A stretch of 64,000 nucleotides of DNA from an uncultured delta proteobacterium (GTDB lineage Bacteria > Desulfobacterota > Binatia > Binatales > Binataceae), in contig CAWBJH010000001.1 of assembly GCA_963789115.1 (NCBI GenBank), positions 72,816-136,815 on the forward strand. The letters are read 5' to 3'. Both the position numbers and the translations under genes were made by a program. Positions 1 to 64,000 of this stretch are shown here, in pieces. The notes under the pieces were generated by a model that was not told the origin of the DNA, ran no database searches, and saw only the letters and a list, made by a program, of their open reading frames with translations. Each line of letters begins with the position of its first letter. Positions within the stretch are counted from its first letter, which is position 1.

Positions 1-14
1 CGTTATCGCTTCGC

Positions 15-1160
15 TTGGGACGCAATCCATACAGGGAACCTTTCACAGCTCTTGCGGATCGCCTGGGACTACATCTGAACGGGATACAGACTGCCGTCGC
101 CACTCCTACGTTCCTGCTTGCTTTTGAGCCGCTGGTAAACCTCCCACTGTGGCAAGCCTATTGGACATGGATCGGGCTCCTCGCAGCGTGCCTGGTGGCC
201 GCGCTGTGGCTGATGCTGGGCCGACACTCGTCGAGGTTGCCGCCGACAACCGCGCTGGTACTCGCCGCCTTTGCTATCCTTTACCCTCCGACCAGGGCCA
301 ACTTCGCGGCCGCCCAGAGCCAGATTCTCATCCTGCTTATTCTCGCCCTGATGATGAGGCTGCTGGAATCCGGATACGACGCCTCTGCCAGCCTGCTGCT
401 CTCCGGGGCGGTGCTTCTCCGTGCTTATCCTCTGCTTCTAGTCGGCTACTTTGTGCTCAAACGACGATGGAAAGTGGTCGCGTTCACGGTCGCAGGAGTT
501 TTGGCAGGAGGGATCGTGACCGTTGTGGGGATCGGTCCGGCCAGGGCCTTCTCATTCCTGGGCGCTGTGGGCCTGGCCCCAAGTAGGAACTTTCTCTCCT
601 TGAACGCTATTGGCTCTCTTCCTCCTCAGGTCGCGCATTCAACCGACAACGGATCCATACAGAATGCCATGACCATGCTCTTCCTTCTCCTGTATCCGCG
701 CCGGAGTAACCAGCTCGCAACCTCAATCGCTGCGCGGCTTACGGAAGTCATCCTCCTCGGGCTCACGCTGGCGGCTACCAGGAGTGACACCGATGACCAA
801 GCGCAGGAATGGCCGGAATTGTGTCTGTGGATTGCGGCGATGGTCATGCTCCCGCCGATCTCGTGGGAGCATTATCGCGTTCTCCTGTTGATCCCTTATG
901 CTCAGTTGGTGATCGCATACAACGAGGGGAAAGCCGGCCGGGCCGCGCTTTCGATGATCGTAGTCAGCTACTGTCTGACGATAGTGTTCGATGTCGCGAG
1001 TATGGGCCTGAGCGTTCCCGCAAAGGGCGTTCGTATACTCGATTTGAAATGGCTGCCGCCGCTGGTCTTGGTGCAGTTGATGGTGCCGCTGAGCGCGTAC
1101 GTCGCCGCTTATTGGACGATCAAAGGCGGGACGACGCGGCGCGTAGCCGCTCAAGCCTAG
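15..1160 (+). CDS. Polytopic integral membrane protein, possibly a GT-C/DUF2029-like glycosyltransferase. The reading frame stays open to the window start, so the gene is probably 5'-partial
   Basis: Long ORF with many hydrophobic helices and an R-AYPLLL-type motif. The codon at 15 is TTG with no upstream in-frame stop. Confidence 0.4.
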   Translation: MGRNPYREPFTALADRLGLHLNGIQTAVATPTFLLAFEPLVNLPLWQAYWTWIGLLAACLVAALWLMLGRHSSRLPPTTALVLAAFAILYPPTRANFAAAQSQILILLILALMMRLLESGYDASASLLLSGAVLLRAYPLLLVGYFVLKRRWKVVAFTVAGVLAGGIVTVVGIGPARAFSFLGAVGLAPSRNFLSLNAIGSLPPQVAHSTDNGSIQNAMTMLFLLLYPRRSNQLATSIAARLTEVILLGLTLAATRSDTDDQAQEWPELCLWIAAMVMLPPISWEHYRVLLLIPYAQLVIAYNEGKAGRAALSMIVVSYCLTIVFDVASMGLSVPAKGVRILDLKWLPPLVLVQLMVPLSAYVAAYWTIKGGTTRRVAAQA

Positions 1161-1175
1161 CTACGATCGCGACAA

Positions 1176-2819
1176 GTGGCCTTGGCACAAACATCGCTGC
1201 GCCCCTTGCTCGAATCATCGGGCCCCGGCCGCGCGCGGGCCGCGCCCATTTCGCTGGTACGCTACTCGCCCTACCTGATCCTGGTGCTGGTGATCGTGGC
1301 GGATACTAACCGCTGCGCGGACCCCGACCTCTGGGGCCATATCCGCTTCGGCCAGGCAATTCTCGCCACTCGCCATCTGCCGGTTCGCGATCCTTACTCC
1401 TACTCTGCCGCGGGTTACCTCTGGCGCGATCACGCATGGCTCTCCGAGGTCGTAATGGCCGGCTTTTACGGGGTGCTCGGCGTAGTCGGACTGAAGATCA
1501 TGAAGGTTGCGCTGTGCGCCGCGACGATCATCCTGATGGCGCTGGCGGAGGGCGAGAGCGGCGCGCCGTCCGGGGTGCAGCTCGCGGTGCTGACCGTGGC
1601 GGCGGTGGCGCTGGCGCCGCAGATGCAGTTCCGGCCGCAGTTGTTCACGTTCGCAATGCTGGCCGCGATCATGTGGATGATCGCGCGCGACGACAACCGC
1701 CGCCGCGGCCGGCTGTGGATGGCGATCCCGATGCTCGCGGTATGGGCCAACCTGCACGGCGGCTTCATCATCGGTCTGGCCGCGCTCGGGATTTACGCCG
1801 GCTTTGCGATCCTGGAAGACTTGCCCGCCGGCCGCGGCTTGGGCCGCGGCGTAGTCCTGCTCGCGATCGCGCTCGGCGGGGCGCTTGCCACCTTGACGAC
1901 TCCCTACGGCCTCGGCTCGTGGTCGGCGGTGGCGCAGACGCTGAGCAGCCCGATGACGCGGCTCGCGGTGGCGGAGTGGCAGCCATTTTCCGCCACGCTC
2001 CGCGAAACGTGGCGCGAGTCTCCGTGGGCGCTGGTCTATTTCGCCTGCGCGATCGCGATGTTCGCCGCGCTCTGCGCCTCGGTGATACGGGCGCCGCGCG
2101 CGGGTGGGGCGGGACCCGCCGCGGTCGCAATCCTGATGGCTGGTGCGACGGTCTTCTCCGGCCGCAACATGGCGCTATTCGTTGTGACCGCGGTCGGACC
2201 GCTGGCGCGGCGATGGGCCGCGATGCGAGAGGGTGGGGCGGGCGTCCCTGCCCGCCATCCCAGGGCGGGCACGGAGGCCCGCCCCACTGCTGATGTCGGC
2301 GCAGCGCGACAGGCTGCCGCCAAAAGCAGTGTGCATCCGCTACTCGCGGTCGCGGCAGCGACCGCGTTGGCCGCATACACGGGGTTGTTCTCGACCCGGC
2401 TCAGGGAGGTCACACCGTGTCCCGCGGGCGCCGTCGCCTTCATGGATAGCCACGGTCTGCACGGCAACATTCTGAATGAGTATTCCTGGGGCGAGTACCT
2501 GATCTGGCACGAATGGCCGCGGTCGCGAGTGTTTATCGACAGCCGCTACGAGACGGTCTACCCGAAACAGGTGATGAGCGACTATCTCACTTTCTTCTTC
2601 GACCGCCCAGGCGCCGACAAGGTATTGACCGGCTATCCGCACGACTACGTTCTGGTTCCCCCAAAATCCGGTGCCTATCGGGTAACCGCCCGAAGCAGGG
2701 ATTGGAAGCTAATCTACCAGGACCCAATTTCAACGCTCTTCGCCCGCGCTAATTCAGCGGCAGCAAAGGTCCCGGGATTGCCGGCCAGCGGACCCAAGCC
2801 GTCGAACCTGTTTCCGTGA
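1176..2819 (+). CDS. Large polytopic membrane protein with a C-terminal soluble domain. Putative GT-C-type glycosyltransferase or membrane protein of unknown function
   Basis: 547-aa ORF with more than 10 hydrophobic segments. It lies directly downstream of the previous membrane protein on the same strand. Confidence 0.4.
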   Translation: MALAQTSLRPLLESSGPGRARAAPISLVRYSPYLILVLVIVADTNRCADPDLWGHIRFGQAILATRHLPVRDPYSYSAAGYLWRDHAWLSEVVMAGFYGVLGVVGLKIMKVALCAATIILMALAEGESGAPSGVQLAVLTVAAVALAPQMQFRPQLFTFAMLAAIMWMIARDDNRRRGRLWMAIPMLAVWANLHGGFIIGLAALGIYAGFAILEDLPAGRGLGRGVVLLAIALGGALATLTTPYGLGSWSAVAQTLSSPMTRLAVAEWQPFSATLRETWRESPWALVYFACAIAMFAALCASVIRAPRAGGAGPAAVAILMAGATVFSGRNMALFVVTAVGPLARRWAAMREGGAGVPARHPRAGTEARPTADVGAARQAAAKSSVHPLLAVAAATALAAYTGLFSTRLREVTPCPAGAVAFMDSHGLHGNILNEYSWGEYLIWHEWPRSRVFIDSRYETVYPKQVMSDYLTFFFDRPGADKVLTGYPHDYVLVPPKSGAYRVTARSRDWKLIYQDPISTLFARANSAAAKVPGLPASGPKPSNLFP

Positions 2820-2962
2820 AGCGCAGAGCAGCATTCGGGCGTCTCAATCTGAAGGCTTTCTGAACTTGGTCTTTTGGATTGAAGTGGCGGCGGTCGCCCC
2901 CGGCGCATGCGTCCCGCCCGCTTCTGGCTGAACTGTGAGCGAAACGCCGAAGTTTCACCGTC

Positions 2963-3835
2963 CTAAATCAGCCGCAGTTCCTTCATTACCGCGCGCAGCT
3001 TTTCGGCGGGGCCGGGGGACATCTGGGCCAGCGGCATCCTGAGCTCCGCGCTGCACTTGCCCATGAAGGCGAGCGCCTGCTTGACGGGAATCGGGTTGCT
3101 CTCCAGGAACAGCGCGCGCATCAGCGGCAGCATCTTGAAGTGAATGTCCCGCGCGCGCGCGTAGTCGTCGGCCAGTGCCGCCGCGACCAGCTCGTGCATC
3201 TCGCGCGGCATCACGTTGGTGACCACCGAAATCACGCCGCTGGCGCCAAGCGCCATCATCGGCAGGGTCATCGAGTCGTCGCCCGACAGGATCGTCAGGC
3301 GATCGCCGCACAGCCGCCGGATGTCGGAGATCTGATCGATCGAGCCCGACGCCTCTTTCACGCCCACGATGTTCTTGATTTCGCAAAGGCGGGCGAACGT
3401 CTCCGGCAGTATATTGGAGCCGGTGCGGCCCGGGATGTTGTAGGCGATCAGCGGCAGGTCAACGCTAGCCGCGATCATCTTGTAGTGCTTGAAAATTCCG
3501 TCCTGGGTCGGCTTGTTGTAGTAAGGTGAAATCAGCACCGCGCCGTCCGCGCCGGCGGCGCGCGCGAAGGTTGTCAGCCGAATCGCCTCGGCCGTCGAGT
3601 TGGAGCCGGTCCCGGCCAATACCGGAACCCGCCTGTGCGTCTGCTCGATTGCGATCTTGATTATCTGCTCGTGCTCGAGGTGGGTGAGCGTGGCGGATTC
3701 CCCGGTCGAGCCGCAGGGAAAGATCCCGTCCACGCCTCTCTGTATCTGCCATTCGATGATCTCGCGCAGCGCGGTCTCGTCCACCGCTCCGTCGCGAAAC
3801 GGGGTCACGATCGCCGACAACGCACCGTTGAACAT
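2963..3835 (-). CDS. dapA: 4-hydroxy-tetrahydrodipicolinate synthase
   Basis: The translation MFNGALSAIVTPF...GSTGE...YNIPGRTG matches DapA along its full length. The start is reset to the internal ATG at 3835. The upstream 88 aa of the ORF are Arg-rich noise. Confidence 0.9.
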   Translation of the reverse strand: MFNGALSAIVTPFRDGAVDETALREIIEWQIQRGVDGIFPCGSTGESATLTHLEHEQIIKIAIEQTHRRVPVLAGTGSNSTAEAIRLTTFARAAGADGAVLISPYYNKPTQDGIFKHYKMIAASVDLPLIAYNIPGRTGSNILPETFARLCEIKNIVGVKEASGSIDQISDIRRLCGDRLTILSGDDSMTLPMMALGASGVISVVTNVMPREMHELVAAALADDYARARDIHFKMLPLMRALFLESNPIPVKQALAFMGKCSAELRMPLAQMSPGPAEKLRAVMKELRLI

Positions 3836-3852
3836 TCGCTTGCTCCCTCTGC

Positions 3853-4767
3853 TCAGCGCTTTACCGCGACCAGTTCGGCAGGATTGACTTCGACCCGCCC
3901 GCGAAACACCTCGACCGCCTCGCCGGTCATGAAAACGTGATTCTCTCCTTCGCCCCGCTCGCGCCATTCGATTTCGAGGTTTCCGCCGCGAAGCGCGACC
4001 GTCGCGCTCCGCCCGCTCCGTCCGGTCAGCACCGCGGCGACCAGCGCCGCGCATGCGCCCGTCCCGCAGGCCAGGGTCTCGCCCGAGCCGCGCTCCCATA
4101 CGCGCATCTTAAGAAGGTTGCGCGAGACGGGAAGGATGAACTCGGTGTTGACCCGGCGCGGGAAGAACGGATGGTTCTCGAAATTGCGGCCGAGGTTCGC
4201 GAAGTCGTGCTCGTCCATCCGGAAGACCGCCTCGTCGCTCAGGAACACCACGCAGTGTGGATTACCCATCGACACCGCCGTGATTCGTTCGATGCGCCCG
4301 CCCACGTCGAGCGGATGGTCTATCACGCGGCCGTCGGCTGCGACCGGAATTTCGCGCCCCTCCAGGATCGGCTCGCCCATATCGACGGTCGCCGCGACCA
4401 CGCGCTCGCTCGAATCGAGCCTCACCGCGACGGTCATTATGCCGCAGTCGGTCTCGATCGCGATCGGGTTCTTGCGGACCGCTGCGCGCTCCCAGGCCAG
4501 CCGCGCCAGGCATCGTATCCCATTGCCGCACATCTCGCCCCGGCTGCCGTCGGCGTTATACATCTCCATCCGCAGGTCGGCGATGCGCGACGGGCAGAGC
4601 ATGATGAGCCCGTCGCCGCCGACGCCGAAGCGGCGATCGGAGAGCCGGCGCGAGAGTGCCGCCGGGTCGGCGGGACGCACCTGGTCCGCGACCACGAAAA
4701 TGTAGTCGTTGCCGCAGCCGTGCATCTTGATGAACTCCAGCGTCCCCATCGCAAGAGATCCTTCCAT
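3853..4767 (-). CDS. dapF: Diaminopimelate epimerase
   Basis: Contains the DapF motifs HGCGNDY near the N-terminus and GNPHCV...ACGTGACA in the C-terminal half. It sits immediately upstream of dapA on the same strand. Confidence 0.9.
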   Translation of the reverse strand: MEGSLAMGTLEFIKMHGCGNDYIFVVADQVRPADPAALSRRLSDRRFGVGGDGLIMLCPSRIADLRMEMYNADGSRGEMCGNGIRCLARLAWERAAVRKNPIAIETDCGIMTVAVRLDSSERVVAATVDMGEPILEGREIPVAADGRVIDHPLDVGGRIERITAVSMGNPHCVVFLSDEAVFRMDEHDFANLGRNFENHPFFPRRVNTEFILPVSRNLLKMRVWERGSGETLACGTGACAALVAAVLTGRSGRSATVALRGGNLEIEWRERGEGENHVFMTGEAVEVFRGRVEVNPAELVAVKR

Positions 4768-4887
4768 TCTGACTTTTCGAACATGCGATTCCTAGGCCGG
4801 TGGCGGACCCAGCGCCAAGTCGCAACGCGGCTGACCATGGCGTCCGGCCACGTGCAGGGCACGAGTTCGGTTCGAGCCCTTCCGGCC

Positions 4888-5298
4888 TCAGTCCGGAGAG
4901 GGCTGGAGTCGAATCGCCTGCGAGCGTGACGTGCTCTGCAAAAGGCCGACCCAATAGTCGGCGAGGCCGTATTTCGCGCGTAACAGCTGGCGGATGTGGC
5001 GATGCCCGTCCGGATTGGGAACGGCCTCTGCGAGGTAGGGGCGGCGCTGACCGTTGCGGTCGAGTTCGACGCGTGGGTGGGCGAGGATGTGTTGATAGAA
5101 AGGACGCTCGGGAGTCGCCGCCTCGATCCACGAAACTGTACCCTCGTCGGCAATCCATACGCGCGTTGTGCGAGGTGAACCCTCGGCGCTGACCGTGTGA
5201 ATGACAACGACCTCGCTGCCCTCCAGTGCCCACCACGTGATTGCACCGGCTGCAACGCCGATCACCGCGATCGCCGTCAGCGCGTGTTTCCAAGACAT
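4888..5298 (-). CDS. Membrane-anchored PNPOx-like split-barrel protein, DUF385/deazaflavin-dependent nitroreductase-like
   Basis: N-terminal transmembrane helix, then a pattern HTV.AEG.PRTTRVW...FYQHILAHPRVEL.RNGQRR resembling DUF385 and Ddn-family proteins. Confidence 0.4.
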   Translation of the reverse strand: MSWKHALTAIAVIGVAAGAITWWALEGSEVVVIHTVSAEGSPRTTRVWIADEGTVSWIEAATPERPFYQHILAHPRVELDRNGQRRPYLAEAVPNPDGHRHIRQLLRAKYGLADYWVGLLQSTSRSQAIRLQPSPD

Positions 5299-5322
5299 CG
5301 ACGCCGCTACCTTAGTTAAATC

Positions 5323-6574
5323 CTACAGTTCCACCAGCTTCTCGTGGCGGATCAGATCCTCGAAGCTCTCGCGCTCGCGGATCACGTGCGCCTTGTCGTC
5401 GTCCACCAGCACCTCGGGCGCGCGCGGCCGGGTGTTGTAGTTCGACGCCATCACGAAGCCATACGCCCCCGCGCTCATCACCGCGAGCAGGTCGCCGCTG
5501 CGCGGCTCGTGCAACTCGCGGTCGCGGGCGAAGAAATCGCCGCTCTCGCATACCGGGCCGACTACGTCGGCGGTGACCGTGCGTGCGCCGGCGCGTTGCT
5601 CGACGGGCCAGATCGCATGGTAGGCCTCGTAGAGCACCGGGCGAATCAGGTCGTTCATCGCGCCGTCGACCACGATAAAGCGCTTGACGTCGGTCTCCTT
5701 CACGTACAGGACGCGCGTGACCAGGATTCCGGCGTTGCCGACGATCACTCGTCCCGGCTCCATGATCAGCTTGAGGCCGAGTCCCGTGAGCGGCGCGAGC
5801 AGTGCCGCGGCGTACTCGGCGGGCGCCGGCGGTTGCTCCTGGTAGGGGATTCCCAGCCCGCCGCCCAGGTCGAGGTAGCGCAGCGCGAGACCGTCGGCGC
5901 GCAGCCGGTTCACGATCGCGGCGACCTTGCCCGCGGCCTCGGTGAAGGGCGAGGTTTCGGTAATCTGCGAGCCGATATGGGTGCTGAGTCCGACCGGTTC
6001 GAGGTCTTTGAGCGCGCGCGCCTGGGCGTAGTATTCGAGCACCTGCGACAGCGGCACGCCGAACTTGCTGGTGCGATGGCCGGTGGAGATGTGCGGATGG
6101 GTGCCCGGATCGAGATCGGGATTGACCCGCAGGCTGACCGGCGCCCGCATCCCCATCCGGCGCGCAACCTCGGCTATCCGATCGAGCTCGGGCGCCGATT
6201 CGACGTTGATCATCAGGATGCCGGCCTTCAGCGCCGCCTCGATCTCCTCGTCGGTCTTGCCCACGCCGGAGAAAACGATCTTCCTGGGGTCCGCGCCGAC
6301 TTTGAGGCATCGCGCCAGTTCGCCGCCCGAGACGACATCGAATCCGGAGCCCATCGATTCGAAGAGCTTGAGCACACTCAGGTTCGACAGCGCCTTGACC
6401 GAGTAGCAGACCAGATGGTCGGCGCCCTTGAAGGCTTCGCTGAAGACGCGGTAATGGCGCCGCAGGGTGCGGGCGCTGTAAACGTAAAATGGCGTGCCGA
6501 GGCGCGCCGCCAGTTCCGTCAGCGAGAACGTCCTCGGCGAACAGCCGATCGTTCTTGTACGTGAAGTAGTGCAT
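5323..6574 (-). CDS. lysA: Diaminopimelate decarboxylase, reading frame broken by a 1-nt frameshift near codon 18 at about 6513-6521
   Basis: The N-terminus MHYFTYKNDRLFAEDV is in one frame. The remainder ELAARLGTPFYVYS...KLFESMGSGFDVVSGGEL...EPGR is in the -1 frame. Both are classic LysA. Confidence 0.8.
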
Positions 6575-6695
6575 CCCGACTTTTTCGGCGGCCCTGGAGT
6601 CCCGGTCTCAGCGGGTGAACGTGCCTTTTATCATACCGTAAGCCGCCAGATAAGCGCGCCGGTCAGGGCGTGCGAAGGAGCCGGAACCGCACCGT

Positions 6696-7187
6696 TCAGG
6701 GCAGTGGGGTGGGGGTGGGCATGATGTAGGTCTCCGGATTCGGCGGCGGCGCCGGTGCAACGCGCCTGAACTCGACCACGTTGGAGGGTTCGCCGCGCGT
6801 TTCGTCCTCAGTCACGGAGATGACGTCGTAGCGATAGACGCGGCCGGTCTCGGTGGCGGTGTCGATATATTCAAACTTGAGCACCTTCTGGAAGCGCTCA
6901 CGGTCGGTAACCGGCAGCCTGACCAGCGGCTCGAACGATTGGCCGGGCTCAGCGCGCATCACGATGAAGCCCGCCAGGTCCTTCATCTTGCGGCCTCGCG
7001 AGTAAAGCTCGGGGCGCGGCCACGCGAGCCGGATTCCATCCTTGTCGGCGCTTGCCGTCAGAGCGACGATCTTCTCGGGCTGCACCAGCTCGGGCGGCAT
7101 CGGGCGTCCCTTCACACCGCATCCCGTGATCGCCGCCGCCACAGAGAGCGCGCCGGCCGCGGCGATCCAGTTTTTCGGGCGCCTCAT
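6696..7187 (-). CDS. Lipoprotein of unknown function at the LppL/LptM-like position between lysA and argH
   Basis: Start MRRPKNWIAAAGALSVAAAITGC has a signal peptide and lipobox. The start ATG overlaps the argH stop by 4 bp. Confidence 0.7.
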   Translation of the reverse strand: MRRPKNWIAAAGALSVAAAITGCGVKGRPMPPELVQPEKIVALTASADKDGIRLAWPRPELYSRGRKMKDLAGFIVMRAEPGQSFEPLVRLPVTDRERFQKVLKFEYIDTATETGRVYRYDVISVTEDETRGEPSNVVEFRRVAPAPPPNPETYIMPTPTPLP

Positions 7188-8674
7188 CGGCGCGTCAGCT
7201 CTGCCAGGCGCCGGCGCACGAGTCGGGGCGCGGGGCCGCCGGCCACCCGCCTTGCCGCGATCGAGCTTTCCGCCGACAGCAGCTCGAGCGCATCCTCGCG
7301 GAACGCGAGCGAGCACTGGCGCAGGTCGTGGATGGTCAAGTCGGTGAGCGGGCGATTGCGGACCGCAGCGTGGCGGGCCAGCAGGCCGACAATTTCATGG
7401 GCTTGTCGGAACGGCACGCCGCGTTTGACCAGGTACTCGGCCAAGTCGGTCGCGAGCGCCCATCCCCCGGCCGCCTCGCGCATCGCCCGGGTGTTGAACG
7501 CGAGCCGCGGCCACAGCCTTGCCATCAAGTCGAGCGAAGGCTTGATCGAATCGAGCGCGTCGAAGACCCGCTCCTTGTCCTCCTGCAGGTCGGAGTTGTA
7601 GGCGAGCGGCAGGCCCTTGAGCACCGTGAGCATCGCGACTAGGTCGCCGGCCACGCGCCCGCTCTTGGCCCGGATCAACTCGAGCAGGTCCGGGTTCTTC
7701 TTCTGCGGCATCATCGAGCTCCCGGTCGCGAACTCGTCGGGGATCGTGACGAAGCCGAACTCGGCGCTCGACCACAGGATGATCTCCTCGCTCATCCGCG
7801 ATAGATGGATGGCCGCGATGGCGGAGGCGGAAAGGAAGTCGAGCACGAAGTCGCGATCCGATACGGCGTCGATGCTGTTCTCGGCCAGTTTCCGGAACTT
7901 GAGCTCGCGTGCGACGAACCGGCGATCGATCGGCAGCGTGGTCGCGGCCAGCGCCCCCGCCCCGAGCGGCATCACCGCGCTGCGCTCGCGCGCCTGTGCG
8001 AAGCGCTCGCGGTCGCGATCGAGCATCTCGACGTAGGCGAGCAGGTGATGGGCCAGCGAGACCGGCTGCGCGCGCTGGAGATGAGTGTAACCCGGCATCA
8101 CGCTGTTCACGTGCCGCCGCGCAACCCCGATCAGCGCGGCGCGCAGGCGCGCGAGGGACCGCATTACCTCGTCGATCTCGTCGCGCAGGAACAGCCGGAG
8201 ATCGAGCGCCACCTGGTCGTTGCGCGAACGGGCGGTATGGAGCTTCGCGCCGGCGGCGCCGATCTTCGCGATCAGCCGGCGCTCGATGGCGAGATGGATG
8301 TCTTCGTCGGAGAGCTCGAAACGGAAACGCCCGCCGCCGATCTCGCGCTCAATCCGCTCGAGTCCCGCCACGATGCGGGCCGCCTCGCGACGCGTGATTA
8401 GTCCCACGTGCGCCAGCATCCGGGCGTGCGCGATCGAGCCGCGGATATCGTGGCGGTAGAGCCGCCGGTCGAACGGCAGCGAGGCCGTGAACGCCTCGAC
8501 TTCCTTGAGCCGGCGGCGCGCGAATCGCCCGCGGATGAGACCTCCGCGCTGTCCAGCGTGCGCCTTCGAAACTTGAGACCTTTTGTTGTCGCTCACGCGA
8601 GGTTGTCGGTTGACACGCGAGGCCAACTCAGGAGAGCCTTCCGCAATCTTCGCAAACCCGGGTGCGTACTCCAT
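7184..8674 (-). CDS. argH: Argininosuccinate lyase. The start is uncertain: either the ATG at 8674, which has an SD supplied by the repeat hairpin, or the GTG at about 8596
   Basis: Full-length ArgH similarity including LIRGRF, the SRNDQ motif and the GSSMMPQKKNPD signature. Confidence 0.9.
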   Translation of the reverse strand: MEYAPGFAKIAEGSPELASRVNRQPRVSDNKRSQVSKAHAGQRGGLIRGRFARRRLKEVEAFTASLPFDRRLYRHDIRGSIAHARMLAHVGLITRREAARIVAGLERIEREIGGGRFRFELSDEDIHLAIERRLIAKIGAAGAKLHTARSRNDQVALDLRLFLRDEIDEVMRSLARLRAALIGVARRHVNSVMPGYTHLQRAQPVSLAHHLLAYVEMLDRDRERFAQARERSAVMPLGAGALAATTLPIDRRFVARELKFRKLAENSIDAVSDRDFVLDFLSASAIAAIHLSRMSEEIILWSSAEFGFVTIPDEFATGSSMMPQKKNPDLLELIRAKSGRVAGDLVAMLTVLKGLPLAYNSDLQEDKERVFDALDSIKPSLDLMARLWPRLAFNTRAMREAAGGWALATDLAEYLVKRGVPFRQAHEIVGLLARHAAVRNRPLTDLTIHDLRQCSLAFREDALELLSAESSIAARRVAGGPAPRLVRRRLAELTRR

Positions 8675-8678
8675 ATGT

Positions 8679-8916
8679 GCCCTCTCCCTGCGAAGCTGGG
8701 CGAGGGTGAGGGTGAGGGACCATACGGCGCCGCATTGGCTGCGCGGCGCCGAGGATTGAAGCGCCGCACGCTACCTCAAGCGCTTGCGACGCCGGCGTTT
8801 CGGCGGGAAGCGGAGGCAGAATCGAATGTCGCTGCCGGCGCAGCGACGCTGCGGTCCCTCTCCCGACGGTCGAAGCGACCGTCGGCCTCTCCCGACCCGG
8901 GAGAGGCCATCGCAGA
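8679..8916. repeat. Structured GC-rich intergenic repeat, copy A. It has two conserved blocks, five perfect or near-perfect hairpins and a variable spacer
   Basis: About 85% identical to 53844-54067. Hairpins include ccctctccc/gggagaggg, cggcgccgcg/cgcggcgccg, gtcgctgc/gcagcgac, cgacggtcg/cgaccgtcg and gcctctccc/gggagaggc. Confidence 0.8.
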
Positions 8917-9195
8917 TGGCGTCCGCGAGCTTCGTGATTACCTCTCATGCGAGGCGAGTCTACCAAAGTTCACGCATCAGGGCGTACAGGCGATAACCGG
9001 CCTTGCGCGCGCTCACCGCGTTGGTCGCATCTCGCACGGGCATCCGCGCGCCGCGCAACTGATCACGCCGTTGGGGTGGGTGATATGCACGTTCATCTTG
9101 TGATGGCACTTGGGGCAGTTGCCGCCCGGCGCGCGCGGGACCGCCCGTAGCTGCGGGCGTGGCGGCCTGAACTGGATGACCTTGCCCAAGCCCGG

Positions 9196-10428
<1,233 letters not shown>

Positions 10429-10439
10429 GTTATCTCCCT

Positions 10440-11390
10440 TCACAGCTCGTGCGGTGTCCAGGCCGCCATCTGGGTCAGAAGCTCCGGCCGCACCAGCCAG
10501 AGCATCACGGCTTTCTGTGTGTGCAGGCGGTTCTCGGCCTGCTCGAGCATGATCGATTGCGGGCCGTCTATCACGTCCTCGGTGACCTCTTCGCCGCGAT
10601 GGGCCGGCTGGCAATGCATCACGACCGCCTCGCGATGGGCATGCTTCATCAGCGCCCGGTTGACTTGGAAGCGCTTGAAGTCGCGCCGTCGCGCGGCGGC
10701 CTCCTTCTCGCGGCCCATCGAGGTCCAGGTGTCAGTGTACACGACTTCAGCGTCCTTGACCGCCTCGACCGGGTCGTTGGTCAGCAGCCCCAGCTCCTCG
10801 CGGCGCATCCGGGTGACAAAACTCTTCTCGGGCTCGTAGCCGGCGGGGCACGCGATCCTCAATTCGAAATGTGCCAGGGCCGCCGCCTCGATCCAGCTCT
10901 GGGCGAGATTGAAGCCATCACCGACGAAAGCGACCTTGAGCTTGTGCAAAGCGCCGAAGCGTTCGCGCAGCGTGAGCAGGTCGGCAAGCAACTGGCAGGG
11001 ATGGAGCAGGTCGGTGAGACCGTTGATGACGGGGACATCGGCCTCGCGCGCGAGCTCAACGCAGGTCTGATGGGCGAAGGTGCGGATCATGATGAGATCG
11101 ACCCATCGCGAGAGGTTGCGCGCGACGTCCTTGACCGATTCGCGCTCGCCGATGCCGATGTCGGTCGGCGCGAGATAGATGGCATGGCCGCCAAGCTGGG
11201 CCATCCCGGTCTCGAACGTGATCCGGGTGCGCAGCGATGGCTTCTGGAAGATCATCGCCAGGGTGCGCCCGCGCAGGTAAGGATGCTCGAGGCCGCCCTT
11301 GAGCTCGCCCTTGAGCCGCGCGCCGAGCGCCAGCAACGCCGAGAGCTCGGCGCCGGACAGGGAGTTGAGATCCAGGAAATCCCGCTTCAT
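10440..11390 (-). CDS. argF: Ornithine carbamoyltransferase
   Basis: Contains the STRTR-like carbamoyl-phosphate motif SLRTR, the HCQPA motif (HCLP-like) and the overall OTCase architecture. Confidence 0.9.
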
Positions 11391-12568
11391 CCCAGTGCGT
11401 GCCGGATTATCCCCAGCCCCTCATCGGCCTCCTTGATAGTCAGGTTGAGCGGCGGAAGAAGTCTTAGCACATTGCCCGCCGTGGCGTTGACTATCAAGTG
11501 TTGCTTGAGACAGGCCTCCACGACCGGCCGCGCCTCGTGCGCCAGTACGACTCCGATGATCATGCCCTGGCCACGCACCTCGACAATGCGCTTGTCGCTC
11601 CGGGCCATCTCGCGCAATTGCTCGATGATATACGCGCCGACCCTGGCGGCGTTCTCCAGCACGCCCTCCTGCTCGAACGCCTCGATTACGGCGAGCGCCG
11701 CGGCACAGGCTACCGGATTGCCGCCGAAGGTGGTGCCGTGACTGCCGGGGGTGAAGCTCTCCGCGATATCCGCCCGCGCGAGCATCGCGCCGATCGGCAG
11801 ACCGCCTCCCAGAGCCTTCGCCAGCGTCATGAGATCGGGGCGGATACCGGCGTGCTGATGCGCGAAGTACAGGCCCGTGCGGCCCATCCCGACCTGCACC
11901 TCGTCCAGGATCAGCAGCAGGTTGGCGCGGTCGCAAAGCTCGCGCATCCGCTTCAGGTAGTCGGGGCGCGGCACCACCACGCCGCCTTCTCCCTGGATGG
12001 GCTCGACCATGATGGCGACCGTGTCGGGTCCGACCGCGCGCTCCATCGCGGCGACATCGTCGAACGGCACCAGCCTGAAGCCAGGCATCAACGGCTGGAA
12101 GCCCTGGTGATATTTTTCCTGGCCGGTTGCGGTCAATGTCGCCAGCGTACGCCCATGGAAGGAGCCGAGCGCGGTGAGAATCTCGAAGCGTCCGCCGCCC
12201 CGATTGTGGCCCCATCGCCGCGCCAGCTTGATCGCCGCCTCGTTGGCCTCGGCGCCCGAGTTGCCGAGAAACACCCGCGCATCGCCGAACAGGCGGCACA
12301 GTTGTTCCGCCAGGCGCGCCATCGGCTCGGTATGGAACACGTTGGAGACGTGGATCAGCCGGGCGGTCTGCTCCTGGATCGCGCGCACGACTCGCGGATG
12401 GCTGTGGCCGAGGCTGGTGACTGCGAGCCCGCAGAAGAAGTCGAGGTAGCGGTCACCGTCGGCGTCATAGAGCCAGGCGCCTTCACCGCGCACGAAGGCG
12501 AGCGGGAGGCATCCGTAGATATTGACCAGGTATCGATGGGTTTTCTCGACGATTTCTGAATTATTCAT
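11387..12568 (-). CDS. argD: Acetylornithine aminotransferase
   Basis: Class-III aminotransferase fold. Its stop overlaps the argF start, and it sits between argB and argF. Confidence 0.85.
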   Translation of the reverse strand: MNNSEIVEKTHRYLVNIYGCLPLAFVRGEGAWLYDADGDRYLDFFCGLAVTSLGHSHPRVVRAIQEQTARLIHVSNVFHTEPMARLAEQLCRLFGDARVFLGNSGAEANEAAIKLARRWGHNRGGGRFEILTALGSFHGRTLATLTATGQEKYHQGFQPLMPGFRLVPFDDVAAMERAVGPDTVAIMVEPIQGEGGVVVPRPDYLKRMRELCDRANLLLILDEVQVGMGRTGLYFAHQHAGIRPDLMTLAKALGGGLPIGAMLARADIAESFTPGSHGTTFGGNPVACAAALAVIEAFEQEGVLENAARVGAYIIEQLREMARSDKRIVEVRGQGMIIGVVLAHEARPVVEACLKQHLIVNATAGNVLRLLPPLNLTIKEADEGLGIIRHALG

Positions 12569-12616
12569 TGCGACCGATCCGTTGCGGAGCCCGGCGGCAA
12601 AATGTAAAGTGCCGCT

Positions 12617-13558
12617 TTAAAATTGCCGGCTTCCCGAGCGGACCCGGCGCGCGGCGCGCTTGAGGTCCGCCACCCTGGCAGTGTGGCTTACGACTTCGGT
12701 GCCCACGCCGGAACGGGTGAAAATCTCGAGCAGCACGGCGTGGCGCACGCGGCCGTCGATTACGTGGGTCTTCGGCACCCCGGCGCGCAGCGCGCCGATG
12801 CAGCATTCGACCTTGGGGATCATGCCCTCGGCGATGACTGCGCGCGCGATCAGGCGCCGAGCGTTGGCCGCTTCCAGCGTCGAGATCAGGCGTCCCGCCG
12901 AGTCCTTAACGCCCTCGATGTCGGTCATCAGGATGAGCTTCTCGGCCCTGAGCGCGGCGGCAATTTTGCCGGCGGCGACGTCGGCGTTGATGTTGTAGGT
13001 CTGGCCGTCGCGGCCGGATCCGATCGGCGCGATCACCGGGATGAAGTTGTCGTCCTCCAGGGTGCGGATCACTTCCGGGTTGACGTCGACCACTTCCCCG
13101 ACCAGTCCGACATCGACCCGGCTCGAGCGCCCGTCCTTCTGCCGCACCATCATGCGCATCTTGCGCGAGACGATCAGATCGCCGTCCTTGCCCGAAAGTC
13201 CCACCGCGCGTCCGCCCTGGCGCGAGATCAGCGCAACGATTTCCTTGTTGATGCGCTGCAGCACCATCTCGGCCGCTTCCATGGTCTCGGCGTCGGTTAC
13301 GCGCATCCCACGTACGAACCGCGACTTGAGTCCGAGCTTGCCGATCAACTCGCTGATCTGCGGGCCGCCCCCATGGACGATCACGGGGTTGATGCCGACC
13401 AGCTCGAGCAGCACCACGTCCTGGGCGAAGCTCTGGCGCAACTCGGCGGTCTGCATGGCGTGGCCGCCGTACTTGATTACGAAGGTCTTGCCGCGAAAGC
13501 GCTGGATATAGGGCAGCGCCTCGATCAGGATCTCGGCGCGTTCAATCAACTCGCGCAA
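12617..13558 (-). CDS. argB: Acetylglutamate kinase
   Basis: KYGG...HGGGPQI amino-acid-kinase motifs. The start is set to the TTG at 13558 after GGGGAGA (a CTG at 13561 is also possible). The longer ORF prefix is unlikely to be translated. Confidence 0.85.
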
Positions 13559-13691
13559 CAGTTTCTCCCCCGAAGCGATTTTCCAGGACGGCGCGCACGG
13601 AAGCCCGCCCCGTTGCGAAAAGAGACTCGCCACTGTCGAAGCGGGGCGGGCGTTGCGGCCCGCCTCTGATGAGAGCCGGCTGATGCGTCCA

Positions 13692-15092
13692 CTACAGGAT
13701 GTAACGCGAGAGGTCCTCGTCCCTGACGATCGGATCGAGGCGTTCATGAACGAACGCGCCGTCAACCTTGATCTCGCGAGAGCCGAGCTCGGGTGCGTTG
13801 AACGATACGTCCTCCAGCAGCCGCTCGAGCACGGTGTGGAGCCGGCGCGCGCCGATATTCTCCGAGCGGGCGTTGACCTGCGCCGCGATCTCGGCCAGCG
13901 CCGAGACCCCGTCTTCGGTGAAGCCCAGCCGCACGTCCTCGGTTTCCATCAGCGCGACGTACTGGCGCGTCAGGGCGTTCTCGGGCTCGGTCAGGATGCG
14001 GATAAAGTCCTCCTTGGTCAAGGCTTTGAGCTCGACCCGGATCGGAAAGCGTCCTTGGAATTCGGGAATCAGGTCCGAGGGTTTGGTGACGTGAAAAGCG
14101 CCGGAAGCGATGAACAGGATGTGGTCGGTGCGCACCGTTCCGTACTTGGTATTGACCGATGAGCCTTCGACGATCGGCAGAAGGTCGCGCTGTACGCCTT
14201 CGCGGGATACGTCGGGCCCGCGGTTGGCCTCGCGCCCGGCGATCTTGTCGATCTCGTCGATGAACACGATGCCCGATTGCTCGGTGCGGCGAATCGCCTC
14301 GACCTTGACCGCCTCCATGTCCATCAGGCGCGCGGCCTCCTCCTGGGTGAGTATTTCAAGCGCTTCGGGAATTTTGACCGAACGCCGGCTGGTCTTCTTG
14401 GGCATGATCTGGCTGAAGAGTTCTTTCATGTTCACGCCCATCTCTTCCATTCCCTGCGGCGTGAAAACCTCGACCATCGGGATCGCCTGGGCGTTGACCT
14501 CGATCTCGACTTCGCGCTCGGCGAGATGGCCATCGCGCAGTAGCTTGCGGAGCTTCTCGCGGGTCTCGGCGTGCGAGTCGGAAGCGACGTTCTGGAGGTT
14601 CCCCTCGGGCGTGATCCCGATGGGTGCGCGGGGCCTGGTCGAGCGGGGCAACAGGATATCGAGCAGGCCCTCTTCAGCAGCCTCTCGTGCGCGCACCGCG
14701 ACGCGCTCGCGTTCCTCCTCGCGCACCATCTTGACCGAGGTTTCGACCAGATCGCGGATGATCGACTCGACGTCGCGTCCGACGTAGCCGACCTCGGTAT
14801 AACGGGAGGCCTCGACCTTGACGAACGGGGCCTGGGCGAGCCGCGCCAAGCGGCGCGCGATCTCGGTCTTGCCGACCCCGGTGGGGCCGATCATCAGGAT
14901 GTTCTTGGGCACGATCTCGTCGCGCAGCTCAAGGGCGACGTTTTGCCGGCGCCAGCGGTTGCGCAGCGCGATTGCGACGGCGCGCTTGGCGTCGTGCTGC
15001 CCGACGATGTAACGGTCGAGCTCGGAGACGATCTCCCGCGGCGTCATCACGTGAGGAGGCGCGAGCCGCTCGGCCTGGGTTTTGGCGCTCAC
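13692..15092 (-). CDS. hslU: ATP-dependent protease ATPase subunit HslU
   Basis: Walker A motif GPTGVGKT and HslU-specific segments such as [10 protein letters not shown]. Confidence 0.95.
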
Positions 15093-15655
15093 AACTCCTC
15101 CATTATAAGCCGATCGTTGGTGTAGACGCAGATCTCGGATGCGATTTTCATCGCGCTCTCGGCGATTGCACGCGCGCTCATCGCCGGGTTGTGACGGACC
15201 AGCGCGCGCGCCGCCGCCAGCGCGAAATTGCCCCCCGAGCCGATCGCCAGCACTCCGTCGTCGGGCTCGATGATGTCGCCCGAGCCGGAGATCAGCAGCG
15301 AGAGCTCCTTATCGGCCACGATTAGCATCGCCTCGAGCCGCCGCAGCATCCGGTCGGTGCGCCAATCCTTGGCCAACTCGACGGCGGCGCGGCGCAGATT
15401 GCCGTTGAACTCCTGAAGCTTGCCCTCGAACTTTTCAAACAGGGTGAGCGCGTCGGCGGTCGAGCCGGCGAAGCCCGCCAGCACCGCGTCGTTGAAGAGC
15501 CGGCGTACCTTGCGCGCGCCGCGTTTGATCACAGTCTGCCCCACGCTCACCTGTCCGTCCCCGGCTATCACGACATGGCCGTCGTGGCGCACGCACAGGA
15601 TGGTCGTGGCGCGGACCTTGGTTTCGGGTTCGACCTCAGGCGCGCGGATGGGCAC
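15089..15655 (-). CDS. hslV: ATP-dependent protease subunit HslV. It has an apparent 17-aa extension before the catalytic Thr-Thr
   Basis: The conserved core runs from [19 protein letters not shown]... to ...GSGG. The only in-frame start is the GTG at 15655. Confidence 0.85.
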
Positions 15656-16538
15656 GTCGATAGACCTCTTTGAGATGGTTCACGCTCAAATGCGTGTAGC
15701 GCTGGGTGGTGGCGAGGCTCGCGTGTCCGAGCATCTCCTGGATCGAACGCAGATCGGCTCCATTGTTGAGCATGTGGGTGGCAAAGCAATGGCGCAGTCC
15801 GTGCGGAGTGATCGGGGTGCGGAGCCCGGATTGGGCCAGCCGCCGGGCGACCATCGCCTCGACCGCGCGGGTGGTGAGCCGCCCGCCGCGCAGGTTGGTG
15901 AAAACCGGGGCATGCGGCTCCGAGGCCACCGGCATCACGCGCCGCCAATCCGCGATCGCCTCGAGCGCGGGCTCGCCGATCGGTACCAGGCGGTCCTTGT
16001 TGCCCTTGCCCCGGCGCACCATCACCATCCCCAGCTCCTCATTGATGTCGCGCCAGTCGAGACCGCAGAGCTCGCTGACCCGCAGCCCCGACGAGTAGAG
16101 CGTCTCCACGATCGCGCGATCGCGCAGCGCCGCCGGGCGCAAGCCGCGCGGATCCGACTCAATCAGGCGGCGGACCTCGTCCTGCTGGAGAATCGCGGGC
16201 AGGCGCCGTTCGATTTTCGGCGCGCGCAAGGCGCCGGCGGGGCTGGGGATACCTCGCACCGCCTCGCGCCATCGAAAGAACGCCTTGACGGCGCTCAGGC
16301 GGCGCTGAACGGTCGAGCGTCGCGAACGCTTCATCATCTCGGCCAGGTAGGTGCGAATGTGGTCGGCATCTATTTTCTCGACTGAAACGGTCTGGTCGTT
16401 CTGGCCGAGCGCGGCGCCGCGCTCGAGCAGAAAGCGGCGGAAGTCGAGGAGGTCGCGGCGATAGCTCCGGACCGTGTTGTCCGCGGCCCGCGACGCTTTG
16501 GACAACGCCACGGCAAACGCCTCCACCTCCGCAATCAT
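15636..16538 (-). CDS. xerC: Tyrosine recombinase XerC
   Basis: R...HxxR...Y catalytic motifs ([10 protein letters not shown]...TQRYTH) in the conserved xerC-hslVU arrangement. Confidence 0.85.
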
Positions 16539-16597
16539 CGACTCGCGCGCTCTCAGACCAGCGGCTATGCTATCAAGGGCGTCCGGATCGCAAAAGT

Positions 16598-16900
16598 ATG
16601 CTCGACTGTTGGCATTGCGGCGCCGCCATAGAGGTCAAGGAGAAGGTCGGGTTTCGCCAGGTTTGCGGGAAATGCGACCGGCCGGTGCACCTCTGCCGCA
16701 ACTGCCGTTTCTACGACCCCTCGTATCACAACCAGTGCCGCGAGACGCAGGCGGAGCTGGTCGCCGACAGGGAGCGGGCGAACTTCTGCGAGTACTTCGC
16801 GCCCCGGGACGCATCCGGCGCGCGCCGAGCCGGCGCCTGCGGGCGTTCCCCGGCGCAATCGACGCGCGAACGGCTCGACGCGTTGTTCACAAAGAAATGA
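16598..16900 (+). CDS. Small Cys-rich zinc-ribbon protein, hypothetical
   Basis: Contains CWHC...CGKC...CRNC...C..C motifs. Its stop overlaps the next gene's ATG in an ATGA arrangement. Confidence 0.55.
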   Translation: MLDCWHCGAAIEVKEKVGFRQVCGKCDRPVHLCRNCRFYDPSYHNQCRETQAELVADRERANFCEYFAPRDASGARRAGACGRSPAQSTRERLDALFTKK

Positions 16901-17316
16901 AAACGGCGCGCAGCAGGGCCGTGGCGGCGGGTTTGAGCGCAGCGCTGGCAGCGCTCTGGATCTGCGGATGCACGCCACCCAACAGTGCGCGCGGCGTGGT
17001 CGACCGGTTCATCGAGGCCCACTACATCGCGATCAACCTCAAGACGGCCGGCCCGCTGTGCACCGGCTTGGCGCTCGACAAGCTGCGCAAGGAAATGGCA
17101 CTGACCGAGGGCTATGCGATCGACGCCGGCACGCGCAAGCCCGTCATTCACTACAAGCTCAAGGCAGAGCGCGACGGACCAGGCGATCACGTCACGTTCC
17201 TGTTCGTCGCGACGATCGATGTTCCCGAGGGCGGGAGCTTTGCCAAGAACTGGATGATCACGGCGCGCAAGGAAGGCGGGAGCTGGAAAGTGTCAAACTT
17301 CAGCGAGTACGACTGA
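16897..17316 (+). CDS. Lipoprotein, hypothetical
   Basis: MKTARSRAVAAGLSAALAALWICGC signal peptide and lipobox. It is translationally coupled to the zinc-ribbon gene. Confidence 0.6.
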   Translation: MKTARSRAVAAGLSAALAALWICGCTPPNSARGVVDRFIEAHYIAINLKTAGPLCTGLALDKLRKEMALTEGYAIDAGTRKPVIHYKLKAERDGPGDHVTFLFVATIDVPEGGSFAKNWMITARKEGGSWKVSNFSEYD

Positions 17317-17350
17317 GCAGGGCGAGGGAAAGAGGGCGGCGAGCGAAACG

Positions 17351-18781
17351 ATGGCGGATCGGCTGGCGGCGATAATCCTTGCGGCGGGACTGGGAACCCG
17401 GATGCGCTCGGCGCGCGCCAAGGTGCTGCACGAGCTCGCGGGCCGCCCGATGATCGCGCGGACCGTGCAGGCTCTGGCCGCGCTGGCCGCGGACCCGATC
17501 GTGGTGGTGGTGGGTCATCAGGCCGACGAAGTCGAGAAGGGGGCGCGCCAGGCGTGCTGCGACTCGCGGCTCCGGTTCGCCCCACAGAGCGAACAACGCG
17601 GCACCGGCGACGCCACGCGCCGCGGCTACCAGGCGATCGGCGGGGATTTCGATGGCGATGTGATGATCGTTTACGGTGACACGCCGCGACTCCGCCCGCA
17701 GACGCTGCGGGCCTTTGTTGCGGAGCATCGCAGGCGCGGCGCGGCCTTCTCCTTCATCAGCGCGGTACTCGACGATCCGGCCCAGTACGGTCGCGTGATT
17801 CGAGATTCAGGCGGCGGGGTCCGCGCGATCGTGGAGGCGTGCGACGCCCCTGTCGCGCAGTCCGGTATCATGGAAATCAACACCGGCGTCTACCTGGCGA
17901 AGTCGGGCTTTCTGCGCTCCGCGCTGCCGGAGCTCAAGCCCGGCAACAACCAAGGGGAGTACTACCTGACCGATCTGGTCGATATCGCCTGCCGCCGGGG
18001 ACTCAAGGTCGAGGCCTGCCTCGGCGAGCATCCCGCGGAGTTCGCGGGAATCAATTCGCGCAAGGAGTTGGCGCAGATGGAAGCGGAAATCCGTCACGCG
18101 GTGAACAACAGGCTAATGGAGACGGGGGTGACTCTGGTCGATCCCGCTACCGCCTATATCGGCGAGCAGGTCGAAATCGGCCGCGACTGTATAATCGGCC
18201 CTAACGTGCAGATCCTGGGCAAGAGCCGCATCGGCGAGGGCGTGCGTATCGAAGGTACCGCCTATCTTCGCGACGTCACGGTCGGCGACCGATGCCATCT
18301 CAAGCTCGGCGTGTGCGCCGAGGAGTGCACGATCGGTCCGGAATGCGAAATCGGTCCGTTCGCGAACCTGCGCGCCGGCACCGAGCTCGAAGGCCGCAAC
18401 CGGATCGGCAACTTCGTCGAGACCAAGAAGGCGCGCATCGGGCGCGGCACCAAGGCGAGTCACCTCTCGTATCTCGGCGACGCGATCATCGGACGCGAGA
18501 CCAACGTCGGATGCGGGGTTATCACGGTCAACTACGACGGCTACGACAAACATCTGAGCCAGATCGGGGACCGATGCATGGTAGGATGCGACAGCCAGTT
18601 CGTGGCGCCGGTCAAGGTCGGCAACGACGTCTACGTGGCTTCGGGCACCACTATCCTGCGCGACGTGGCCGACGGCGCGCTCGTCATGTCGTATCATCGG
18701 CAACAGGAGAGGCCCGGATGGACCGCGGAGTTTCACCAGCGTCATCGGGGACGCCGGCCGTGGTGGGCCGAAAAAGAGTGA
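17351..18781 (+). CDS. glmU: Bifunctional UDP-GlcNAc pyrophosphorylase and GlcN-1-P acetyltransferase
   Basis: N-terminal LAAGxGTRM nucleotidyltransferase motif and C-terminal left-handed beta-helix hexapeptide repeats. Confidence 0.9.
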   Translation: MADRLAAIILAAGLGTRMRSARAKVLHELAGRPMIARTVQALAALAADPIVVVVGHQADEVEKGARQACCDSRLRFAPQSEQRGTGDATRRGYQAIGGDFDGDVMIVYGDTPRLRPQTLRAFVAEHRRRGAAFSFISAVLDDPAQYGRVIRDSGGGVRAIVEACDAPVAQSGIMEINTGVYLAKSGFLRSALPELKPGNNQGEYYLTDLVDIACRRGLKVEACLGEHPAEFAGINSRKELAQMEAEIRHAVNNRLMETGVTLVDPATAYIGEQVEIGRDCIIGPNVQILGKSRIGEGVRIEGTAYLRDVTVGDRCHLKLGVCAEECTIGPECEIGPFANLRAGTELEGRNRIGNFVETKKARIGRGTKASHLSYLGDAIIGRETNVGCGVITVNYDGYDKHLSQIGDRCMVGCDSQFVAPVKVGNDVYVASGTTILRDVADGALVMSYHRQQERPGWTAEFHQRHRGRRPWWAEKE

Positions 18782-18871
18782 GTTGATTGGATGCTCCAGT
18801 GGGGGTAAAGTCGTTTTCAATTACAGCGAGAATGGGAGGTAACGAGGTAGCCAAATAGCAATGTAACGGAG

Positions 18872-19045
18872 AGTAGCGCCAGGACTCACAATCGTGAGTT
18901 GACGAGGTGGAAGCTTATCGAACAATTCGGCGGATGGCTTCCCGGTTCCACGATCGTTAGAGGCGGACAAAACCTGCGGGCGACCGCGCGACAACAACCG
19001 TCTCAAGTGGGCGTAGCAAATCGCTCCGCTACGACCTTCTAAACT
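18872..19045 (+). ncRNA. glmS_ribozyme: glmS ribozyme (GlcN6P-dependent self-cleaving riboswitch). The predicted cleavage site is between A18875 and G18876
   Basis: AGCGCCAGGACU(P1: CACAAUCGUGAG)UUGACGAGGUGGAAGCUUAUCGAACAAUUCGGCGGAUGGCUUCCCGGUU matches the glmS ribozyme core. It is immediately 5' of glmS and the local GC is lower. Confidence 0.85.
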
Positions 19046-19165
19046 CTCCCATCAGGCCGGTCAAAACTCAGCTCGGCAACACGAGACAAGGTCGACGTTT
19101 GCCGGGCTCTCCAGCAGTGCGCTGCGCGGAGAATGTATGCATCGCGGAGAAGGAGAGCACGAAAC

Positions 19166-20998
19166 ATGTGCGGAATAGTTGGTTACATCGGATGGGAAGA
19201 GGCTTGCCCAATTCTGCTCAATGGGCTGCAGAAGCTCGAATATCGCGGTTACGACTCGGCCGGAATCGCGACCGTGACGGACAACGGCAAGATGGAGGTC
19301 CGGCGCGCCGCGGGAAAGCTCGGAGAGCTGCGCAGGCGGTTGGAGGAGTCGCCGCTGGCGGGCAAAATCGGCATCGGGCACACGCGATGGGCCACGCACG
19401 GCCGCCCCTCCGAGGAAAACGCGCATCCGCACAAGGCGGGCCCGGTCGCCGTGATTCACAACGGAATTGTCGAGAACTTCGTCGACCTGCGCGCCGCCCT
19501 GCTCAAACGCAACCACAAGCTGCGCTCCGAGACCGACACCGAGCTGATCGCCCATCTTATCGAAGAGCGCCTAAGGGAGGGCCTGGGGCTCACCGAGGCG
19601 GTGCGGATGGCGGTGCGCGAGCTGCGCGGCTCGTTTTCGATCGTGGTGCTGTGCGAGACCGAGCCCGACAAGCTGGTCGCGGCCAAGACCGCCACGCCCC
19701 TGGTGATCGGCTTCGGCAAGGGCGAGAACTTCGTCGCTTCCGATATCCCGGCGCTGCTGGAGCATACCCGGCGCGCGATGGTGCTCGAAGACGGCGAGAT
19801 CGCGGAGGTCAGCGCCAAGGCGGTGCGCCTGATGAGCTTCGACGGCACCCCGGTAGCGCGCGCCCCCCGCACTATCGAATGGGACGCAGTCGCGGCGACC
19901 AAGGCCGGCTTCCAGCATTATCTGCGCAAGGAGATCAGCGAGCAGCCACAGGCCTGGATCGACACGATGGCGGGGCGGGCCAGCGCCGGCTCGGCGGCGG
20001 TGACCTTTGAGGACGAGGTGCTGCCGCCGGGCGGTCCCGAGGCGATCGGGCGGATAGTGTTCGTCGCGGCGGGCGCCTCCTACATCACCTCGCTGATCGG
20101 CAAGTACATAATCGAGGAGCTGAGCGGGATTCCGGTCGAGGTCGACTATTCGCACGAGTTCCGCTACCGCCAGCCCACGATCGACCGGCGCACGACGGTG
20201 ATCGCCGTATCGCAGTCGGGCGAGACCGCCGACACGCTGGCAGCGATGGAAGAGAGCAGGCGGCGCGGGAGCCATCTGATCGCGGTGACCAACACGGTTG
20301 ACTCGTCGATCGCGCGCAAAGCCGACGCCCGGATCTACACGCGATGCGGCCCGGAGATCAGCGTCACCACCACAAAGTGCTTCCTGACCCAGATCGAGGC
20401 CTACTACCTTCTTGCGATACACCTGGCGGCCCGGATGGGTAGGCTTTCGGAAGGCGAAGGCGAAGCGATACTGAAACCGGCCTTTGCCATTCCGGCGCAG
20501 ATCGAAACCGTGCTGGGACTGGAGGATCAGATCAAGGCGATCGCGCACAAGTACTTCAACGCACGCGACTTCTTGTACCTGGGACGCGGAATCAACTTTC
20601 CGGTCGCGCTTGAGGGCGCGCTCAAGCTCAAGGAGATTTCCTACATCCACGCCGAGGGCTACTCGGCGGGAGAGATGAAGCACGGGCCGATCGCGCTGAT
20701 CGACGAGTCGATGCCGGTTGTGGTGATAATCCCGCACGACAACGTGTTCGAGAAGACGCTGTCAAACCTGAAGGAAGTCGAGTCGCGCAAAGGCAGGATA
20801 ATTGCGCTTACCGATCGGTCGAGCGCCGAGTTGAAGAGCGTTGCGCAAGACATCATAGAGGTTCCCGCCACCCATCGGATGCTGACGCCGGTGCTGATGA
20901 CGGTGCCGCTCCAACTGCTCGCCTATCACATCGCAGTGCTGCGCGGCACCGACGTCGATCAGCCGCGCAACCTCGCCAAGTCGGTGACGGTGGAGTAG
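19166..20998 (+). CDS. glmS: Glutamine--fructose-6-phosphate aminotransferase
   Basis: Start MCGIVGY with catalytic Cys2, after an AGGAGAG RBS. SIS domains and the C-terminal ...VAKSVTVE are present. Confidence 0.95.
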   Translation: MCGIVGYIGWEEACPILLNGLQKLEYRGYDSAGIATVTDNGKMEVRRAAGKLGELRRRLEESPLAGKIGIGHTRWATHGRPSEENAHPHKAGPVAVIHNGIVENFVDLRAALLKRNHKLRSETDTELIAHLIEERLREGLGLTEAVRMAVRELRGSFSIVVLCETEPDKLVAAKTATPLVIGFGKGENFVASDIPALLEHTRRAMVLEDGEIAEVSAKAVRLMSFDGTPVARAPRTIEWDAVAATKAGFQHYLRKEISEQPQAWIDTMAGRASAGSAAVTFEDEVLPPGGPEAIGRIVFVAAGASYITSLIGKYIIEELSGIPVEVDYSHEFRYRQPTIDRRTTVIAVSQSGETADTLAAMEESRRRGSHLIAVTNTVDSSIARKADARIYTRCGPEISVTTTKCFLTQIEAYYLLAIHLAARMGRLSEGEGEAILKPAFAIPAQIETVLGLEDQIKAIAHKYFNARDFLYLGRGINFPVALEGALKLKEISYIHAEGYSAGEMKHGPIALIDESMPVVVIIPHDNVFEKTLSNLKEVESRKGRIIALTDRSSAELKSVAQDIIEVPATHRMLTPVLMTVPLQLLAYHIAVLRGTDVDQPRNLAKSVTVE

Positions 20999-21039
20999 GG
21001 CGCGCGCAGCGGCTGCGCGCCGCGGTGCGGGCAATCGGC

Positions 21040-22901
21040 ATAGGGGGTAGCGGCGGACCGCTACTCCCCTGCCACACCACCGGACATGCGGGTCCGCATC
21101 CGGCGGTTCGGAAGGTTGAGGTTAATCGGCAAGGCGAGGAACTCCGAGTCGGTCGTAGTAGCGGATGGTGAGTCCGGTCTGGACCAGCTTGGCAGCGCGA
21201 TACCACCAGCGCCGTCCGGTGACAGCGGCCTCGGCCGCCGCGACGTGAGGCAGTCCGAGTCTACGCAGCTCGGTGTAGATTTTGGGGCCACGCTTCCACT
21301 GCTTGAGTTGCAGCGCACGCAGACGATGGCGAATCCACTTGTCGTGGTCAGCGAAGGCTCCCGGTGTATCCGCCAGTTGGAAGTACTGCTTCCATCCCGG
21401 CAGATAGCTCCGTAGCTCCGCCACCACCGTGCGCAGACTTCGCCCGCCGCTGCGCCGGGTAATCTGGCGCACCCGTTGCCTGAGCATCGCGGTGGCCTTG
21501 GGAGCGACGCGGCGCATGACCGCACCGCCCTTGCCGTACCAGAAGCTGAAGCCAAGCAAGCTCCGCTTCGATACCGGCGCCACCGCGCTCTTTTCGCGGT
21601 TGACTCGTAGCCGGAGCCGCGCGTACAGACGCTCCAGCGCCGTCATTACCCGCTCGCCCGCGCGCTTGGACCGCACGTACACATTGCAGTCGTCGGCATA
21701 GCGGACGAAGGCATGGCCGCGCTTCTCCAACTCCTTGTCGACCTCGTCGAGCAGCAGATTGGCCAGCAGCGGTGACAGTGGTCCGCCCTGCGGCGTCCCC
21801 TCCAGGCGCTCCACCACTACCCCGTTGGCCATCATGCCGGCCTTGAGGTAGCGGCGGATTAATCGCAGCAGGCGGCTGTCGCCGACTCTTCTCGCCAGCC
21901 TTCCCATCAGCACATCGTGATTGACGCGGTCGAAGAATTTCTCCAAGTCCACGTCCACCACCCAGCGCCGGCCTTCCCTGACGTAGCGCTGCGCGGATAA
22001 AACCGCGTCGTGGGCGCTGCGCCCCGGTCGAAAGCCGAAGCTGTGCTCCGAGAAGCTGGGGTCGAATAGCGGCTGCAGCACCTGCAGGATGGCCTGTTGG
22101 ATAAGCCGGTCGAGCACGCACGGGATGCCCAGTTCGCGCATCCCGCCGCCCGACTTGGGAATCTCCTGCCGCCGCACCGGTTTCGGCTGGTAGGTGCCGC
22201 CCAGCAGTTGCTCGCGCACCCCTGACCAGCGCTCCATCAAGCATTGCGGCAGTTCTTCCACTGTCATCCCATCGACCCCGGGGCTGCCCCGGTTCTCCCG
22301 CACCCGCGCCAACGCCGCCTTGACGTTGCCGCGCGCGACCACCTGCTCCATCAGGTGGTCGTCTCCCGAGCGCACCTTCCCGTTCGTCATCGTCGGCGCT
22401 TCGCCACTTCGCCCAGCCCTCGGAGCTTCACTCCTGGGCTTGAACGCAAGTTCCGCTTGCGCGGAGTTCCGGCGCCTGGCGCGGTTCGGACTCACGATGG
22501 TTTCGCTCTCCCTTCCGTTCGGCCCTTCACCAACTCGGCTTTCAAGGCCCTGCCCTCTCCGGCTGGCTACTACGGCCTCGGCTGACTTCTCGCGCCGCCT
22601 TATGGCGTCACCCTTCCAGGCGCAGGGCGAGATCTCCCCAGGTAAGACTCCGTGACCTTCCCCGCACAACCGCCGGATCTACGCAGTGGCTCCTTGGCCG
22701 CGAGGGCTTCGCGGTCTTTTGCCCGCTCGCCCTGAGCCACCGCGCCTTGTATCCGATTCCTGTTCGTCGGCTCGCGGGTTTGCTCCACGCTTCTTTCAGC
22801 GATTGCCTCGCGGCTCATCGCCTTGCGCTTCGCTAGTGCTCGCTGCGGTCTGCTCACACAGGGGACTTTCACCTCACAAGTCACGCGTCGTGCTGGGCAC
22901 A
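21040..22901 (-). mobile_element. Bacterial class C (IIC) group II intron, about 1.86 kb, with boundaries approximate at the 3' end
   Basis: The 5' GUGUG lies directly after the U-tract of a rho-independent terminator. The RT/maturase ORF is internal. Domain V- and VI-like hairpins lie downstream of the ORF at about 21030-21095. Confidence 0.75.
21122..22390 (-). CDS. Group II intron reverse transcriptase/maturase, about 422 aa, with no endonuclease domain
   Basis: RT motifs including YADD and a C-terminal X/maturase region. The start is set to MTNGKVRS. The upstream part of the long ORF covers intron RNA domains I-III. Confidence 0.85.
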   Translation of the reverse strand: MTNGKVRSGDDHLMEQVVARGNVKAALARVRENRGSPGVDGMTVEELPQCLMERWSGVREQLLGGTYQPKPVRRQEIPKSGGGMRELGIPCVLDRLIQQAILQVLQPLFDPSFSEHSFGFRPGRSAHDAVLSAQRYVREGRRWVVDVDLEKFFDRVNHDVLMGRLARRVGDSRLLRLIRRYLKAGMMANGVVVERLEGTPQGGPLSPLLANLLLDEVDKELEKRGHAFVRYADDCNVYVRSKRAGERVMTALERLYARLRLRVNREKSAVAPVSKRSLLGFSFWYGKGGAVMRRVAPKATAMLRQRVRQITRRSGGRSLRTVVAELRSYLPGWKQYFQLADTPGAFADHDKWIRHRLRALQLKQWKRGPKIYTELRRLGLPHVAAAEAAVTGRRWWYRAAKLVQTGLTIRYYDRLGVPRLAD

Positions 22902-22940
22902 CAAAAACGGGCGGGCGGCGGATTCTTCCGCCGCGCGCCC
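22902..22940 (-). terminator. Rho-independent terminator of the lipoprotein gene, which is also the IIC intron target hairpin
   Basis: GGGCGCGCGGCGG-aagaauc-CCGCCGCCCGCCC followed by UUUUUG, then the intron 5' GUGUG. Confidence 0.7.
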
Positions 22941-23016
22941 GAGACTGGATTTCCGCTGCAGCTCCGGCAACTGGACGCGCCCTCCGGCCTTGAGGGCTTG
23001 ATCGCCCTACCTTTTC

Positions 23017-23376
23017 CTACCGGAGGTTCTGCTTGGGGACGAAGCCCTGGTAACCTTTGAAGGGCCCTTCGAGCAATTCGACGCGAGCGCCCACTGAATC
23101 TCTCGCGATTATCCTGACCCGCGTCGCCTGCTCCGCGTCTTTGGACTCCCCGCCGCGCACCATCCCGTCCAGCATCGACACGAAGCTCCTCTGGCCATCG
23201 GTCATCGGGCCTTTCATCGCCCTTCGAATGTCAAGCGCGGCCTTGTAGATTTCCTCGTTCTGATAGACTTTGACCGTATGCTCGTCCCTGCCGGCAACTA
23301 ATCGATGGCTGCATCCGCATGCGCCAAGCGCGATTACGAGAACGGCCACACTGAGACCAAACTTGCGAAAACCCAT
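23017..23376 (-). CDS. Small lipoprotein, hypothetical
   Basis: MGFRKFGLSVAVLVIALGACGC lipobox, 119 aa. Confidence 0.6.
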   Translation of the reverse strand: MGFRKFGLSVAVLVIALGACGCSHRLVAGRDEHTVKVYQNEEIYKAALDIRRAMKGPMTDGQRSFVSMLDGMVRGGESKDAEQATRVRIIARDSVGARVELLEGPFKGYQGFVPKQNLR

Positions 23377-23552
23377 TTTTCATTTCCCCGCTCGATAAGA
23401 AGTCATACGCGAGTCGCTCGAGCTTCATGCATATGAGGGATCAAAACCGCCGGCGGACACACCGTTGCCGGGTGCCCGCCGGTGCCCTCCTGCCGAAGAG
23501 TGCGCAGGCTTACGTTACAGTTGTAATGCCGTCTGCGACGCCTCTCCGCTGC

Positions 23553-24509
23553 TTATTGGGCCAGCTTGGAATGCACGGTACCTGACGCCCAAAGATCGCC
23601 GAAGACACCGAACGACTCTGTGACCGGCGACGTCGTCCGTGGCAGGTTGGCGAACTCCACGTGTGAAACAATGTCGACCTTCGGGTCGTTGCAGCACTCG
23701 GCGAAAGAATTTGCGCTGCCGCAAATGCCGAAGGCCGAAATATAGAAGTGGATCACCGCTGACGAGCCAGAATCGTTGGCGAAAGGAAGAGTCGCCGTCT
23801 GTACGGCCTCCGTACTGGTGACGTAGCCGCCGCCGCCGGGATTGAGGCAGGTTCCGTTTCCCGCACCAGTGCAACACGCATACGGCGCACCAGCTCCGGT
23901 GCAGCTACTGTTACTGGTGGTACCCAACCACTGGTTGGCGCAGTTGTACGGTGATTTGGTGCCGGGCAAAGTCCCAGTGCATTCCAGTTTGCATCTCGCA
24001 TCCTCCGAGGCGGCCTTGGGGCCCCCGCAGATCCGAGTGGTGAAGCCTGTGGCGGTCGGGTTAAAAACCTGAATGTCCTTCGTTTCGGTGAATGGGCCGT
24101 CGTAGAACACATTGAAGTCCCCTTCGCCGACGAGACTTCCGGCACCGTCGTAAGTGATCTGCATCACTCCGCTCATTTTGGAATCCGGCCCGAACACAAG
24201 GCCCTTGAGCACGGCAGCCGCTTCCGATTCGCTAACCCCGGTAGGAAAGGTGAGGCTTGAGCTGCACTTTCCGTGCGTACCAAAGTCCACACCCAGTTCG
24301 TGTACGGCAGCCTGGAGGCCCGCGCTCGGGGCTCCAAACGCGGACCCCGAAGCCGAGTCGTTCAGGTCCGCTTCAAACTCTGAAACGTAGGTCCCGGTGA
24401 TATTGGCGTCGCTGAACGTGTTCGCCGCCATCGCCTCAACCGGGGTCATCACCGACCCAGCGAATGCCGCAGCCAGAACACAACAGAACAGTTTCCTGAT
24501 TTTCATCAA
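23553..24509 (-). CDS. Secreted Cys-rich protein of unknown function, with about 20 Cys in the mature part. The gene is lower in GC than its surroundings
   Basis: Signal peptide MMKIRKLFCCVLAAAFAGSVMTPVEAMA, then Gly/Ser/Thr/Cys-rich stretches (CTGAGAPYACCTGAGNGTC, AECCNDP). No family recognised. Confidence 0.6.
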   Translation of the reverse strand: MMKIRKLFCCVLAAAFAGSVMTPVEAMAANTFSDANITGTYVSEFEADLNDSASGSAFGAPSAGLQAAVHELGVDFGTHGKCSSSLTFPTGVSESEAAAVLKGLVFGPDSKMSGVMQITYDGAGSLVGEGDFNVFYDGPFTETKDIQVFNPTATGFTTRICGGPKAASEDARCKLECTGTLPGTKSPYNCANQWLGTTSNSSCTGAGAPYACCTGAGNGTCLNPGGGGYVTSTEAVQTATLPFANDSGSSAVIHFYISAFGICGSANSFAECCNDPKVDIVSHVEFANLPRTTSPVTESFGVFGDLWASGTVHSKLAQ

Positions 24510-24841
24510 AAGCTCCTTTCGGTGTTCATTGCGCCGGAAAATTCCGTGGCCTTCGCTTTTAGCAAGAGATGATGACTGGCCGGTGACGCCGTCGCGAATC
24601 TTCTATGAAGCGACGATCACGAAAGGGTGACTCCTTTTGACCCAGGTTTAGGCCGCTAATTGTTGCGCTCGCTTCTGCCCTGGAATCTTCGCGTGAAAAT
24701 CTTAGTGCTGTCTTCTTCCAAGCGTCACAAGTACGTAACCACCCCTCGCTAAGCTCAACCCGTACATCGTTCGGCGGCCGCGGGGGGCGCGGGGTGACCT
24801 CCCTGCCCGTGCCCCTCGAGCGGCCAGCCGTAGCAGGAGGC

Positions 24842-26722
24842 GACATGAAACCAAGAGTCTCGAAAGCCTTTGTGCCGAGCGCAGGGTCGGGGGTTGTTCG
24901 CCGCGCGATCCTGGCGGCGGCGCTGATCTGGTTGGTGGCGTCGTGGTCGACGGCGGTATGGGCGACTATCATACAGGGTGACTTCTCGATCTTCGGGGAT
25001 CTCAGCTCAAGATGGTCTGGGCGATGGGGTGAGGGCTCGGCGCAGGGCGGCACCTCGTCGGATATATCCAATGCCATTCCCGGCAACGCGCCGACCGAGA
25101 CCGGCGGCAGCTTCGACTTCAGTCACTGGGATCTGGTCCAGGCCCGCCAGATAGTCAACGTGCGGCCCGACTATCATTTCGTCAAGAATTACAAGCTGCT
25201 GGACCGGATCGATTTGCCGCTGCTCAAGGACGCGGACTTCTTCGCGATCTATCGCGGCTGGTACGATGCGTTCCCTGATCTCAAGCCTGACGGGCGCGCC
25301 GAGACCGCCCGCGACTGGAGCGCTTACACCGAGAAGGACAAGATAGACGAGTTCGAGCGCGACGACCTGCGGGAATACTATGGTCAGCTCAACTTCAGCG
25401 ACAACTTCTCGATGCGAGTGGGCAAGCAGCAGGTGATCTGGTCGGAGGCCGACGCGCTGTCGGGCACCGACGTAACGAATCCCACCGACTATCGCTATCA
25501 CTGGAACCATTTTGAGTCGGCTGAGGACCTGCGCGAGAACCTGCGGATGGTGAAGCTCGACTACATCCTGCCCGACTTCCTGAAGACCGCCAGCAACCAG
25601 CTTGAACTCTTCTGGATCCCCGGCGACTGGGAACACGGTGCGCTCATCGTCAATAGTACCGAAGATGCGCGCAGCCCGTACGTGGCCCCGGTGGCGCTGA
25701 ATGCGGCCAGCTATGAAAACCAGTCCGGGGAACCCTACCGCAGCCAGCTCTTTGGCGACGACGGCGCGGCGCCGATGACAACGCTCGGGCCTCTAAAGAC
25801 GTGGTTTCTCGACCTGCACACCATCTATTACCAGAACAAAATTCCCAACTCGCTTGCCAGCAGCGAGGGTGGCGCTCGCTACTCGACCCTACTACCGATC
25901 GGGAATGGCCTCCAGACCAGCTTGATCTGGCTATACGAGGCGCGCAGCGACAAGGAAGGATTTTGCCTGACCTGCGGGATGCCGGCCGGGGCGCAGCCCT
26001 TGTTCAAGTCGGGCGGTCCCCCCGGCTCCTACCTGCTTTTCAATGTGTGGGACTACGGTCCGCCACGCATGTCGAATAACGTGGGGACCATCCGGGTGCC
26101 CGTGCAGATCGAGTATGTCCGCCAGAATTACTTCGACATGACTGGGACCTACTATGACAAGGATTTGACCGATATGGTCTATCGCTACGACTTCCTCTAT
26201 TCTCCCAAGATCGGTTCGGCCTTCTTCTGCGGAAGCCAGAAACAGCCGAGCGGAGTCGTTTCAGGCTCCTACTTCGATGACAGCTGTACCCGCTGGACCG
26301 AGTTCACGCGCTGGATCGTGGCCGCCGACCGGCCGACCTACATTCCGTGGCTGTCCAAGCAGCACACCTTCCTCACCGCGCAGAACACGGTGACCTGGTA
26401 TCCGGATCGGCACCAGAACGCGGTGCCTTACTTTCCCACCGACGTTGGAAAGCTGCGCGAGATCAGTAACTTTTTCTTCCTGGGGGCGACAAACTGGCTA
26501 ATGAACGGCCAGTGGACGGCGCTGAACGTCTTGGAATGGGATTGGGACAACAATTGCGGTGCGCTCTCCTCGACAAACTCATACCGTTACTCGGAAAATG
26601 TGCTGTTCGGCCTCAACGCGGTTTGGTACGTGGGACGAAGCGGCCGCTTTACCGACCCCTACGCGCTCAGCCGCGCCCAGCGGGACAACGAACTCGAGTT
26701 TCGCTTCACTTATGAACTCTGA
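24842..26722 (+). CDS. DUF1302-like outer-membrane protein, predicted beta-barrel
   Basis: About 625 aa with a signal peptide, rich in aromatic and Gly/Asn/Asp residues like beta-barrel proteins. The start is set at the ATG after AGGAGG. The assignment is from memory of the family and partner context. Confidence 0.5.
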   Translation, partial: DMKPRVSKAFVPSAGSGVVRRAILAAALIWLVASWSTAVWATIIQGDFSIFGDLSSRWSGRWGEGSAQGGTSSDISNAIPGNAPTETGGSFDFSHWDLVQARQIVNVRPDYHFVKNYKLLDRIDLPLLKDADFFAIYRGWYDAFPDLKPDGRAETARDWSAYTEKDKIDEFERDDLREYYGQLNFSDNFSMRVGKQQVIWSEADALSGTDVTNPTDYRYHWNHFESAEDLRENLRMVKLDYILPDFLKTASNQLELFWIPGDWEHGALIVNSTEDARSPYVAPVALNAASYENQSGEPYRSQLFGDDGAAPMTTLGPLKTWFLDLHTIYYQNKIPNSLASSEGGARYSTLLPIGNGLQTSLIWLYEARSDKEGFCLTCGMPAGAQPLFKSGGPPGSYLLFNVWDYGPPRMSNNVGTIRVPVQIEYVRQNYFDMTGTYYDKDLTDMVYRYDFLYSPKIGSAFFCGSQKQPSGVVSGSYFDDSCTRWTEFTRWIVAADRPTYIPWLSKQHTFLTAQNTVTWYPDRHQNAVPYFPTDVGKLREISNFFFLGATNWLMNGQWTALNVLEWDWDNNCGALSSTNSYRYSENVLFGLNAVWYVGRSGRFTDPYALSRAQRDNELEFRFTYEL

Positions 26723-26759
26723 GCCCGGAGCTGGGTGGAGCAGGTGGTGCGATGCCGTC

Positions 26760-27475
26760 CGGAAAACTGCCGCATCCCAGATTTCGACCGGAAGCGACGC
26801 CGAGGAACGGCTGTGGTTTGCGGTCCTCGCACAAGGACTTAAGGACTTCATCAGCGGCGGACGCGACGCTCGAGGTGGCGCCAGGAGCCAGAAGTCTCCC
26901 ACAGCGTGTAGTCGAGACGCCGAACTCTGGCTTTTTGACGACTCCTGGCGAGTTGGCGGCTTTATGTGGGTCGCCGACCTTTGCGCTGTCGACCCCGAGG
27001 TTGTCCGAGGACGGCTGCTCGAGGAAGGTCGCCTGAACGGAGGTGAGACACGGGCTCCAGCCGCATCGCAGCGAAAGTTTCAAGCTCTCCTCGGACCCGT
27101 TCTTCGTCGAGAAGGTTCGCGGCATCGTAGGACTTTATGGCAATCCTCCGGACAAGGCGCTGGTGCTGGGCCTCGACGAAAAGAGCCAAATCCAGGCGCT
27201 GGAATGCAGCCAGGCGGTGCTACCGATGGGGCTGGGCTACGTCGAATGCGCGACCCACGACTACTATTGCCACGGTACCACCACCCTGTTTGCAGCGCTC
27301 AACATTCTGGACGGTTCGGTGATCCGGCAGTGCAAGCCGCGCCATCGTCACCAGGAGTTACTCTTTCATGCAGGGTGGTTCTGCCAGCGGCCAAGTGTCT
27401 CGTCTCGAAAATCGTTTTTCCGCATCCTGCCAGGGCCTGCCAACCACCCAAGGCGAACTCCGGGCTAATCAGTCG
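26760..27475 (+). pseudogene. IS630-family transposase remnant, truncated and frameshifted
   Basis: ...[50 protein letters not shown]... matches the IS630 transposase core. The second half of the DDE domain is missing. Upstream pieces lie in other frames. Confidence 0.65.
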
Positions 27476-27483
27476 CAAGCCCC

Positions 27484-28806
27484 TTACGGTGCCGCTCTGA
27501 CCATCGCCTCCACCGTGCAGAACTGCTTGTCCACAGCGCCCATGTTGATGTACCAGCATTCGCGCTCGGGCGTTTGCTGGCCGGGCAGGTAGCACATCGA
27601 GGCGTATCCGCCCTGAACGTCGTAGGAACCGGCGCCGACAATGAATTCGCGCTTGAAGGGATAGACCGCCACCCTTGCGTCAGGCACCGGACGGTCGCGG
27701 TAGGTCAGCCAGTAGATATGGGTGCGCCAGAGTTGCCCGCGCCGGTCGTAGGTATCGATGTATGGTTCGAACCAGACTTCGGAGTCGAGGTACACGACCG
27801 TGCGCGAGTCGAGCGCGCGACTGGCCTGGCCGACATCGCGCCGCGGCGTGGCCTCGACCACGTACATGTGGCGCAACTCCCAGTTCTCCGGGCAGGCGGA
27901 GGCGCCGCCGTCGTACGGGCAGGTTACCTCGGGCGAATGAATGGCGTGCACGCAGCCGAGCATCTCCTTTTCCCCCAGGAAGCGGTAGTCGTACTGCTCG
28001 GTCTTGGGATTAAAGCCCGAGTAGTGGTCAGCGTCATGCGTCTGGGCAGAACTGGCGGTGCTCAGGATCGACTCGTCGAGCCGGCGCACGCGCCGCGAAC
28101 CCGGCGACCAAGTCCAGCTATCGTCGCCCCGATTCGGGTCCGCGTAGCGAAAGCGGATAAGTCCGTCACCGCGGTCTTCGGCGGGCGCGAGGATCGGATA
28201 AAGCGCGAACAGCCAGAGCCGATTGGACTGCTTGAAGTCGGGATCGGCAGGCAGCGGCTCGACCTCGGTACGCCCCACCAGGTTGTAGCCCGCGTAATGA
28301 CCAACCACGATACGCTCGACGACTCGCCTTGAGCGGCCGGGAGAAACGTACTCGCTCGGGCAGTCGAAAAAGCGCAGGTCGTAGTCGTCGGACCCCGCAG
28401 GGCGGAAAACGTTGTTCCAGATGATTTTGGTTGCGGCGTACGGATCGTTAACGTCGATCAGCGGGAAGGGCTGACCAGCGACATAGCCGACGAGGCTGCG
28501 ATGTGCAGAGTCGAGGCTCACCTGGCTCGAGTACTTTTCGGTCGCTTCCGTGTACGGCGGCGGCCAATCGACTCGCTCGGTCGGCACGATGTTCATCCGC
28601 ATGTCGTGCTTCACCATGTACAGCACGCCTGGTGACACCAAATCCTTGACCCGGTCGGCGTCTTGCGCCGAGATGACATCGCCGGGTCTGACGCCGGCCT
28701 GCGCGCCCGCGCCAAGGAGCGCGGCTTCGACGAGCAGAGCGGCCCCGCCGAGGAGCAATTTGCGTCTCCAATGCTGAATCATACTGGCTTGCCCTCCGAG
28801 CACCAT
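27484..28806 (-). CDS. DUF1329-like periplasmic protein with a LolA-like fold, partner of DUF1302
   Basis: 440 aa with a signal peptide. The N-terminal pattern is ISAQDADRVKDLVSPGVLYMVKHDMRMNIVPT. There is a GAGGAAA RBS. It sits 3' of macAB on the same strand. Confidence 0.5.
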   Translation of the reverse strand: MVLGGQASMIQHWRRKLLLGGAALLVEAALLGAGAQAGVRPGDVISAQDADRVKDLVSPGVLYMVKHDMRMNIVPTERVDWPPPYTEATEKYSSQVSLDSAHRSLVGYVAGQPFPLIDVNDPYAATKIIWNNVFRPAGSDDYDLRFFDCPSEYVSPGRSRRVVERIVVGHYAGYNLVGRTEVEPLPADPDFKQSNRLWLFALYPILAPAEDRGDGLIRFRYADPNRGDDSWTWSPGSRRVRRLDESILSTASSAQTHDADHYSGFNPKTEQYDYRFLGEKEMLGCVHAIHSPEVTCPYDGGASACPENWELRHMYVVEATPRRDVGQASRALDSRTVVYLDSEVWFEPYIDTYDRRGQLWRTHIYWLTYRDRPVPDARVAVYPFKREFIVGAGSYDVQGGYASMCYLPGQQTPERECWYINMGAVDKQFCTVEAMVRAAP

Positions 28807-28960
28807 GAGAGATTTTCCTCAAGGTCTTGGATTCCCGCTGCTGTCGCGGCAATGGCGCAGTACCCCAGCCTTGAGGGTTGGTCCCGTTTAGCCAATTGCG
28901 CGAGACGGGTTCAACCACGAATGTGTGAACGTTTCGTGTCTTGCGCGAGACCTGGATCGG

Positions 28961-31102
28961 TCACTCGTAGCGGAGGGCCTCGATCGGGTTCAGCATCGAG
29001 GCTTTGTACGCCGGGTAATAGCCGAAGAACACGCCGACCGCGGCAGCGAAGGCGAATCCGCCCACGACCGCCGCCGGCGAAATCAGCGTCGGCCATTGCG
29101 CCAGCGCCGACAGCACCTTGGAGGCGACTATGCCCAGGGCTACGCCGGCAAGCCCGCCCATCGCGCTGAGCAGCGCCGACTCGACCAGGAACTGCAACAG
29201 GATGTGCAGGCGGCGCGCCCCGATCGCCATCCGAATCCCGATCTCGCGCGTGCGCTCGGTCACCGACACCAGCATGATGTTCATGATCCCGATCCCGCCC
29301 ACCAGCAGCGAAATCGAGGCGACCGCCGCCAGCAGCAGCGTCATGACCCGGGTGGCGCTCTCGGAGGCCTGCGCGATTTCGTTGAGACTGCGCACGGTGA
29401 AGTCGTCGTCCTGCCCGGGTTGAATGTGATGGCGGCGATGCAGCACCTGCTGGACCTCGTCCTGCGCCGCGCCGACATCCTGGGCGTCACGCGCCTTGAT
29501 GAAGATCATGTTGACGACCCCGGAGATCTTGGGCGGGCTCCCGAACGGGCTGATGATTGTGGTACCCGACTGGTACACCGGGTTCTGGGCAGTCGTGATC
29601 GGGACGTTGAGGTAAGGATTCAGGACCGGATTGGTCGACCCCGTGGTGCTCGACGGCACGCTGGCGCTGACCTGTGAGGTGCCCAGCACCTTTCGCTCGG
29701 CCGTACTGAACGGAAGGAGCACGACGTTGTCCTGGTCCTGGCCGTAGCCGGATTGGCCTTTGACCGCGAGTACTCCCACCACGCGCAGCGGAAAATTCTT
29801 GACCCGGACCGCGGTGCCGACCGGATTTTCGCCCGGCACGTAGAGATTGTTCACCACCGACTGGCCGAGCAGGCATACCGGCGCTGCGCTGCGCGTCTCC
29901 TCGTCCGTGAAGTTGCGCCCGGCGGCGACCGGCCAGTCGCGGATCGTGAGGTAGGCGGGCGTCGTGCCGTTGATGCCGGTGCTCCAGTTCTGGTTGCCGT
30001 AGACGACCTGCGTCACCTGGCGGTCGATATAACTCACCGCGGCAACCGTGTGCACTTCCTTCTGGATCGCCTCGGCGTCGGCCACGGTCAGGGTCGAGGT
30101 ACTGCCGGAGCCGACGCGCACGCCGCTGGACGTGGTGGCGCCGGGCAGGATGACCAGCAGGTTCGTTCCCAAGCTCTGGATCTGCTGCTCGACCGAGTAG
30201 CGCGCGCCGTCACCCACCGCAACCATCGCGATCACCGCGGCTACGCCGATGAAGATACCGAGCATCGTGAGCACCGCGCGCGTCTTGTTGCGGTTAAGCG
30301 CCCGCGAGGCCGCGCTCAGCGCCATCGCGCCGAACGTCCACGCCCCGCCGCCCCGTCGCGCCGCCGCCGCGTCGGCCGGCGCCGCGATTGACGGCGCGGC
30401 GGCGGGGGCGATTTGGCCCTTGCGCTGGTCCGAGACAATCGCCCCGTCGCGGAAAGTCACCACGCGATCGGCGTAAGCGGCAACGTCGGCATCGTGGGTC
30501 ACCACGATCACCGTGATGCCGTGCTCGCGGTTCAGCCGGCTGATGATTTCCATGATCTCGCGCGAGTTGGTCGAGTCGAGATTGCCGGTGGGCTCGTCGG
30601 CCAGCAGGATCGCGGGCTCGTTGACGAGCGCGCGCGCGATCGCGACGCGTTGCTGCTGGCCGCCGGAGAGCTGGTTGGGATTGTTCTGCCCACGTCCCTG
30701 GAGCCCGAGCATTTCGAGCAGCTTCTCGGCGCGTTCCTTTCTGTCGCTGTTCCATTGCGAGGAGTAAAACAGCGGCAGCTCGACGTTCTCGAGCGCCGTC
30801 GTCCGCGAGAGCAGGTTGAAAGTCTGAAAGACGAAGCCGATCCGCCGGCTGCGGACCGCCGCCAATTCCTGTTCACTGAGCGAGGCGACGTCGACGCCTT
30901 CGAGCAGGTAGCTGCCCCCCGTCGGCTGGTCCAGGCATCCGATGATATTCATCAACGTGGACTTGCCCGAACCCGAGGCGCCCATGACCGCGACAAACTC
31001 GCCGCGCTCCACGCGCAGGTTCACGCCGATGAGCGCGCGCACCTCGATCTCGCCCATCTGGTAGGTCTTGTCCAGACCGACGATCTCGATAACCGGAACC
31101 AT
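28961..31102 (-). CDS. macB: MacB-type ABC transporter with fused ATPase and FtsX-like permease
   Basis: Walker A motif GASGSGKST, LSGGQQQRVAIARAL signature, then a permease with a large periplasmic loop and four TM helices. Confidence 0.85.
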   Translation of the reverse strand: MVPVIEIVGLDKTYQMGEIEVRALIGVNLRVERGEFVAVMGASGSGKSTLMNIIGCLDQPTGGSYLLEGVDVASLSEQELAAVRSRRIGFVFQTFNLLSRTTALENVELPLFYSSQWNSDRKERAEKLLEMLGLQGRGQNNPNQLSGGQQQRVAIARALVNEPAILLADEPTGNLDSTNSREIMEIISRLNREHGITVIVVTHDADVAAYADRVVTFRDGAIVSDQRKGQIAPAAAPSIAAPADAAAARRGGGAWTFGAMALSAASRALNRNKTRAVLTMLGIFIGVAAVIAMVAVGDGARYSVEQQIQSLGTNLLVILPGATTSSGVRVGSGSTSTLTVADAEAIQKEVHTVAAVSYIDRQVTQVVYGNQNWSTGINGTTPAYLTIRDWPVAAGRNFTDEETRSAAPVCLLGQSVVNNLYVPGENPVGTAVRVKNFPLRVVGVLAVKGQSGYGQDQDNVVLLPFSTAERKVLGTSQVSASVPSSTTGSTNPVLNPYLNVPITTAQNPVYQSGTTIISPFGSPPKISGVVNMIFIKARDAQDVGAAQDEVQQVLHRRHHIQPGQDDDFTVRSLNEIAQASESATRVMTLLLAAVASISLLVGGIGIMNIMLVSVTERTREIGIRMAIGARRLHILLQFLVESALLSAMGGLAGVALGIVASKVLSALAQWPTLISPAAVVGGFAFAAAVGVFFGYYPAYKASMLNPIEALRYE

Positions 31103-31117
31103 CGCGGTCCCTGACCC

Positions 31118-32320
31118 TCAATGCGGAAAGTGAAGTGACGAAGGGGGTGGAGGACCGCCCGTGCGGCCGGCCTGGACCTGCTCGGTCACGACCGCGTCGC
31201 CTGGCTTCAGGTCGCCGCTTATGACTTCGACGTTGCTGCCGTCGTCGAGCCCGGTGACGATCGAGACCCGCTTGAGCTGTCCACCCTGCTCGACATATAC
31301 GCCGGCCCGCCGCGAGGTCTGGGGGGCCTCCGAATTGGCCGCGGCCGCGTGTTGATGCTTCATGCGCGCGAAGCGCAGCGCCGGCACCGGTACGCACAGC
31401 GCATTGTCGCGCCGCGCGGTGACAATCGTCACGTTGGCCGTCATCCCGGGCTTGAGCAGCAACTCGGGGTTGGCGACATTGAGCACCACGTCATAGGTAA
31501 CCACGTTCTGCACCGTGATCGGCGCCTGCCGCACCTGGCCAACGACGCCCTCGAACACGCGATCCGGGTACGCATCGACCCGGAAATCTGCCGGCTGTCC
31601 GAGTTGCAGGTTGCCGATATCGGACTCGCTCACGTTGGCGTCGACCTGCATCTTGGTCAGGTCCTTCGCGATCAGGAACAGGGTCGGGGTCTGAAAGCTC
31701 GCGGCCACGGTCTGCCCGACGTCGACGTTGCGCGAGACCACGGTACCATCGACCGGAGAGATGATGTTCGTATAGTCGAGCTGGACCTGCGCGTCGCGCA
31801 GATTAGCGTGCTGCTGCTGGATATTGGCCCGGTCGAGCGCAACCTGGGCTATAGCCTGATCGTAGGCGCTGCGGGCGCTGTCAACCGTGTCCTGCGACAC
31901 CGCTTCCACCTTGAGCAGATCACTGTCGCGCTCGAAGGTGATTTTCTTGTAAGCCATGTCAGCCAGGTCCTTGCCGAGCTGGGCCTTGGCGTTGGCCAGC
32001 GCGGCCGCCATTTCGTCCACTTTGACCTGGAACGGGCGTGGGTCGATCTTGGCGATCAGTTGGTTCTCTTTGACCGGCGAGTTGAAGTCCGCGTAGAGCG
32101 TCTGAATCGGCCCCGAGACGTAGCTGCCGACCTGCACAACGATCACCGGGTTGACGGTGCCGGTTGCGATCACGGCGCGCACTATCGAGCCGCGCGTGAC
32201 CGGCGCGGTAACATACGTGGCCGCGGGAGAGCTGAAGCGCCAGAAGTAAATGGCCAACGCCAGCAGAATCACAGCGCCGGCCCCCGCCCAGAGCGTGATT
32301 TTCGAGGTCGGACGGATCAT
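31118..32320 (-). CDS. macA: Periplasmic adaptor subunit, HlyD/MacA family membrane fusion protein
   Basis: N-terminal TM helix, coiled-coil, and beta-barrel and lipoyl domains of efflux adaptor proteins. It is immediately upstream of macB. Confidence 0.8.
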   Translation of the reverse strand: MIRPTSKITLWAGAGAVILLALAIYFWRFSSPAATYVTAPVTRGSIVRAVIATGTVNPVIVVQVGSYVSGPIQTLYADFNSPVKENQLIAKIDPRPFQVKVDEMAAALANAKAQLGKDLADMAYKKITFERDSDLLKVEAVSQDTVDSARSAYDQAIAQVALDRANIQQQHANLRDAQVQLDYTNIISPVDGTVVSRNVDVGQTVAASFQTPTLFLIAKDLTKMQVDANVSESDIGNLQLGQPADFRVDAYPDRVFEGVVGQVRQAPITVQNVVTYDVVLNVANPELLLKPGMTANVTIVTARRDNALCVPVPALRFARMKHQHAAAANSEAPQTSRRAGVYVEQGGQLKRVSIVTGLDDGSNVEVISGDLKPGDAVVTEQVQAGRTGGPPPPSSLHFPH

Positions 32321-32489
32321 CAGGTTATCAGGTTATCCAGGGCGGACTCGGCCCGGGATGCGCCAACTCGTCAGCAATCATAATATACGTTAGACGATTG
32401 CGCTACGCGCGCGTTTCATCTTGACCCGCGCTGCCGTCCCGGTCAGGAGTCGGCGCCGCGTTGACAGGAGTCGGGAGGTCCTCGCGGCT

Positions 32490-33674
32490 ATGACGGACAG
32501 CGCCCCGCTTTCGGGAATTAAGGTGATAGACCTGACCCGCTACCTGGCGGGACCCTTCTGCACGCAGATCCTAGGCGACTACGGCGCCGAGATTCTCAAG
32601 ATCGAGCCGGTCAGGGGAGCGCGCACCGAGCTGGGTGACGCCCCGGGCCGCGACAGTTACTTCTTTCTGAGCGCGAACCGCTCCAAGAAGAGCGTGCTGA
32701 TCGACGCCAAGCGTCGCGAGGGCCTCTCGGTGCTCAAGCGGCTTGCCGAATCCGCCGATGTAGTGGTGGATAATTTCCGTCCGGGTGTGATCGAGGCAAT
32801 GGGCCTGGGATACGACGAGCTGGCCGCGCGCAATCCGCGCATCATCTGTGCCAGCATCTCCGGATTCGGGTCGAGCGGGCCGCTGCGCGACTTTCCGGGC
32901 TTCGACCAGATCGCGCAGGGGATGTCGGGTCTGATGAGCGTGACCGGGACGGCGGAGAGCGGTCCGACGCGCGTGGGGATCGCGATCTGCGATCTGCTGG
33001 CCGGAATCTTCGCCGTGCAGGGGATAGTGCTGGCGCTCGAAGCGCGCCATCGCACAGGCCGCGGCCAGCGCGTGGAGACATCGCTGCTCGAGTCCATCGT
33101 GAGCATCCTGAGCTGGTCGGCCGGGATCTACTTCGAGACCGGAAGGACTCCCGCGCCCCAGGGCAACCATCATCCACTCGCGTCTCCGCACGGCGTGTTC
33201 CGCGCCTCGGACCGGCCGTTCAATATTGCGGTCGGCAACGAGGCGATGTGGGCGAAATTCGTTGAGCTGATCGGACGCCCGGAGCTGAAGTCGGATCAGC
33301 GCTTCACCGGCGTTGGGCAGCGGCTCAGGAATCGCGCCGCGCTGACTGACGAAATCAACCGGGCACTGGCGGCTCATCCGGCGGAGTATTGGATCGACCT
33401 TTTGAACCGCGAGGGGATTCCCTCTGGGCCGATTCTGACCATCGAGGAGATGTTCAACCATCCGCAGATCGCGGCGCGTGAGATGCTGCTGAAGATGCCG
33501 CATCCGGGGCGCGGCAGCTTTATGACCACCGGACTCCCGGTAAAGCTCTCGGCCACGCCGGGCCGGATCACTCGCCCGCCCATCGCGGGCGAGCATACCG
33601 AGGCGGTGCTGAGCGCGCACCGATTTAGTGCGGAAGAGATAGCAAAGCTCCGCGCCGCCGGCGTGATTGGGTGA
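32490..33674 (+). CDS. CoA-transferase family III (CaiB/BaiF-like)
   Basis: GIKVIDLT...AGPFC N-terminus and full-length family III CoA-transferase pattern. Confidence 0.8.
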   Translation: MTDSAPLSGIKVIDLTRYLAGPFCTQILGDYGAEILKIEPVRGARTELGDAPGRDSYFFLSANRSKKSVLIDAKRREGLSVLKRLAESADVVVDNFRPGVIEAMGLGYDELAARNPRIICASISGFGSSGPLRDFPGFDQIAQGMSGLMSVTGTAESGPTRVGIAICDLLAGIFAVQGIVLALEARHRTGRGQRVETSLLESIVSILSWSAGIYFETGRTPAPQGNHHPLASPHGVFRASDRPFNIAVGNEAMWAKFVELIGRPELKSDQRFTGVGQRLRNRAALTDEINRALAAHPAEYWIDLLNREGIPSGPILTIEEMFNHPQIAAREMLLKMPHPGRGSFMTTGLPVKLSATPGRITRPPIAGEHTEAVLSAHRFSAEEIAKLRAAGVIG

Positions 33675-33770
33675 ACCTGTCGCAGACCGTCCTGACGCCG
33701 ATGCTCGCGGACGAGCGCAATCGCCGCCGCCAGGCTTTCTCGCGCCTCGTCCTTGGTACGCCCCCCGAAT

Positions 33771-35531
<1,761 letters not shown>

Positions 35532-35848
35532 GCTCTAAAACTACCGTCCCGGCGGAATTATGCGGCGCGTCCCAAGCGGGCGCAGGAATATGTGGGCGGG
35601 CTGCCTATAGGTGCAGCCTGAGGCTGGCTCGCAAGAAACCACGGACATCGTGCAAACAAGTAATACTACTACACTTGCTTGGCTTTCGCTAACACCGCGC
35701 GTTTCGTCCGGCAAGCCGCACCCCCACCTCTACGAGCCGCCGCTCACCCCACAATTATAGACACGAAACGAAGGTTCCGCCGCTAATTCGCGTAAAGCGC
35801 CGCTTTTGCTGGCCTTGCGGGCCTGCGCCCTCTATCTTGCTCTAATAG

Positions 35849-35876
35849 TTTGACGATCCGGGCGCCACTCTAATCT
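35849..35876 (+). promoter_or_regulatory. Putative sigma-70 promoter for the CaCA gene
   Basis: TTGACG, then a 15-16 bp spacer, then TAATCT, about 25 bp upstream of the GTG start. Confidence 0.3.
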
Positions 35877-35901
35877 AGCGGCCGGGTCTCGGAGCCGGGC
35901 C

Positions 35902-36924
35902 GTGATTGCCCATGTCTTAATCCTGCTGATCAGCTTCGTGGTCATTTTGGCCGGCTCCGAACTGTTCACGAACGCGGTGGAGTGGGCCGGCCATCGGATG
36001 GATGTGGCCGAGGCCGCCGTCGGCAGCCTGCTGGCCGCGGTCGGGACTGCGCTGCCGGAGACCTTCATCCCGGCGGTCGCGATACTGATGGGCGCCGAGG
36101 GGCAAAGCGAGGCGCACCACGCGGTCGGCGTAGGCGCCATAATCGGGGCGCCCCTGATGCTCTCGACGATCGCGCTGTTCGTGATGGGGATGGCGGGAAT
36201 CGTCTACCGCAAACGGCGCGATCGAAGCGCGCTCAAGGTATCGCGCCAGGACGGGCGGCGCGACCTCGCGTTCTTCTTTCCGATATTTCTCGCGGCGGCG
36301 ATAGTCGGGCTGGGCCATCCTGGCGCGATCGCGCGACGCATCATCGCACTGGCGCTGCTCGGCGTTTACGGGATCTACGCCGCCACGATGCTGCGGCTCG
36401 AGCGCAGCCCCGAGAGCGCGGTCGAGCACGGACTTTACGCGGAGCTGCTGATGGGAGGAAGCCCGGATGCGCCGCGCGGGCTTGCGATCGCCGCGCAGGT
36501 GATCGTCGCAATGTTCGCTATTCTCCTGGGCGCGCGCGAATTCGTCGAGCAGGTGGTACTTCTCTCAGGGCACCTCGGGCTCAACCCGGGGGTGGTATCG
36601 TTGATCTTAAGTCCGCTCGCTACCGAGTTGCCCGAGAAGTACAACTCCGTGGTCTGGATCCGCCAGCGCAAGGACCATCTCGCCCTCGCCAACATCACGG
36701 GCGCGATGGTCTTTCAGTCATGCATTCCGGTGTCGCTCGGCCTCGCGTTCACGGCTTGGCATCTGACGCCGCCCGAGCTGTTGGCGGGGGGCATCGCGCT
36801 GGTCTCGGCGGGACTCCTGTTCGTGAACCTGCGGGAGGGGGAGTTGGGCACGCTAAGCCTGATGGTCGGCGGCGCGGCCTACGCAATCTTTCTCGCCGGC
36901 CTCTTGATTCTCGGGGCGCTGTAA
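35902..36924 (+). CDS. Sodium/calcium exchanger (CaCA, YrbG-like) membrane protein
   Basis: Two alpha-repeat motifs (GTALPETF and ATELPEKYNSVVW) and about 10 TM helices. GTG start. Confidence 0.7.
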   Translation: MIAHVLILLISFVVILAGSELFTNAVEWAGHRMDVAEAAVGSLLAAVGTALPETFIPAVAILMGAEGQSEAHHAVGVGAIIGAPLMLSTIALFVMGMAGIVYRKRRDRSALKVSRQDGRRDLAFFFPIFLAAAIVGLGHPGAIARRIIALALLGVYGIYAATMLRLERSPESAVEHGLYAELLMGGSPDAPRGLAIAAQVIVAMFAILLGAREFVEQVVLLSGHLGLNPGVVSLILSPLATELPEKYNSVVWIRQRKDHLALANITGAMVFQSCIPVSLGLAFTAWHLTPPELLAGGIALVSAGLLFVNLREGELGTLSLMVGGAAYAIFLAGLLILGAL

Positions 36925-37025
36925 ACGCGACCGGCTCTCGCGAAAGGACCTGCGGCGCTGCTAATCACTCGTTTTTCCGCAGCCTGCTAAACCTTGGATG
37001 TCCTTCTATTGGCCTTGGCTGGATT

Positions 37026-38873
37026 TCAGGCGCTAAGGAAGAACATGGCGATGTCGGCGTTCAGGTTCGGGTCGTCGTGTACCGCTTCACCAGATTCGCT
37101 GTTCAAGCAGATCTCGCGCAGCACCCGGATGCCGATAGCCTCGCAAAGTTCTCGGACGTCAATGATCGACGCGAATCGACGATTCGGAGTGTCGTACCAT
37201 TCGTAGCCGTAGAGCCCCGGAACCGTGGGCGAGCGACCCTGTTCGTAATACATCTGCCGGAGCTTACGATACGCGAAATTGGGAAAGCTCACGATGCCCA
37301 GCCCGCCGACGCGCGTGATCTCGCGCAGGATGCCCTTGGTGTCGGTGATGCATTGCAGGGCCTGGGAGAGCACCACCACGTCGAACTGCTTGTCGCGAAA
37401 ACTGTTCAACCCATCGTTGAGATCCGCGTTGATGACGTTGAGGCCGCGCGAGACACATTCGAGGACGGCCCGCTCGTCCACCTCCAGGCCGACCACGCGG
37501 CCATGACCCTTGGCAATGAGCTCGGCCATGAGCTGGCCGCTGCCGCATCCCAGGTCCAGGACACTGCTGCCGGGCGGAATCTCATCCACCAGGATTCGCA
37601 GGTCCACGCGGTCGCCTTGAAAAAAGGAGCTCGATGACAGCTGCGGCGCTGACGTTTCATGACGGTCGCCGCCGAGGGGCGGTCCGGTCAGGTTGTCGAG
37701 GAACCCGCGGACCAATCCGCCGTAGGTGTCGACGCTGTCCGCGAGCAGGAACGCATCGTGGCCGCTGGCGCTCGTGACCTCGCAATACGACACGGGCTTG
37801 TCGAGCGCCAACAAAGCGTCGGCGATCTGCCGGCCTTGCTCCGGCGGGAACAGCCAATCGCTCGAGAAGCTTACCACCAGCCACCGGCATTGCGACGGAG
37901 CGAGCGCGGCCTGCAACGTTGTCGGCGTGTCGCCGACGTTGAACAAGTCCATCACCATCGACAGGGTTACGTAGCTGTTGGCGTCGAACCGCTCGACGAA
38001 TCTGTCGCCCTGATAGGCCAGATAGGAGCCAACCGAGAACTTCTTTTCGAACGCGGTCGGCACGGCCCGCGGGCGCAGCCGGCTTGGGTCGAACTTGGCG
38101 GTCATCGACTCGGGCGACAGGTACGTGATGTGCCCGAGCATGCGGGCCAGCGCGAGACCGACGGCGGGTCCCTGCCCGCCGTAGTAGCGGCCGCCGTGGT
38201 AGTGCGGGTCGTGCATGACGGCGTTACGTGCCACCACGTCGAACGCCAACGCCTGGGTGGTGAGCCGGGGCGCTGTCGCGATCGCCACGCACACGCGGAC
38301 CCGGTCGGGATGGCGGATTGCCCAGGTGATAGCCTGGTGCCCGCCCATCGACCCGCCGATTACTGCGCGCAGCTTGCGGATGCCAAGATGGTCGATCAGC
38401 CACCGCTGCACTTCCACGGTGTCGGCGGTGGTTATGGTGGGGAAGTCCGACGCGTACGGCTGACCGGTGAGGGGATCGATACTGTTCGGGCCGGTAGTGC
38501 CGCGGCATCCGCCAAGGATGTTGGAGCAGACGACGAAGTACCGCTTGGTGTCGATGAAACCGCTCGGCCCGACGACCACGTCCCACCATCCGGGAAGGTC
38601 CGCATCGTCGTGGCGGGCCACGTGCGAATCGCCGCTGATAGCGTGGCAGATCAGCACGGCGTTGTCTCCGGCCTCGCTCAGCTCTCCATAAGTCTCGTAG
38701 GTGACACTGACTTCCGGCAGTTCGCCGCCGAGTTCCAGTTTCAGCGGGGTGTCGAACGTGACGTGCCTGGCATGCAGCAACGGCGCGGCGGAGCGGACCG
38801 CGTCGCTGCTATCGAAATCGCGCGGCGGCTTTGTCTGATGGCCGAGCGGCTGCGTGGTCCGAGATTTCACCAT
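37026..38873 (-). CDS. metX: Homoserine O-acetyltransferase MetX fused to a MetW methyltransferase-like domain
   Basis: N-terminal alpha/beta-hydrolase MetX with GGSMGG. C-terminal MetW-like SAM-methyltransferase domain with LDLGCGSG. Confidence 0.85.
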   Translation of the reverse strand: MVKSRTTQPLGHQTKPPRDFDSSDAVRSAAPLLHARHVTFDTPLKLELGGELPEVSVTYETYGELSEAGDNAVLICHAISGDSHVARHDDADLPGWWDVVVGPSGFIDTKRYFVVCSNILGGCRGTTGPNSIDPLTGQPYASDFPTITTADTVEVQRWLIDHLGIRKLRAVIGGSMGGHQAITWAIRHPDRVRVCVAIATAPRLTTQALAFDVVARNAVMHDPHYHGGRYYGGQGPAVGLALARMLGHITYLSPESMTAKFDPSRLRPRAVPTAFEKKFSVGSYLAYQGDRFVERFDANSYVTLSMVMDLFNVGDTPTTLQAALAPSQCRWLVVSFSSDWLFPPEQGRQIADALLALDKPVSYCEVTSASGHDAFLLADSVDTYGGLVRGFLDNLTGPPLGGDRHETSAPQLSSSSFFQGDRVDLRILVDEIPPGSSVLDLGCGSGQLMAELIAKGHGRVVGLEVDERAVLECVSRGLNVINADLNDGLNSFRDKQFDVVVLSQALQCITDTKGILREITRVGGLGIVSFPNFAYRKLRQMYYEQGRSPTVPGLYGYEWYDTPNRRFASIIDVRELCEAIGIRVLREICLNSESGEAVHDDPNLNADIAMFFLSA

Positions 38874-38879
38874 CCGGCT

Positions 38880-40187
38880 CTATCGCTGCGATGCTGCCAG
38901 CGCCTGGTCGAGATCCGCGATGATGTCGCGCACGTCCTCGACACCCACCGACAAACGCACGTACTCAGGCGTCACGCCGGTCTGCGCCTGCTCTTCAGGC
39001 GTGAGCTGCGAGTGCGTGGTCGTGGCCGGGTGGATGATCAACGATTTCACGTCACCGATGTTCGCCAGATGGCTGAACAGCTTGATGCTGTTGATCAACC
39101 TGACGCCTGCTTCCTTGCCGCCCTTGATGCCGAAGCCGACGATTGCACCCTGTCCGTCCGGCAGGTACTTCTTCGCATTGGCGTAATCGGGGTGGCTGGG
39201 TAGACCCGGGTAGTTCACCCACTGCACGGCAGGATGCTTCTCGAGGAATTTCGCCACGGCTAGCGCGTTCTGAGAGTGCCGCTCCAGCCGCAGGTGCAAA
39301 GTCTCCAATCCCAGCAGCGTCAGGAACGCTCCAAACGGGCTCTGGCAGGCACCCGTGTCGCGCAGCCAGTGGGTCCGGATGTGGAAGATGTAGGCGATGT
39401 TGCCGATCGGCCGCAACGCCTCCTCGAACACCAGCCCGTGATACGACGGGCTGGGCGCGGTGAATTCCGGCCACTTCTGCGGGTCCTTGGCCCACGGGAA
39501 CTTAGCACTATCGACAATCGCGCCACCAAGGTGCACGCCATGGCCGCCGATGAACTTCGTCGTCGAATACACGACGATGTCGAAGCCGTGCTCGATCGGA
39601 CGGAACAGGGCCGCAGTGAGGGCCGTGTTGTCGATAATCGTGGGCAGACCGTGGTTGTGCGCGAGGTCGGTGATCTTGCGATAGTCCGGCACGTCGTTCT
39701 TCGGGTTGCCAGGCGTCTCGATGTACACCGCACGGGTGTTTTTGTCCACCAGCTTGCTGATTTCCTCGGGCCGCTTCGGATCGAAGAATCGGACCTCAAC
39801 GCCGAGTTTCGGAAAGGTCTGCGTGAACAGCGTCCACGTCCCGCCGTATAGGCTGTTGGCGGAGATCAGGTTTTGCCCCGCATGCGTGATCGTCAGCAGG
39901 GACGCAGTGATTGCCGCCTGCCCGCTGGCAAACGCCAGCCCCGCTGCGCCGCCGTCGAGCGCCGCTAGGCGCTTTTCGAGGACGTCGTTGGTGGGGTTCA
40001 TCAGGCGAGTGTAGATGTTGCCGAATTCACGCAAGCCGAACAGATTTGCCGCGTGCTCGGTATCGTGGAACACGTAGCTGGTCGTCGCATAGATCGGCAC
40101 GGCGCGGGCCGTCGTGGTGGGGTCTGGCACTTGGCCGGCGTGTAACGCTTGGGTGGCGAGTCTGTAGTTTGCTGTGTTGTCTGACAC
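38880..40187 (-). CDS. metY: O-acetylhomoserine sulfhydrylase (aminocarboxypropyltransferase)
   Basis: PLP-dependent Cys/Met-metabolism enzyme with STTKFIGGHG (the lysine is in the TKF segment). GTG start after AGGAGA. Confidence 0.9.
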   Translation of the reverse strand: MSDNTANYRLATQALHAGQVPDPTTTARAVPIYATTSYVFHDTEHAANLFGLREFGNIYTRLMNPTNDVLEKRLAALDGGAAGLAFASGQAAITASLLTITHAGQNLISANSLYGGTWTLFTQTFPKLGVEVRFFDPKRPEEISKLVDKNTRAVYIETPGNPKNDVPDYRKITDLAHNHGLPTIIDNTALTAALFRPIEHGFDIVVYSTTKFIGGHGVHLGGAIVDSAKFPWAKDPQKWPEFTAPSPSYHGLVFEEALRPIGNIAYIFHIRTHWLRDTGACQSPFGAFLTLLGLETLHLRLERHSQNALAVAKFLEKHPAVQWVNYPGLPSHPDYANAKKYLPDGQGAIVGFGIKGGKEAGVRLINSIKLFSHLANIGDVKSLIIHPATTTHSQLTPEEQAQTGVTPEYVRLSVGVEDVRDIIADLDQALAASQR

Positions 40188-40232
40188 TTTAGGGTCTCCT
40201 TCGCTTATGTTCTGATGCGCCAGGGCTGCAGG

Positions 40233-40436
40233 TCAGGATTTGACCTCGCCCAATCTTCCAGTCCGCACGTCGTAGATAAAGCCACGCACAGGGAACGTGT
40301 CCTCCGGTTCTTCATATTGTGCCAAGAGGCTCAGCACCCGACGCTGTACACGGTACGGGTGTCCACCAGCCCTTTTTGATCTCGTCGAATTTTCAGGCCC
40401 ACTCCTGGTAAAGCACCGTGGACAAGTATCGCTCAC
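40233..40436 (-). CDS. Small ORF between cysK and metY, hypothetical and possibly not coding
   Basis: 67-aa ORF that overlaps the cysK 3' end in another frame. No recognisable family. Confidence 0.2.
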
Positions 40437-41355
40437 CCGCGTCGGGCAGCACAGTGACGATGGTTTTGCCGGCTAACTCGGGCTTCTTTGCGAGCCGTAC
40501 GGCCACCGCTACCGCTGCGCCGGACGAAATGCCGACCAGCATGCCCTCCTCGCGAGTCAAGCGCCGTGCAAAGGCGACTGCTTGCCCGCTATCCACCTGC
40601 TCGACACTGTCAACCAGCGACAGATCCAGCGTCTCAGGAATGAAGCCGGCGCCGATGCCCTGGATTTTATGCGGACCAGGCTTGAGTTCCTGGCCCGCAA
40701 GTTTCTGCGTGATAACCGGGCTTTCCTTCGGCTCGACAGCAACCGAGATGATTTGCTTCCCCTTGGTCTTCTTGATGAACCGGGACACGCCTGTAATGGT
40801 GCCGCCGGTGCCAACACCCGAGACAAAAATATCGATGGCGCCTTGGGTGTCGTCCCAGATTTCCGGTCCCGTGGTCTTCTCGTGAATCGCCGGATTGGCG
40901 GGATTGTTGAACTGCTGAGGCATGAAATACCGCTGCGGGTCGGAGTCCAGGAGCTGCTGCGCCTTGGCAATCGCACCTGGCATACCCTTCGGCCCCTCGG
41001 TCAGAATCAACTCGGCGCCCAGACCGAACAGCACGCGGCGCCGCTCCACGCTCATCGTATCGGGCATCGTCAGCAACACCTTGTATCCGCGCGATGCACC
41101 GACGAACGCCAGCGCGATGCCCGTGTTGCCGCTGGTCGGTTCGAGGATCACTTGGCCCGGTTTAAGCAAGCCCTTCTGCTCCGCGTCCCAGATCATCGCC
41201 GCCCCGATGCGGCACTTGACCGAATAGGACGGATTACGCCCCTCGATCTTCGCCAACACTGTGGCCTTGGCCCCGTCGGTAACGTGGTTCAGCTTGACCA
41301 GCGGCGTGCGTCCGATCGAATACGAATTGTCTTGAAAGACTCCTTGCGTACTCAT
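40393..41355 (-). CDS. cysK: Cysteine synthase A (O-acetylserine sulfhydrylase)
   Basis: PSYSVKCR motif with the PLP lysine, GNTG, and GERYLST at the C-terminus. The start ATG follows AGGAG. Confidence 0.9.
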
Positions 41356-41635
41356 GTTTTCCGCTCCTGTAGGGGGAGGGTTCCGCCTCCCATTGCGCAG
41401 TGATGTGGTCATTTATCTCTCCCCGGCCACGGTCCATCTGCTACTGCCGGCTACGGGCATTTCGGCAATGTGCTGAACCGGGTGGAGAATTACGGCTGGG
41501 CATTATCCGCCAAGTTGGGGATCGGCTCGCGACGCTTCACTGTAGCGCCGCCCTCCGGTGCGCCACGGTGGCAGCGCATCGCCGCTGCTCGCCAACGTCT
41601 ATTATTGCGGCGCGACCGCGACCGGCCTTGGCAGT

Positions 41636-42514
41636 TCAAGTGGAAAAGGCGGCGCTGTTTACTCGCGCACGGAAACGCCCCGCCACAAAATACCCGTACA
41701 GGAGATACAGGTCCAAAAGTATCACCACCGCCCAAAGGCTGTACGCTCCGGACGACCCAAACAGCCTTAGGTCGATGATGGTTCGCGCGAGGCCGAATCC
41801 TACGATCCAGGCATCGAAGCTCATGCATATCCGCCTGAACGTCTCGGTGTGCACATAGCGAATCAGAAAGGCGCCGAGTGGAAGACCCAGCAGTACCGCG
41901 GGCGCGATCGGAGCCACCAGGTGAATGCTATAGGAGCTGTACAATCCCAAGGCCCAGTACGCGACCGCGGTCAGCGTCGTCTCCACCAGGCGCACGGTCC
42001 CCAGCGTGGCACGAAACTCCTGCTTGTCGAGTCCCTGATTGTTGAACATCAGGGCCAGAGGAGGCCCTGAGATAGTGGTGGTCGCGTAAAGCGTCCCGAC
42101 GCCGAGACCGAGCGGCACCCCGGCCGCGTGTTCGGCATGAATCGGCCGCCGAAAGCCCGCAGCCTGCAAGAGAATCAAGGGGAGCAGCACGACGTACGTA
42201 CAAAACTTGACCCATCCGGGATTTGCGCTGGTCAACAGATAGCTTCCGATCAGGATGCCGGGAACCAAGCCAAGGAGAATCGGAACTGCGCGCCGGCGAA
42301 CCATGGTAAGACTCCCGCGGCTCAGCACGACGAGCCAACTGTTTATCGCAAGCTCGACCAGGACTAGGGCGGGACTCAAGACCTTGTTAGAAAAGAACAA
42401 CAGCGCGACCGGAACCGTCAGTGACGAGAACCCGTATCCAATCGCGCCATTGACCGTCGCTGCAAAAAGCGCGATCGCGAACAGAAACAATTCGCCGTTC
42501 TGGAGGCTGAACAC
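41636..42514 (-). CDS. TauE/SafE (TSUP, DUF81) family anion exporter
   Basis: LFLFAIALFAATVNGAIGYGFSSLTVPV... with 7-8 TM helices. GTG start after GAGGA. The upstream 480 aa of the long ORF are antisense to polB. Confidence 0.7.
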   Translation of the reverse strand: MFSLQNGELFLFAIALFAATVNGAIGYGFSSLTVPVALLFFSNKVLSPALVLVELAINSWLVVLSRGSLTMVRRRAVPILLGLVPGILIGSYLLTSANPGWVKFCTYVVLLPLILLQAAGFRRPIHAEHAAGVPLGLGVGTLYATTTISGPPLALMFNNQGLDKQEFRATLGTVRLVETTLTAVAYWALGLYSSYSIHLVAPIAPAVLLGLPLGAFLIRYVHTETFRRICMSFDAWIVGFGLARTIIDLRLFGSSGAYSLWAVVILLDLYLLYGYFVAGRFRARVNSAAFST

Positions 42515-42655
42515 GCTTATCCTCGTCAGGGCAGCCGTCAGATCATCTCGGTCGGGGGCCTTCCCCCTAAGCACCGCGAATAGATTACTTATAGAGTCTG
42601 GTAACTTATATAAAGGGACCCTGGCAGGCAAGCGCCCCGCCACGCACAATCGGCG

Positions 42656-44990
42656 ATGGACGTCCCATCGATGAGCCCCTATCAGGCGATTCGCGACCAA
42701 TTCTACGGCAACCGTCTGCTGTTCGGCGATCCCGCCGACCGCGGCGTGGTCGCGATTGAGATCGTCCCGCCCAATCAGGTCGAGGCCGTAAAGCGGGTCG
42801 AGGGGAAAGTGGTCCGCGAACGCCGTCCTTTGAGGCTCTTCGCGGTGCTCGCCGACCGCGCGCTGCTCGAGGGTTTCAAGGGTCCGCACGCGATAGCGGA
42901 GCTCAAGGGCGACTTCAACTTCCACCACCTGGCGACCTTCGCCGCGCTCGATTCGCTCGAGGCTGCCAAGCGTCATCTCCGGCGCGTCAGCGGCAAGCCG
43001 CCGGGCGCTCGCGACGCGCCCTACCTGGTGCTTGCCGATCCAGTTGAGCAGCACCTGATGCTGACCGGGACGACATTCTTCATGGGGATGGAATTCGCCC
43101 AGCTCCATCGGATGCAGATCGATATCGAGACTTACATCAGTCCGGGCTTCGAGTTCCCCTCTGCCGCGCGCGAGGGCGACCGCGTGGTCGCAATCGCGAT
43201 CACCGACTCGGCCGGCTTCGAGCGCGTGCTGTCGGGGGCTGAGATGGACGAGCGGGCGACGCTCGAGGAGTTCGTACGGATCGTGCGCGAGCGCGATCCC
43301 GACGTCGTCGAGGGCCACAACCTGTTCCGCTTCGACCTCGAGTACCTCGAGGCCCGGGCGTGCCGCCACGGGGTCAGGCTGACGCTGGGCCGCGACGGGA
43401 GCGAGCTCAGCGCGCGTGCCTCGCGGCTCCAGATCGCCGAGCGGGTGATCGCGTATCGCCGCTACGACGTGTGGGGCCGCAGCATTGTGGACACCTGGAT
43501 CCTCGCCCAGCATTACGACATCGCAAGCCGCGAGCTGGAGGGCTTCGGGCTCAAGGAGCTGGCGCGGCACTTTCGTATCGCGCGGCCGGGCCGCGTTTAT
43601 ATCGACCCCTCCCGCATCAGCTCCTACTACGACCATCGCCGCGACGAACTCCTGGAGTACGCGCTCGACGACGCGCGCGAGGCGGGCGCGCTGGCCGAAA
43701 GGCTCGCGCCGAGCTACTTCGTGCAGGCGCAGATCTTCCCGTACTCGTACCAGAACGTTTACCTGCGCGGGAACGCGACCAAGATCGACGCGCTGATGAT
43801 CCGCGCCTACCTGGCCGCGGGCCATTCGATCCCGGCCTGCAACGAACCGCGCGAGGTCGCGGGCGGCTATACGGAGATCCGGCGATGCGGCGTGGCGCGC
43901 AACGTGCTCCATTGCAACGTCACCTCGCTGTACCCGTCGCTGATGATTCAGTACGGGCACGGCCCTGGCGCCGACCGGCTCGGCGTGTTCCTGGAGATGC
44001 TGCGCGGTCTGCGAAGCTTCCGCGTTCAGGCCAAGGCGCTGGTGCGCGAGCTCGAAGGTCTAAAGCGGCGCGACCTCGAGGCGCTCCAGCAGACCTTCAA
44101 GATCCTGATCAATTCGTTCTATGGCTATCTCGGGTTCGCGCTCGGCCATTTCAACGACTTCGCACAGGCCAACGCCGTGACCAGGCGCGGGCGCAACCTG
44201 ATCCGGCGCGCGGTCAAGGAGCTCGAGGCGTGTGGGGCGAGCGTGATCGAAGTCGATACCGACGGTATCTACTTCGTTGCGCCGCCGGGCGCCGACGCCC
44301 AGGCCGCGGCAGACGCACTGATCGGGGCGGTCGGCGCCGCGATGCCCGAGGGGATACGGCTGGAGATCGACGGGTGCTACACCGCGATGTTCAGCTACAA
44401 GATGAAAAACTACGTGCTGCTCGACGAGAGCGGCGTGATGACTATTCGCGGCTCCGGGCTCAAGTCGCGCGGGCTGGAGCGCTTCCAGCGCCGCTTCATG
44501 GAGGAGATGTTCCGGTTGCTCCTGGAGGAACGGCGCGAAGCGATTCCGGCGCTCTTCGAGGAGTACCGACGAAGGCTCGAACATCACGAGTTCGAAATCA
44601 CGGGCCTGATGAAGACCGAGACCTTGCAGGATTCGCTCGAACGTCTACCGCGCCAAGCGAGGCGGCAAGCGCCGCAACGTGTCGGCCGCCTACGAGTTGG
44701 CGCTCAAGTCCGAGCGCCCGTACTTAAGCGGCGACCAGATCTCGTACTACGTGACCGGCCACAGCCCCAAGGTCAAGGTTGCCACGTCGGCGAAGATGGC
44801 TGCGGAATACGACCCGGCCAATCCCGACGAGAACGTCGAATACTACCAGGCCAAGCTCGCGGAGCTTTACCACAAATTCAGACCCTACGTGGAGCGCGAG
44901 GGACTGTTCGCGGCCTCTCTGCTCGAAGCCGCGCCGGAGCCCGAACAGACCGAGATGTTTGGCGCGCCCGCCGCAAACACGAGGGAGTAG
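42656..44990 (+). pseudogene. polB: Family B DNA polymerase (Pol II-like), interrupted by a +1 frameshift at about 44643. Motif A reads N-V-T-SLYPS instead of D-x-x-SLYPS
   Basis: Exo I motif IDIET, Exo II motif HNLFRFD, Exo III motif YALDD, and the KILINSFYG and VDTDG motifs. The C-terminus ...RRNVSAAYELALKS...ISYYVTG continues in another frame (44679-44990). Confidence 0.75.
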
Positions 44991-45022
44991 CGGCATCGGG
45001 TGGCGTTCCGGCGCGGACTCGT

Positions 45023-45045
45023 TTTTCACTTTTCACTTTTCACTG
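45023..45045. repeat. Left inverted repeat flanking the hicBA cassette (TTTTCACTTTTCACTTTTCACTG)
   Basis: AT-rich TTTTCAC iterons. An inverted partner lies at 45755-45775. Confidence 0.6.
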
Positions 45046-45269
45046 CTTAACATGTTTCGCCAATCCAGCACGCGGACCGCGCGGTGTAGCGCGCCACAGC
45101 CGGCGAAGATGCAGACCACCCGCTTTTGCTTTTTTCCCTGCGCTCTGAAAAGTGTCAGAGGGCTGTGCCGCCGGCAGCGACAAAGAACCGTAGGGCAGGT
45201 ATGGTGGGCCGAGCCGGCAAGGGCGATGCGTCGTCGGCGCTGCGGGGTTCAACCGGAGGAGTGTGCACG

Positions 45270-45479
45270 ATGCGTACCTTCAACATAGTGATTGAGCGGG
45301 ACCCCGACACCGGCCTGTACGTTGGTTACATCCCTGGCTGGCCGGGCGCCCACAGTCAGGGAAAAAACCTCGACGAGCTCAGGCGGAATCTTCAAGAGGT
45401 GGTCGAGATGCTCCTCGAGGACGGCGAGCCGAAGTTGGAGTCTGAGTTCGTCGGAATCCAAACCATCCGAGTGGCGTAG
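45270..45479 (+). CDS. hicB: HicB-like antitoxin (UPF0150 fold, short form)
   Basis: MRTFNIVIERDPDTGLYVGYIPGWPGAHSQGKNLDEL... after a GGAGGA RBS. It lies immediately upstream of hicA. Confidence 0.75.
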   Translation: MRTFNIVIERDPDTGLYVGYIPGWPGAHSQGKNLDELRRNLQEVVEMLLEDGEPKLESEFVGIQTIRVA

Positions 45480-45481
45480 CC

Positions 45482-45706
45482 ATGGGCTCAATCCCCGTCC
45501 TCAAGCCGCGCGAAGTGGTCGCGCTGCTCGAGCGGCTGGGGTTCGTGGAGGTGCGTCAGCGCGGGTCTCATCGCCAGTACAGGCACGCCGACGGGCGCGG
45601 AACGACTGTGCCCTTCCACGCCGGCAGCGATATCTCACCGACGTTGCTGCGAAAGATCGCGCGCGACATCGGAATAACCGTCGAGGACCTGCTCGGTCGC
45701 CTGTGA
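45482..45706 (+). CDS. hicA: HicA mRNA-interferase toxin (YcfA-like)
   Basis: 74 aa with RGSHRQY...H motif and an LERLGF N-terminus. Confidence 0.8.
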   Translation: MGSIPVLKPREVVALLERLGFVEVRQRGSHRQYRHADGRGTTVPFHAGSDISPTLLRKIARDIGITVEDLLGRL

Positions 45707-45754
45707 GCGTTGCCGGACCTCACGCGGACCACTCGCGCTGTGCTGTATGGCAGG

Positions 45755-45775
45755 CAGTGAAAAAGTGAAAAACAG
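45755..45775. repeat. Right inverted repeat flanking the hicBA cassette (CAGTGAAAAAGTGAAAAACAG)
   Basis: It is the reverse complement of the left repeat with one or two mismatches. Confidence 0.6.
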
Positions 45776-45787
45776 AAGGGACGAGAC

Positions 45788-46861
45788 ATGCCGCAGGAAG
45801 CGTCACAACTCGACTGGAACCGGATAAAGAAGTTCGCCGAGTCGACGATGAGCGACCTCGGTATCGCCGCGCAAAGCGCGCTGAGCTACATCGGCGACAA
45901 GCTTGGCATCTTCCGCGCACTCGACGGTGCGGGATGGGTCACCAGCGCTGAGCTGGCTGGGCGCACCGGGCTCAGCGAGCGCTACATCCGCGAGTGGCTG
46001 GGCGCGATGGTAGCGGCGCGCTACGTCGAGTACGACCCGGCGGCGTGCAAATTCTTCCTCCAGCCGGAGCACGCGATGGTGCTTGCGCGGGACGATTCGC
46101 CGTTTTTCTTCGGCGGCTTCATGCAAATGATCGTGCCCAACGCCGGCATGGCGCCCAAAGTCGCCGAGGCGTTCAAGACCGGCAAGGGCGTGCCGCAGAG
46201 CGAATACCCGCCTGAAACCTTCGAGGCTGTCGAGCGTCTCTCAGCCTCGATGTATCAGGACCGCTTGGTCCGCAAGTGGCTGCCGACGATGCGGCAGGTG
46301 GTAACGGCGCTGTCCGAGGGCGGCGCCGCGCTGGATGTGGGATGCGGCAGCGGGCGGGCGGCCATCGCTCTCGCCAAGGGATTCCCGAAAGCGCGCGTGT
46401 CAGGCTACGACGCGCATCCGGAGTCGATCGAGCGCGCCCGCAACAACGCGCGTGCCGCGGGCGTGCAGGGGCGGGTGAGTTTCGAGACGGTCGATTGCAC
46501 CAGGCTGCCGGCCGAGCGATGGGACCTGATCACCACCTTCGACGTGGTCCACGAGTCGGTCGATCCGGTCGCGCTACTCAGCTCGATTCGCGACGCGCTC
46601 AAACCCGACGGCACCTACGTGATGCTCGAGATGAACATGTCGGCGAATCTCGAGGACAATATCAACCCGCTCGGGCGCCTGATGTACTCGATATCGACGC
46701 TCTACTGCATAACGGTATCGCTGGCGGGCGGCGGCCCCGGAATCGGCGCCGTGATGGGCGAGCCGAAGGCGCGCGAGCTGTGCCAGCAGGCCGGCTTCAC
46801 CAGGTTCCGCCGCCTGCCGATCGAAGACGCCTTCTCGGCGCTGTACGAAATTCGCCGGTGA
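45788..46861 (+). CDS. Class I SAM-dependent methyltransferase with an N-terminal winged-helix dimerisation domain
   Basis: LDVGCGSG motif I and an N-terminal HTH-like region. Confidence 0.75.
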   Translation: MPQEASQLDWNRIKKFAESTMSDLGIAAQSALSYIGDKLGIFRALDGAGWVTSAELAGRTGLSERYIREWLGAMVAARYVEYDPAACKFFLQPEHAMVLARDDSPFFFGGFMQMIVPNAGMAPKVAEAFKTGKGVPQSEYPPETFEAVERLSASMYQDRLVRKWLPTMRQVVTALSEGGAALDVGCGSGRAAIALAKGFPKARVSGYDAHPESIERARNNARAAGVQGRVSFETVDCTRLPAERWDLITTFDVVHESVDPVALLSSIRDALKPDGTYVMLEMNMSANLEDNINPLGRLMYSISTLYCITVSLAGGGPGIGAVMGEPKARELCQQAGFTRFRRLPIEDAFSALYEIRR

Positions 46862-46965
46862 GAGCACTCAGCAGCGGTTGCTGAGCCAAGTCTCCGCGCA
46901 ACCTTGAGCGGGGTGATGCGTCTTGCTGGGTGAAGAAGAAATGCCCCAGGAGGAGTTTACATCCG

Positions 46966-47463
46966 ATGCGATACAAAAGGTTTCTGCCAGTTTTATGCTT
47001 TGCTGCGGCGTGGGCGCTGCCCACGACGGCCTTGGCGCAGCCTCACGGGCCGGGAGGCCCCATGGGACCGCTGCCGATGCCCCTGATGCTCGTTCTCAGG
47101 CACGCGGATCTCACCACTGAGCAGCAGACCCACGTTCGGCAGATTATGGATGCCAATTTCGCCCAGGCGCAGCCGCTGATGAAGCAGCTCGATGCCGTTC
47201 ACGATCAGATTGCGGACAAGCTGATGAGCACCGGTCCTGTCGAGGCCTCCGATATCGCTCCGCTTCAGCAGCAGGAGGCCAAGATCCATCAGCAACTCGA
47301 TCAGCAGGTGCTGTCGACGACGCTGCAGATTCGCGCACTGCTCACGCCAGACCAGTTAGCCAAGGCCGCGGAGCTGCATAACAAGCTCAAGTCGTTGCGC
47401 GCGCAGATGGAGGCTCTGGTCGGCGATGGCGGGCCGCCGCCGATGGGACCTCCGGGCTTCTGA
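46966..47463 (+). CDS. Spy/CpxP/ZraP-family periplasmic LTxxQ-motif protein
   Basis: Signal peptide, two LTxxQ motifs (LTTEQQ and LTPDQL), and Pro/Gly-rich termini. RBS AGGAGG. Confidence 0.65.
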   Translation: MRYKRFLPVLCFAAAWALPTTALAQPHGPGGPMGPLPMPLMLVLRHADLTTEQQTHVRQIMDANFAQAQPLMKQLDAVHDQIADKLMSTGPVEASDIAPLQQQEAKIHQQLDQQVLSTTLQIRALLTPDQLAKAAELHNKLKSLRAQMEALVGDGGPPPMGPPGF

Positions 47464-47492
47464 TAGGATCGCAAGAACGCAACGATTAGCGC

Positions 47493-48110
47493 ATGCGGTG
47501 GGCTCCCGTTCCGGGGCGCCCACCGCGAGTGCATCGGATGAGGGAGAAGGCAGTTTACGAATCAGTGCCGCCGGTAGCTGAGCTGATCGCAGACGCGCAG
47601 TCGGGCGACGAAGCGGCGCTGGAGCAAATCATTCGCGGTTATCAGGGGCGCGTTGCCGCGATGGTGATTTCACTAATCGGCGATGACAGCGAATGGCAGG
47701 ATGTCTGTCAGCAGGTCTTCGTCAAGATGGTGCTGGGCTTGCCGCGGCTCAAGGACCTTGAGGTCTTCGAGCCCTGGCTCTTCAGGATCGCGCGCAACTC
47801 CTGTTTTGACCACCTGCGTCGTCGTCGCCGCTGGCGGTTCATGGTTCCCTGGGAGAAATGGCACGACTCAATAGCTTGCGAGCCGGATCAAGACGCGGAA
47901 TCGAGAAGCTTCCTCCTCGAAGGCGCAATCGGACGTCTGCCCGCGGATCAACGCGAATTAGTGACGCTGATCCGGGATCGGCGCTGGAGCTACCGGCGAC
48001 TGGCGCGCTTGACCGGGGATAGTGTCGCGGCGATAAAGTCGCGGCTGTTTCGCGCGCGCCGGCGCCTTCGGCAGCTTATGAGCGAACGTGAATCTGACGA
48101 TGAGAGTTGA
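47493..48110 (+). CDS. ECF (sigma-70 family group IV) sigma factor. An alternative start is at 47538
   Basis: Region 2 (FEPWLFRIARN) and region 4 (SYRRLARLTGDSVAAIKSRLFRARRRL). Confidence 0.8.
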   Translation: MRWAPVPGRPPRVHRMREKAVYESVPPVAELIADAQSGDEAALEQIIRGYQGRVAAMVISLIGDDSEWQDVCQQVFVKMVLGLPRLKDLEVFEPWLFRIARNSCFDHLRRRRRWRFMVPWEKWHDSIACEPDQDAESRSFLLEGAIGRLPADQRELVTLIRDRRWSYRRLARLTGDSVAAIKSRLFRARRRLRQLMSERESDDES

Positions 48111-48519
48111 AAGAATCTCCTCGCGAAGAAATAACCGGCTGGCGCGCGAGCCGAATCTGCCCGGCGATTTCGCGCGGCGCGTGATCGCGAAGGCGCGCCT
48201 CGAACAACGTCAACGGAGAATCCGCCGCCGCGTCGCAGCCGCGGTCTGTGCGGTCCTGGTCACGGCCACGATCTCGCTGGCCGCTTTCATGCACTCGGGG
48301 CGCAACCCTCTCGCTTCGCACGAATCGCGGCCGATGGCGCAGGCGGGATGGCAAGAGCAATCGCTGGAAGAGGCGCGCGCATATCAGCTCGCGCAAGAGA
48401 CGGAGCCGAACCAAATCGGAGACTATCTACTGCCCGGCGCGGGAGCACTGACGGAATTCGCCTACGCTTACACCGACGCGTCCTGGCAGTACGACCCGAA
48501 CTGGAGCTATAGCCGCTGA
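48100..48519 (+). CDS. Putative membrane-spanning anti-sigma factor
   Basis: Overlaps the sigma factor stop (ATGAGAGTTGA). Short cytoplasmic N-terminus, one TM helix and a periplasmic tail. Confidence 0.5.
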   Translation: MRVERISSRRNNRLAREPNLPGDFARRVIAKARLEQRQRRIRRRVAAAVCAVLVTATISLAAFMHSGRNPLASHESRPMAQAGWQEQSLEEARAYQLAQETEPNQIGDYLLPGAGALTEFAYAYTDASWQYDPNWSYSR

Positions 48520-48548
48520 CGTTGGCCGAGCGGGGAACGCCCCCGGAG

Positions 48549-50417
48549 TTACTCGATCATGCGCGCGCGCAAGAGCCATGTAAGGCGCGGCACGATCTTC
48601 GCCCAATCGGCAACCACGCCGATGGTTGCCCGCTCAAAGATCGGCGCCTCGGAATCGTTGTTGATCGCGACCACGGTCTGCGCACGCTTGATCCCTACGA
48701 TGTGATTCGGTGCGCCGCGTACTCCGACCGCGATGTAGAGTCGAGGATCGATCGCCTTGCCGGTCAGCCCGACCTGCAACTGGCGCGGCACCCATCCGGC
48801 GTCCGTGACTTGGCGCGTCGCGCAAATTCCCGCGCTGAGCGCCCGCGCAAGCTCCTTGACGCGCTCCACACCCTCGGCCCCCACGCCCATTCCGATTCCG
48901 ACCACGAGCGCCGCTCCTTCCAGCGGCTGCACGGACGGATCGAGCAGCGTGTGCGCCTTGACCAGCCGTGAGAGCGGGGGTTTGAGCTCGAGCCGAACCT
49001 GCTCCAGTTCCGCCTTGCGCGAGCCGTTCGGCTCGGCCATCTCCAGCACTCCCGCGCGCACAGTCGCCATCTGCGGGTAGGTCTTCGAGAGAATCGGCGC
49101 GACGATATTGCCGCCGAATACGGGCTTGAGCGCGACCATCCGCGGCGGTGCCGACCGCGGCGTCGCCACTGGGGCGGGTGCCGACCGATTCTCGGCGTCA
49201 AGCTCGATTGCGATCGCGTCGCCCGTGAGCCCGAGTCCAAGTCTCGCCGCCAGCCGCGGGCCCCAATCGCGTCCGCGCTCGCTGGCGCAAATCAGGAGAC
49301 CCCACGGCTCGCGCTCGCGCACCACCACCGCCATCGCTTCGGCGGCCGCCTCGGGCGTGTAGGGCGCCAGCGCGGCGGAATCGAGGATGAGCACGCGGTC
49401 GGCGCCGTAACTTGCGAGCATCGAGGCGTGGCGGACGAGCGACGCGAAACCGACTGCGATCAACGCTCCGCCCAGTTGCGTGGCCAGATCGTCGCCCCGC
49501 GAGAGCATTTCCAGCGAACCCCGCGTGACCTGGCCGGCGAGATTGGTCTCGCACGCCACCCACAGATCGCGCCCGCGGGCGGCGCCGCGCTGTACGCCGC
49601 TGATCTGCCGGCGCGCGGGCGGGCGCACACGCAAGGCTCCCAGCTCATTGAGTGCCGCCACGATCTGGGCGGCTGCGCGCACCGGGTCGGCGCCGTCGAT
49701 CATCCGGCATTCTGTTTTCGGGGATTGCTGAGCGCGAATTTCCTGCACCCAGGTCGGAGAGCCCGCGAAGCCGAACTTGTTCACGTCCGGGTCGAGGTCC
49801 GCTGCGCGCACCGACTCGATCGGGCGAGTCTTGGCATTTTCGGCGGCGTCGGGCTGGACCCGGATCGGCTGCGCGACGCCTTCCGCGCAGGTCAGCAGCG
49901 CCGGCAGGCGACATTCGATCTCGTCGTAGCCTTCGTCGCTCTCGCGCTCGGCGCGGACTCGATCGCCGTCGATTTCCAGCTTGCATACGCCCGTCACCTG
50001 CGCGATTCCGAGCAGCTCCGCAATCTCGGGACCGACCTGTCCGGTCTCCGCGTCGAGCGAATATTTGCCCAGCAGGATCAGGTCGAAGCGTTCGCGCTTA
50101 AGCCACGTAGCGAGCGCCCGTGCCGTGGCGAGCGTGTCGGAGCCGGCGAAGGCGCCGTCCTCGAGGTGCACCGCGCGGTCCATCCCCATTGCGATCGCGT
50201 CGGTCAGCGCCTGCCTGGCCTGCGGCGGGCCCATCGTCACCACAGTAAGGGTCGCATTGAAGCGCTTCTTGAGCGCGCCCGCGAGCGAAATCGCGCGCAG
50301 GTCGAAGGCGCTGATCACGGCGGGGCCGTCGCGGCGGATGGTTTTGGTCACCGCATCGAAGTTGGCGTCTTCGACCAGCGGGATCTGCTTGATACAAACT
50401 ACGATCTTGCTCAACAA
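48549..50417 (-). CDS. Electron transfer flavoprotein, with beta and alpha subunits fused in one polypeptide
   Basis: N-terminal EtfB (IVVCIKQIPLVED...) and C-terminal EtfA with the FAD-binding segment ...YIAVGVRGAPNHIVGIKRAQTVVAINND..., in a continuous frame. Confidence 0.8.
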   Translation of the reverse strand: MLSKIVVCIKQIPLVEDANFDAVTKTIRRDGPAVISAFDLRAISLAGALKKRFNATLTVVTMGPPQARQALTDAIAMGMDRAVHLEDGAFAGSDTLATARALATWLKRERFDLILLGKYSLDAETGQVGPEIAELLGIAQVTGVCKLEIDGDRVRAERESDEGYDEIECRLPALLTCAEGVAQPIRVQPDAAENAKTRPIESVRAADLDPDVNKFGFAGSPTWVQEIRAQQSPKTECRMIDGADPVRAAAQIVAALNELGALRVRPPARRQISGVQRGAARGRDLWVACETNLAGQVTRGSLEMLSRGDDLATQLGGALIAVGFASLVRHASMLASYGADRVLILDSAALAPYTPEAAAEAMAVVVREREPWGLLICASERGRDWGPRLAARLGLGLTGDAIAIELDAENRSAPAPVATPRSAPPRMVALKPVFGGNIVAPILSKTYPQMATVRAGVLEMAEPNGSRKAELEQVRLELKPPLSRLVKAHTLLDPSVQPLEGAALVVGIGMGVGAEGVERVKELARALSAGICATRQVTDAGWVPRQLQVGLTGKAIDPRLYIAVGVRGAPNHIVGIKRAQTVVAINNDSEAPIFERATIGVVADWAKIVPRLTWLLRARMIE

Positions 50418-50534
50418 GTCCAGGTCCTCCTCATGCGGGGGAGGCTAACCGACGAGCTGGGCGCCATGCAACGGGATTTGTCAGTCCGAACCGCCCCGCT
50501 TAAGGAGCGCGCCGCGATCGGGTAGCTTCGCGAT

Positions 50535-51422
50535 GTGAGGGCCAAATCGGCATCGGGCGTCGCGTTGCTGTTTATTGCGATGGTTATCGTCGCGCACCCG
50601 TGCTGTGCGATACCCGGCCGGGGGAATCGAATCGTGTCGCTGGAGCCGCCGGTCACCGAGATCCTGTTCGCGCTCGGAGCGGGACCGGATGTTGTCGGCG
50701 TCTCGCAGTACTGCGATTATCCCGAGGCGGCGAAGAGGCTGCCGAAGGTGGGCACTTTTCTTACTCCCAACGTCGAGGCGATCGCCGGGCTGCGCCCGAC
50801 CCTGGTAATCGGGAGTGCGATCGCGTCGAACCTGCGCGAAGTCCGCGCGCTGCGGGCGATGGGTTTTCCGACCCTGATGGTCAAGGACGACTCCCTGGAA
50901 GACATCGAGGGGTCAATCGCGGCGATCGGCGGCCGCATCGGACTTGAGCGGCAGGCGCACGAGTTGCTCGACACGATACGTTCGCACGTCGAAGCCGTGC
51001 GCGAGCGGCTCAAGGGCGTAGCGCCGCGCACGGTCGTGATGCTGGTGGGGCATCAGCCGATGGTCGCGGTCGGGCGCGGCACGTTTCTCGACCAGCTGTT
51101 GACACTGGCCGGCGGAATCAATATCGCGGACCGCGCGGCACAATCGTGGCCCCGCCTGAGCCTCGAGTACATCATCGCGACCGCCCCGGATGTGATCCTC
51201 GACGGGCAGATGGGCAGCGATCCCGCGTCGCCGCGAACCTTCTGGTCGCGCTACCCCGCGATCCCCGCGGTCCGCGAGCATCGCGTGTACGGTTATCCGC
51301 AAGACATGATGCTCCGTCCGGGGCCGCGCGTGTGGCAATCGCTGGAGCTGCTGGCCGCGATGATCCATCCCGAGGCGACCCCGGCGAATCTGAGGACGGC
51401 CGCGCGGGCGGCGCGCAACTGA
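50535..51422 (+). CDS. ABC transporter periplasmic substrate-binding protein, BtuF/FecB-like (cobalamin, heme or siderophore)
   Basis: Signal peptide and class III substrate-binding protein pattern. Confidence 0.75.
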   Translation: MRAKSASGVALLFIAMVIVAHPCCAIPGRGNRIVSLEPPVTEILFALGAGPDVVGVSQYCDYPEAAKRLPKVGTFLTPNVEAIAGLRPTLVIGSAIASNLREVRALRAMGFPTLMVKDDSLEDIEGSIAAIGGRIGLERQAHELLDTIRSHVEAVRERLKGVAPRTVVMLVGHQPMVAVGRGTFLDQLLTLAGGINIADRAAQSWPRLSLEYIIATAPDVILDGQMGSDPASPRTFWSRYPAIPAVREHRVYGYPQDMMLRPGPRVWQSLELLAAMIHPEATPANLRTAARAARN

Positions 51423-52498
51423 TGGGCGTGGGCGCAGCCGCCGGCCCGCCGCGCGCGTCCGCTCCCCAAGCTGACGGGGGCGCGCTCTCCGCCGCGTACC
51501 TGACCCGCGCCCGGACGGTGTGGACACTGATTTTGCTGCTGGTGGCCACGGCCGCGGTGTCGATCGTCGCGGCGGCGGTGGGCAGTGTCCACATCAACCT
51601 GGTCCGCGCGATCGGCGACGCCGCCAGCCCCGACCGCGCGATCTTCGTGGACGCCCGATTGCCGCGCATCCTGATGGCGGCGATCGTCGGCGCGGTGCTG
51701 GCGGCGGTCGGCGCCGCGCTGCAGGCGCTGGTCCGCAATCCGCTGGCGGAAGGCGGAATCCTGGGAATCTCCGGGGGCGGCGCCTTCGGCGCAATCCTCG
51801 CAATTGTCCTGGGCGTGAAGATCGGCGGTGAGGCCGCCGGCGTCCCGCTCCTGGCGTTCGCAGGGGCGCTGCTCTCGACCATCGCGGTCTACCGGCTCGC
51901 CCTGGTCGACGGGCGGCTCGAGCCGTTCACACTGTTGTTGGTGGGCGTGATCTTCAACGCGTTCTGGGGCGCCGCGATCATGATTGTCAACAGTGTGGTC
52001 AACTTCTACGTCACTCACACCATCCTGTTCTGGCTGATGGGCAGCTTCGAGGCACCGACCTATCGCGAGGTTGCGACCGTGGCGGTGGCGGGAATCGCGG
52101 GCTTCGCGGTGCTGTTCGTGCGCGCGCGCGACATGAACCTGCTGAGCCTGGGCGACGACGCGGCCGGCGAGCTGGGCGTGGACGTCGACGGGCTGAGGCG
52201 CGCCATCTTCGTCGCGACCTCGGTGATGATCGGCGCGGCGGTTTCGGTCAGCGGCATAATCTCCTTCGTCGGGCTGATCGTCCCGCATATCGTCCGGCTG
52301 GCGTTCGGCGCCGACCATCGCATTCTGCTGCCGGCCTCGTTTATCGCCGGCGCGGCCTTCATGATCGCGGCCGATCTGCTTGCCCGCACCGTGATCGCGC
52401 CCTCGGAGCTTCCGGTCGGCGCGATCACGGCGCTGTGCGGCGGCCCGTTCTTCGTCTTTCTGCTGCGTCGCGAAGGACGCAGGACGCTCGCCCGGTGA
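51422..52498 (+). CDS. ABC transporter permease, FecCD/BtuC family
   Basis: About 9 TM helices and a FecCD signature. The start overlaps the substrate-binding protein stop (TGATG). Confidence 0.8.
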   Translation: MGVGAAAGPPRASAPQADGGALSAAYLTRARTVWTLILLLVATAAVSIVAAAVGSVHINLVRAIGDAASPDRAIFVDARLPRILMAAIVGAVLAAVGAALQALVRNPLAEGGILGISGGGAFGAILAIVLGVKIGGEAAGVPLLAFAGALLSTIAVYRLALVDGRLEPFTLLLVGVIFNAFWGAAIMIVNSVVNFYVTHTILFWLMGSFEAPTYREVATVAVAGIAGFAVLFVRARDMNLLSLGDDAAGELGVDVDGLRRAIFVATSVMIGAAVSVSGIISFVGLIVPHIVRLAFGADHRILLPASFIAGAAFMIAADLLARTVIAPSELPVGAITALCGGPFFVFLLRREGRRTLAR

Positions 52499-53310
52499 GC
52501 GTAAGGCCACAAGGCGCGGCACTTCGCGCGACGGAAATTTCGGCCGGCTACGGCGGCCGCCAGGTGCTCCATCGCGTCTCCCTCGAAGTGGGGTTCGGAG
52601 AGCTGCTCGCGATCGTGGGGCCAAACGGTGCGGGCAAATCAACCATCCTCAGGCTGCTCGCGGGGTCGCTTGAGCCGTGGCAGGGCACGATCGAGCTGCT
52701 GGGCAAGCCGCGGGCCGACTTTGACCGGCGCGATTTGGCCCGCAATGTCGCGACCGTCGCGCAGGACAACGTGGTCGCATTTCCATTCACGGTGCTGGAG
52801 GTCGTCCTGATGGGCCGCGCGCCGCATCTGGGGCTGCTCAGCTTCGAGAGCGCCCGCGACCTCGCGATCGCCGACAACGCGCTCGAGACGCTCGGGCTGA
52901 CGCCGCTTAAGGCGCGCTACGTCCAGGAACTGTCGGGCGGCGAGCGCAAGCGCGTGGTGCTGGCGCGGGCGCTGGCGCAAGAGCCGAAGGTCGCGCTGCT
53001 CGATGAGCCGACGGCTTTCTTGGACTTGAAGCACGTCGCGGAGATTTTCGCGATCCTGAAGCGGCTGTGCGCCGAGCGTGGTCTGGCCGTGATCGCGACG
53101 CTGCATGATCTCAACGCGGCGGCGCTTTACGCCGATCGCGTGCTGCTGCTCAAGGACGGCGCAGCGGTGGCGTGCGGTCCGCCCGAGCAGGTTTTCACGG
53201 CCGAAAGTCTTCGCGCGGTTTACGAGACCGAGATCTACGTCGGGCGCAATCCCGCGACCGGCGCGCTGATGGTCCTTCCCGCCACCGGCGTGCCGCGTCC
53301 TGCGGACTGA
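52495..53310 (+). CDS. ABC transporter ATP-binding protein, FecE/BtuD-like
   Basis: GPNGAGKST, LSGGERKRVVLARAL and LLDEPT motifs. The GTG start overlaps the permease stop. Confidence 0.85.
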   Translation: MSVRPQGAALRATEISAGYGGRQVLHRVSLEVGFGELLAIVGPNGAGKSTILRLLAGSLEPWQGTIELLGKPRADFDRRDLARNVATVAQDNVVAFPFTVLEVVLMGRAPHLGLLSFESARDLAIADNALETLGLTPLKARYVQELSGGERKRVVLARALAQEPKVALLDEPTAFLDLKHVAEIFAILKRLCAERGLAVIATLHDLNAAALYADRVLLLKDGAAVACGPPEQVFTAESLRAVYETEIYVGRNPATGALMVLPATGVPRPAD

Positions 53311-53525
53311 CTCTTCGGCTTGCGATAGTATCGGCGGTCGCACCAGACTCATCGCGATGAATCTACAGCCCTGGCGGTACGCGGCGGATCCGAAGTCTTA
53401 ATGGAAATTCTGGTTAAAAAGGCTATCGTCATTCAGCGCCAACCGCTTCGGAGACAGAGGAGAGGTGGTGTCTTGAAAGTCAAAGTGGAAATTCCCGATA
53501 AAATCGGGAACAGCTGGAGCGCTTC

Positions 53526-54116
53526 ATGAACCACCACGACGCGTACGGCAAACGCCTTATGGGAGTGGTGGCGGGGGACGCATTTGTGCCCAATCGAAAG
53601 ATCAACTACGGAGGCATACTCAGCGACGGCGATATCAAACCCAAGATCGACGGCGTGGTCGGTGAAACGTTGGCGGTCGAGATACAGGCCGGGTGGTCGA
53701 AGCCTGCTCGGGCCGCCATCCTGGATCTCATTTGCAGTGACGAGTACCCGTCGAAACTTCTGCTCGTGATCGGCCCTCCGAACAGTGGCGGGTACGGCGG
53801 CCCGCGCCACAACTTCTACACCAAAGCTCGAGGGTTTTTCTTCGCCCTCTCCCTGCAAAGCTGGGAGAGGGTCGGGGTGAGGGACCTTGCGGCGCCGCGT
53901 TTGGCTGCGCGGCGCCGAGGATCGAAGCGCTCCGGCCGTTGCGTGGTTGGCCCTGGCGAAAAAAGGCGCGCGCAACCAAATGTCGCTGCCGGCGCAGCGA
54001 CGCTGCGGTCCCTCACCCGACGGTCGCAGCGACCGTCGGCCTCTCCCCTCTGGGAGAGGCCATTGAAGAAGCTCCGCCGGCAAGTTTGTCAAGGAACTTC
54101 CCACTCAGGACCGTAG
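53526..54116 (+). CDS. Hypothetical protein. The first ~105 aa look genuine. The C-terminal part is read through the structured repeat and is doubtful
   Basis: GGAG RBS. N-terminus MNHHDAYGKRLMGVVAGDAFVPNRKINYGGILSDGDIKPKIDGVVGETLAVEIQ..., possibly PD-(D/E)xK-like. The ORF runs into repeat copy B. Confidence 0.35.
   Translation: MNHHDAYGKRLMGVVAGDAFVPNRKINYGGILSDGDIKPKIDGVVGETLAVEIQAGWSKPARAAILDLICSDEYPSKLLLVIGPPNSGGYGGPRHNFYTKARGFFFALSLQSWERVGVRDLAAPRLAARRRGSKRSGRCVVGPGEKRRAQPNVAAGAATLRSLTRRSQRPSASPLWERPLKKLRRQVCQGTSHSGP
53844..54067. repeat. Structured GC-rich repeat, copy B
   Basis: It has the same two blocks and five hairpins as 8679-8916. Loop nucleotides differ while the stems are conserved. 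Confidence 0.8.
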
Positions 54117-54188
54117 CGCGATCTCTTAAGGCTGAATCAGCGCCGGCGCAATTGCCCTTGTCCGATAACGTCGGTACCCTTCTCAGCG

Positions 54189-54893
54189 ATGATGACGCAG
54201 GTGGGCGGGCTCAGCCTGATCTTCGACGCCGACGACACGCTGTGGGATTCCAACATCTATTTTCTGGAAGCCGAGGCGGACTTCGTCGCGGCGCTCGAGG
54301 AGGCCGGCGTATCCACCGACAGCGCCCGGGTGCGCGCCGCAATCCGCCGCTGCGAGCTCGAAATCATCCGCAGCCACGGCTACGGGCGGCGCCCGTACGT
54401 GATGCTGCTCTGCCGGGTGACCCGCGAGGTGGCGCCGCTTAAGCTTCATGCCCGGGTCTTCCCTATCGTCGAGGAAATCGGGGAGCGCCTGACAAGCCGG
54501 CACTGCGAGCTTCTGCCCGGCGTCGAGCCGACGCTCGCCGAGCTCGCCGGGCGCCATCGATTACTGCTGTTCACCAAGGGGCAGCACGAGGAGCAGACCG
54601 GCAAGCTCGCGCGTTCCGGGCTCGGCGCGCTGTTCAGCCGGGTGGACGTAGTGGCGGAAAAGGACGTTGCAGCGTATCGCCGGCTGATCGTCGAGGCCGG
54701 GCTTGAGCCGTCAGTCAGTTTCATGATCGGCAACAGCCCGCGTTCGGACATCAATCCGGCGCTCGCGGCCGGGCTGCGCGCGGTCTATATCCCGCATCCG
54801 CACACCTGGGAGCGCGAGCACGAGCCGATCGATCACTCGGATGAGAAGATAATCTCACTTCCAGACTTCCAGAGTCTGCTGCAAGTGTTCTAG
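54189..54893 (+). CDS. HAD-superfamily hydrolase
   Basis: DADDTLWD motif I and later HAD motifs. Confidence 0.7.
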   Translation: MMTQVGGLSLIFDADDTLWDSNIYFLEAEADFVAALEEAGVSTDSARVRAAIRRCELEIIRSHGYGRRPYVMLLCRVTREVAPLKLHARVFPIVEEIGERLTSRHCELLPGVEPTLAELAGRHRLLLFTKGQHEEQTGKLARSGLGALFSRVDVVAEKDVAAYRRLIVEAGLEPSVSFMIGNSPRSDINPALAAGLRAVYIPHPHTWEREHEPIDHSDEKIISLPDFQSLLQVF

Positions 54894-54906
54894 ACTATAT
54901 TTCCCG

Positions 54907-55818
54907 ATGCCGACCGATAGTCTCAGCGGGGAGGCCCTGCTCGCAGAGCCGCCCGTGTTCGCACTCCGCCGTCGGCGCAAGCCGCCGCTTGCGTTGCGCC
55001 CGCTCCATCGCGCCTGGCGCCGGACGATCGACGAAATCGATGTCACGCGCCTGGTGCTTCCGGTGCGCGCTTTGCCGGCCTCACTTGAAGGCTTGGTGGC
55101 GTGCCAGATCAGCGATTTCCATGTCGATCGCGACGAGGACGTGGAGCGGCTGGAGAAGGCGGTGACACTGATCAATCACCATCGCCCCGACCTGGTGTTC
55201 CTGACCGGCGACTATTTTTCCGGACCGGAAACGACGCGCCGCTATCTGGGCGCGTTTCGCCGCGTGCTGGGCGAGCTTCGTCCTGCGCTCGGCACCTTCG
55301 CGATCGCGGGCAACCACGATCACTGGTCCTCCTTCGACCGCATCGCCGTCGCCCTGCGCCACGCGGGCGCCGACGTGCTCGCCAACCAAAATTGCCGGCT
55401 CAACGTGCGCGGCGAGATGCTCGTGGTGGTGGGGGTGGACGATTTATGGGCGCGCCGCGCCGAGCCGTCGCGGGCCTTCGCCGGCGTGCGGCCCGGCGAG
55501 TGCACGATTGTGCTGGCCCACAATCCCGATACCGCACTCTACATCCGCCACCTCAAGCCCGGCGTGGTGCTGTCGGGGCATACGCACGGCGGCGTGGTGC
55601 GGATTCCGCTCTACGGCTCGCCGCTGCGATCGATTCTCCGCCTCGGCAGGCAGTTCTACTCGGGGCTCAACCGGTTCGACGACTTTTACATCTACACCAA
55701 TCGCGGGCTGGGGACGTTCTGGCTCCGCGTCCGGGTCAACTGTCGTCCCGAACTATCGCGCTTCCATCTCGCGCCGCTCCACGATTCGTCGCACTCCAAC
55801 GGAAGGCACCACCGGTAG
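54907..55818 (+). CDS. Metallophosphoesterase (calcineurin-like)
   Basis: DFH...GDYF...GNHD...GHTHGG motifs. Confidence 0.75.
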   Translation: MPTDSLSGEALLAEPPVFALRRRRKPPLALRPLHRAWRRTIDEIDVTRLVLPVRALPASLEGLVACQISDFHVDRDEDVERLEKAVTLINHHRPDLVFLTGDYFSGPETTRRYLGAFRRVLGELRPALGTFAIAGNHDHWSSFDRIAVALRHAGADVLANQNCRLNVRGEMLVVVGVDDLWARRAEPSRAFAGVRPGECTIVLAHNPDTALYIRHLKPGVVLSGHTHGGVVRIPLYGSPLRSILRLGRQFYSGLNRFDDFYIYTNRGLGTFWLRVRVNCRPELSRFHLAPLHDSSHSNGRHHR

Positions 55819-55842
55819 CGGCGCGCCAACGGGCAACGGGCG

Positions 55843-56763
55843 GTGAGCGCCAGGACGGTCGCGGTCGCCGGGGCATCCGGCTTTATGGGGCGAGCGATCG
55901 CGCGCCGGTTGGCCACGATACCGGACTTGCAGCTCCGCCTGATGTCGCGAAATCCCGACGCCGCACGCGCCCGGCATGGCGGGATTGCCGGCGAATTCGT
56001 GCGCGCCGACGTGAGCGACCTCGCGTCGCTGAAGCGGGCGGTTTCGGGCGCAAGCGCCGTGGTCAACGCGGTCCAGTTCGACGGCTACCCAATCGAAGAC
56101 CCGCGGCGCGGGCTGACCTTCGAGCGGGTCGATTATGGCGGCACGATAGCGATGCTGGACGCCGCCAAGTCGGCTGGCGTCGCGCAGTTCATCTACATCA
56201 GCGGCGCCGCGGCCGACGAGTCGAGCGGTCATCCCGCGTTTCGCGCCAAGGGAAAGGCGGAGCGCGCAATCCGCGAGTCGGGGCTCGCGTTCACTATCTT
56301 CCGGCCCTCGCTGGTCTATGGCCCGGAGGACAAGGTGGTGAACACGTTCGCGAAGGCGCTCCGCTTCGCTCCGGTGTTCGCCGTGCCTGGCACCGGGCGT
56401 CAGAAAGTTCAGCCCGTGCTGGTGGACGATCTTGCCGCGTGCGTGACGCTGGCGATCGAGGGCCGCGGACGGAACAGTACCTACGAGATCGGCGGACCCG
56501 AGCTGATGACGTTCGACGACCTGATTCGCCTAATCATGGAGCTGACGGGCCGTCGCCGGCCGATCATTCACATACCCGAGTCGCTGATGCGCGCGGCGGG
56601 CGCGCTTGCCGAAAAGCTGCCGCGGCCGCTTTTCTCGCGCGACGCGGTAAGATTTGTGACAGCCGACAACGCCTGCGACATCGCGCCGCTGGTCAGAGAC
56701 TTCGGCGTTCAGCTAACACCCGCGCGCCAGGGGATGGCGTACCTGGCGCTCGCGGTGAGTTGA
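55843..56763 (+). CDS. NAD(P)-binding epimerase/dehydratase-family protein (NmrA/NDUFA9-like)
   Basis: N-terminal GASGFMG Rossmann motif. Confidence 0.7.
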   Translation: MSARTVAVAGASGFMGRAIARRLATIPDLQLRLMSRNPDAARARHGGIAGEFVRADVSDLASLKRAVSGASAVVNAVQFDGYPIEDPRRGLTFERVDYGGTIAMLDAAKSAGVAQFIYISGAAADESSGHPAFRAKGKAERAIRESGLAFTIFRPSLVYGPEDKVVNTFAKALRFAPVFAVPGTGRQKVQPVLVDDLAACVTLAIEGRGRNSTYEIGGPELMTFDDLIRLIMELTGRRRPIIHIPESLMRAAGALAEKLPRPLFSRDAVRFVTADNACDIAPLVRDFGVQLTPARQGMAYLALAVS

Positions 56764-56904
56764 GCTTTGCTCCCTCTCCCTAGACCTCCAGGGTTCAGGC
56801 GATTCTCACGTGCTGCTTTAAGTTCGCTGCAGCCGGGCCTACCGACCAGACCGGGAAGTTCCGCGCGGGTCCGTGCGACAAGGGCGACCGATGGAGAAGC
56901 AGCT

Positions 56905-57819
56905 CTACGCATTCACCCAAAGACCGGCGACCGCTTCCACCAGTTGGCCGCAGTGCCTGACGCTGGCGGCCAATTCGTCGGCGGTCGCGCCGGTCGCGCC
57001 CTCGATAGCGGCCACTTGCGCCGTGAAGTTCGGCGGTTTCAACTCAAACGACTCGACTGCCCGGAGCGAGCCCTTTTCGTTGACGAAATATTGGCGGTTG
57101 AGCGCGAACAGCACCTGCACGATGCAGCCGACGGCGCGGAACAGGCATCCCGCGACGTAGTGGACGTTGCCGCGACCCGCCGGTTTGTCGGCGATCGCCG
57201 TCGAGAAGCGCGCCTCGTAGAGGTACTTGTCGATTATCGCGCGGCGCATCGCAGGCGGGTACTCCGCGGTGAGCCGCTTGAGCGCGCGTAGCACCCCGCC
57301 GGGGTCGTGAAGTGCGCGGCAGTAATGGACCTCGCCCATGTAGATGTGGTTGTGGAAGCCGGCTGGATGGCCGATCTGGTAGTCGCAGGTGATTTGCCCC
57401 GCGCTACATCGCGCGACGACGTTGGCGACCTTGTCAAGGTCGCGGTATAGAAAATCCACGTGACGGCCCTCGATCAACAGCCATCCGCCGCCGTTGATCC
57501 ACGGACCCCATTCGCCGAACGGCGTCACCAGGCCTTCCACCGGCATGCTCGTTGTGCGCGGGTCATTCGGGACTCGTCCGCCGCCCGAGGGAAGCGAGTG
57601 TGCCGGCGAAGAATGGCGGTGGTCGAGCTGGCGCGCCAACTCCGACAGCTCCGCGATCGAAAATCGCTGCTCCGGATAGTAGTAGAGCCCCAGGTCGAGG
57701 TCGGAATCTTCGTGCGCGGTACCTCGCGCCCATGAGCCGCCGAGCGCGACTGCGGCCATTCCCGCCAGCTTGCTCAGGCGTTCGGCGATACGCTCGGCTG
57801 CGTCGATAGCCGTGTACAT
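56905..57819 (-). CDS. Nucleotidyltransferase-domain protein (KNTase-like)
   Basis: GSWARGTAHEDSDLDL motif. The start is set to MYTAIDAAERI. Confidence 0.6.
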   Translation of the reverse strand: MYTAIDAAERIAERLSKLAGMAAVALGGSWARGTAHEDSDLDLGLYYYPEQRFSIAELSELARQLDHRHSSPAHSLPSGGGRVPNDPRTTSMPVEGLVTPFGEWGPWINGGGWLLIEGRHVDFLYRDLDKVANVVARCSAGQITCDYQIGHPAGFHNHIYMGEVHYCRALHDPGGVLRALKRLTAEYPPAMRRAIIDKYLYEARFSTAIADKPAGRGNVHYVAGCLFRAVGCIVQVLFALNRQYFVNEKGSLRAVESFELKPPNFTAQVAAIEGATGATADELAASVRHCGQLVEAVAGLWVNA

Positions 57820-57916
57820 GACTGACTGCGCCGCGAGGCCCGCCAATCGTGCCTCCCGCGTCGAGTTACATGATAGCCGCGCCGCGGCGCATCGGTCAGC
57901 AGGCAAATCCGACCTG

Positions 57917-58654
57917 TCATCGCGGCGCAAACGCACGCATGAAGCCCGAGAGGTAGGCTTGATGCAACGCTTTGCGGGGAATTTTTGCCGCGCGCGCGAC
58001 GATGCGATCGAGCGCGCGACAGGCCTCGGGCGAACGGGCTATCAGCCGCGCCCGGTTGGCGGCGTGAAAGGCGGCTAGTCCGCGCGCGGTCCATCGCGAG
58101 GCGAAGAACCGGTTGAGCCGCGAATAGGCGGTGGCGCGCTGGATAAAGTTGCGGCGGATTTCCGGGTCGGCGAGGCTGGTCTCCTCGGCGACCGGCAACT
58201 CGGAATAGCTGCGAACCATCGCGTCGGCGAAAAGTCCGCGCCCCTCGCCCGGGGCGGGAACCTCCACGTCCGTCAGCCCGCAGCTCGGCGAACCGCTTTT
58301 GAAAATGTAACCGGCGAGCGACTCGCGGGCGAGGGTTTCCAACCGCCGCCTCGCATACGCGCGCATCGCGCGGGTGTGGTCGCGTCCGCTGTTTGCTCCC
58401 ACCAGTCGAGTCTCGCGCCCGCGCCGCACCAGGTTGATCGGCTCGCGTGGCACGCCTAGTCCAAGCTCGACCTCGGGGCATACGGGAACGAAGTCGAAGC
58501 GCCGCGCGAGACTGTCGGCTACGAGGCGGCTTCGCTTGTCGCCGCCGTCGTAGCGCACGTTGTGGCCGAGCAGGCACGCCGAAACCCCGACTTTCGGCCT
58601 TGGAGAATCGGCGGCCCGGTTGGCGCGATGGTCCGGGCGAGGCGCGGGTTTCAC
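57917..58654 (-). CDS. DUF523/DUF1722-domain protein (YbbK/YbgA-like)
   Basis: VGVSACLLG...RYDGG...FVPVCPEVELGLGVPREP. The GTG start abuts the upstream gene's stop. Confidence 0.6.
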   Translation of the reverse strand: MKPAPRPDHRANRAADSPRPKVGVSACLLGHNVRYDGGDKRSRLVADSLARRFDFVPVCPEVELGLGVPREPINLVRRGRETRLVGANSGRDHTRAMRAYARRRLETLARESLAGYIFKSGSPSCGLTDVEVPAPGEGRGLFADAMVRSYSELPVAEETSLADPEIRRNFIQRATAYSRLNRFFASRWTARGLAAFHAANRARLIARSPEACRALDRIVARAAKIPRKALHQAYLSGFMRAFAPR

Positions 58655-58655
58655 G

Positions 58656-59414
58656 TCACGCGAGCACGCGCGGATAGCCGGGAGTGAGGCGGGGCATTTC
58701 GAGTCCAGCCTGTGCGACCCGCCGCGCCAGCATCTCGAGGTACAGTTCGGCCAGCTCCTGGTTGTCGCGGGTCTTGAGCCCGTAGGTGATGCAATCGTAG
58801 GTGAAGCCGCTGCCGGGCGGGCCGAAGAAGTTCGCCGCGCGCGGGATCCATTCCCTGAGCGCGGCGTTGACCTTCTTCTTTCCGAAGCGCTCGACCGCGG
58901 CGCGCAACTGGCCGTACGCAAACGCGTCGTGATCGGCCTCTTCCTCCAGGATCAGCTCGGCGGCCCGGCTATGCGGCGCGTAGCTCGATTCCCGGTAATT
59001 CTCGGCGATCATCATCAGCCCCGGCGTGTCGAGGCTCAGGCTCGCCATCAACAGATCCAGCTCGCCCGCGGCGCGCTCGGCGAAGTATCGGGGAGCCTCG
59101 AACGAGGGCGCCTTGAGCGCCGGCAGCATCTGGCGTTCGGCTAGGTTCTCGCTTATCCCGAGCTCGGCGAGCGCGCCGAAGACCAGGGCGGCGTGCTTGC
59201 GCTCTTGGCGAAGGTTCTTTTCCACGGTCGTGCGCAGCGCCGGATCGGTGAGTGTCGTCAGAGCTCGCGCGTAGCCGTCGGCGGTAAGCTTTTCGGCTAT
59301 TGCGTGTGCAGCGAGCACCCGCGACAGCACCTTGAGGTAGTGCGGCTCGACCTTGCCCGCGGCGATATCGGCGGCCTCGAAGCTGCGCGGCGCGAACTTC
59401 CTGCGCGCAGGCAT
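58656..59414 (-). CDS. Ferritin-like diiron-carboxylate protein (PaaA/C- or MiaE-like)
   Basis: Two ExxH motifs (ERKHA and EEADH) in a helical protein of about 250 aa. Confidence 0.5.
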   Translation of the reverse strand: MPARRKFAPRSFEAADIAAGKVEPHYLKVLSRVLAAHAIAEKLTADGYARALTTLTDPALRTTVEKNLRQERKHAALVFGALAELGISENLAERQMLPALKAPSFEAPRYFAERAAGELDLLMASLSLDTPGLMMIAENYRESSYAPHSRAAELILEEEADHDAFAYGQLRAAVERFGKKKVNAALREWIPRAANFFGPPGSGFTYDCITYGLKTRDNQELAELYLEMLARRVAQAGLEMPRLTPGYPRVLA

Positions 59415-59424
59415 CCAGCGCCCT

Positions 59425-59856
59425 TCAGGCCCGGGAGGGCAACGCTACGGTCGCGGTGCCCGGCGTGGTTTTCTCGCCCTTGGCGTTTTCGACCCAGATC
59501 TCGCAGTCCACCAGATGATCGCCGTTCTCGACGCGCTTGCCTGTGATCTTGCCGCGGCACACGATCTTCGAGCCGGGCCGATCCATCCCGCGGTACTGGA
59601 CGGCCAGCTTCTTGAGCGTGCCATGCTCGCCGGCAAAGTCGGTGATCAAATGGCCCAGGAACGCGTTCTTAAGGGCGCCATGGAGGATCACGCCGGGCAG
59701 TCCATTGGCTAGCGCGAAGTCCTTGTCATAATGGATCTGGTAGAAGTCGCCCGAGGCGCCGGCATACCTGACTAACTGCTGAGTGGTGGGATCTTTCTCG
59801 AGCGGCGCAATCTCCTGTCCGACTTCGAGGTCTTCGAAGTAAATCTGCTTGGCCAT
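59425..59856 (-). CDS. MaoC-like (R)-specific enoyl-CoA hydratase, hotdog fold
   Basis: DFYQIHYD...GVILHG motif. Confidence 0.75.
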   Translation of the reverse strand: MAKQIYFEDLEVGQEIAPLEKDPTTQQLVRYAGASGDFYQIHYDKDFALANGLPGVILHGALKNAFLGHLITDFAGEHGTLKKLAVQYRGMDRPGSKIVCRGKITGKRVENGDHLVDCEIWVENAKGEKTTPGTATVALPSRA

Positions 59857-59872
59857 GATGGAATCCTCCGGC

Positions 59873-60322
59873 CTAGTAGCGAATAGTGGTCGAGCGCTGG
59901 ATCACACAGAGCTGATCGAACTGATTTGTGTAGCGCGTCTCGGTTACGATAAAGACCATCGGGCCGAGCCTTCCCTGCGATTCGCGCAGCTCGGCCAGTC
60001 GCGAGACCACCGCGATTCGATCGCCGGCCCGGATCGGCTCGAAGTATTCCCACTCCGAGCCGCCGTCGAGTCCGCGCAACGTCTGCATGTTGAGCGGTAC
60101 ATTGAAGAAACCTCCGCCGAGCGAACGGCAGAAGGTCGGCGGCGCCACCATCCCGCCGAATCGGGTAAGGCGCGCCTGCTTCTCGTTGTTGAAGATCGGG
60201 TTGGGATCGCCGATCGCCTCGGCGAAGCGGCGAATTGCGCCGCGCTCGATTTCGACCGTGTGCGGCTCGCTTTCGCGACCGATCATTTTTCTTGCTTCGT
60301 CGGTAACAATCTTGTCTTCCAT
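59873..60322 (-). CDS. Hotdog-fold dehydratase partner (MaoC N-terminal-like, FAS1-DH-like)
   Basis: 149 aa, paired with the downstream MaoC hotdog protein in a HadAB-like arrangement. Confidence 0.55.
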   Translation of the reverse strand: MEDKIVTDEARKMIGRESEPHTVEIERGAIRRFAEAIGDPNPIFNNEKQARLTRFGGMVAPPTFCRSLGGGFFNVPLNMQTLRGLDGGSEWEYFEPIRAGDRIAVVSRLAELRESQGRLGPMVFIVTETRYTNQFDQLCVIQRSTTIRY

Positions 60323-60398
60323 CTCCGCTCCCTTGGTTGCCAGGATTCCTGACTACATACCATAGCCCGCGCGACAAACTGAATGGAGGAACCATCCG

Positions 60399-60698
60399 AT
60401 GGCGAAGCTCACTTCCGACGAGGTCGCCGAGCGCCTCGAGCAGCTCAGCGGCTGGGAATTCAAGGACAACGCGATCAACAAGCTGTTTCGATTCAAGGAG
60501 TTTATGGAGGGTATCCGGTTCGTCAAGCAGGTGGCCGAGATCGCCGAGGCCGCTGACCATCATCCCGATATCGCGATCAACTACACTCGTATCCGCTTCT
60601 CGTGCAGCACGCACAGCGAAGGCGGCGTGACCGCGAAGGACTTCAAGCTGGCCGGCGAGATCGAGCGCGCGTTCAAGGCTGCCGGCGGGCAGCGCTAG
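60399..60698 (+). CDS. Pterin-4a-carbinolamine dehydratase (PCD/DCoH)
   Basis: EAADHHPDI motif, 99 aa. Confidence 0.8.
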   Translation: MAKLTSDEVAERLEQLSGWEFKDNAINKLFRFKEFMEGIRFVKQVAEIAEAADHHPDIAINYTRIRFSCSTHSEGGVTAKDFKLAGEIERAFKAAGGQR

Positions 60699-60802
60699 CG
60701 CCGTTGCAACTTTCTTCGCCAAATTTCACAGCGCGCAGCAAGAGGGCGGCCCGAGCCGGCACGCGCATTGGCAGCAACAAGCTGGAACGGCACCGGCCCG
60801 CG

Positions 60803-61456
60803 TCAGCGTTTGCGCGGAACGAAGTGCTGGACGCCTGCGCCGGCGTTGTCGATCTCGCGGATCAGGTCGGCCAAGTCCTCGAGGTCGTTGACGAAATCGA
60901 TATCCGAGGTGTCTACCACCAGCAGCGGCGCCTCGTCGTAGTAGAAGAAAAAATCGCGATAGGCGGCGGAGACCCGCTCCAGGTACTCGATGCTGATGGC
61001 TCGCTCGAAGTCGCGGTTTCGCCGGCGCAACCGCTCAGCGAGCACCGCGGCGTTGGCCCGGATATAAACCACCAGGTCGGGCTTGGGCATCTTCGCGTCC
61101 AGCAGCGGATAAACGCGCTCGTAGAGCGTAAGCTCGTCGGGCGCCAGATTCAGCCGGGCGAAAATCCTGTCCTTGGCGAACAGGTAATCGGCGACCGTAG
61201 CTTGCGCGAAGAGATCCTGCTGCGCCAGTTCGCGTTGCTGGTTGTAGCGGGTCAGCAGGAAAAAAAGCTGGAGCGGAAAGGCGTACTTGTCGGGATCCTG
61301 GTAGAATCGTGACAGGAACGGATTGCTCGCCGCATCCTCGAGCACCAGCCGCCCATTGAGCTGGACGGCAAGCGCCTGGGCCAGGCTGGTCTTGCCGACG
61401 CCGATCGGCCCTTCGACCGCGATGTAGCCTCGCCGCCGCCGCATCGAGCCGTTCAA
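60803..61456 (-). CDS. Deoxynucleoside kinase (dGK/dAK family)
   Basis: IAVEGPIGVGKTS P-loop and a DRY-like ERS motif. Confidence 0.75.
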   Translation of the reverse strand: MNGSMRRRRGYIAVEGPIGVGKTSLAQALAVQLNGRLVLEDAASNPFLSRFYQDPDKYAFPLQLFFLLTRYNQQRELAQQDLFAQATVADYLFAKDRIFARLNLAPDELTLYERVYPLLDAKMPKPDLVVYIRANAAVLAERLRRRNRDFERAISIEYLERVSAAYRDFFFYYDEAPLLVVDTSDIDFVNDLEDLADLIREIDNAGAGVQHFVPRKR

Positions 61457-61505
61457 CCGCTATCGGCGAAGCGTCTGGTCGCGAGAATCGTTCTTGCGCA
61501 CCCTG

Positions 61506-62363
61506 TTAGTGCCGTTTGGCCTTGGCGCGCAGCTTGGCGACCTCGGCGTCGGGAGCGCCGGCGCGCTCCATCAGGTCCGCCGCGGTCGAGTAGTCGGGCG
61601 GATCCCGCGACAGGTAGGTCTGCGCGAGTTCCATGTTGGCGGCTTTGTCGTCGGGATCGAGGCCCAGCACGTCGTTGAGCATTTTGAAGGTGACATCAGG
61701 CGTTCCCGCGAGCTTGGCGGCCTGGTTGGCGGAATGCAGGACCTTATCGGCAGCCGAATCGAGCGAGGTCTGGCCCGTCGCCTGGGTGATTAGCATGTAA
61801 GCGCGGATCGCGGCATCGTAGGCCTTGAGCGCGTCGGCATATTTCTTTTGCCCGGCCAGATCGTCGCCCTGCTGGGCGATAATCGGCGCGGCCTGACCAA
61901 GCGTGGCGAGCGCGTGCTGACGCACCGCCTTCGACTTGCTCTGGACCATGACGTCCTTCAGCGTGGCTAGCCCTTCGTCGAACTTGCCGATCTTGATGTC
62001 GCCCATCGCATCGTCGGCCTGGCTCGCCATCTGCTTGACCAGCCGGTAGTAGCGGACCTTGCTCGTCAGCTTCTGGTCGGTGGGGTCGAGCATCGAGGCT
62101 GCGTCGTACTCGCGCCCGGCGCCCTCCTCGTCGCCGAAGAATTCATCGAGCTGGGCCAGGGCCTTGTGAGCGTCGAGCATCTTGGGATCGAGCTTGACAG
62201 CCTGCTCGAACTCCGCCCGCGCGTCCTTCCAATCCTTCTTGTCGTAATGGTCAACGGCCTGGTCGAAATGGCGCTGAGCCTCGGACTTGCAGCCGCCGAG
62301 CATCATCGCCACGGCCAGGGTCAGCGCGGGGAGTAAGGCCGCGCTCGCAATTCGTAGGCGCAT
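61506..62363 (-). CDS. TPR-repeat lipoprotein
   Basis: LGGC lipobox and tetratricopeptide-like helical repeats. Confidence 0.6.
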   Translation of the reverse strand: MRLRIASAALLPALTLAVAMMLGGCKSEAQRHFDQAVDHYDKKDWKDARAEFEQAVKLDPKMLDAHKALAQLDEFFGDEEGAGREYDAASMLDPTDQKLTSKVRYYRLVKQMASQADDAMGDIKIGKFDEGLATLKDVMVQSKSKAVRQHALATLGQAAPIIAQQGDDLAGQKKYADALKAYDAAIRAYMLITQATGQTSLDSAADKVLHSANQAAKLAGTPDVTFKMLNDVLGLDPDDKAANMELAQTYLSRDPPDYSTAADLMERAGAPDAEVAKLRAKAKRH

Positions 62364-62462
62364 CGAATCAATTCCTTCGTTAGCGGTTGGTCCGGCAAAT
62401 TCGCGAGTCGAGTCTTGAAGAAATCCGCCGGAGTTGTCAAGGCGGTCTGCTGCCGCACCCTG

Positions 62463-64000
62463 TCAGGCCTTGCTCGCGCGAGCCGCGGGAGGCGGCGGCT
62501 CCTGGGTCTGGCCGGCGGCGGGCTGGACGCCGTCGGGATTGGGCTGCAAGTTCGCGGCGGCCTGTGGAATCAGGCGGATCGAGGGGTCGCGCTTGAAGGA
62601 GTCGAGCAGCCGGCGCGAAATCTCGTCCATCACCTGGTTTCGCACCCGCACGTCGACCGGATAGCGCACGGTGAGGCGGACTCCCTCGGGGCTGAGCTTG
62701 ATGCGGCTTTGCGGGCGGGGCGGCTCCATCTTGAGGTTGAAGCGCCGCGCCATCTGGCGCGACTCCGCGCGCGCCACGTCGCGATAGCGGGCGAAGACCT
62801 CGTCCACCGCCTCGGTGAGCCGCTTCTCAACCATCCGGTAGTCACAATCCGGCGAGATCATCAGCTCGATTTCGTCCCATCCCAGGCCGGTGCCGTAGGC
62901 GCGATTGGCGAACTTGTCGCGGAATACCACCGAGTTGGGCAGTACCGCGAGCCTGCCGGTGGGCTCGCGCTGGCCGCCTTCGCCGCCCAGCTCCATCAGC
63001 GTGAGCTTGGTCAGCCCGATGTTGATTACTTCGCCGCGCACGCCCTGCACTTCGATCCAGTCGCCGATCTTGATCCCGAAGCGGCCGCCGATCCGGAAGT
63101 ATCCCGCGATCGACAGGATCACGTCCTGCAGGGCGACCGCGATGCCGGCGGTGGCCAGCCCGATCATGGTGGCGAGCGAGCTGATCTCACTGACGAACTC
63201 GAAGGCCAGCACGATCGCAATCAGGATACCGATCACAACGTTGCGCAACAGCACCATCTGGCTGCGGCGGTGGCGGTCCTCAACGTAGCGGGAAGCGACG
63301 CTGCGCCACCCCATCCCGACCGCGAGCAGAACGGCAAGGATTATCGAGAGCGTGATCGCGCGTGTTACCAATCCCGAGAGTTCTGCGATCGCGCGCTGGG
63401 CCTCCTCGTCCCTCCATCCCTTGAGGTTGGCGTCGTAGCGCGCGAACAGCAGCGACATCCTGGAGAGGGGGAGCAGCGCCGCGGCGATTTGCTTGCGCCG
63501 GTCGAGCAGGACCTCGAACTGCCTTTTGCGTGCCTCGATCGTAGCGGGGCTCTCGCCCGGCTCGGCGCCGGCTTGGCCGACAAGCCCGCGCGCGGCGGCG
63601 CCGAGCTGGATCATCGCCTGTTGAAGCGCCGAGCGGCTTTGATGGGTCGCGTCCCTGAGCCCGTCGGTCTCCGCTATTCGCCGCTCGATCGAATCGATCT
63701 TCTGGCGCAGCCGCAGCCAGGCCCGCCCCCGGTCGAGGAGTGCAGTGGGCTCGACTGCGGGTTCGGGCCGGGACAGATTGCCGGCAGGCGCAGCGGGCGC
63801 GCCCTCGCCGCCGGCTTGCGGCGTCGTGCGTTCCAGTTCGTCGATTTGATTGAGCAGCGTGCCGGCAGCATTGCTGCTTTCGGCGCCGCCCTCGAACTGG
63901 CTCATGGTCGCCAGAAGGTCGGCCCGCGACTGCGCCAATGCGAGCTGGTTCTGCGCGTCGGCCAGTTCGCCCGCGACCTGATCGCGTTTGCGCCTGGGCG
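62463..64000 (-). CDS. Mechanosensitive channel, MscS/MscK-like, with a long N-terminal coiled-coil domain. Its 5' end probably lies beyond the window
   Basis: TM3 and beta-domain pattern GDWIEVQGVRGEVINIGLTKLTLMEL. The frame stays open to the window end. Confidence 0.7.
   Translation of the reverse strand, partial: PRRKRDQVAGELADAQNQLALAQSRADLLATMSQFEGGAESSNAAGTLLNQIDELERTTPQAGGEGAPAAPAGNLSRPEPAVEPTALLDRGRAWLRLRQKIDSIERRIAETDGLRDATHQSRSALQQAMIQLGAAARGLVGQAGAEPGESPATIEARKRQFEVLLDRRKQIAAALLPLSRMSLLFARYDANLKGWRDEEAQRAIAELSGLVTRAITLSIILAVLLAVGMGWRSVASRYVEDRHRRSQMVLLRNVVIGILIAIVLAFEFVSEISSLATMIGLATAGIAVALQDVILSIAGYFRIGGRFGIKIGDWIEVQGVRGEVINIGLTKLTLMELGGEGGQREPTGRLAVLPNSVVFRDKFANRAYGTGLGWDEIELMISPDCDYRMVEKRLTEAVDEVFARYRDVARAESRQMARRFNLKMEPPRPQSRIKLSPEGVRLTVRYPVDVRVRNQVMDEISRRLLDSFKRDPSIRLIPQAAANLQPNPDGVQPAAGQTQEPPPPAARASKA

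Follow-up and report, generated by a model that had tools for sequence, protein, structure and literature searches.

The window, the whole 64,000-nucleotide stretch of DNA that was analysed, carries on its minus strand a gene for an exported, cysteine-containing protein. It is a member of a new, very small family that has a known fold class and no annotation so far, and is modelled as an eight-stranded beta-barrel. We propose that this gene and an adjoining lipoprotein gene form a two-gene unit. As a tentative functional assignment, the barrel protein may be a soluble, lipoprotein-tethered binding or carrier protein of the cell envelope for hydrophobic molecules, which in Binataceae perhaps serves a DUF1302-type protein.

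The open reading frame at 24506..23553 (minus strand) is a real gene. A first-pass annotation of this DNA had assigned it a product of 318 aa, corresponding to the ORF of 318 codons at 23553..24509 (minus strand). This frame was confirmed, whereas the start had to be moved. The TTG codon of the ORF lies immediately 5′ of an ATG at 24506, and an AGGAG sequence is located 6 nt upstream of this ATG, which is the likely start on inspection of the sequence; hence the gene covers 23553..24506 and encodes 317 aa. The product matches the hypothetical protein WA005_17545 of a Candidatus Binataceae MAG over its full length with 100% identity. Binataceae are part of the candidate phylum Binatota. Residues 1–27 (24426..24506, minus strand) read as the Sec signal peptide that had been described before, with K2, R4 and K5, a hydrophobic core and A25-M26-A27, after which SPase I is predicted to cut in front of A28. 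An AxA-like motif closes the equivalent N-terminus in the alignments of all homologues, and export of the barrel protein is supported at this level. The mature part (290 aa, 29.5 kDa) is acidic with a pI of 4.5, and Ala, Gly, Ser and Thr are abundant in it.

Searches of Pfam, NCBIfam and PDB profiles agree with the earlier impression that the protein belongs to no recognised family. At the curated cut-offs no Pfam or NCBIfam match was obtained for the barrel protein, no family recurred among the 22 aligned members, and the best profile match (RINGv, E 0.075) reached 13.6 bits versus a cut-off of 21.6. The PDB sequence-profile search returned noise only. A database of 5.8 billion proteins contained 13 relatives, and when 1.84 billion cluster representatives were searched with a profile, 14 proteins were found, some of them only about 21–25% identical. 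Profile searching of the 5.8-billion-protein database with alignment A2 added one further short fragment (P0025). Genome contigs were scanned with alignment A1, since alignment A2 is too divergent for such a scan, and close relatives were detected in only four of 185,579 species-representative genomes. All four are ‘uncultured delta proteobacterium’ MAGs, and their loci match the Binataceae ones. The viral contigs that were scanned contained no relatives, and hhalign did not relate the barrel protein to any of the four Cys-containing secreted paralogues found in locus L018. Besides the cysteines described below, G-T-Y on strand 1, YDGxGS, (R)ICGG, GGGGY, HFY(I)SA and CCxDP are invariant motifs, and the family appears from the alignments to be conserved under purifying selection. 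The finding as such will not surprise specialists, as uncultured phyla commonly hold orphan secreted proteins.

The barrel protein contains 14 Cys, two in the signal peptide and 12 in the mature part. This amounts to 4.1% of the mature residues, the top value among the 44 genes of the window, whose median of 0.82% is about five times lower. The earlier description as extremely Cys-rich nevertheless goes too far, as a content of 4.1% is far below that of truly Cys-rich proteins. Both motifs quoted in that description were found, CTGAGAPYACCTGAGNGTC at residues 202–220 and AECCNDP at residues 269–275. According to the alignment, eight Cys are family-wide, namely position 81/82, C160, C172, C176, C189, C262, C271 and C272. 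The four extra Cys of the window protein (C202, C211, C212 and C220) are found in or beside a 20-aa insertion which, in alignments A1 and A2, is restricted to the window protein and its 73%-identical relative. They belong to a lineage-specific loop of residues 197–220 (23847..23918, minus strand), for which the AlphaFold2 model has a pLDDT below 50. The whole stretch from C189 to the GGGGY motif is hypervariable in the alignment and tolerates Cys-bearing insertions. In 21 of 22 family members the mature part has an even number of Cys (8, 10 or 12), which suggests that all Cys pair in disulfides and implies four conserved disulfides; and the sole member without C160 is also without C189, suggesting a C160–C189 pair. 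We propose that the protein has four family-wide disulfides and probably two more in the lineage-specific loop insertion, which would staple its long loops and short helices.

An AlphaFold2 model calculated with 13 close sequences had a pLDDT of 46 and was discarded. The model used here was obtained from 22 sequences and has a pLDDT of 75.6 and a pTM of 0.76, with the strand blocks mostly at about pLDDT 80–94. Its core is an eight-stranded antiparallel up-and-down beta-barrel. A Foldseek comparison of the predicted structure, as proposed in the first-pass annotation, gave nothing at E <= 1e-3 in PDB and BFVD. The fold matches include barrels designed de novo, of the soluble as well as the transmembrane kind, further PagL, OprF, OmpA, NspA and OmpW, and also avidins, YceI, FABP and Slam-dependent surface lipoproteins. 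They are generic, with 5–9% identity, and membrane barrels score as well as the others. In the model, the fold class is clearly that of a barrel, with no specific homologue. The topology is like that of calycin-type barrels (avidins, the YceI polyisoprenoid-binding protein, lipocalins, FABPs), from which the barrel protein differs by about 180 extra loop and helix residues, by its eight conserved Cys and by the lack of known ligand residues. Calycin signatures are absent, with no Pfam lipocalin, avidin or YceI match at E <= 5 and nothing relevant in the PDB profile search.

The modelled strands are only 7–11 residues long and are connected by 61, 5, 20, about 85, 21, 8 and 3 residues, so that either end of the barrel has a long connection (strands 1 and 2 are 61 aa apart, strands 4 and 5 about 85 aa). 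One strand face is hydrophobic and conserved and includes the invariant G127, G161 and G309, and the opposite face is polar and variable. Such a conserved face is more in keeping with a hydrophobic core than with a surface exposed to lipid. A C-terminal aromatic beta-signal is absent, as the barrel protein ends in ...HSKLAQ and its relatives in E, Q, P or N. The conserved hydrophobic face, the long connections at both ends, the missing beta-signal and the acidic, overall not hydrophobic character of the protein all suggest that the modelled barrel is soluble rather than membrane-embedded.

The partner gene at 23017..23376 (minus strand) encodes a 119-aa lipoprotein with a KOW/SH3-like C-terminal motif, and orthologues are found downstream in relatives. 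A gene for a lipoprotein of about 118 aa adjoins the barrel-protein gene in all 13 informative loci (the window, L001, L003, L004, L008, L009, L020, L021, L022, L024, L025, L011 and L018). In 12 of these it is located directly downstream on the same strand, while L018 has it next to the barrel-protein gene but on the other strand. This constant partner (23376..23017) had been overlooked in the first-pass annotation. The window lipoprotein shares 52–57% identity with Binataceae orthologues and up to 81% with that of the closest relative (L020). The copies beside the distant family members P0017 and P0015 are 33–54% identical (33% in L011, 54% in L018), and the more distant members P0018 and P0021 occur without a lipoprotein gene. 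The lipobox Cys22 is invariant in eight of eight orthologues within L-A-x-[SA]-G-C, the window sequence being ...LGACGC, and by the lipobox criterion the partner is predicted to be a bacterial lipoprotein. Near its C-terminus the motif G-A-x-V-E-L-L-E-G-P-x-K-G-Y-x-G-F-V-P is found. Weak, sub-threshold KOW matches were obtained for seven of eight members, and the KOW matches in a PDB profile search with the lipoprotein likewise stayed below threshold.

The spacer between the two genes (135–195 bp) contains the invariant sequence GGCAGGAGGGC, followed on its 3′ side by a GC-rich hairpin of 14–17 bp. Each locus has one copy of this element, which was defined from an alignment of six loci and in the window covers 23420..23494 (minus strand) and has a TTTT after the hairpin. 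The hairpin of the window has a different sequence with the pairing retained, that is, covariation. Conservation of an intergenic hairpin supports co-transcription of the two genes with some form of differential control. A small ORF after an AGGAGG-like motif between the genes was considered and rejected, as no start codon follows. In the window genome the two-gene unit is closed by an intrinsic-terminator-like hairpin with T5 at 22903..22940 (minus strand; sequence and fold, −28.9 kcal/mol), a site that was not listed by a simple scan. With 42% identity for the barrel protein and 55% for the lipoprotein, both evolve at moderate and similar rates. The eight-Cys signature, the barrel fold, the lipoprotein neighbour and the inter-gene hairpin are together a sufficient basis for a new family entry and for planning expression and structural studies.

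The typical gene order in Binataceae is a divergent MpaB/Lcp-like oxygenase gene, the Cys-protein gene, the lipoprotein gene, a DUF1302-like gene, a P450 gene on the opposite strand and MscL, the DUF1302-like and P450 genes being not always present. The DUF1302-like gene was found in six of ten Binataceae loci and is absent from the other four. The whole 64 kb window has no MpaB/Lcp-like and no MscL gene; the oxygenase neighbours of related loci are missing from it. P0015 and P0017, two distant members that each keep the lipoprotein gene, come straight after SCPU-PapD-Usher-SCPU chaperone-usher pilus clusters, and P0018 and P0021 are found among envelope genes for OprB, an OmpA-like lipoprotein and PMT_2 glycosyltransferases. 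The absence of the DUF1302-like gene from four of ten loci and the position of distant members beside an usher cluster indicate that a link to transport is not universal.

The DUF1302-like gene of the window occupies 24845..26722 (plus strand). The ORF comprises 642 aa; ATG 24845 with an AGGAGG 5′ of it is the likelier start and gives 625 aa. Between the two likely starts lies a divergent intergenic region of 338 bp (24507..24844) with a GC content of 0.58. Divergent transcription across an AT-richer control region of 330 bp, as annotated before, was thus reproduced in orientation, approximate length and composition, but a consensus scan of the 338-bp spacer revealed no sigma-70-like promoter. 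The name DUF1302 given to this neighbour has a transitive basis. The protein itself has no Pfam match even at E <= 10, and its PDB profile search was also empty, whereas the relative P0127, which is 50% identical, matches PF06980 at 28 bits versus a cut-off of 23.2 (profile positions 61–225), and precomputed PF06980 matches exist for several relatives. More than 360 homologues were found; Binataceae account for many of these, and several share the genome of the window. The window protein is 54–55% identical to the operon-linked copies that follow the lipoprotein gene in L001, L003, L004 and L009, and 60–61% identical to its in-genome paralogues. As a divergent DUF1302-like paralogue, the neighbour is part of a large expansion in Binataceae, and its divergent position is a local rearrangement. 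Other genomes have the DUF1302-like gene further down in the same operon or lack it, and a DUF1302 gene as the partner is not supported in this form; the constant partner is the lipoprotein gene.

DUF1302 proteins are predicted outer-membrane proteins and DUF1329 proteins are LolA-like periplasmic proteins; both have been tied to growth on Tween 20, fatty esters and monoterpenes by a mechanism that is not established (10.1101/2020.07.04.188060; PMC6394551). By analogy with these published DUF1302 predictions, the DUF1302-like protein would be an outer-membrane barrel. One in-genome paralogue occurs in the usual order, DUF1329 followed by DUF1302-like, beside genes for a glycyl-radical enzyme and its activase. 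No DUF1329 gene was detected within 7–10 kb in operons containing the Cys-protein gene. The window itself has a DUF1329 gene 0.8 kb beyond the DUF1302-like gene.

If the barrel protein is a carrier, it would fold oxidatively in the periplasm and would then be held at the membrane by the lipoprotein, where it could bind or carry a hydrophobic small molecule. In Binataceae it might serve a DUF1302-type outer-membrane protein, replacing the LolA-like DUF1329 protein. Solubility, a physical contact with the lipoprotein, the binding of a ligand and a part in transport are all inferred. Such a role would fit the P450 and MpaB/Lcp-like oxygenases encoded nearby and the hydrocarbon metabolism predicted for Binatota, for which breakdown of alkanes and methyl compounds is predicted (PMC8262859). 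The generic fold matches, the DUF1329 gene close to the DUF1302-like gene in the window and the lack of the oxygenase neighbours there weigh against it. The barrel protein resembles the LolA-like DUF1329 proteins that accompany DUF1302 proteins, for example AmeB/AmeA of Castellaniella defragrans and PP_0766/PP_0765 of Pseudomonas putida, in being exported, apparently not membrane-embedded and encoded beside a DUF1302-type gene, in organisms that handle hydrophobic substrates (PMC6394551; 10.1101/2020.07.04.188060). However, it has no sequence or fold relation to DUF1329, being modelled as a closed eight-stranded barrel instead of a LolA-like open half-barrel; it differs further by its four conserved putative disulfides and its dedicated lipoprotein partner, and a DUF1302-like gene is near in only about half of the loci. 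In a bolder version, to which we give little credence, the barrel and the SH3/KOW-like lipoprotein would constitute an unrecognised two-component module that captures terpenoids or alkanes, exchanges them with the outer-membrane translocon, replaces DUF1329 and feeds P450 and MpaB/Lcp-type oxygenases. A carrier role, if true, would provide a first handle on the movement of hydrophobic compounds across the envelope of Binatota, an uncultured phylum of soils worldwide, and would add a second kind of periplasmic partner for the uncharacterised DUF1302 outer-membrane proteins.

Other functions have to be weighed against that of a carrier. The alternation of hydrophobic and polar residues in the strands, together with neighbouring genes related to the outer membrane and to hydrocarbons, would also suit a protein of the OmpW/AlkL/OprG or Opa type, in which a small outer-membrane barrel of eight strands with very large disulfide-rich loops acts as a channel or surface receptor, possibly for hydrophobic substrates. 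We regard this as quite improbable. Unlike OmpW/AlkL/OprG channels, the barrel protein (...SKLAQ) lacks the beta-signal, is acidic and overall not hydrophobic, and combines short strands with long loops and many disulfides, the disulfide-bearing segments lying at both barrel ends; the conserved face is the hydrophobic one with the invariant Gly, and no Pfam outer-membrane-protein match was obtained. A structural or adhesive protein of the cell surface, exported or anchored via the lipoprotein and a DUF1302-like or usher translocon and binding through its disulfide-knotted loop, is unlikely but accounts for several observations: the location of P0015 and P0017 with their lipoproteins directly after chaperone-usher clusters, the hypervariable C189–GGGGY loop with its Cys-bearing insertions, and the composition rich in Gly, Ser, Thr and Ala. 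It is also in line with a weak Foldseek likeness (E 0.3, probability 0.51) to Slam-dependent surface lipoproteins such as PmSLP-1 and the TbpB C-lobe barrel, which likewise comprise an eight-stranded barrel, involve a lipoprotein and have an outer-membrane partner gene. In the present case, however, the lipid anchor is on a separate small protein, and the barrel protein has no lipobox, since its signal peptide closes with AMA|A and position +1 is not a Cys. Slam-like genes were not seen: the called genes of L001, L003, L004, L006, L011, L015, L016 and L018 gave no DUF560 Pfam match, while loci besides these eight were examined with named query proteins only. Membership in the SCPU pilins was rejected, because hhalign of A2 versus the SCPU alignment gave 9% probability and matched nothing beyond the signal peptides. 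The closed-barrel model also differs from the pilin fold, and the synteny of the two chaperone-usher loci may reflect common descent.

The gene order, in which a small lipoprotein comes after a large exported protein, recalls toxin–immunity pairs, and the family is very rare and patchy with one hypervariable loop. A Sec-exported, bacteriocin-like toxin with the downstream lipoprotein as periplasmic immunity protein is nevertheless very unlikely, given the stable, apparently vertical, single-copy synteny across Binataceae with housekeeping-type neighbours such as MscL, the moderate and similar rates at which the two partners evolve, and searches in which neither a toxin domain nor a match in PDB or Pfam was found. 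The absence of relatives from viral contigs counts solely against a phage-borne element. An extracytoplasmic enzyme on a barrel scaffold, for instance for an envelope polymer or a hydrophobic substrate, was considered because H253, H282, N132, E128 and D274 lie in or near the barrel, are all invariant in the close clade and could be catalytic. Yet the wider family keeps only D274 invariant, H253 and H282 being lost in the distant clade, no motif or family match was found and the fold matches are generic, so that we consider an enzymatic role decidedly improbable.

Finally, the gene might be a recently acquired orphan without a conserved role, a reading implied by the horizontal acquisition that the first-pass annotation had suggested from its lower GC content. 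The compositional observation itself was verified. The barrel-protein gene has a GC content of 0.591, compared with a window mean of 0.646 (sd 0.027), which places it at the 2.4th percentile of 954-bp windows, and its GC3 is 0.70 versus about 0.80–0.88 in most genes. In synonymous codon choice it is the fifth most deviant of the 44 window genes and the downstream lipoprotein gene the third. The low-GC block that contains it (23.0–27.5 kb) has a group II intron at one edge and a truncated IS630 transposase gene at the other, which would also fit an acquisition. Even so, an orphan of this kind is extremely improbable and largely refuted by conserved synteny; the composition is no evidence for a recent transfer, although one may have taken place. 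At least four other Binataceae species have an orthologue in their genomes, with the same composition and in the same operon, and eight Cys and many motifs are invariant in the family. The homologues in four other Binataceae genomes have a GC content of 0.58–0.60 (GC1 0.51–0.55, GC2 0.50–0.52), which stays constant although their host loci range from 0.61 to 0.67. Equal GC whatever the GC of the host locus indicates that the low GC content is largely a property of the family.

Between the genes for the Cys-protein, the exported disulfide-bonded beta-barrel protein, and its partner lipoprotein lies a conserved intergenic element (23420..23494, minus strand), which consists of an invariant GGCAGGAGGGC and a strong GC hairpin. 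Counterparts were found in five other Binataceae loci carrying a Cys-protein homologue, starting at 10937 in L001, 10931 in L003, 8668 in L004, 7898 in L008 and 7922 in L009. The sequence differences in the hairpin of the window copy are compensatory. The hairpin loop of the other copies, CCUCC, could pair with the upstream GGAGG. The element matched no Rfam family; it might act as an attenuator, as a terminator or as a hairpin that stabilises the mRNA. The Cys-protein homologue in L008, from MAG MFD03399.bin.2.12, is represented by two overlapping ORFs instead of one (6875..7898), reflecting either an assembly-error frameshift or a pseudogene. The lipoprotein gene is retained in this locus, and MpaB, DUF1302-like and MscL genes are all absent nearby.

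A group II intron (21040..22902, minus strand) is located directly 3′ of the terminator-like hairpin with T-run that closes the Cys-protein/lipoprotein unit of the window. It was recognised by its 5′ GUGUG at 22902, Rfam matches to D1-D4 (22522..22817), a reverse transcriptase/maturase ORF with RVT_1 and GIIM domains (21122..22669) and domain V/VI-like hairpins (21109..21040), all on the minus strand. Bacterial class C introns typically insert after a terminator. The corresponding site in related genomes is occupied by a DUF1302-like, P450 or MscL gene. A truncated IS630-family transposase remnant (27043..27468, plus strand; NF033545, E = 2.6e-14, profile positions 107-209 of 299) is sited between the DUF1302-like and DUF1329 genes of the window. 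The intron and this remnant bracket the low-GC block at 23.0-27.5 kb, an arrangement that suggests local rearrangement.

Convergent with the DUF1302-like gene is an apparent operon (27484..32320, minus strand) encoding an HlyD-type membrane-fusion protein (31118..32320), a fused MacB-type ABC transporter (28961..31102) and a DUF1329/LolA-like protein (27484..28806), a layout similar to that of LolCDE with LolA.

L018 carries, next to its distant Cys-protein/lipoprotein pair and chaperone-usher cluster, four tandem paralogous genes (6821..9490, plus strand) for secreted Cys-containing proteins of about 185-218 aa, rich in Thr/Ser/Ala and without Pfam match. As relatives of the Cys-protein family these were rejected, being unrelated in hhalign.

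A canonical DUF1329 -> DUF1302-like pair is present on L027, a contig of another assembly (GCA_049279895.1) carrying P0028, the paralogue of the window's DUF1302-like protein that is additionally recorded on the 3.66-Mb contig of the window's genome. On L027 the pair directly follows genes for a PFL-like glycyl-radical enzyme and its radical-SAM activase, and a GntR regulator is encoded upstream. The region (849..7959) possibly serves the activation of hydrocarbons or organic acids.

Follow-up and report, generated by a model that had tools for sequence, protein, structure and literature searches.

A hicBA toxin-antitoxin pair between inverted TTTTCAC arrays at the polB/methyltransferase junction of a Binataceae lineage

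In an uncultured soil bacterium (a Candidatus Binataceae MAG) a small hicBA toxin-antitoxin (TA) pair lies between two short arrays of TTTTCAC units that face each other in inverted orientation. Are these arrays the ends of the DNA that carried the TA genes to this place, are they binding sites that control the genes, or are they simple sequence without a tie to the genes between them? The question reaches beyond a single locus: the movement of tiny TA operons between distant genomes is poorly understood, and a clean empty site together with an inverted repeat at the edges of an insert offers a rare snapshot of one TA transfer. The original prediction was drawn from the window, that is, the whole 64-kb stretch of DNA analyzed here. 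It saw in the arrangement a mobile or recombination-delimited cassette, and in the left repeat a possible HicB operator.

The locus and its inverted arrays

All genes of the locus are on the plus strand, in the order polB, left array, hicB, hicA, right array and methyltransferase gene. The placement of a hicB-hicA cassette between polB and a methyltransferase gene was correctly predicted, since all four genes were confirmed by Pfam. The features are as follows.

42656-44990, plus strand: polB, family-B DNA polymerase gene (Pfam DNA_pol_B and exonuclease domains)
44991-45775, plus strand: lineage-specific insertion of about 785 bp (empty polB/methyltransferase junctions in relatives)
44997-45021, plus strand: GC-rich hairpin of -9.9 kcal/mol, followed by the U-rich left array (ViennaRNA fold)
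45022-45045, plus strand: left arm, T5CAC T4CAC T4CAC TG (direct sequence reading, motif search)
45046-45053, plus strand: inner extension of the left arm, CTTAACAT (inverted-repeat search, pair I24)
45054-45269, plus strand: non-coding leader, private to the lineage (no conserved ORF, Pfam match, Rfam match or significant fold)
45270-45479, plus strand: hicB, single-domain antitoxin of 69 aa (Pfam PF21748, PDB 2yzt)
45482-45706, plus strand: hicA, toxin of 74 aa (Pfam PF07927, PDB 1whz)
45707-45746, plus strand: non-coding tail 3' of hicA (absent from other hicBA loci)
45747-45754, plus strand: inner extension of the right arm, ATGGCAGG (pair I24)
45755-45775, plus strand: right arm, CA GTGAAAAA GTGAAAAA CAG, in units of 8 nt (direct sequence reading)
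45776-46861, plus strand: Shine-Dalgarno region and gene for an Rv2258c-like wHTH and class I SAM methyltransferase (Pfam, synteny)

In the window, polB carries a frameshift caused by one additional A at 44640 when compared to L001, a contig of the same species in which polB is intact and encodes a product of 777 aa. The left arm starts 31 nt past the polB stop codon, and the intervening stretch is GC-rich. From the left array to hicB, 223 nt are free of genes. A tail of 48 nt leads from the end of hicA to the right array, and a hairpin spans 45735-45760. The methyltransferase coding gene (45788-46861) is packed tightly against the right array. Its GAAGGGACGAGAC-ATG directly adjoins the array, which occupies the sense strand 12-32 nt ahead of the start codon, and its Shine-Dalgarno sequence GAAGGGA shares its first G with the last G of the right arm.

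The TA module is an ordinary member of the short-HicB group of HicAB systems. HicB reached 29.1 bits against PF21748 (UPF0150/HicB N-terminal domain, cut-off 27.3) and 25 bits against PF15919, slightly under the cut-off of 27, and its match to HicB_lk_antitox spans only positions 1-47 of the 123 profile positions. PDB matches included 2yzt (TTHA1756, 67 aa; E = 5e-6) and the HicB structure 6g1c (E = 0.007), and HicB aligns to the N-terminal part of 6g1n, namely residues 3-56 of the 142-aa Burkholderia HicB. Neither the Pfam nor the PDB matches contained an RHH or HTH DNA-binding domain in the 69-aa protein. HicA was recognized by PF07927 with 77 bits (cut-off 27, E = 1.2e-21) and matched PDB 1whz (E = 3e-13); its translation contains the GSH motif (...QRGSHRQY...). 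hicB lies directly 5' of hicA in the same orientation, separated by a gap of 2 nt. When compared with locus L084 of a sister lineage (see below), pN/pS was 0.013/0.063 for hicB and 0.006/0.083 for hicA. Both genes are under purifying selection, with a ratio of ~0.1-0.2 between the two lineages, and judged from this ratio hicBA is presumably functional.

The pair had been described as AT-richer, which turned out to be marginal: the description applies to hicB (58.6% GC) and fails for hicA (66.2%), measured against 64.6% in the window. GC3 amounts to 0.77-0.81 in hicB/hicA and 0.86-0.87 in the neighbor genes. Only the arrays themselves are truly AT-rich, with a GC content of 32-33%.

Inverted TTTTCAC repeats around hicBA are indeed present, at 45022-45045 and 45755-45775. 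We searched the 64-kb window with the 14-mer TTTTCACTTTTCAC, allowing up to two mismatches, and recovered a single site, against an expectation of 0.09 from shuffled sequence. The window has 11 TTTTCAC/GTGAAAA heptamers, five of them inside the two arrays, and local alignment of the insert edges gave z = 6.2, a value reached by none of 200 shuffles. Because of these results, the arrays are not explained by chance.

The right arm reads CAGTGAAAAAGTGAAAAACAG as a whole string. The periods of the two arrays differ, being 7 bp on the left and 8 bp on the right, and the spacing between the arrays is 708 bp. The arms are distinguished by one T and one entire unit, and converting one into the other needs two slippage events plus three mismatches. 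The inverted repeat extends ~10 nt inward (TGCTTAACAT versus ATGGCAGGCA), where the left inner extension together with the preceding TG matches the right arm at seven of ten positions; pair I24 of the inverted-repeat search is 17 nt long and 82% complementary. As a pattern, the arm including the start of its inner extension was written TCACTTTT(T)CACTGC, and its non-repetitive part TGCYTRMCAT. A literature search for the arrays as sequence strings found no published record.

Empty junctions in Binataceae and the sister lineage

We compared the locus with 79 polB loci from other Binataceae species, in which polB is 64-79% identical. hicBA was found downstream of polB in none of them. In 37 of the 79 loci the methyltransferase gene comes next after polB, with a spacer of 30-370 nt that contains neither hicBA nor arrays, and the synteny of polB and methyltransferase gene in ~50 Binataceae loci identifies the latter as the ancestral downstream neighbor. 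A collection of 5.8 billion proteins yielded the nearest methyltransferase relative, L164, where only 14 nt (TGAAAGGAATTGGC) separate the methyltransferase ATG from the polB stop codon; as its methyltransferase is 83% identical, this empty site is only an approximate reference for the state before insertion. In L165 (methyltransferase 77% identical) the spacer is 63 nt long and contains an 11-bp perfect palindrome, and the spacer of L005 carries GC-rich hairpins. The 37 loci together with L164 and L165 make up ~39 Binataceae species or contigs with an empty junction, and none of these has hicBA or arrays. The empty site in relatives for which the original prediction had proposed to look at this junction was therefore found, and no Binataceae relative came to light that carries hicBA at the same place without the repeats. 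A casposon, which polB beside inverted repeats might bring to mind, was rejected: in all 79 relatives polB is a conserved chromosomal gene in syntenic position, and the repeats do not enclose it.

Since the junctions of the relatives are empty, without hicBA or arrays, the ~785 bp at 44991-45775 are, by this comparison of sequences, an insertion specific to the lineage, and the repeats sit at its edges or close to them. Homology to the empty site of L164 sets in again exactly at the end of the right arm: the Shine-Dalgarno sequence of L164, GAAAGGAATTGGCATG, aligns to the window sequence immediately right of the right array. The left boundary of the insertion is uncertain and lies somewhere in 44991-45022, which places the left arm at most 31 nt from the left edge. 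Given the 31 nt to the polB stop codon, the left arm may be subterminal.

In Binataceae, DNA has landed repeatedly at the polB/methyltransferase junction. Thirteen polB loci carry unrelated cargo of 0.5-6.7 kb between polB and the methyltransferase gene; one of these cargos, in L055, is an independent Phd/YefM-ParE TA pair. Flanking inverted repeats or split palindromes were found around none of the 14 other inserts at this junction, and the repeat is therefore not a by-product of a hot spot that accepts DNA. The same result weighs on an alternative in which the arms are host DNA. The ancestral spacer would have held a long AT-rich hairpin, TTTTTCACTTTTTCACTGC...GCAGTGAAAAAGTGAAAAA, and leader, hicBA and tail would have entered its loop as foreign DNA by illegitimate recombination. 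Such an event could do without a target-site duplication and without further copies of the arm, hairpins or palindromes are common in the spacers of relatives, as in L165 and L005, and with 13 other cargos including the Phd/ParE pair the junction is a hot spot for insertion. However, the ~39 empty spacers contain neither the palindrome nor a T4CAC array, and the other inserts are not bordered by split palindromes, so that we regard a split host hairpin as unlikely.

We scanned metagenomes with HicA and obtained 80 loci in which it is 73-99% identical. Arrays were present in one of them, L084, and absent from the other 79 (HicA 73-90% identical). Nucleotide homology of the other hicBA loci is limited to 45257-45710, which comprises the ribosome-binding site and the two ORFs. 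No neighbor gene recurs around 78 related hicBA loci, the closest hicBA relatives lack flanking inverted repeats, and searches of plasmid and phage collections gave no matches. HicA has 6936 homologs with E <= 1e-10; named hits at 85-89% identity include Rokubacteria, Vicinamibacteria and Planctomycetota. Because HicA is 85-92% identical across contigs of Binatota, Acidobacteriota (Vicinamibacteria), Rokubacteria and Planctomycetota, the bare hicBA bicistron is widely exchanged among genomes. As homology stops at the limits of the bicistron and no neighbor recurs, leader, tail and arms stem from another source than the bicistron; the insert contains ~350 nt of non-coding DNA common to no other hicBA locus. 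The idea that the cassette moves as a unit is not supported by these 79 related loci, which share the two ORFs only and have no arrays. Likewise, the suggested search for other TTTTCAC-flanked cassettes came up empty: no second copy and no other array of the T4-5CAC kind occurs in the 64-kb window or in the related loci that were fetched (1.3 Mb, including 1.1 Mb from Binataceae and the 80 hicBA loci).

How the arms have fared since the insertion can be followed in close relatives. Contigs L001-L004 from other samples are essentially identical to the window. L084 has the same polB/hicBA/methyltransferase locus with a 99% identical HicA and differs from the window by about 5% in nucleotides; as a lineage it is roughly 6-8% diverged. 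The insertion was present in the common ancestor of window/L001-L004 and L084, which together form one species-level lineage, and predates their split. In L084 the left array has two units compared to three in the window, and the right array carries three substitutions in 21 nt (CAGTGAAAAAG to TAGCGAAAGAG). In this comparison the arms behave like simple sequence prone to slippage, and their inverted symmetry is not being kept up. The remaining left units and the next 30 nt (45030-45073) show no substitution in 44 nt where ~4 are expected, a conservation that was spotted post hoc (p ~0.01-0.02); this left-arm region may have some function, for instance as promoter or terminator. The rest of the leader (45074-45269) has 19 of 196 nt substituted (9.7%), which is near neutral and approximately the synonymous rate. 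Its longest ORF, 70 aa on the minus strand, is interrupted by a stop codon in L084. The methyltransferase gene of L084 has suffered a frameshift and a partial deletion.

The same assemblies speak to the possibility of an invertible segment, in which a site-specific recombinase would use the inverted repeats as crossover sites and turn over the 0.7-kb hicBA segment, thereby switching expression of hicBA or the methyltransferase. The geometry suits this, with inverted repeats of 20-30 bp and a segment of <1 kb directly upstream of a gene. Yet the segment has one and the same orientation in all six assemblies (window, L001-L004 and L084), a recombinase gene is absent within -10/+3.7 kb, and the right arm is decaying in L084. 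Inversion is therefore very improbable.

What the arrays may be

HicB consists of the N-terminal fold only, and an operator for HicB at the arrays is hence unlikely. Because the protein lacks a DNA-binding domain, the usual antitoxin-operator autoregulation is not to be assumed. The proposal that the left repeat serves HicB in this way fares no better when the arrays are considered, as they occur at no related hicBA locus outside the lineage and as the right array repeats every 8 bp and decays in L084.

If HicB does not bind DNA, regulation must come from elsewhere, and the T4CAC units might be sites of a trans-acting protein that controls hicBA and/or the methyltransferase gene. The closest analogy is the omega repressor of pSM19035. 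This RHH protein recognizes WATCACW heptads of 7 bp, arranged directly or inverted, and controls a TA operon in which the antitoxin itself is no DNA-binding protein (PMC9499535). Read as TTTCACT, the units match WATCACW at six of seven positions, omega arrays likewise use both orientations (PMC9499535), and the lack of substitutions in the left array and the next 30 nt would fit a conserved site. On the other hand, the cassette contains no regulator gene and its leader no conserved ORF; no neighbor gene recurs at the 78 related hicBA loci, none of which has arrays. Furthermore, the 8-bp period of the right array breaks heptad phasing and 3 of its 21 nt are substituted in L084, the arrays stand 708 bp apart and are not contiguous, and the number of units varies. 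Such a regulatory role, which we propose by analogy, has in our view a slim chance of being correct.

Consensus scans for sigma-70 promoters and terminators called no promoter and marked nothing at the arrays or the hairpin. The hairpin at 44997-45021 followed by the U-rich left array could nevertheless, as folded in silico, form an intrinsic terminator of polB. A promoter assembled by hand (-35 TTCACT, 17 nt, -10 TAACAT) was discarded, as it is lost in the two-unit allele of L084. The 223-nt leader was also considered as the site of a third gene that had been overlooked or of a decayed regulator, and this was rejected, with no Pfam match even at E <= 10 and no conserved ORF. The leader had no match in Rfam, and its RNA fold is not significant (z = +1.4).

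The motif itself is not unique: 54 IMG/VR viral contigs contain (TTTTCAC)n/(GTGAAAA)n arrays as simple repeats between genes. The concern that the repeats are widespread simple sequence is not borne out within Binataceae, as the arrays are absent from the 1.3 Mb of related loci. The viral (GTGAAAA)n arrays are never located within a same-strand ORF, and in the 100 nt ahead of a same-strand ORF start they are three times as frequent as random positions. An incidental role of the right array as an A-rich leader is therefore conceivable by analogy.

These viral arrays bring up coincidental simple sequence as an explanation. A chance inverted match of ~9 bp (TTTTCACTG/CAGTGAAAA) at both junctions would have been expanded separately by slippage, with no mechanistic tie to the insertion. 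The unit length of 7 versus 8 nt between the arms, a copy number that varies by lineage, and the repeated origin of such intergenic repeats in 54 unrelated viral contigs are in line with this. Against it, the same rare AT-rich unit would have had to expand twice, exactly at both edges of the insert, which is improbable; the genome has 65% GC and no other such array was seen in 1.3 Mb, and the inverted repeat runs on into non-repetitive sequence. We therefore consider coincidence distinctly unlikely.

In one viral contig, L202, inverted TTTTCAC/GTGAAAA arrays surround a module of 2.8 kb with a tyrosine integrase gene. A general link between arrays and an integrase was dismissed, because that integrase is found in L202 only. 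L202 gives a weak hint of a more far-reaching reading. Binatia and other soil bacteria would contain a family of small cassettes, so far undescribed, that are bounded by inverted repeats; the T4-5CAC arrays would be its functional ends, and an unlinked recombinase or transposase that recognizes short tandem units would move or flip the cassettes. We see this as a long shot. If true, the family would be a concrete vehicle for the rapid cross-phylum spread of bare TA bicistrons.

A cassette that is currently mobile or competent for recombination is not supported. No target-site duplication abuts both arms, the closest being GGAC with 2-3 nt of slack on each side, and no transposase, recombinase or integrase was found within -10/+3.7 kb. 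Of the predicted mobile or recombination-delimited cassette, the delimited insertion with its empty site has held up; a mobile family, a duplication and a recombinase did not materialize.

The reading that we tentatively prefer, and consider quite possible if short of probable, takes the arrays for relics: they would be the ends of an inverted-repeat-bounded insertion that happened once. Non-autonomous elements of this build, with passenger genes and without a transposase, are a known class (PMC4133298). In the common ancestor of the lineage ~785 bp entered the interval from the polB stop codon to the methyltransferase ribosome-binding site, and according to this scenario the T4-5CAC arrays would be the two ends of the inserted DNA. 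These ends may be relics of a ~26-33 bp terminal inverted repeat of a non-autonomous vehicle, in the manner of mobile insertion cassettes (MICs) or MITEs, which would have acquired hicBA as a bare bicistron before its single landing at this junction. Afterwards, the arms would have been altered by slippage, through gain or loss of units and of a single T, with the right arm drifting. The arrays would now have only secondary roles and would not be HicB operators. The left arm would provide the U-tract after the polB hairpin, the conserved 44 nt may hold the hicBA promoter, and the right arm would form an A-rich leader just 5' of the methyltransferase ribosome-binding site.

On present evidence, the locus represents a single ordinary acquisition of hicBA, with an inverted repeat that is unexplained and decaying. 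It teaches little further, except that the junction is a recurrent landing site that includes a second TA insertion (L055). If the arms were found to recur around other cargo, a new non-autonomous vehicle would be defined.

Comparison with known systems

The TA module itself resembles the HicAB systems with a short single-domain HicB, such as TTHA1756/TTHA1913 of Thermus thermophilus, with which it shares the HicA domain, the GSH motif and hicB upstream, and it matches the Thermus structures 2yzt and 1whz. In contrast, the characterized autoregulating HicB from Burkholderia (6g1n) has a C-terminal RHH/HTH domain that is missing here. With the omega heptad operators of pSM19035, the locus has in common a 7-bp unit with a TCAC core, the use of both orientations and a TA pair whose antitoxin does not bind DNA. 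The left array consists of three contiguous 7-bp units, as in omega heptads, whereas the period of the right array is 8 bp and the units number only two to three. Unlike at omega operators, no RHH gene is present at the locus and no protein homology was detected.

Xer/dif modules (pdif) and integron cassettes with TA genes are similar in that a small TA cargo is located between recombination sites. The 28-bp dif-like site of Xer/dif modules is absent here; only 7 nt of the left arm, ATGTTAA, resemble the dif consensus. In integrons, attC is composed of the R''/L''/L'/R' cores (GTTRRRY) at the 3' end of the cassette. No attC core GTTRRRY was found at the boundaries of our insertion and no integrase nearby. 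The arrays also partly resemble the DnaA box, the dif/XerD arm and the 'CAGTG' ends of Tc1/IS630-type elements. These likenesses were rejected, being partial, of wrong geometry or too short. To our knowledge, arms made of tandem 7-8-nt units are not typical of IS ends.

The closest parallels are MICs, MITEs and TIME-bounded transposons, which are small, have no transposase, carry passenger genes and end in terminal inverted repeats of ~25-35 bp (PMC4133298). Compared to MICs and MITEs, the locus lacks a target-site duplication, a second copy in the fetched loci and an identified cognate IS. What it shares with them is an inverted repeat at or near its ends and empty sites in its relatives.

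Cargo at the polB-methyltransferase junction

The hicBA cassette lies between polB and a SAM methyltransferase gene, and we found that in 13 other species of Binataceae this junction carries unrelated inserts, 0.5-6.7 kb in size (polB loci L008, L017, L024, L025, L026, L045, L048, L052, L055, L064, L070, L072 and L083). One of these inserts, in L055 (3278-3872), is a Phd/YefM-ParE toxin-antitoxin pair that was acquired independently. The junction looks like a recurrent landing site. Flanking inverted repeats were found around none of the 13 other inserts.

Directly 5' of the methyltransferase, about 20 Binatus-like species have in common the element TTGATCGATACTGC-N6-8-GGAGGAAAAC-ATG (carriers include L011, L015, L016, L018, L027-L029, L035, L037 and L082, among others), which resembles a promoter or leader. 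A different clade (L013, L031, L046, L049) shares AAAYCTGCTAGTGAAA just 3' of the polB stop codon.

State of the flanking genes and RNA elements

In the window, polB contains an extra A at 44640 (GCTCGAACGTCT versus GCTCGACGTCT in L001, a contig of the same species), which shifts the reading frame, so that the C-terminal 103 aa are encoded in a separate ORF (44679-44990). Either the allele is a true pseudogene, or the assembly contains a homopolymer error here. Downstream of the cassette, the methyltransferase gene is frameshifted and partly deleted in L084 (whole contig), which represents a sister lineage, and a 1-nt deletion is present in the methyltransferase of L004, another contig of the window's species; jointly, the affected sites correspond to window positions 45791 and 45959. 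Either gene decay in parts of this population or assembly errors may account for these differences.

The non-coding leader between the left array and hicB contains a small hairpin, CTCTGAAAAGTGTCAGAG (45150-45167). It includes GAAAAGTG, an 8-nt match in reverse orientation to the junction between two array units, which may be due to chance. Elsewhere in the window, the following RNA elements were detected:

18864-19014, plus strand: glmS ribozyme (84 bits)
22522-22817, minus strand: group II intron RNA domains (121.6 and 41 bits)

Heptamer arrays in viral contigs

Arrays of (GTGAAAA)n with at least 3 units were found in 54 IMG/VR viral contigs (L167-L220; GC 0.27-0.66). In L202, inverted arrays of TTTTCAC x4 (344-371) and GTGAGAA/GTGAAAA x5 (3190-3223) bracket a 2.8-kb module that encodes:

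378-1556, minus strand: tyrosine integrase
within the module: two HTH ORFs and a LuxR-type regulator

Both arrays are closely flanked on the outside by a copy of GGGTT(T)C(C)TCGC, a direct repeat that is imperfect and statistically not convincing. The L202 integrase is absent from the other array-bearing contigs in the set of 54. Throughout the set, the arrays are in every case same-strand intergenic. They show enrichment shortly upstream of ORF starts and are often embedded in stretches of further tandem heptamers (GTGAAGA, GGTCAGT, GATCATT).
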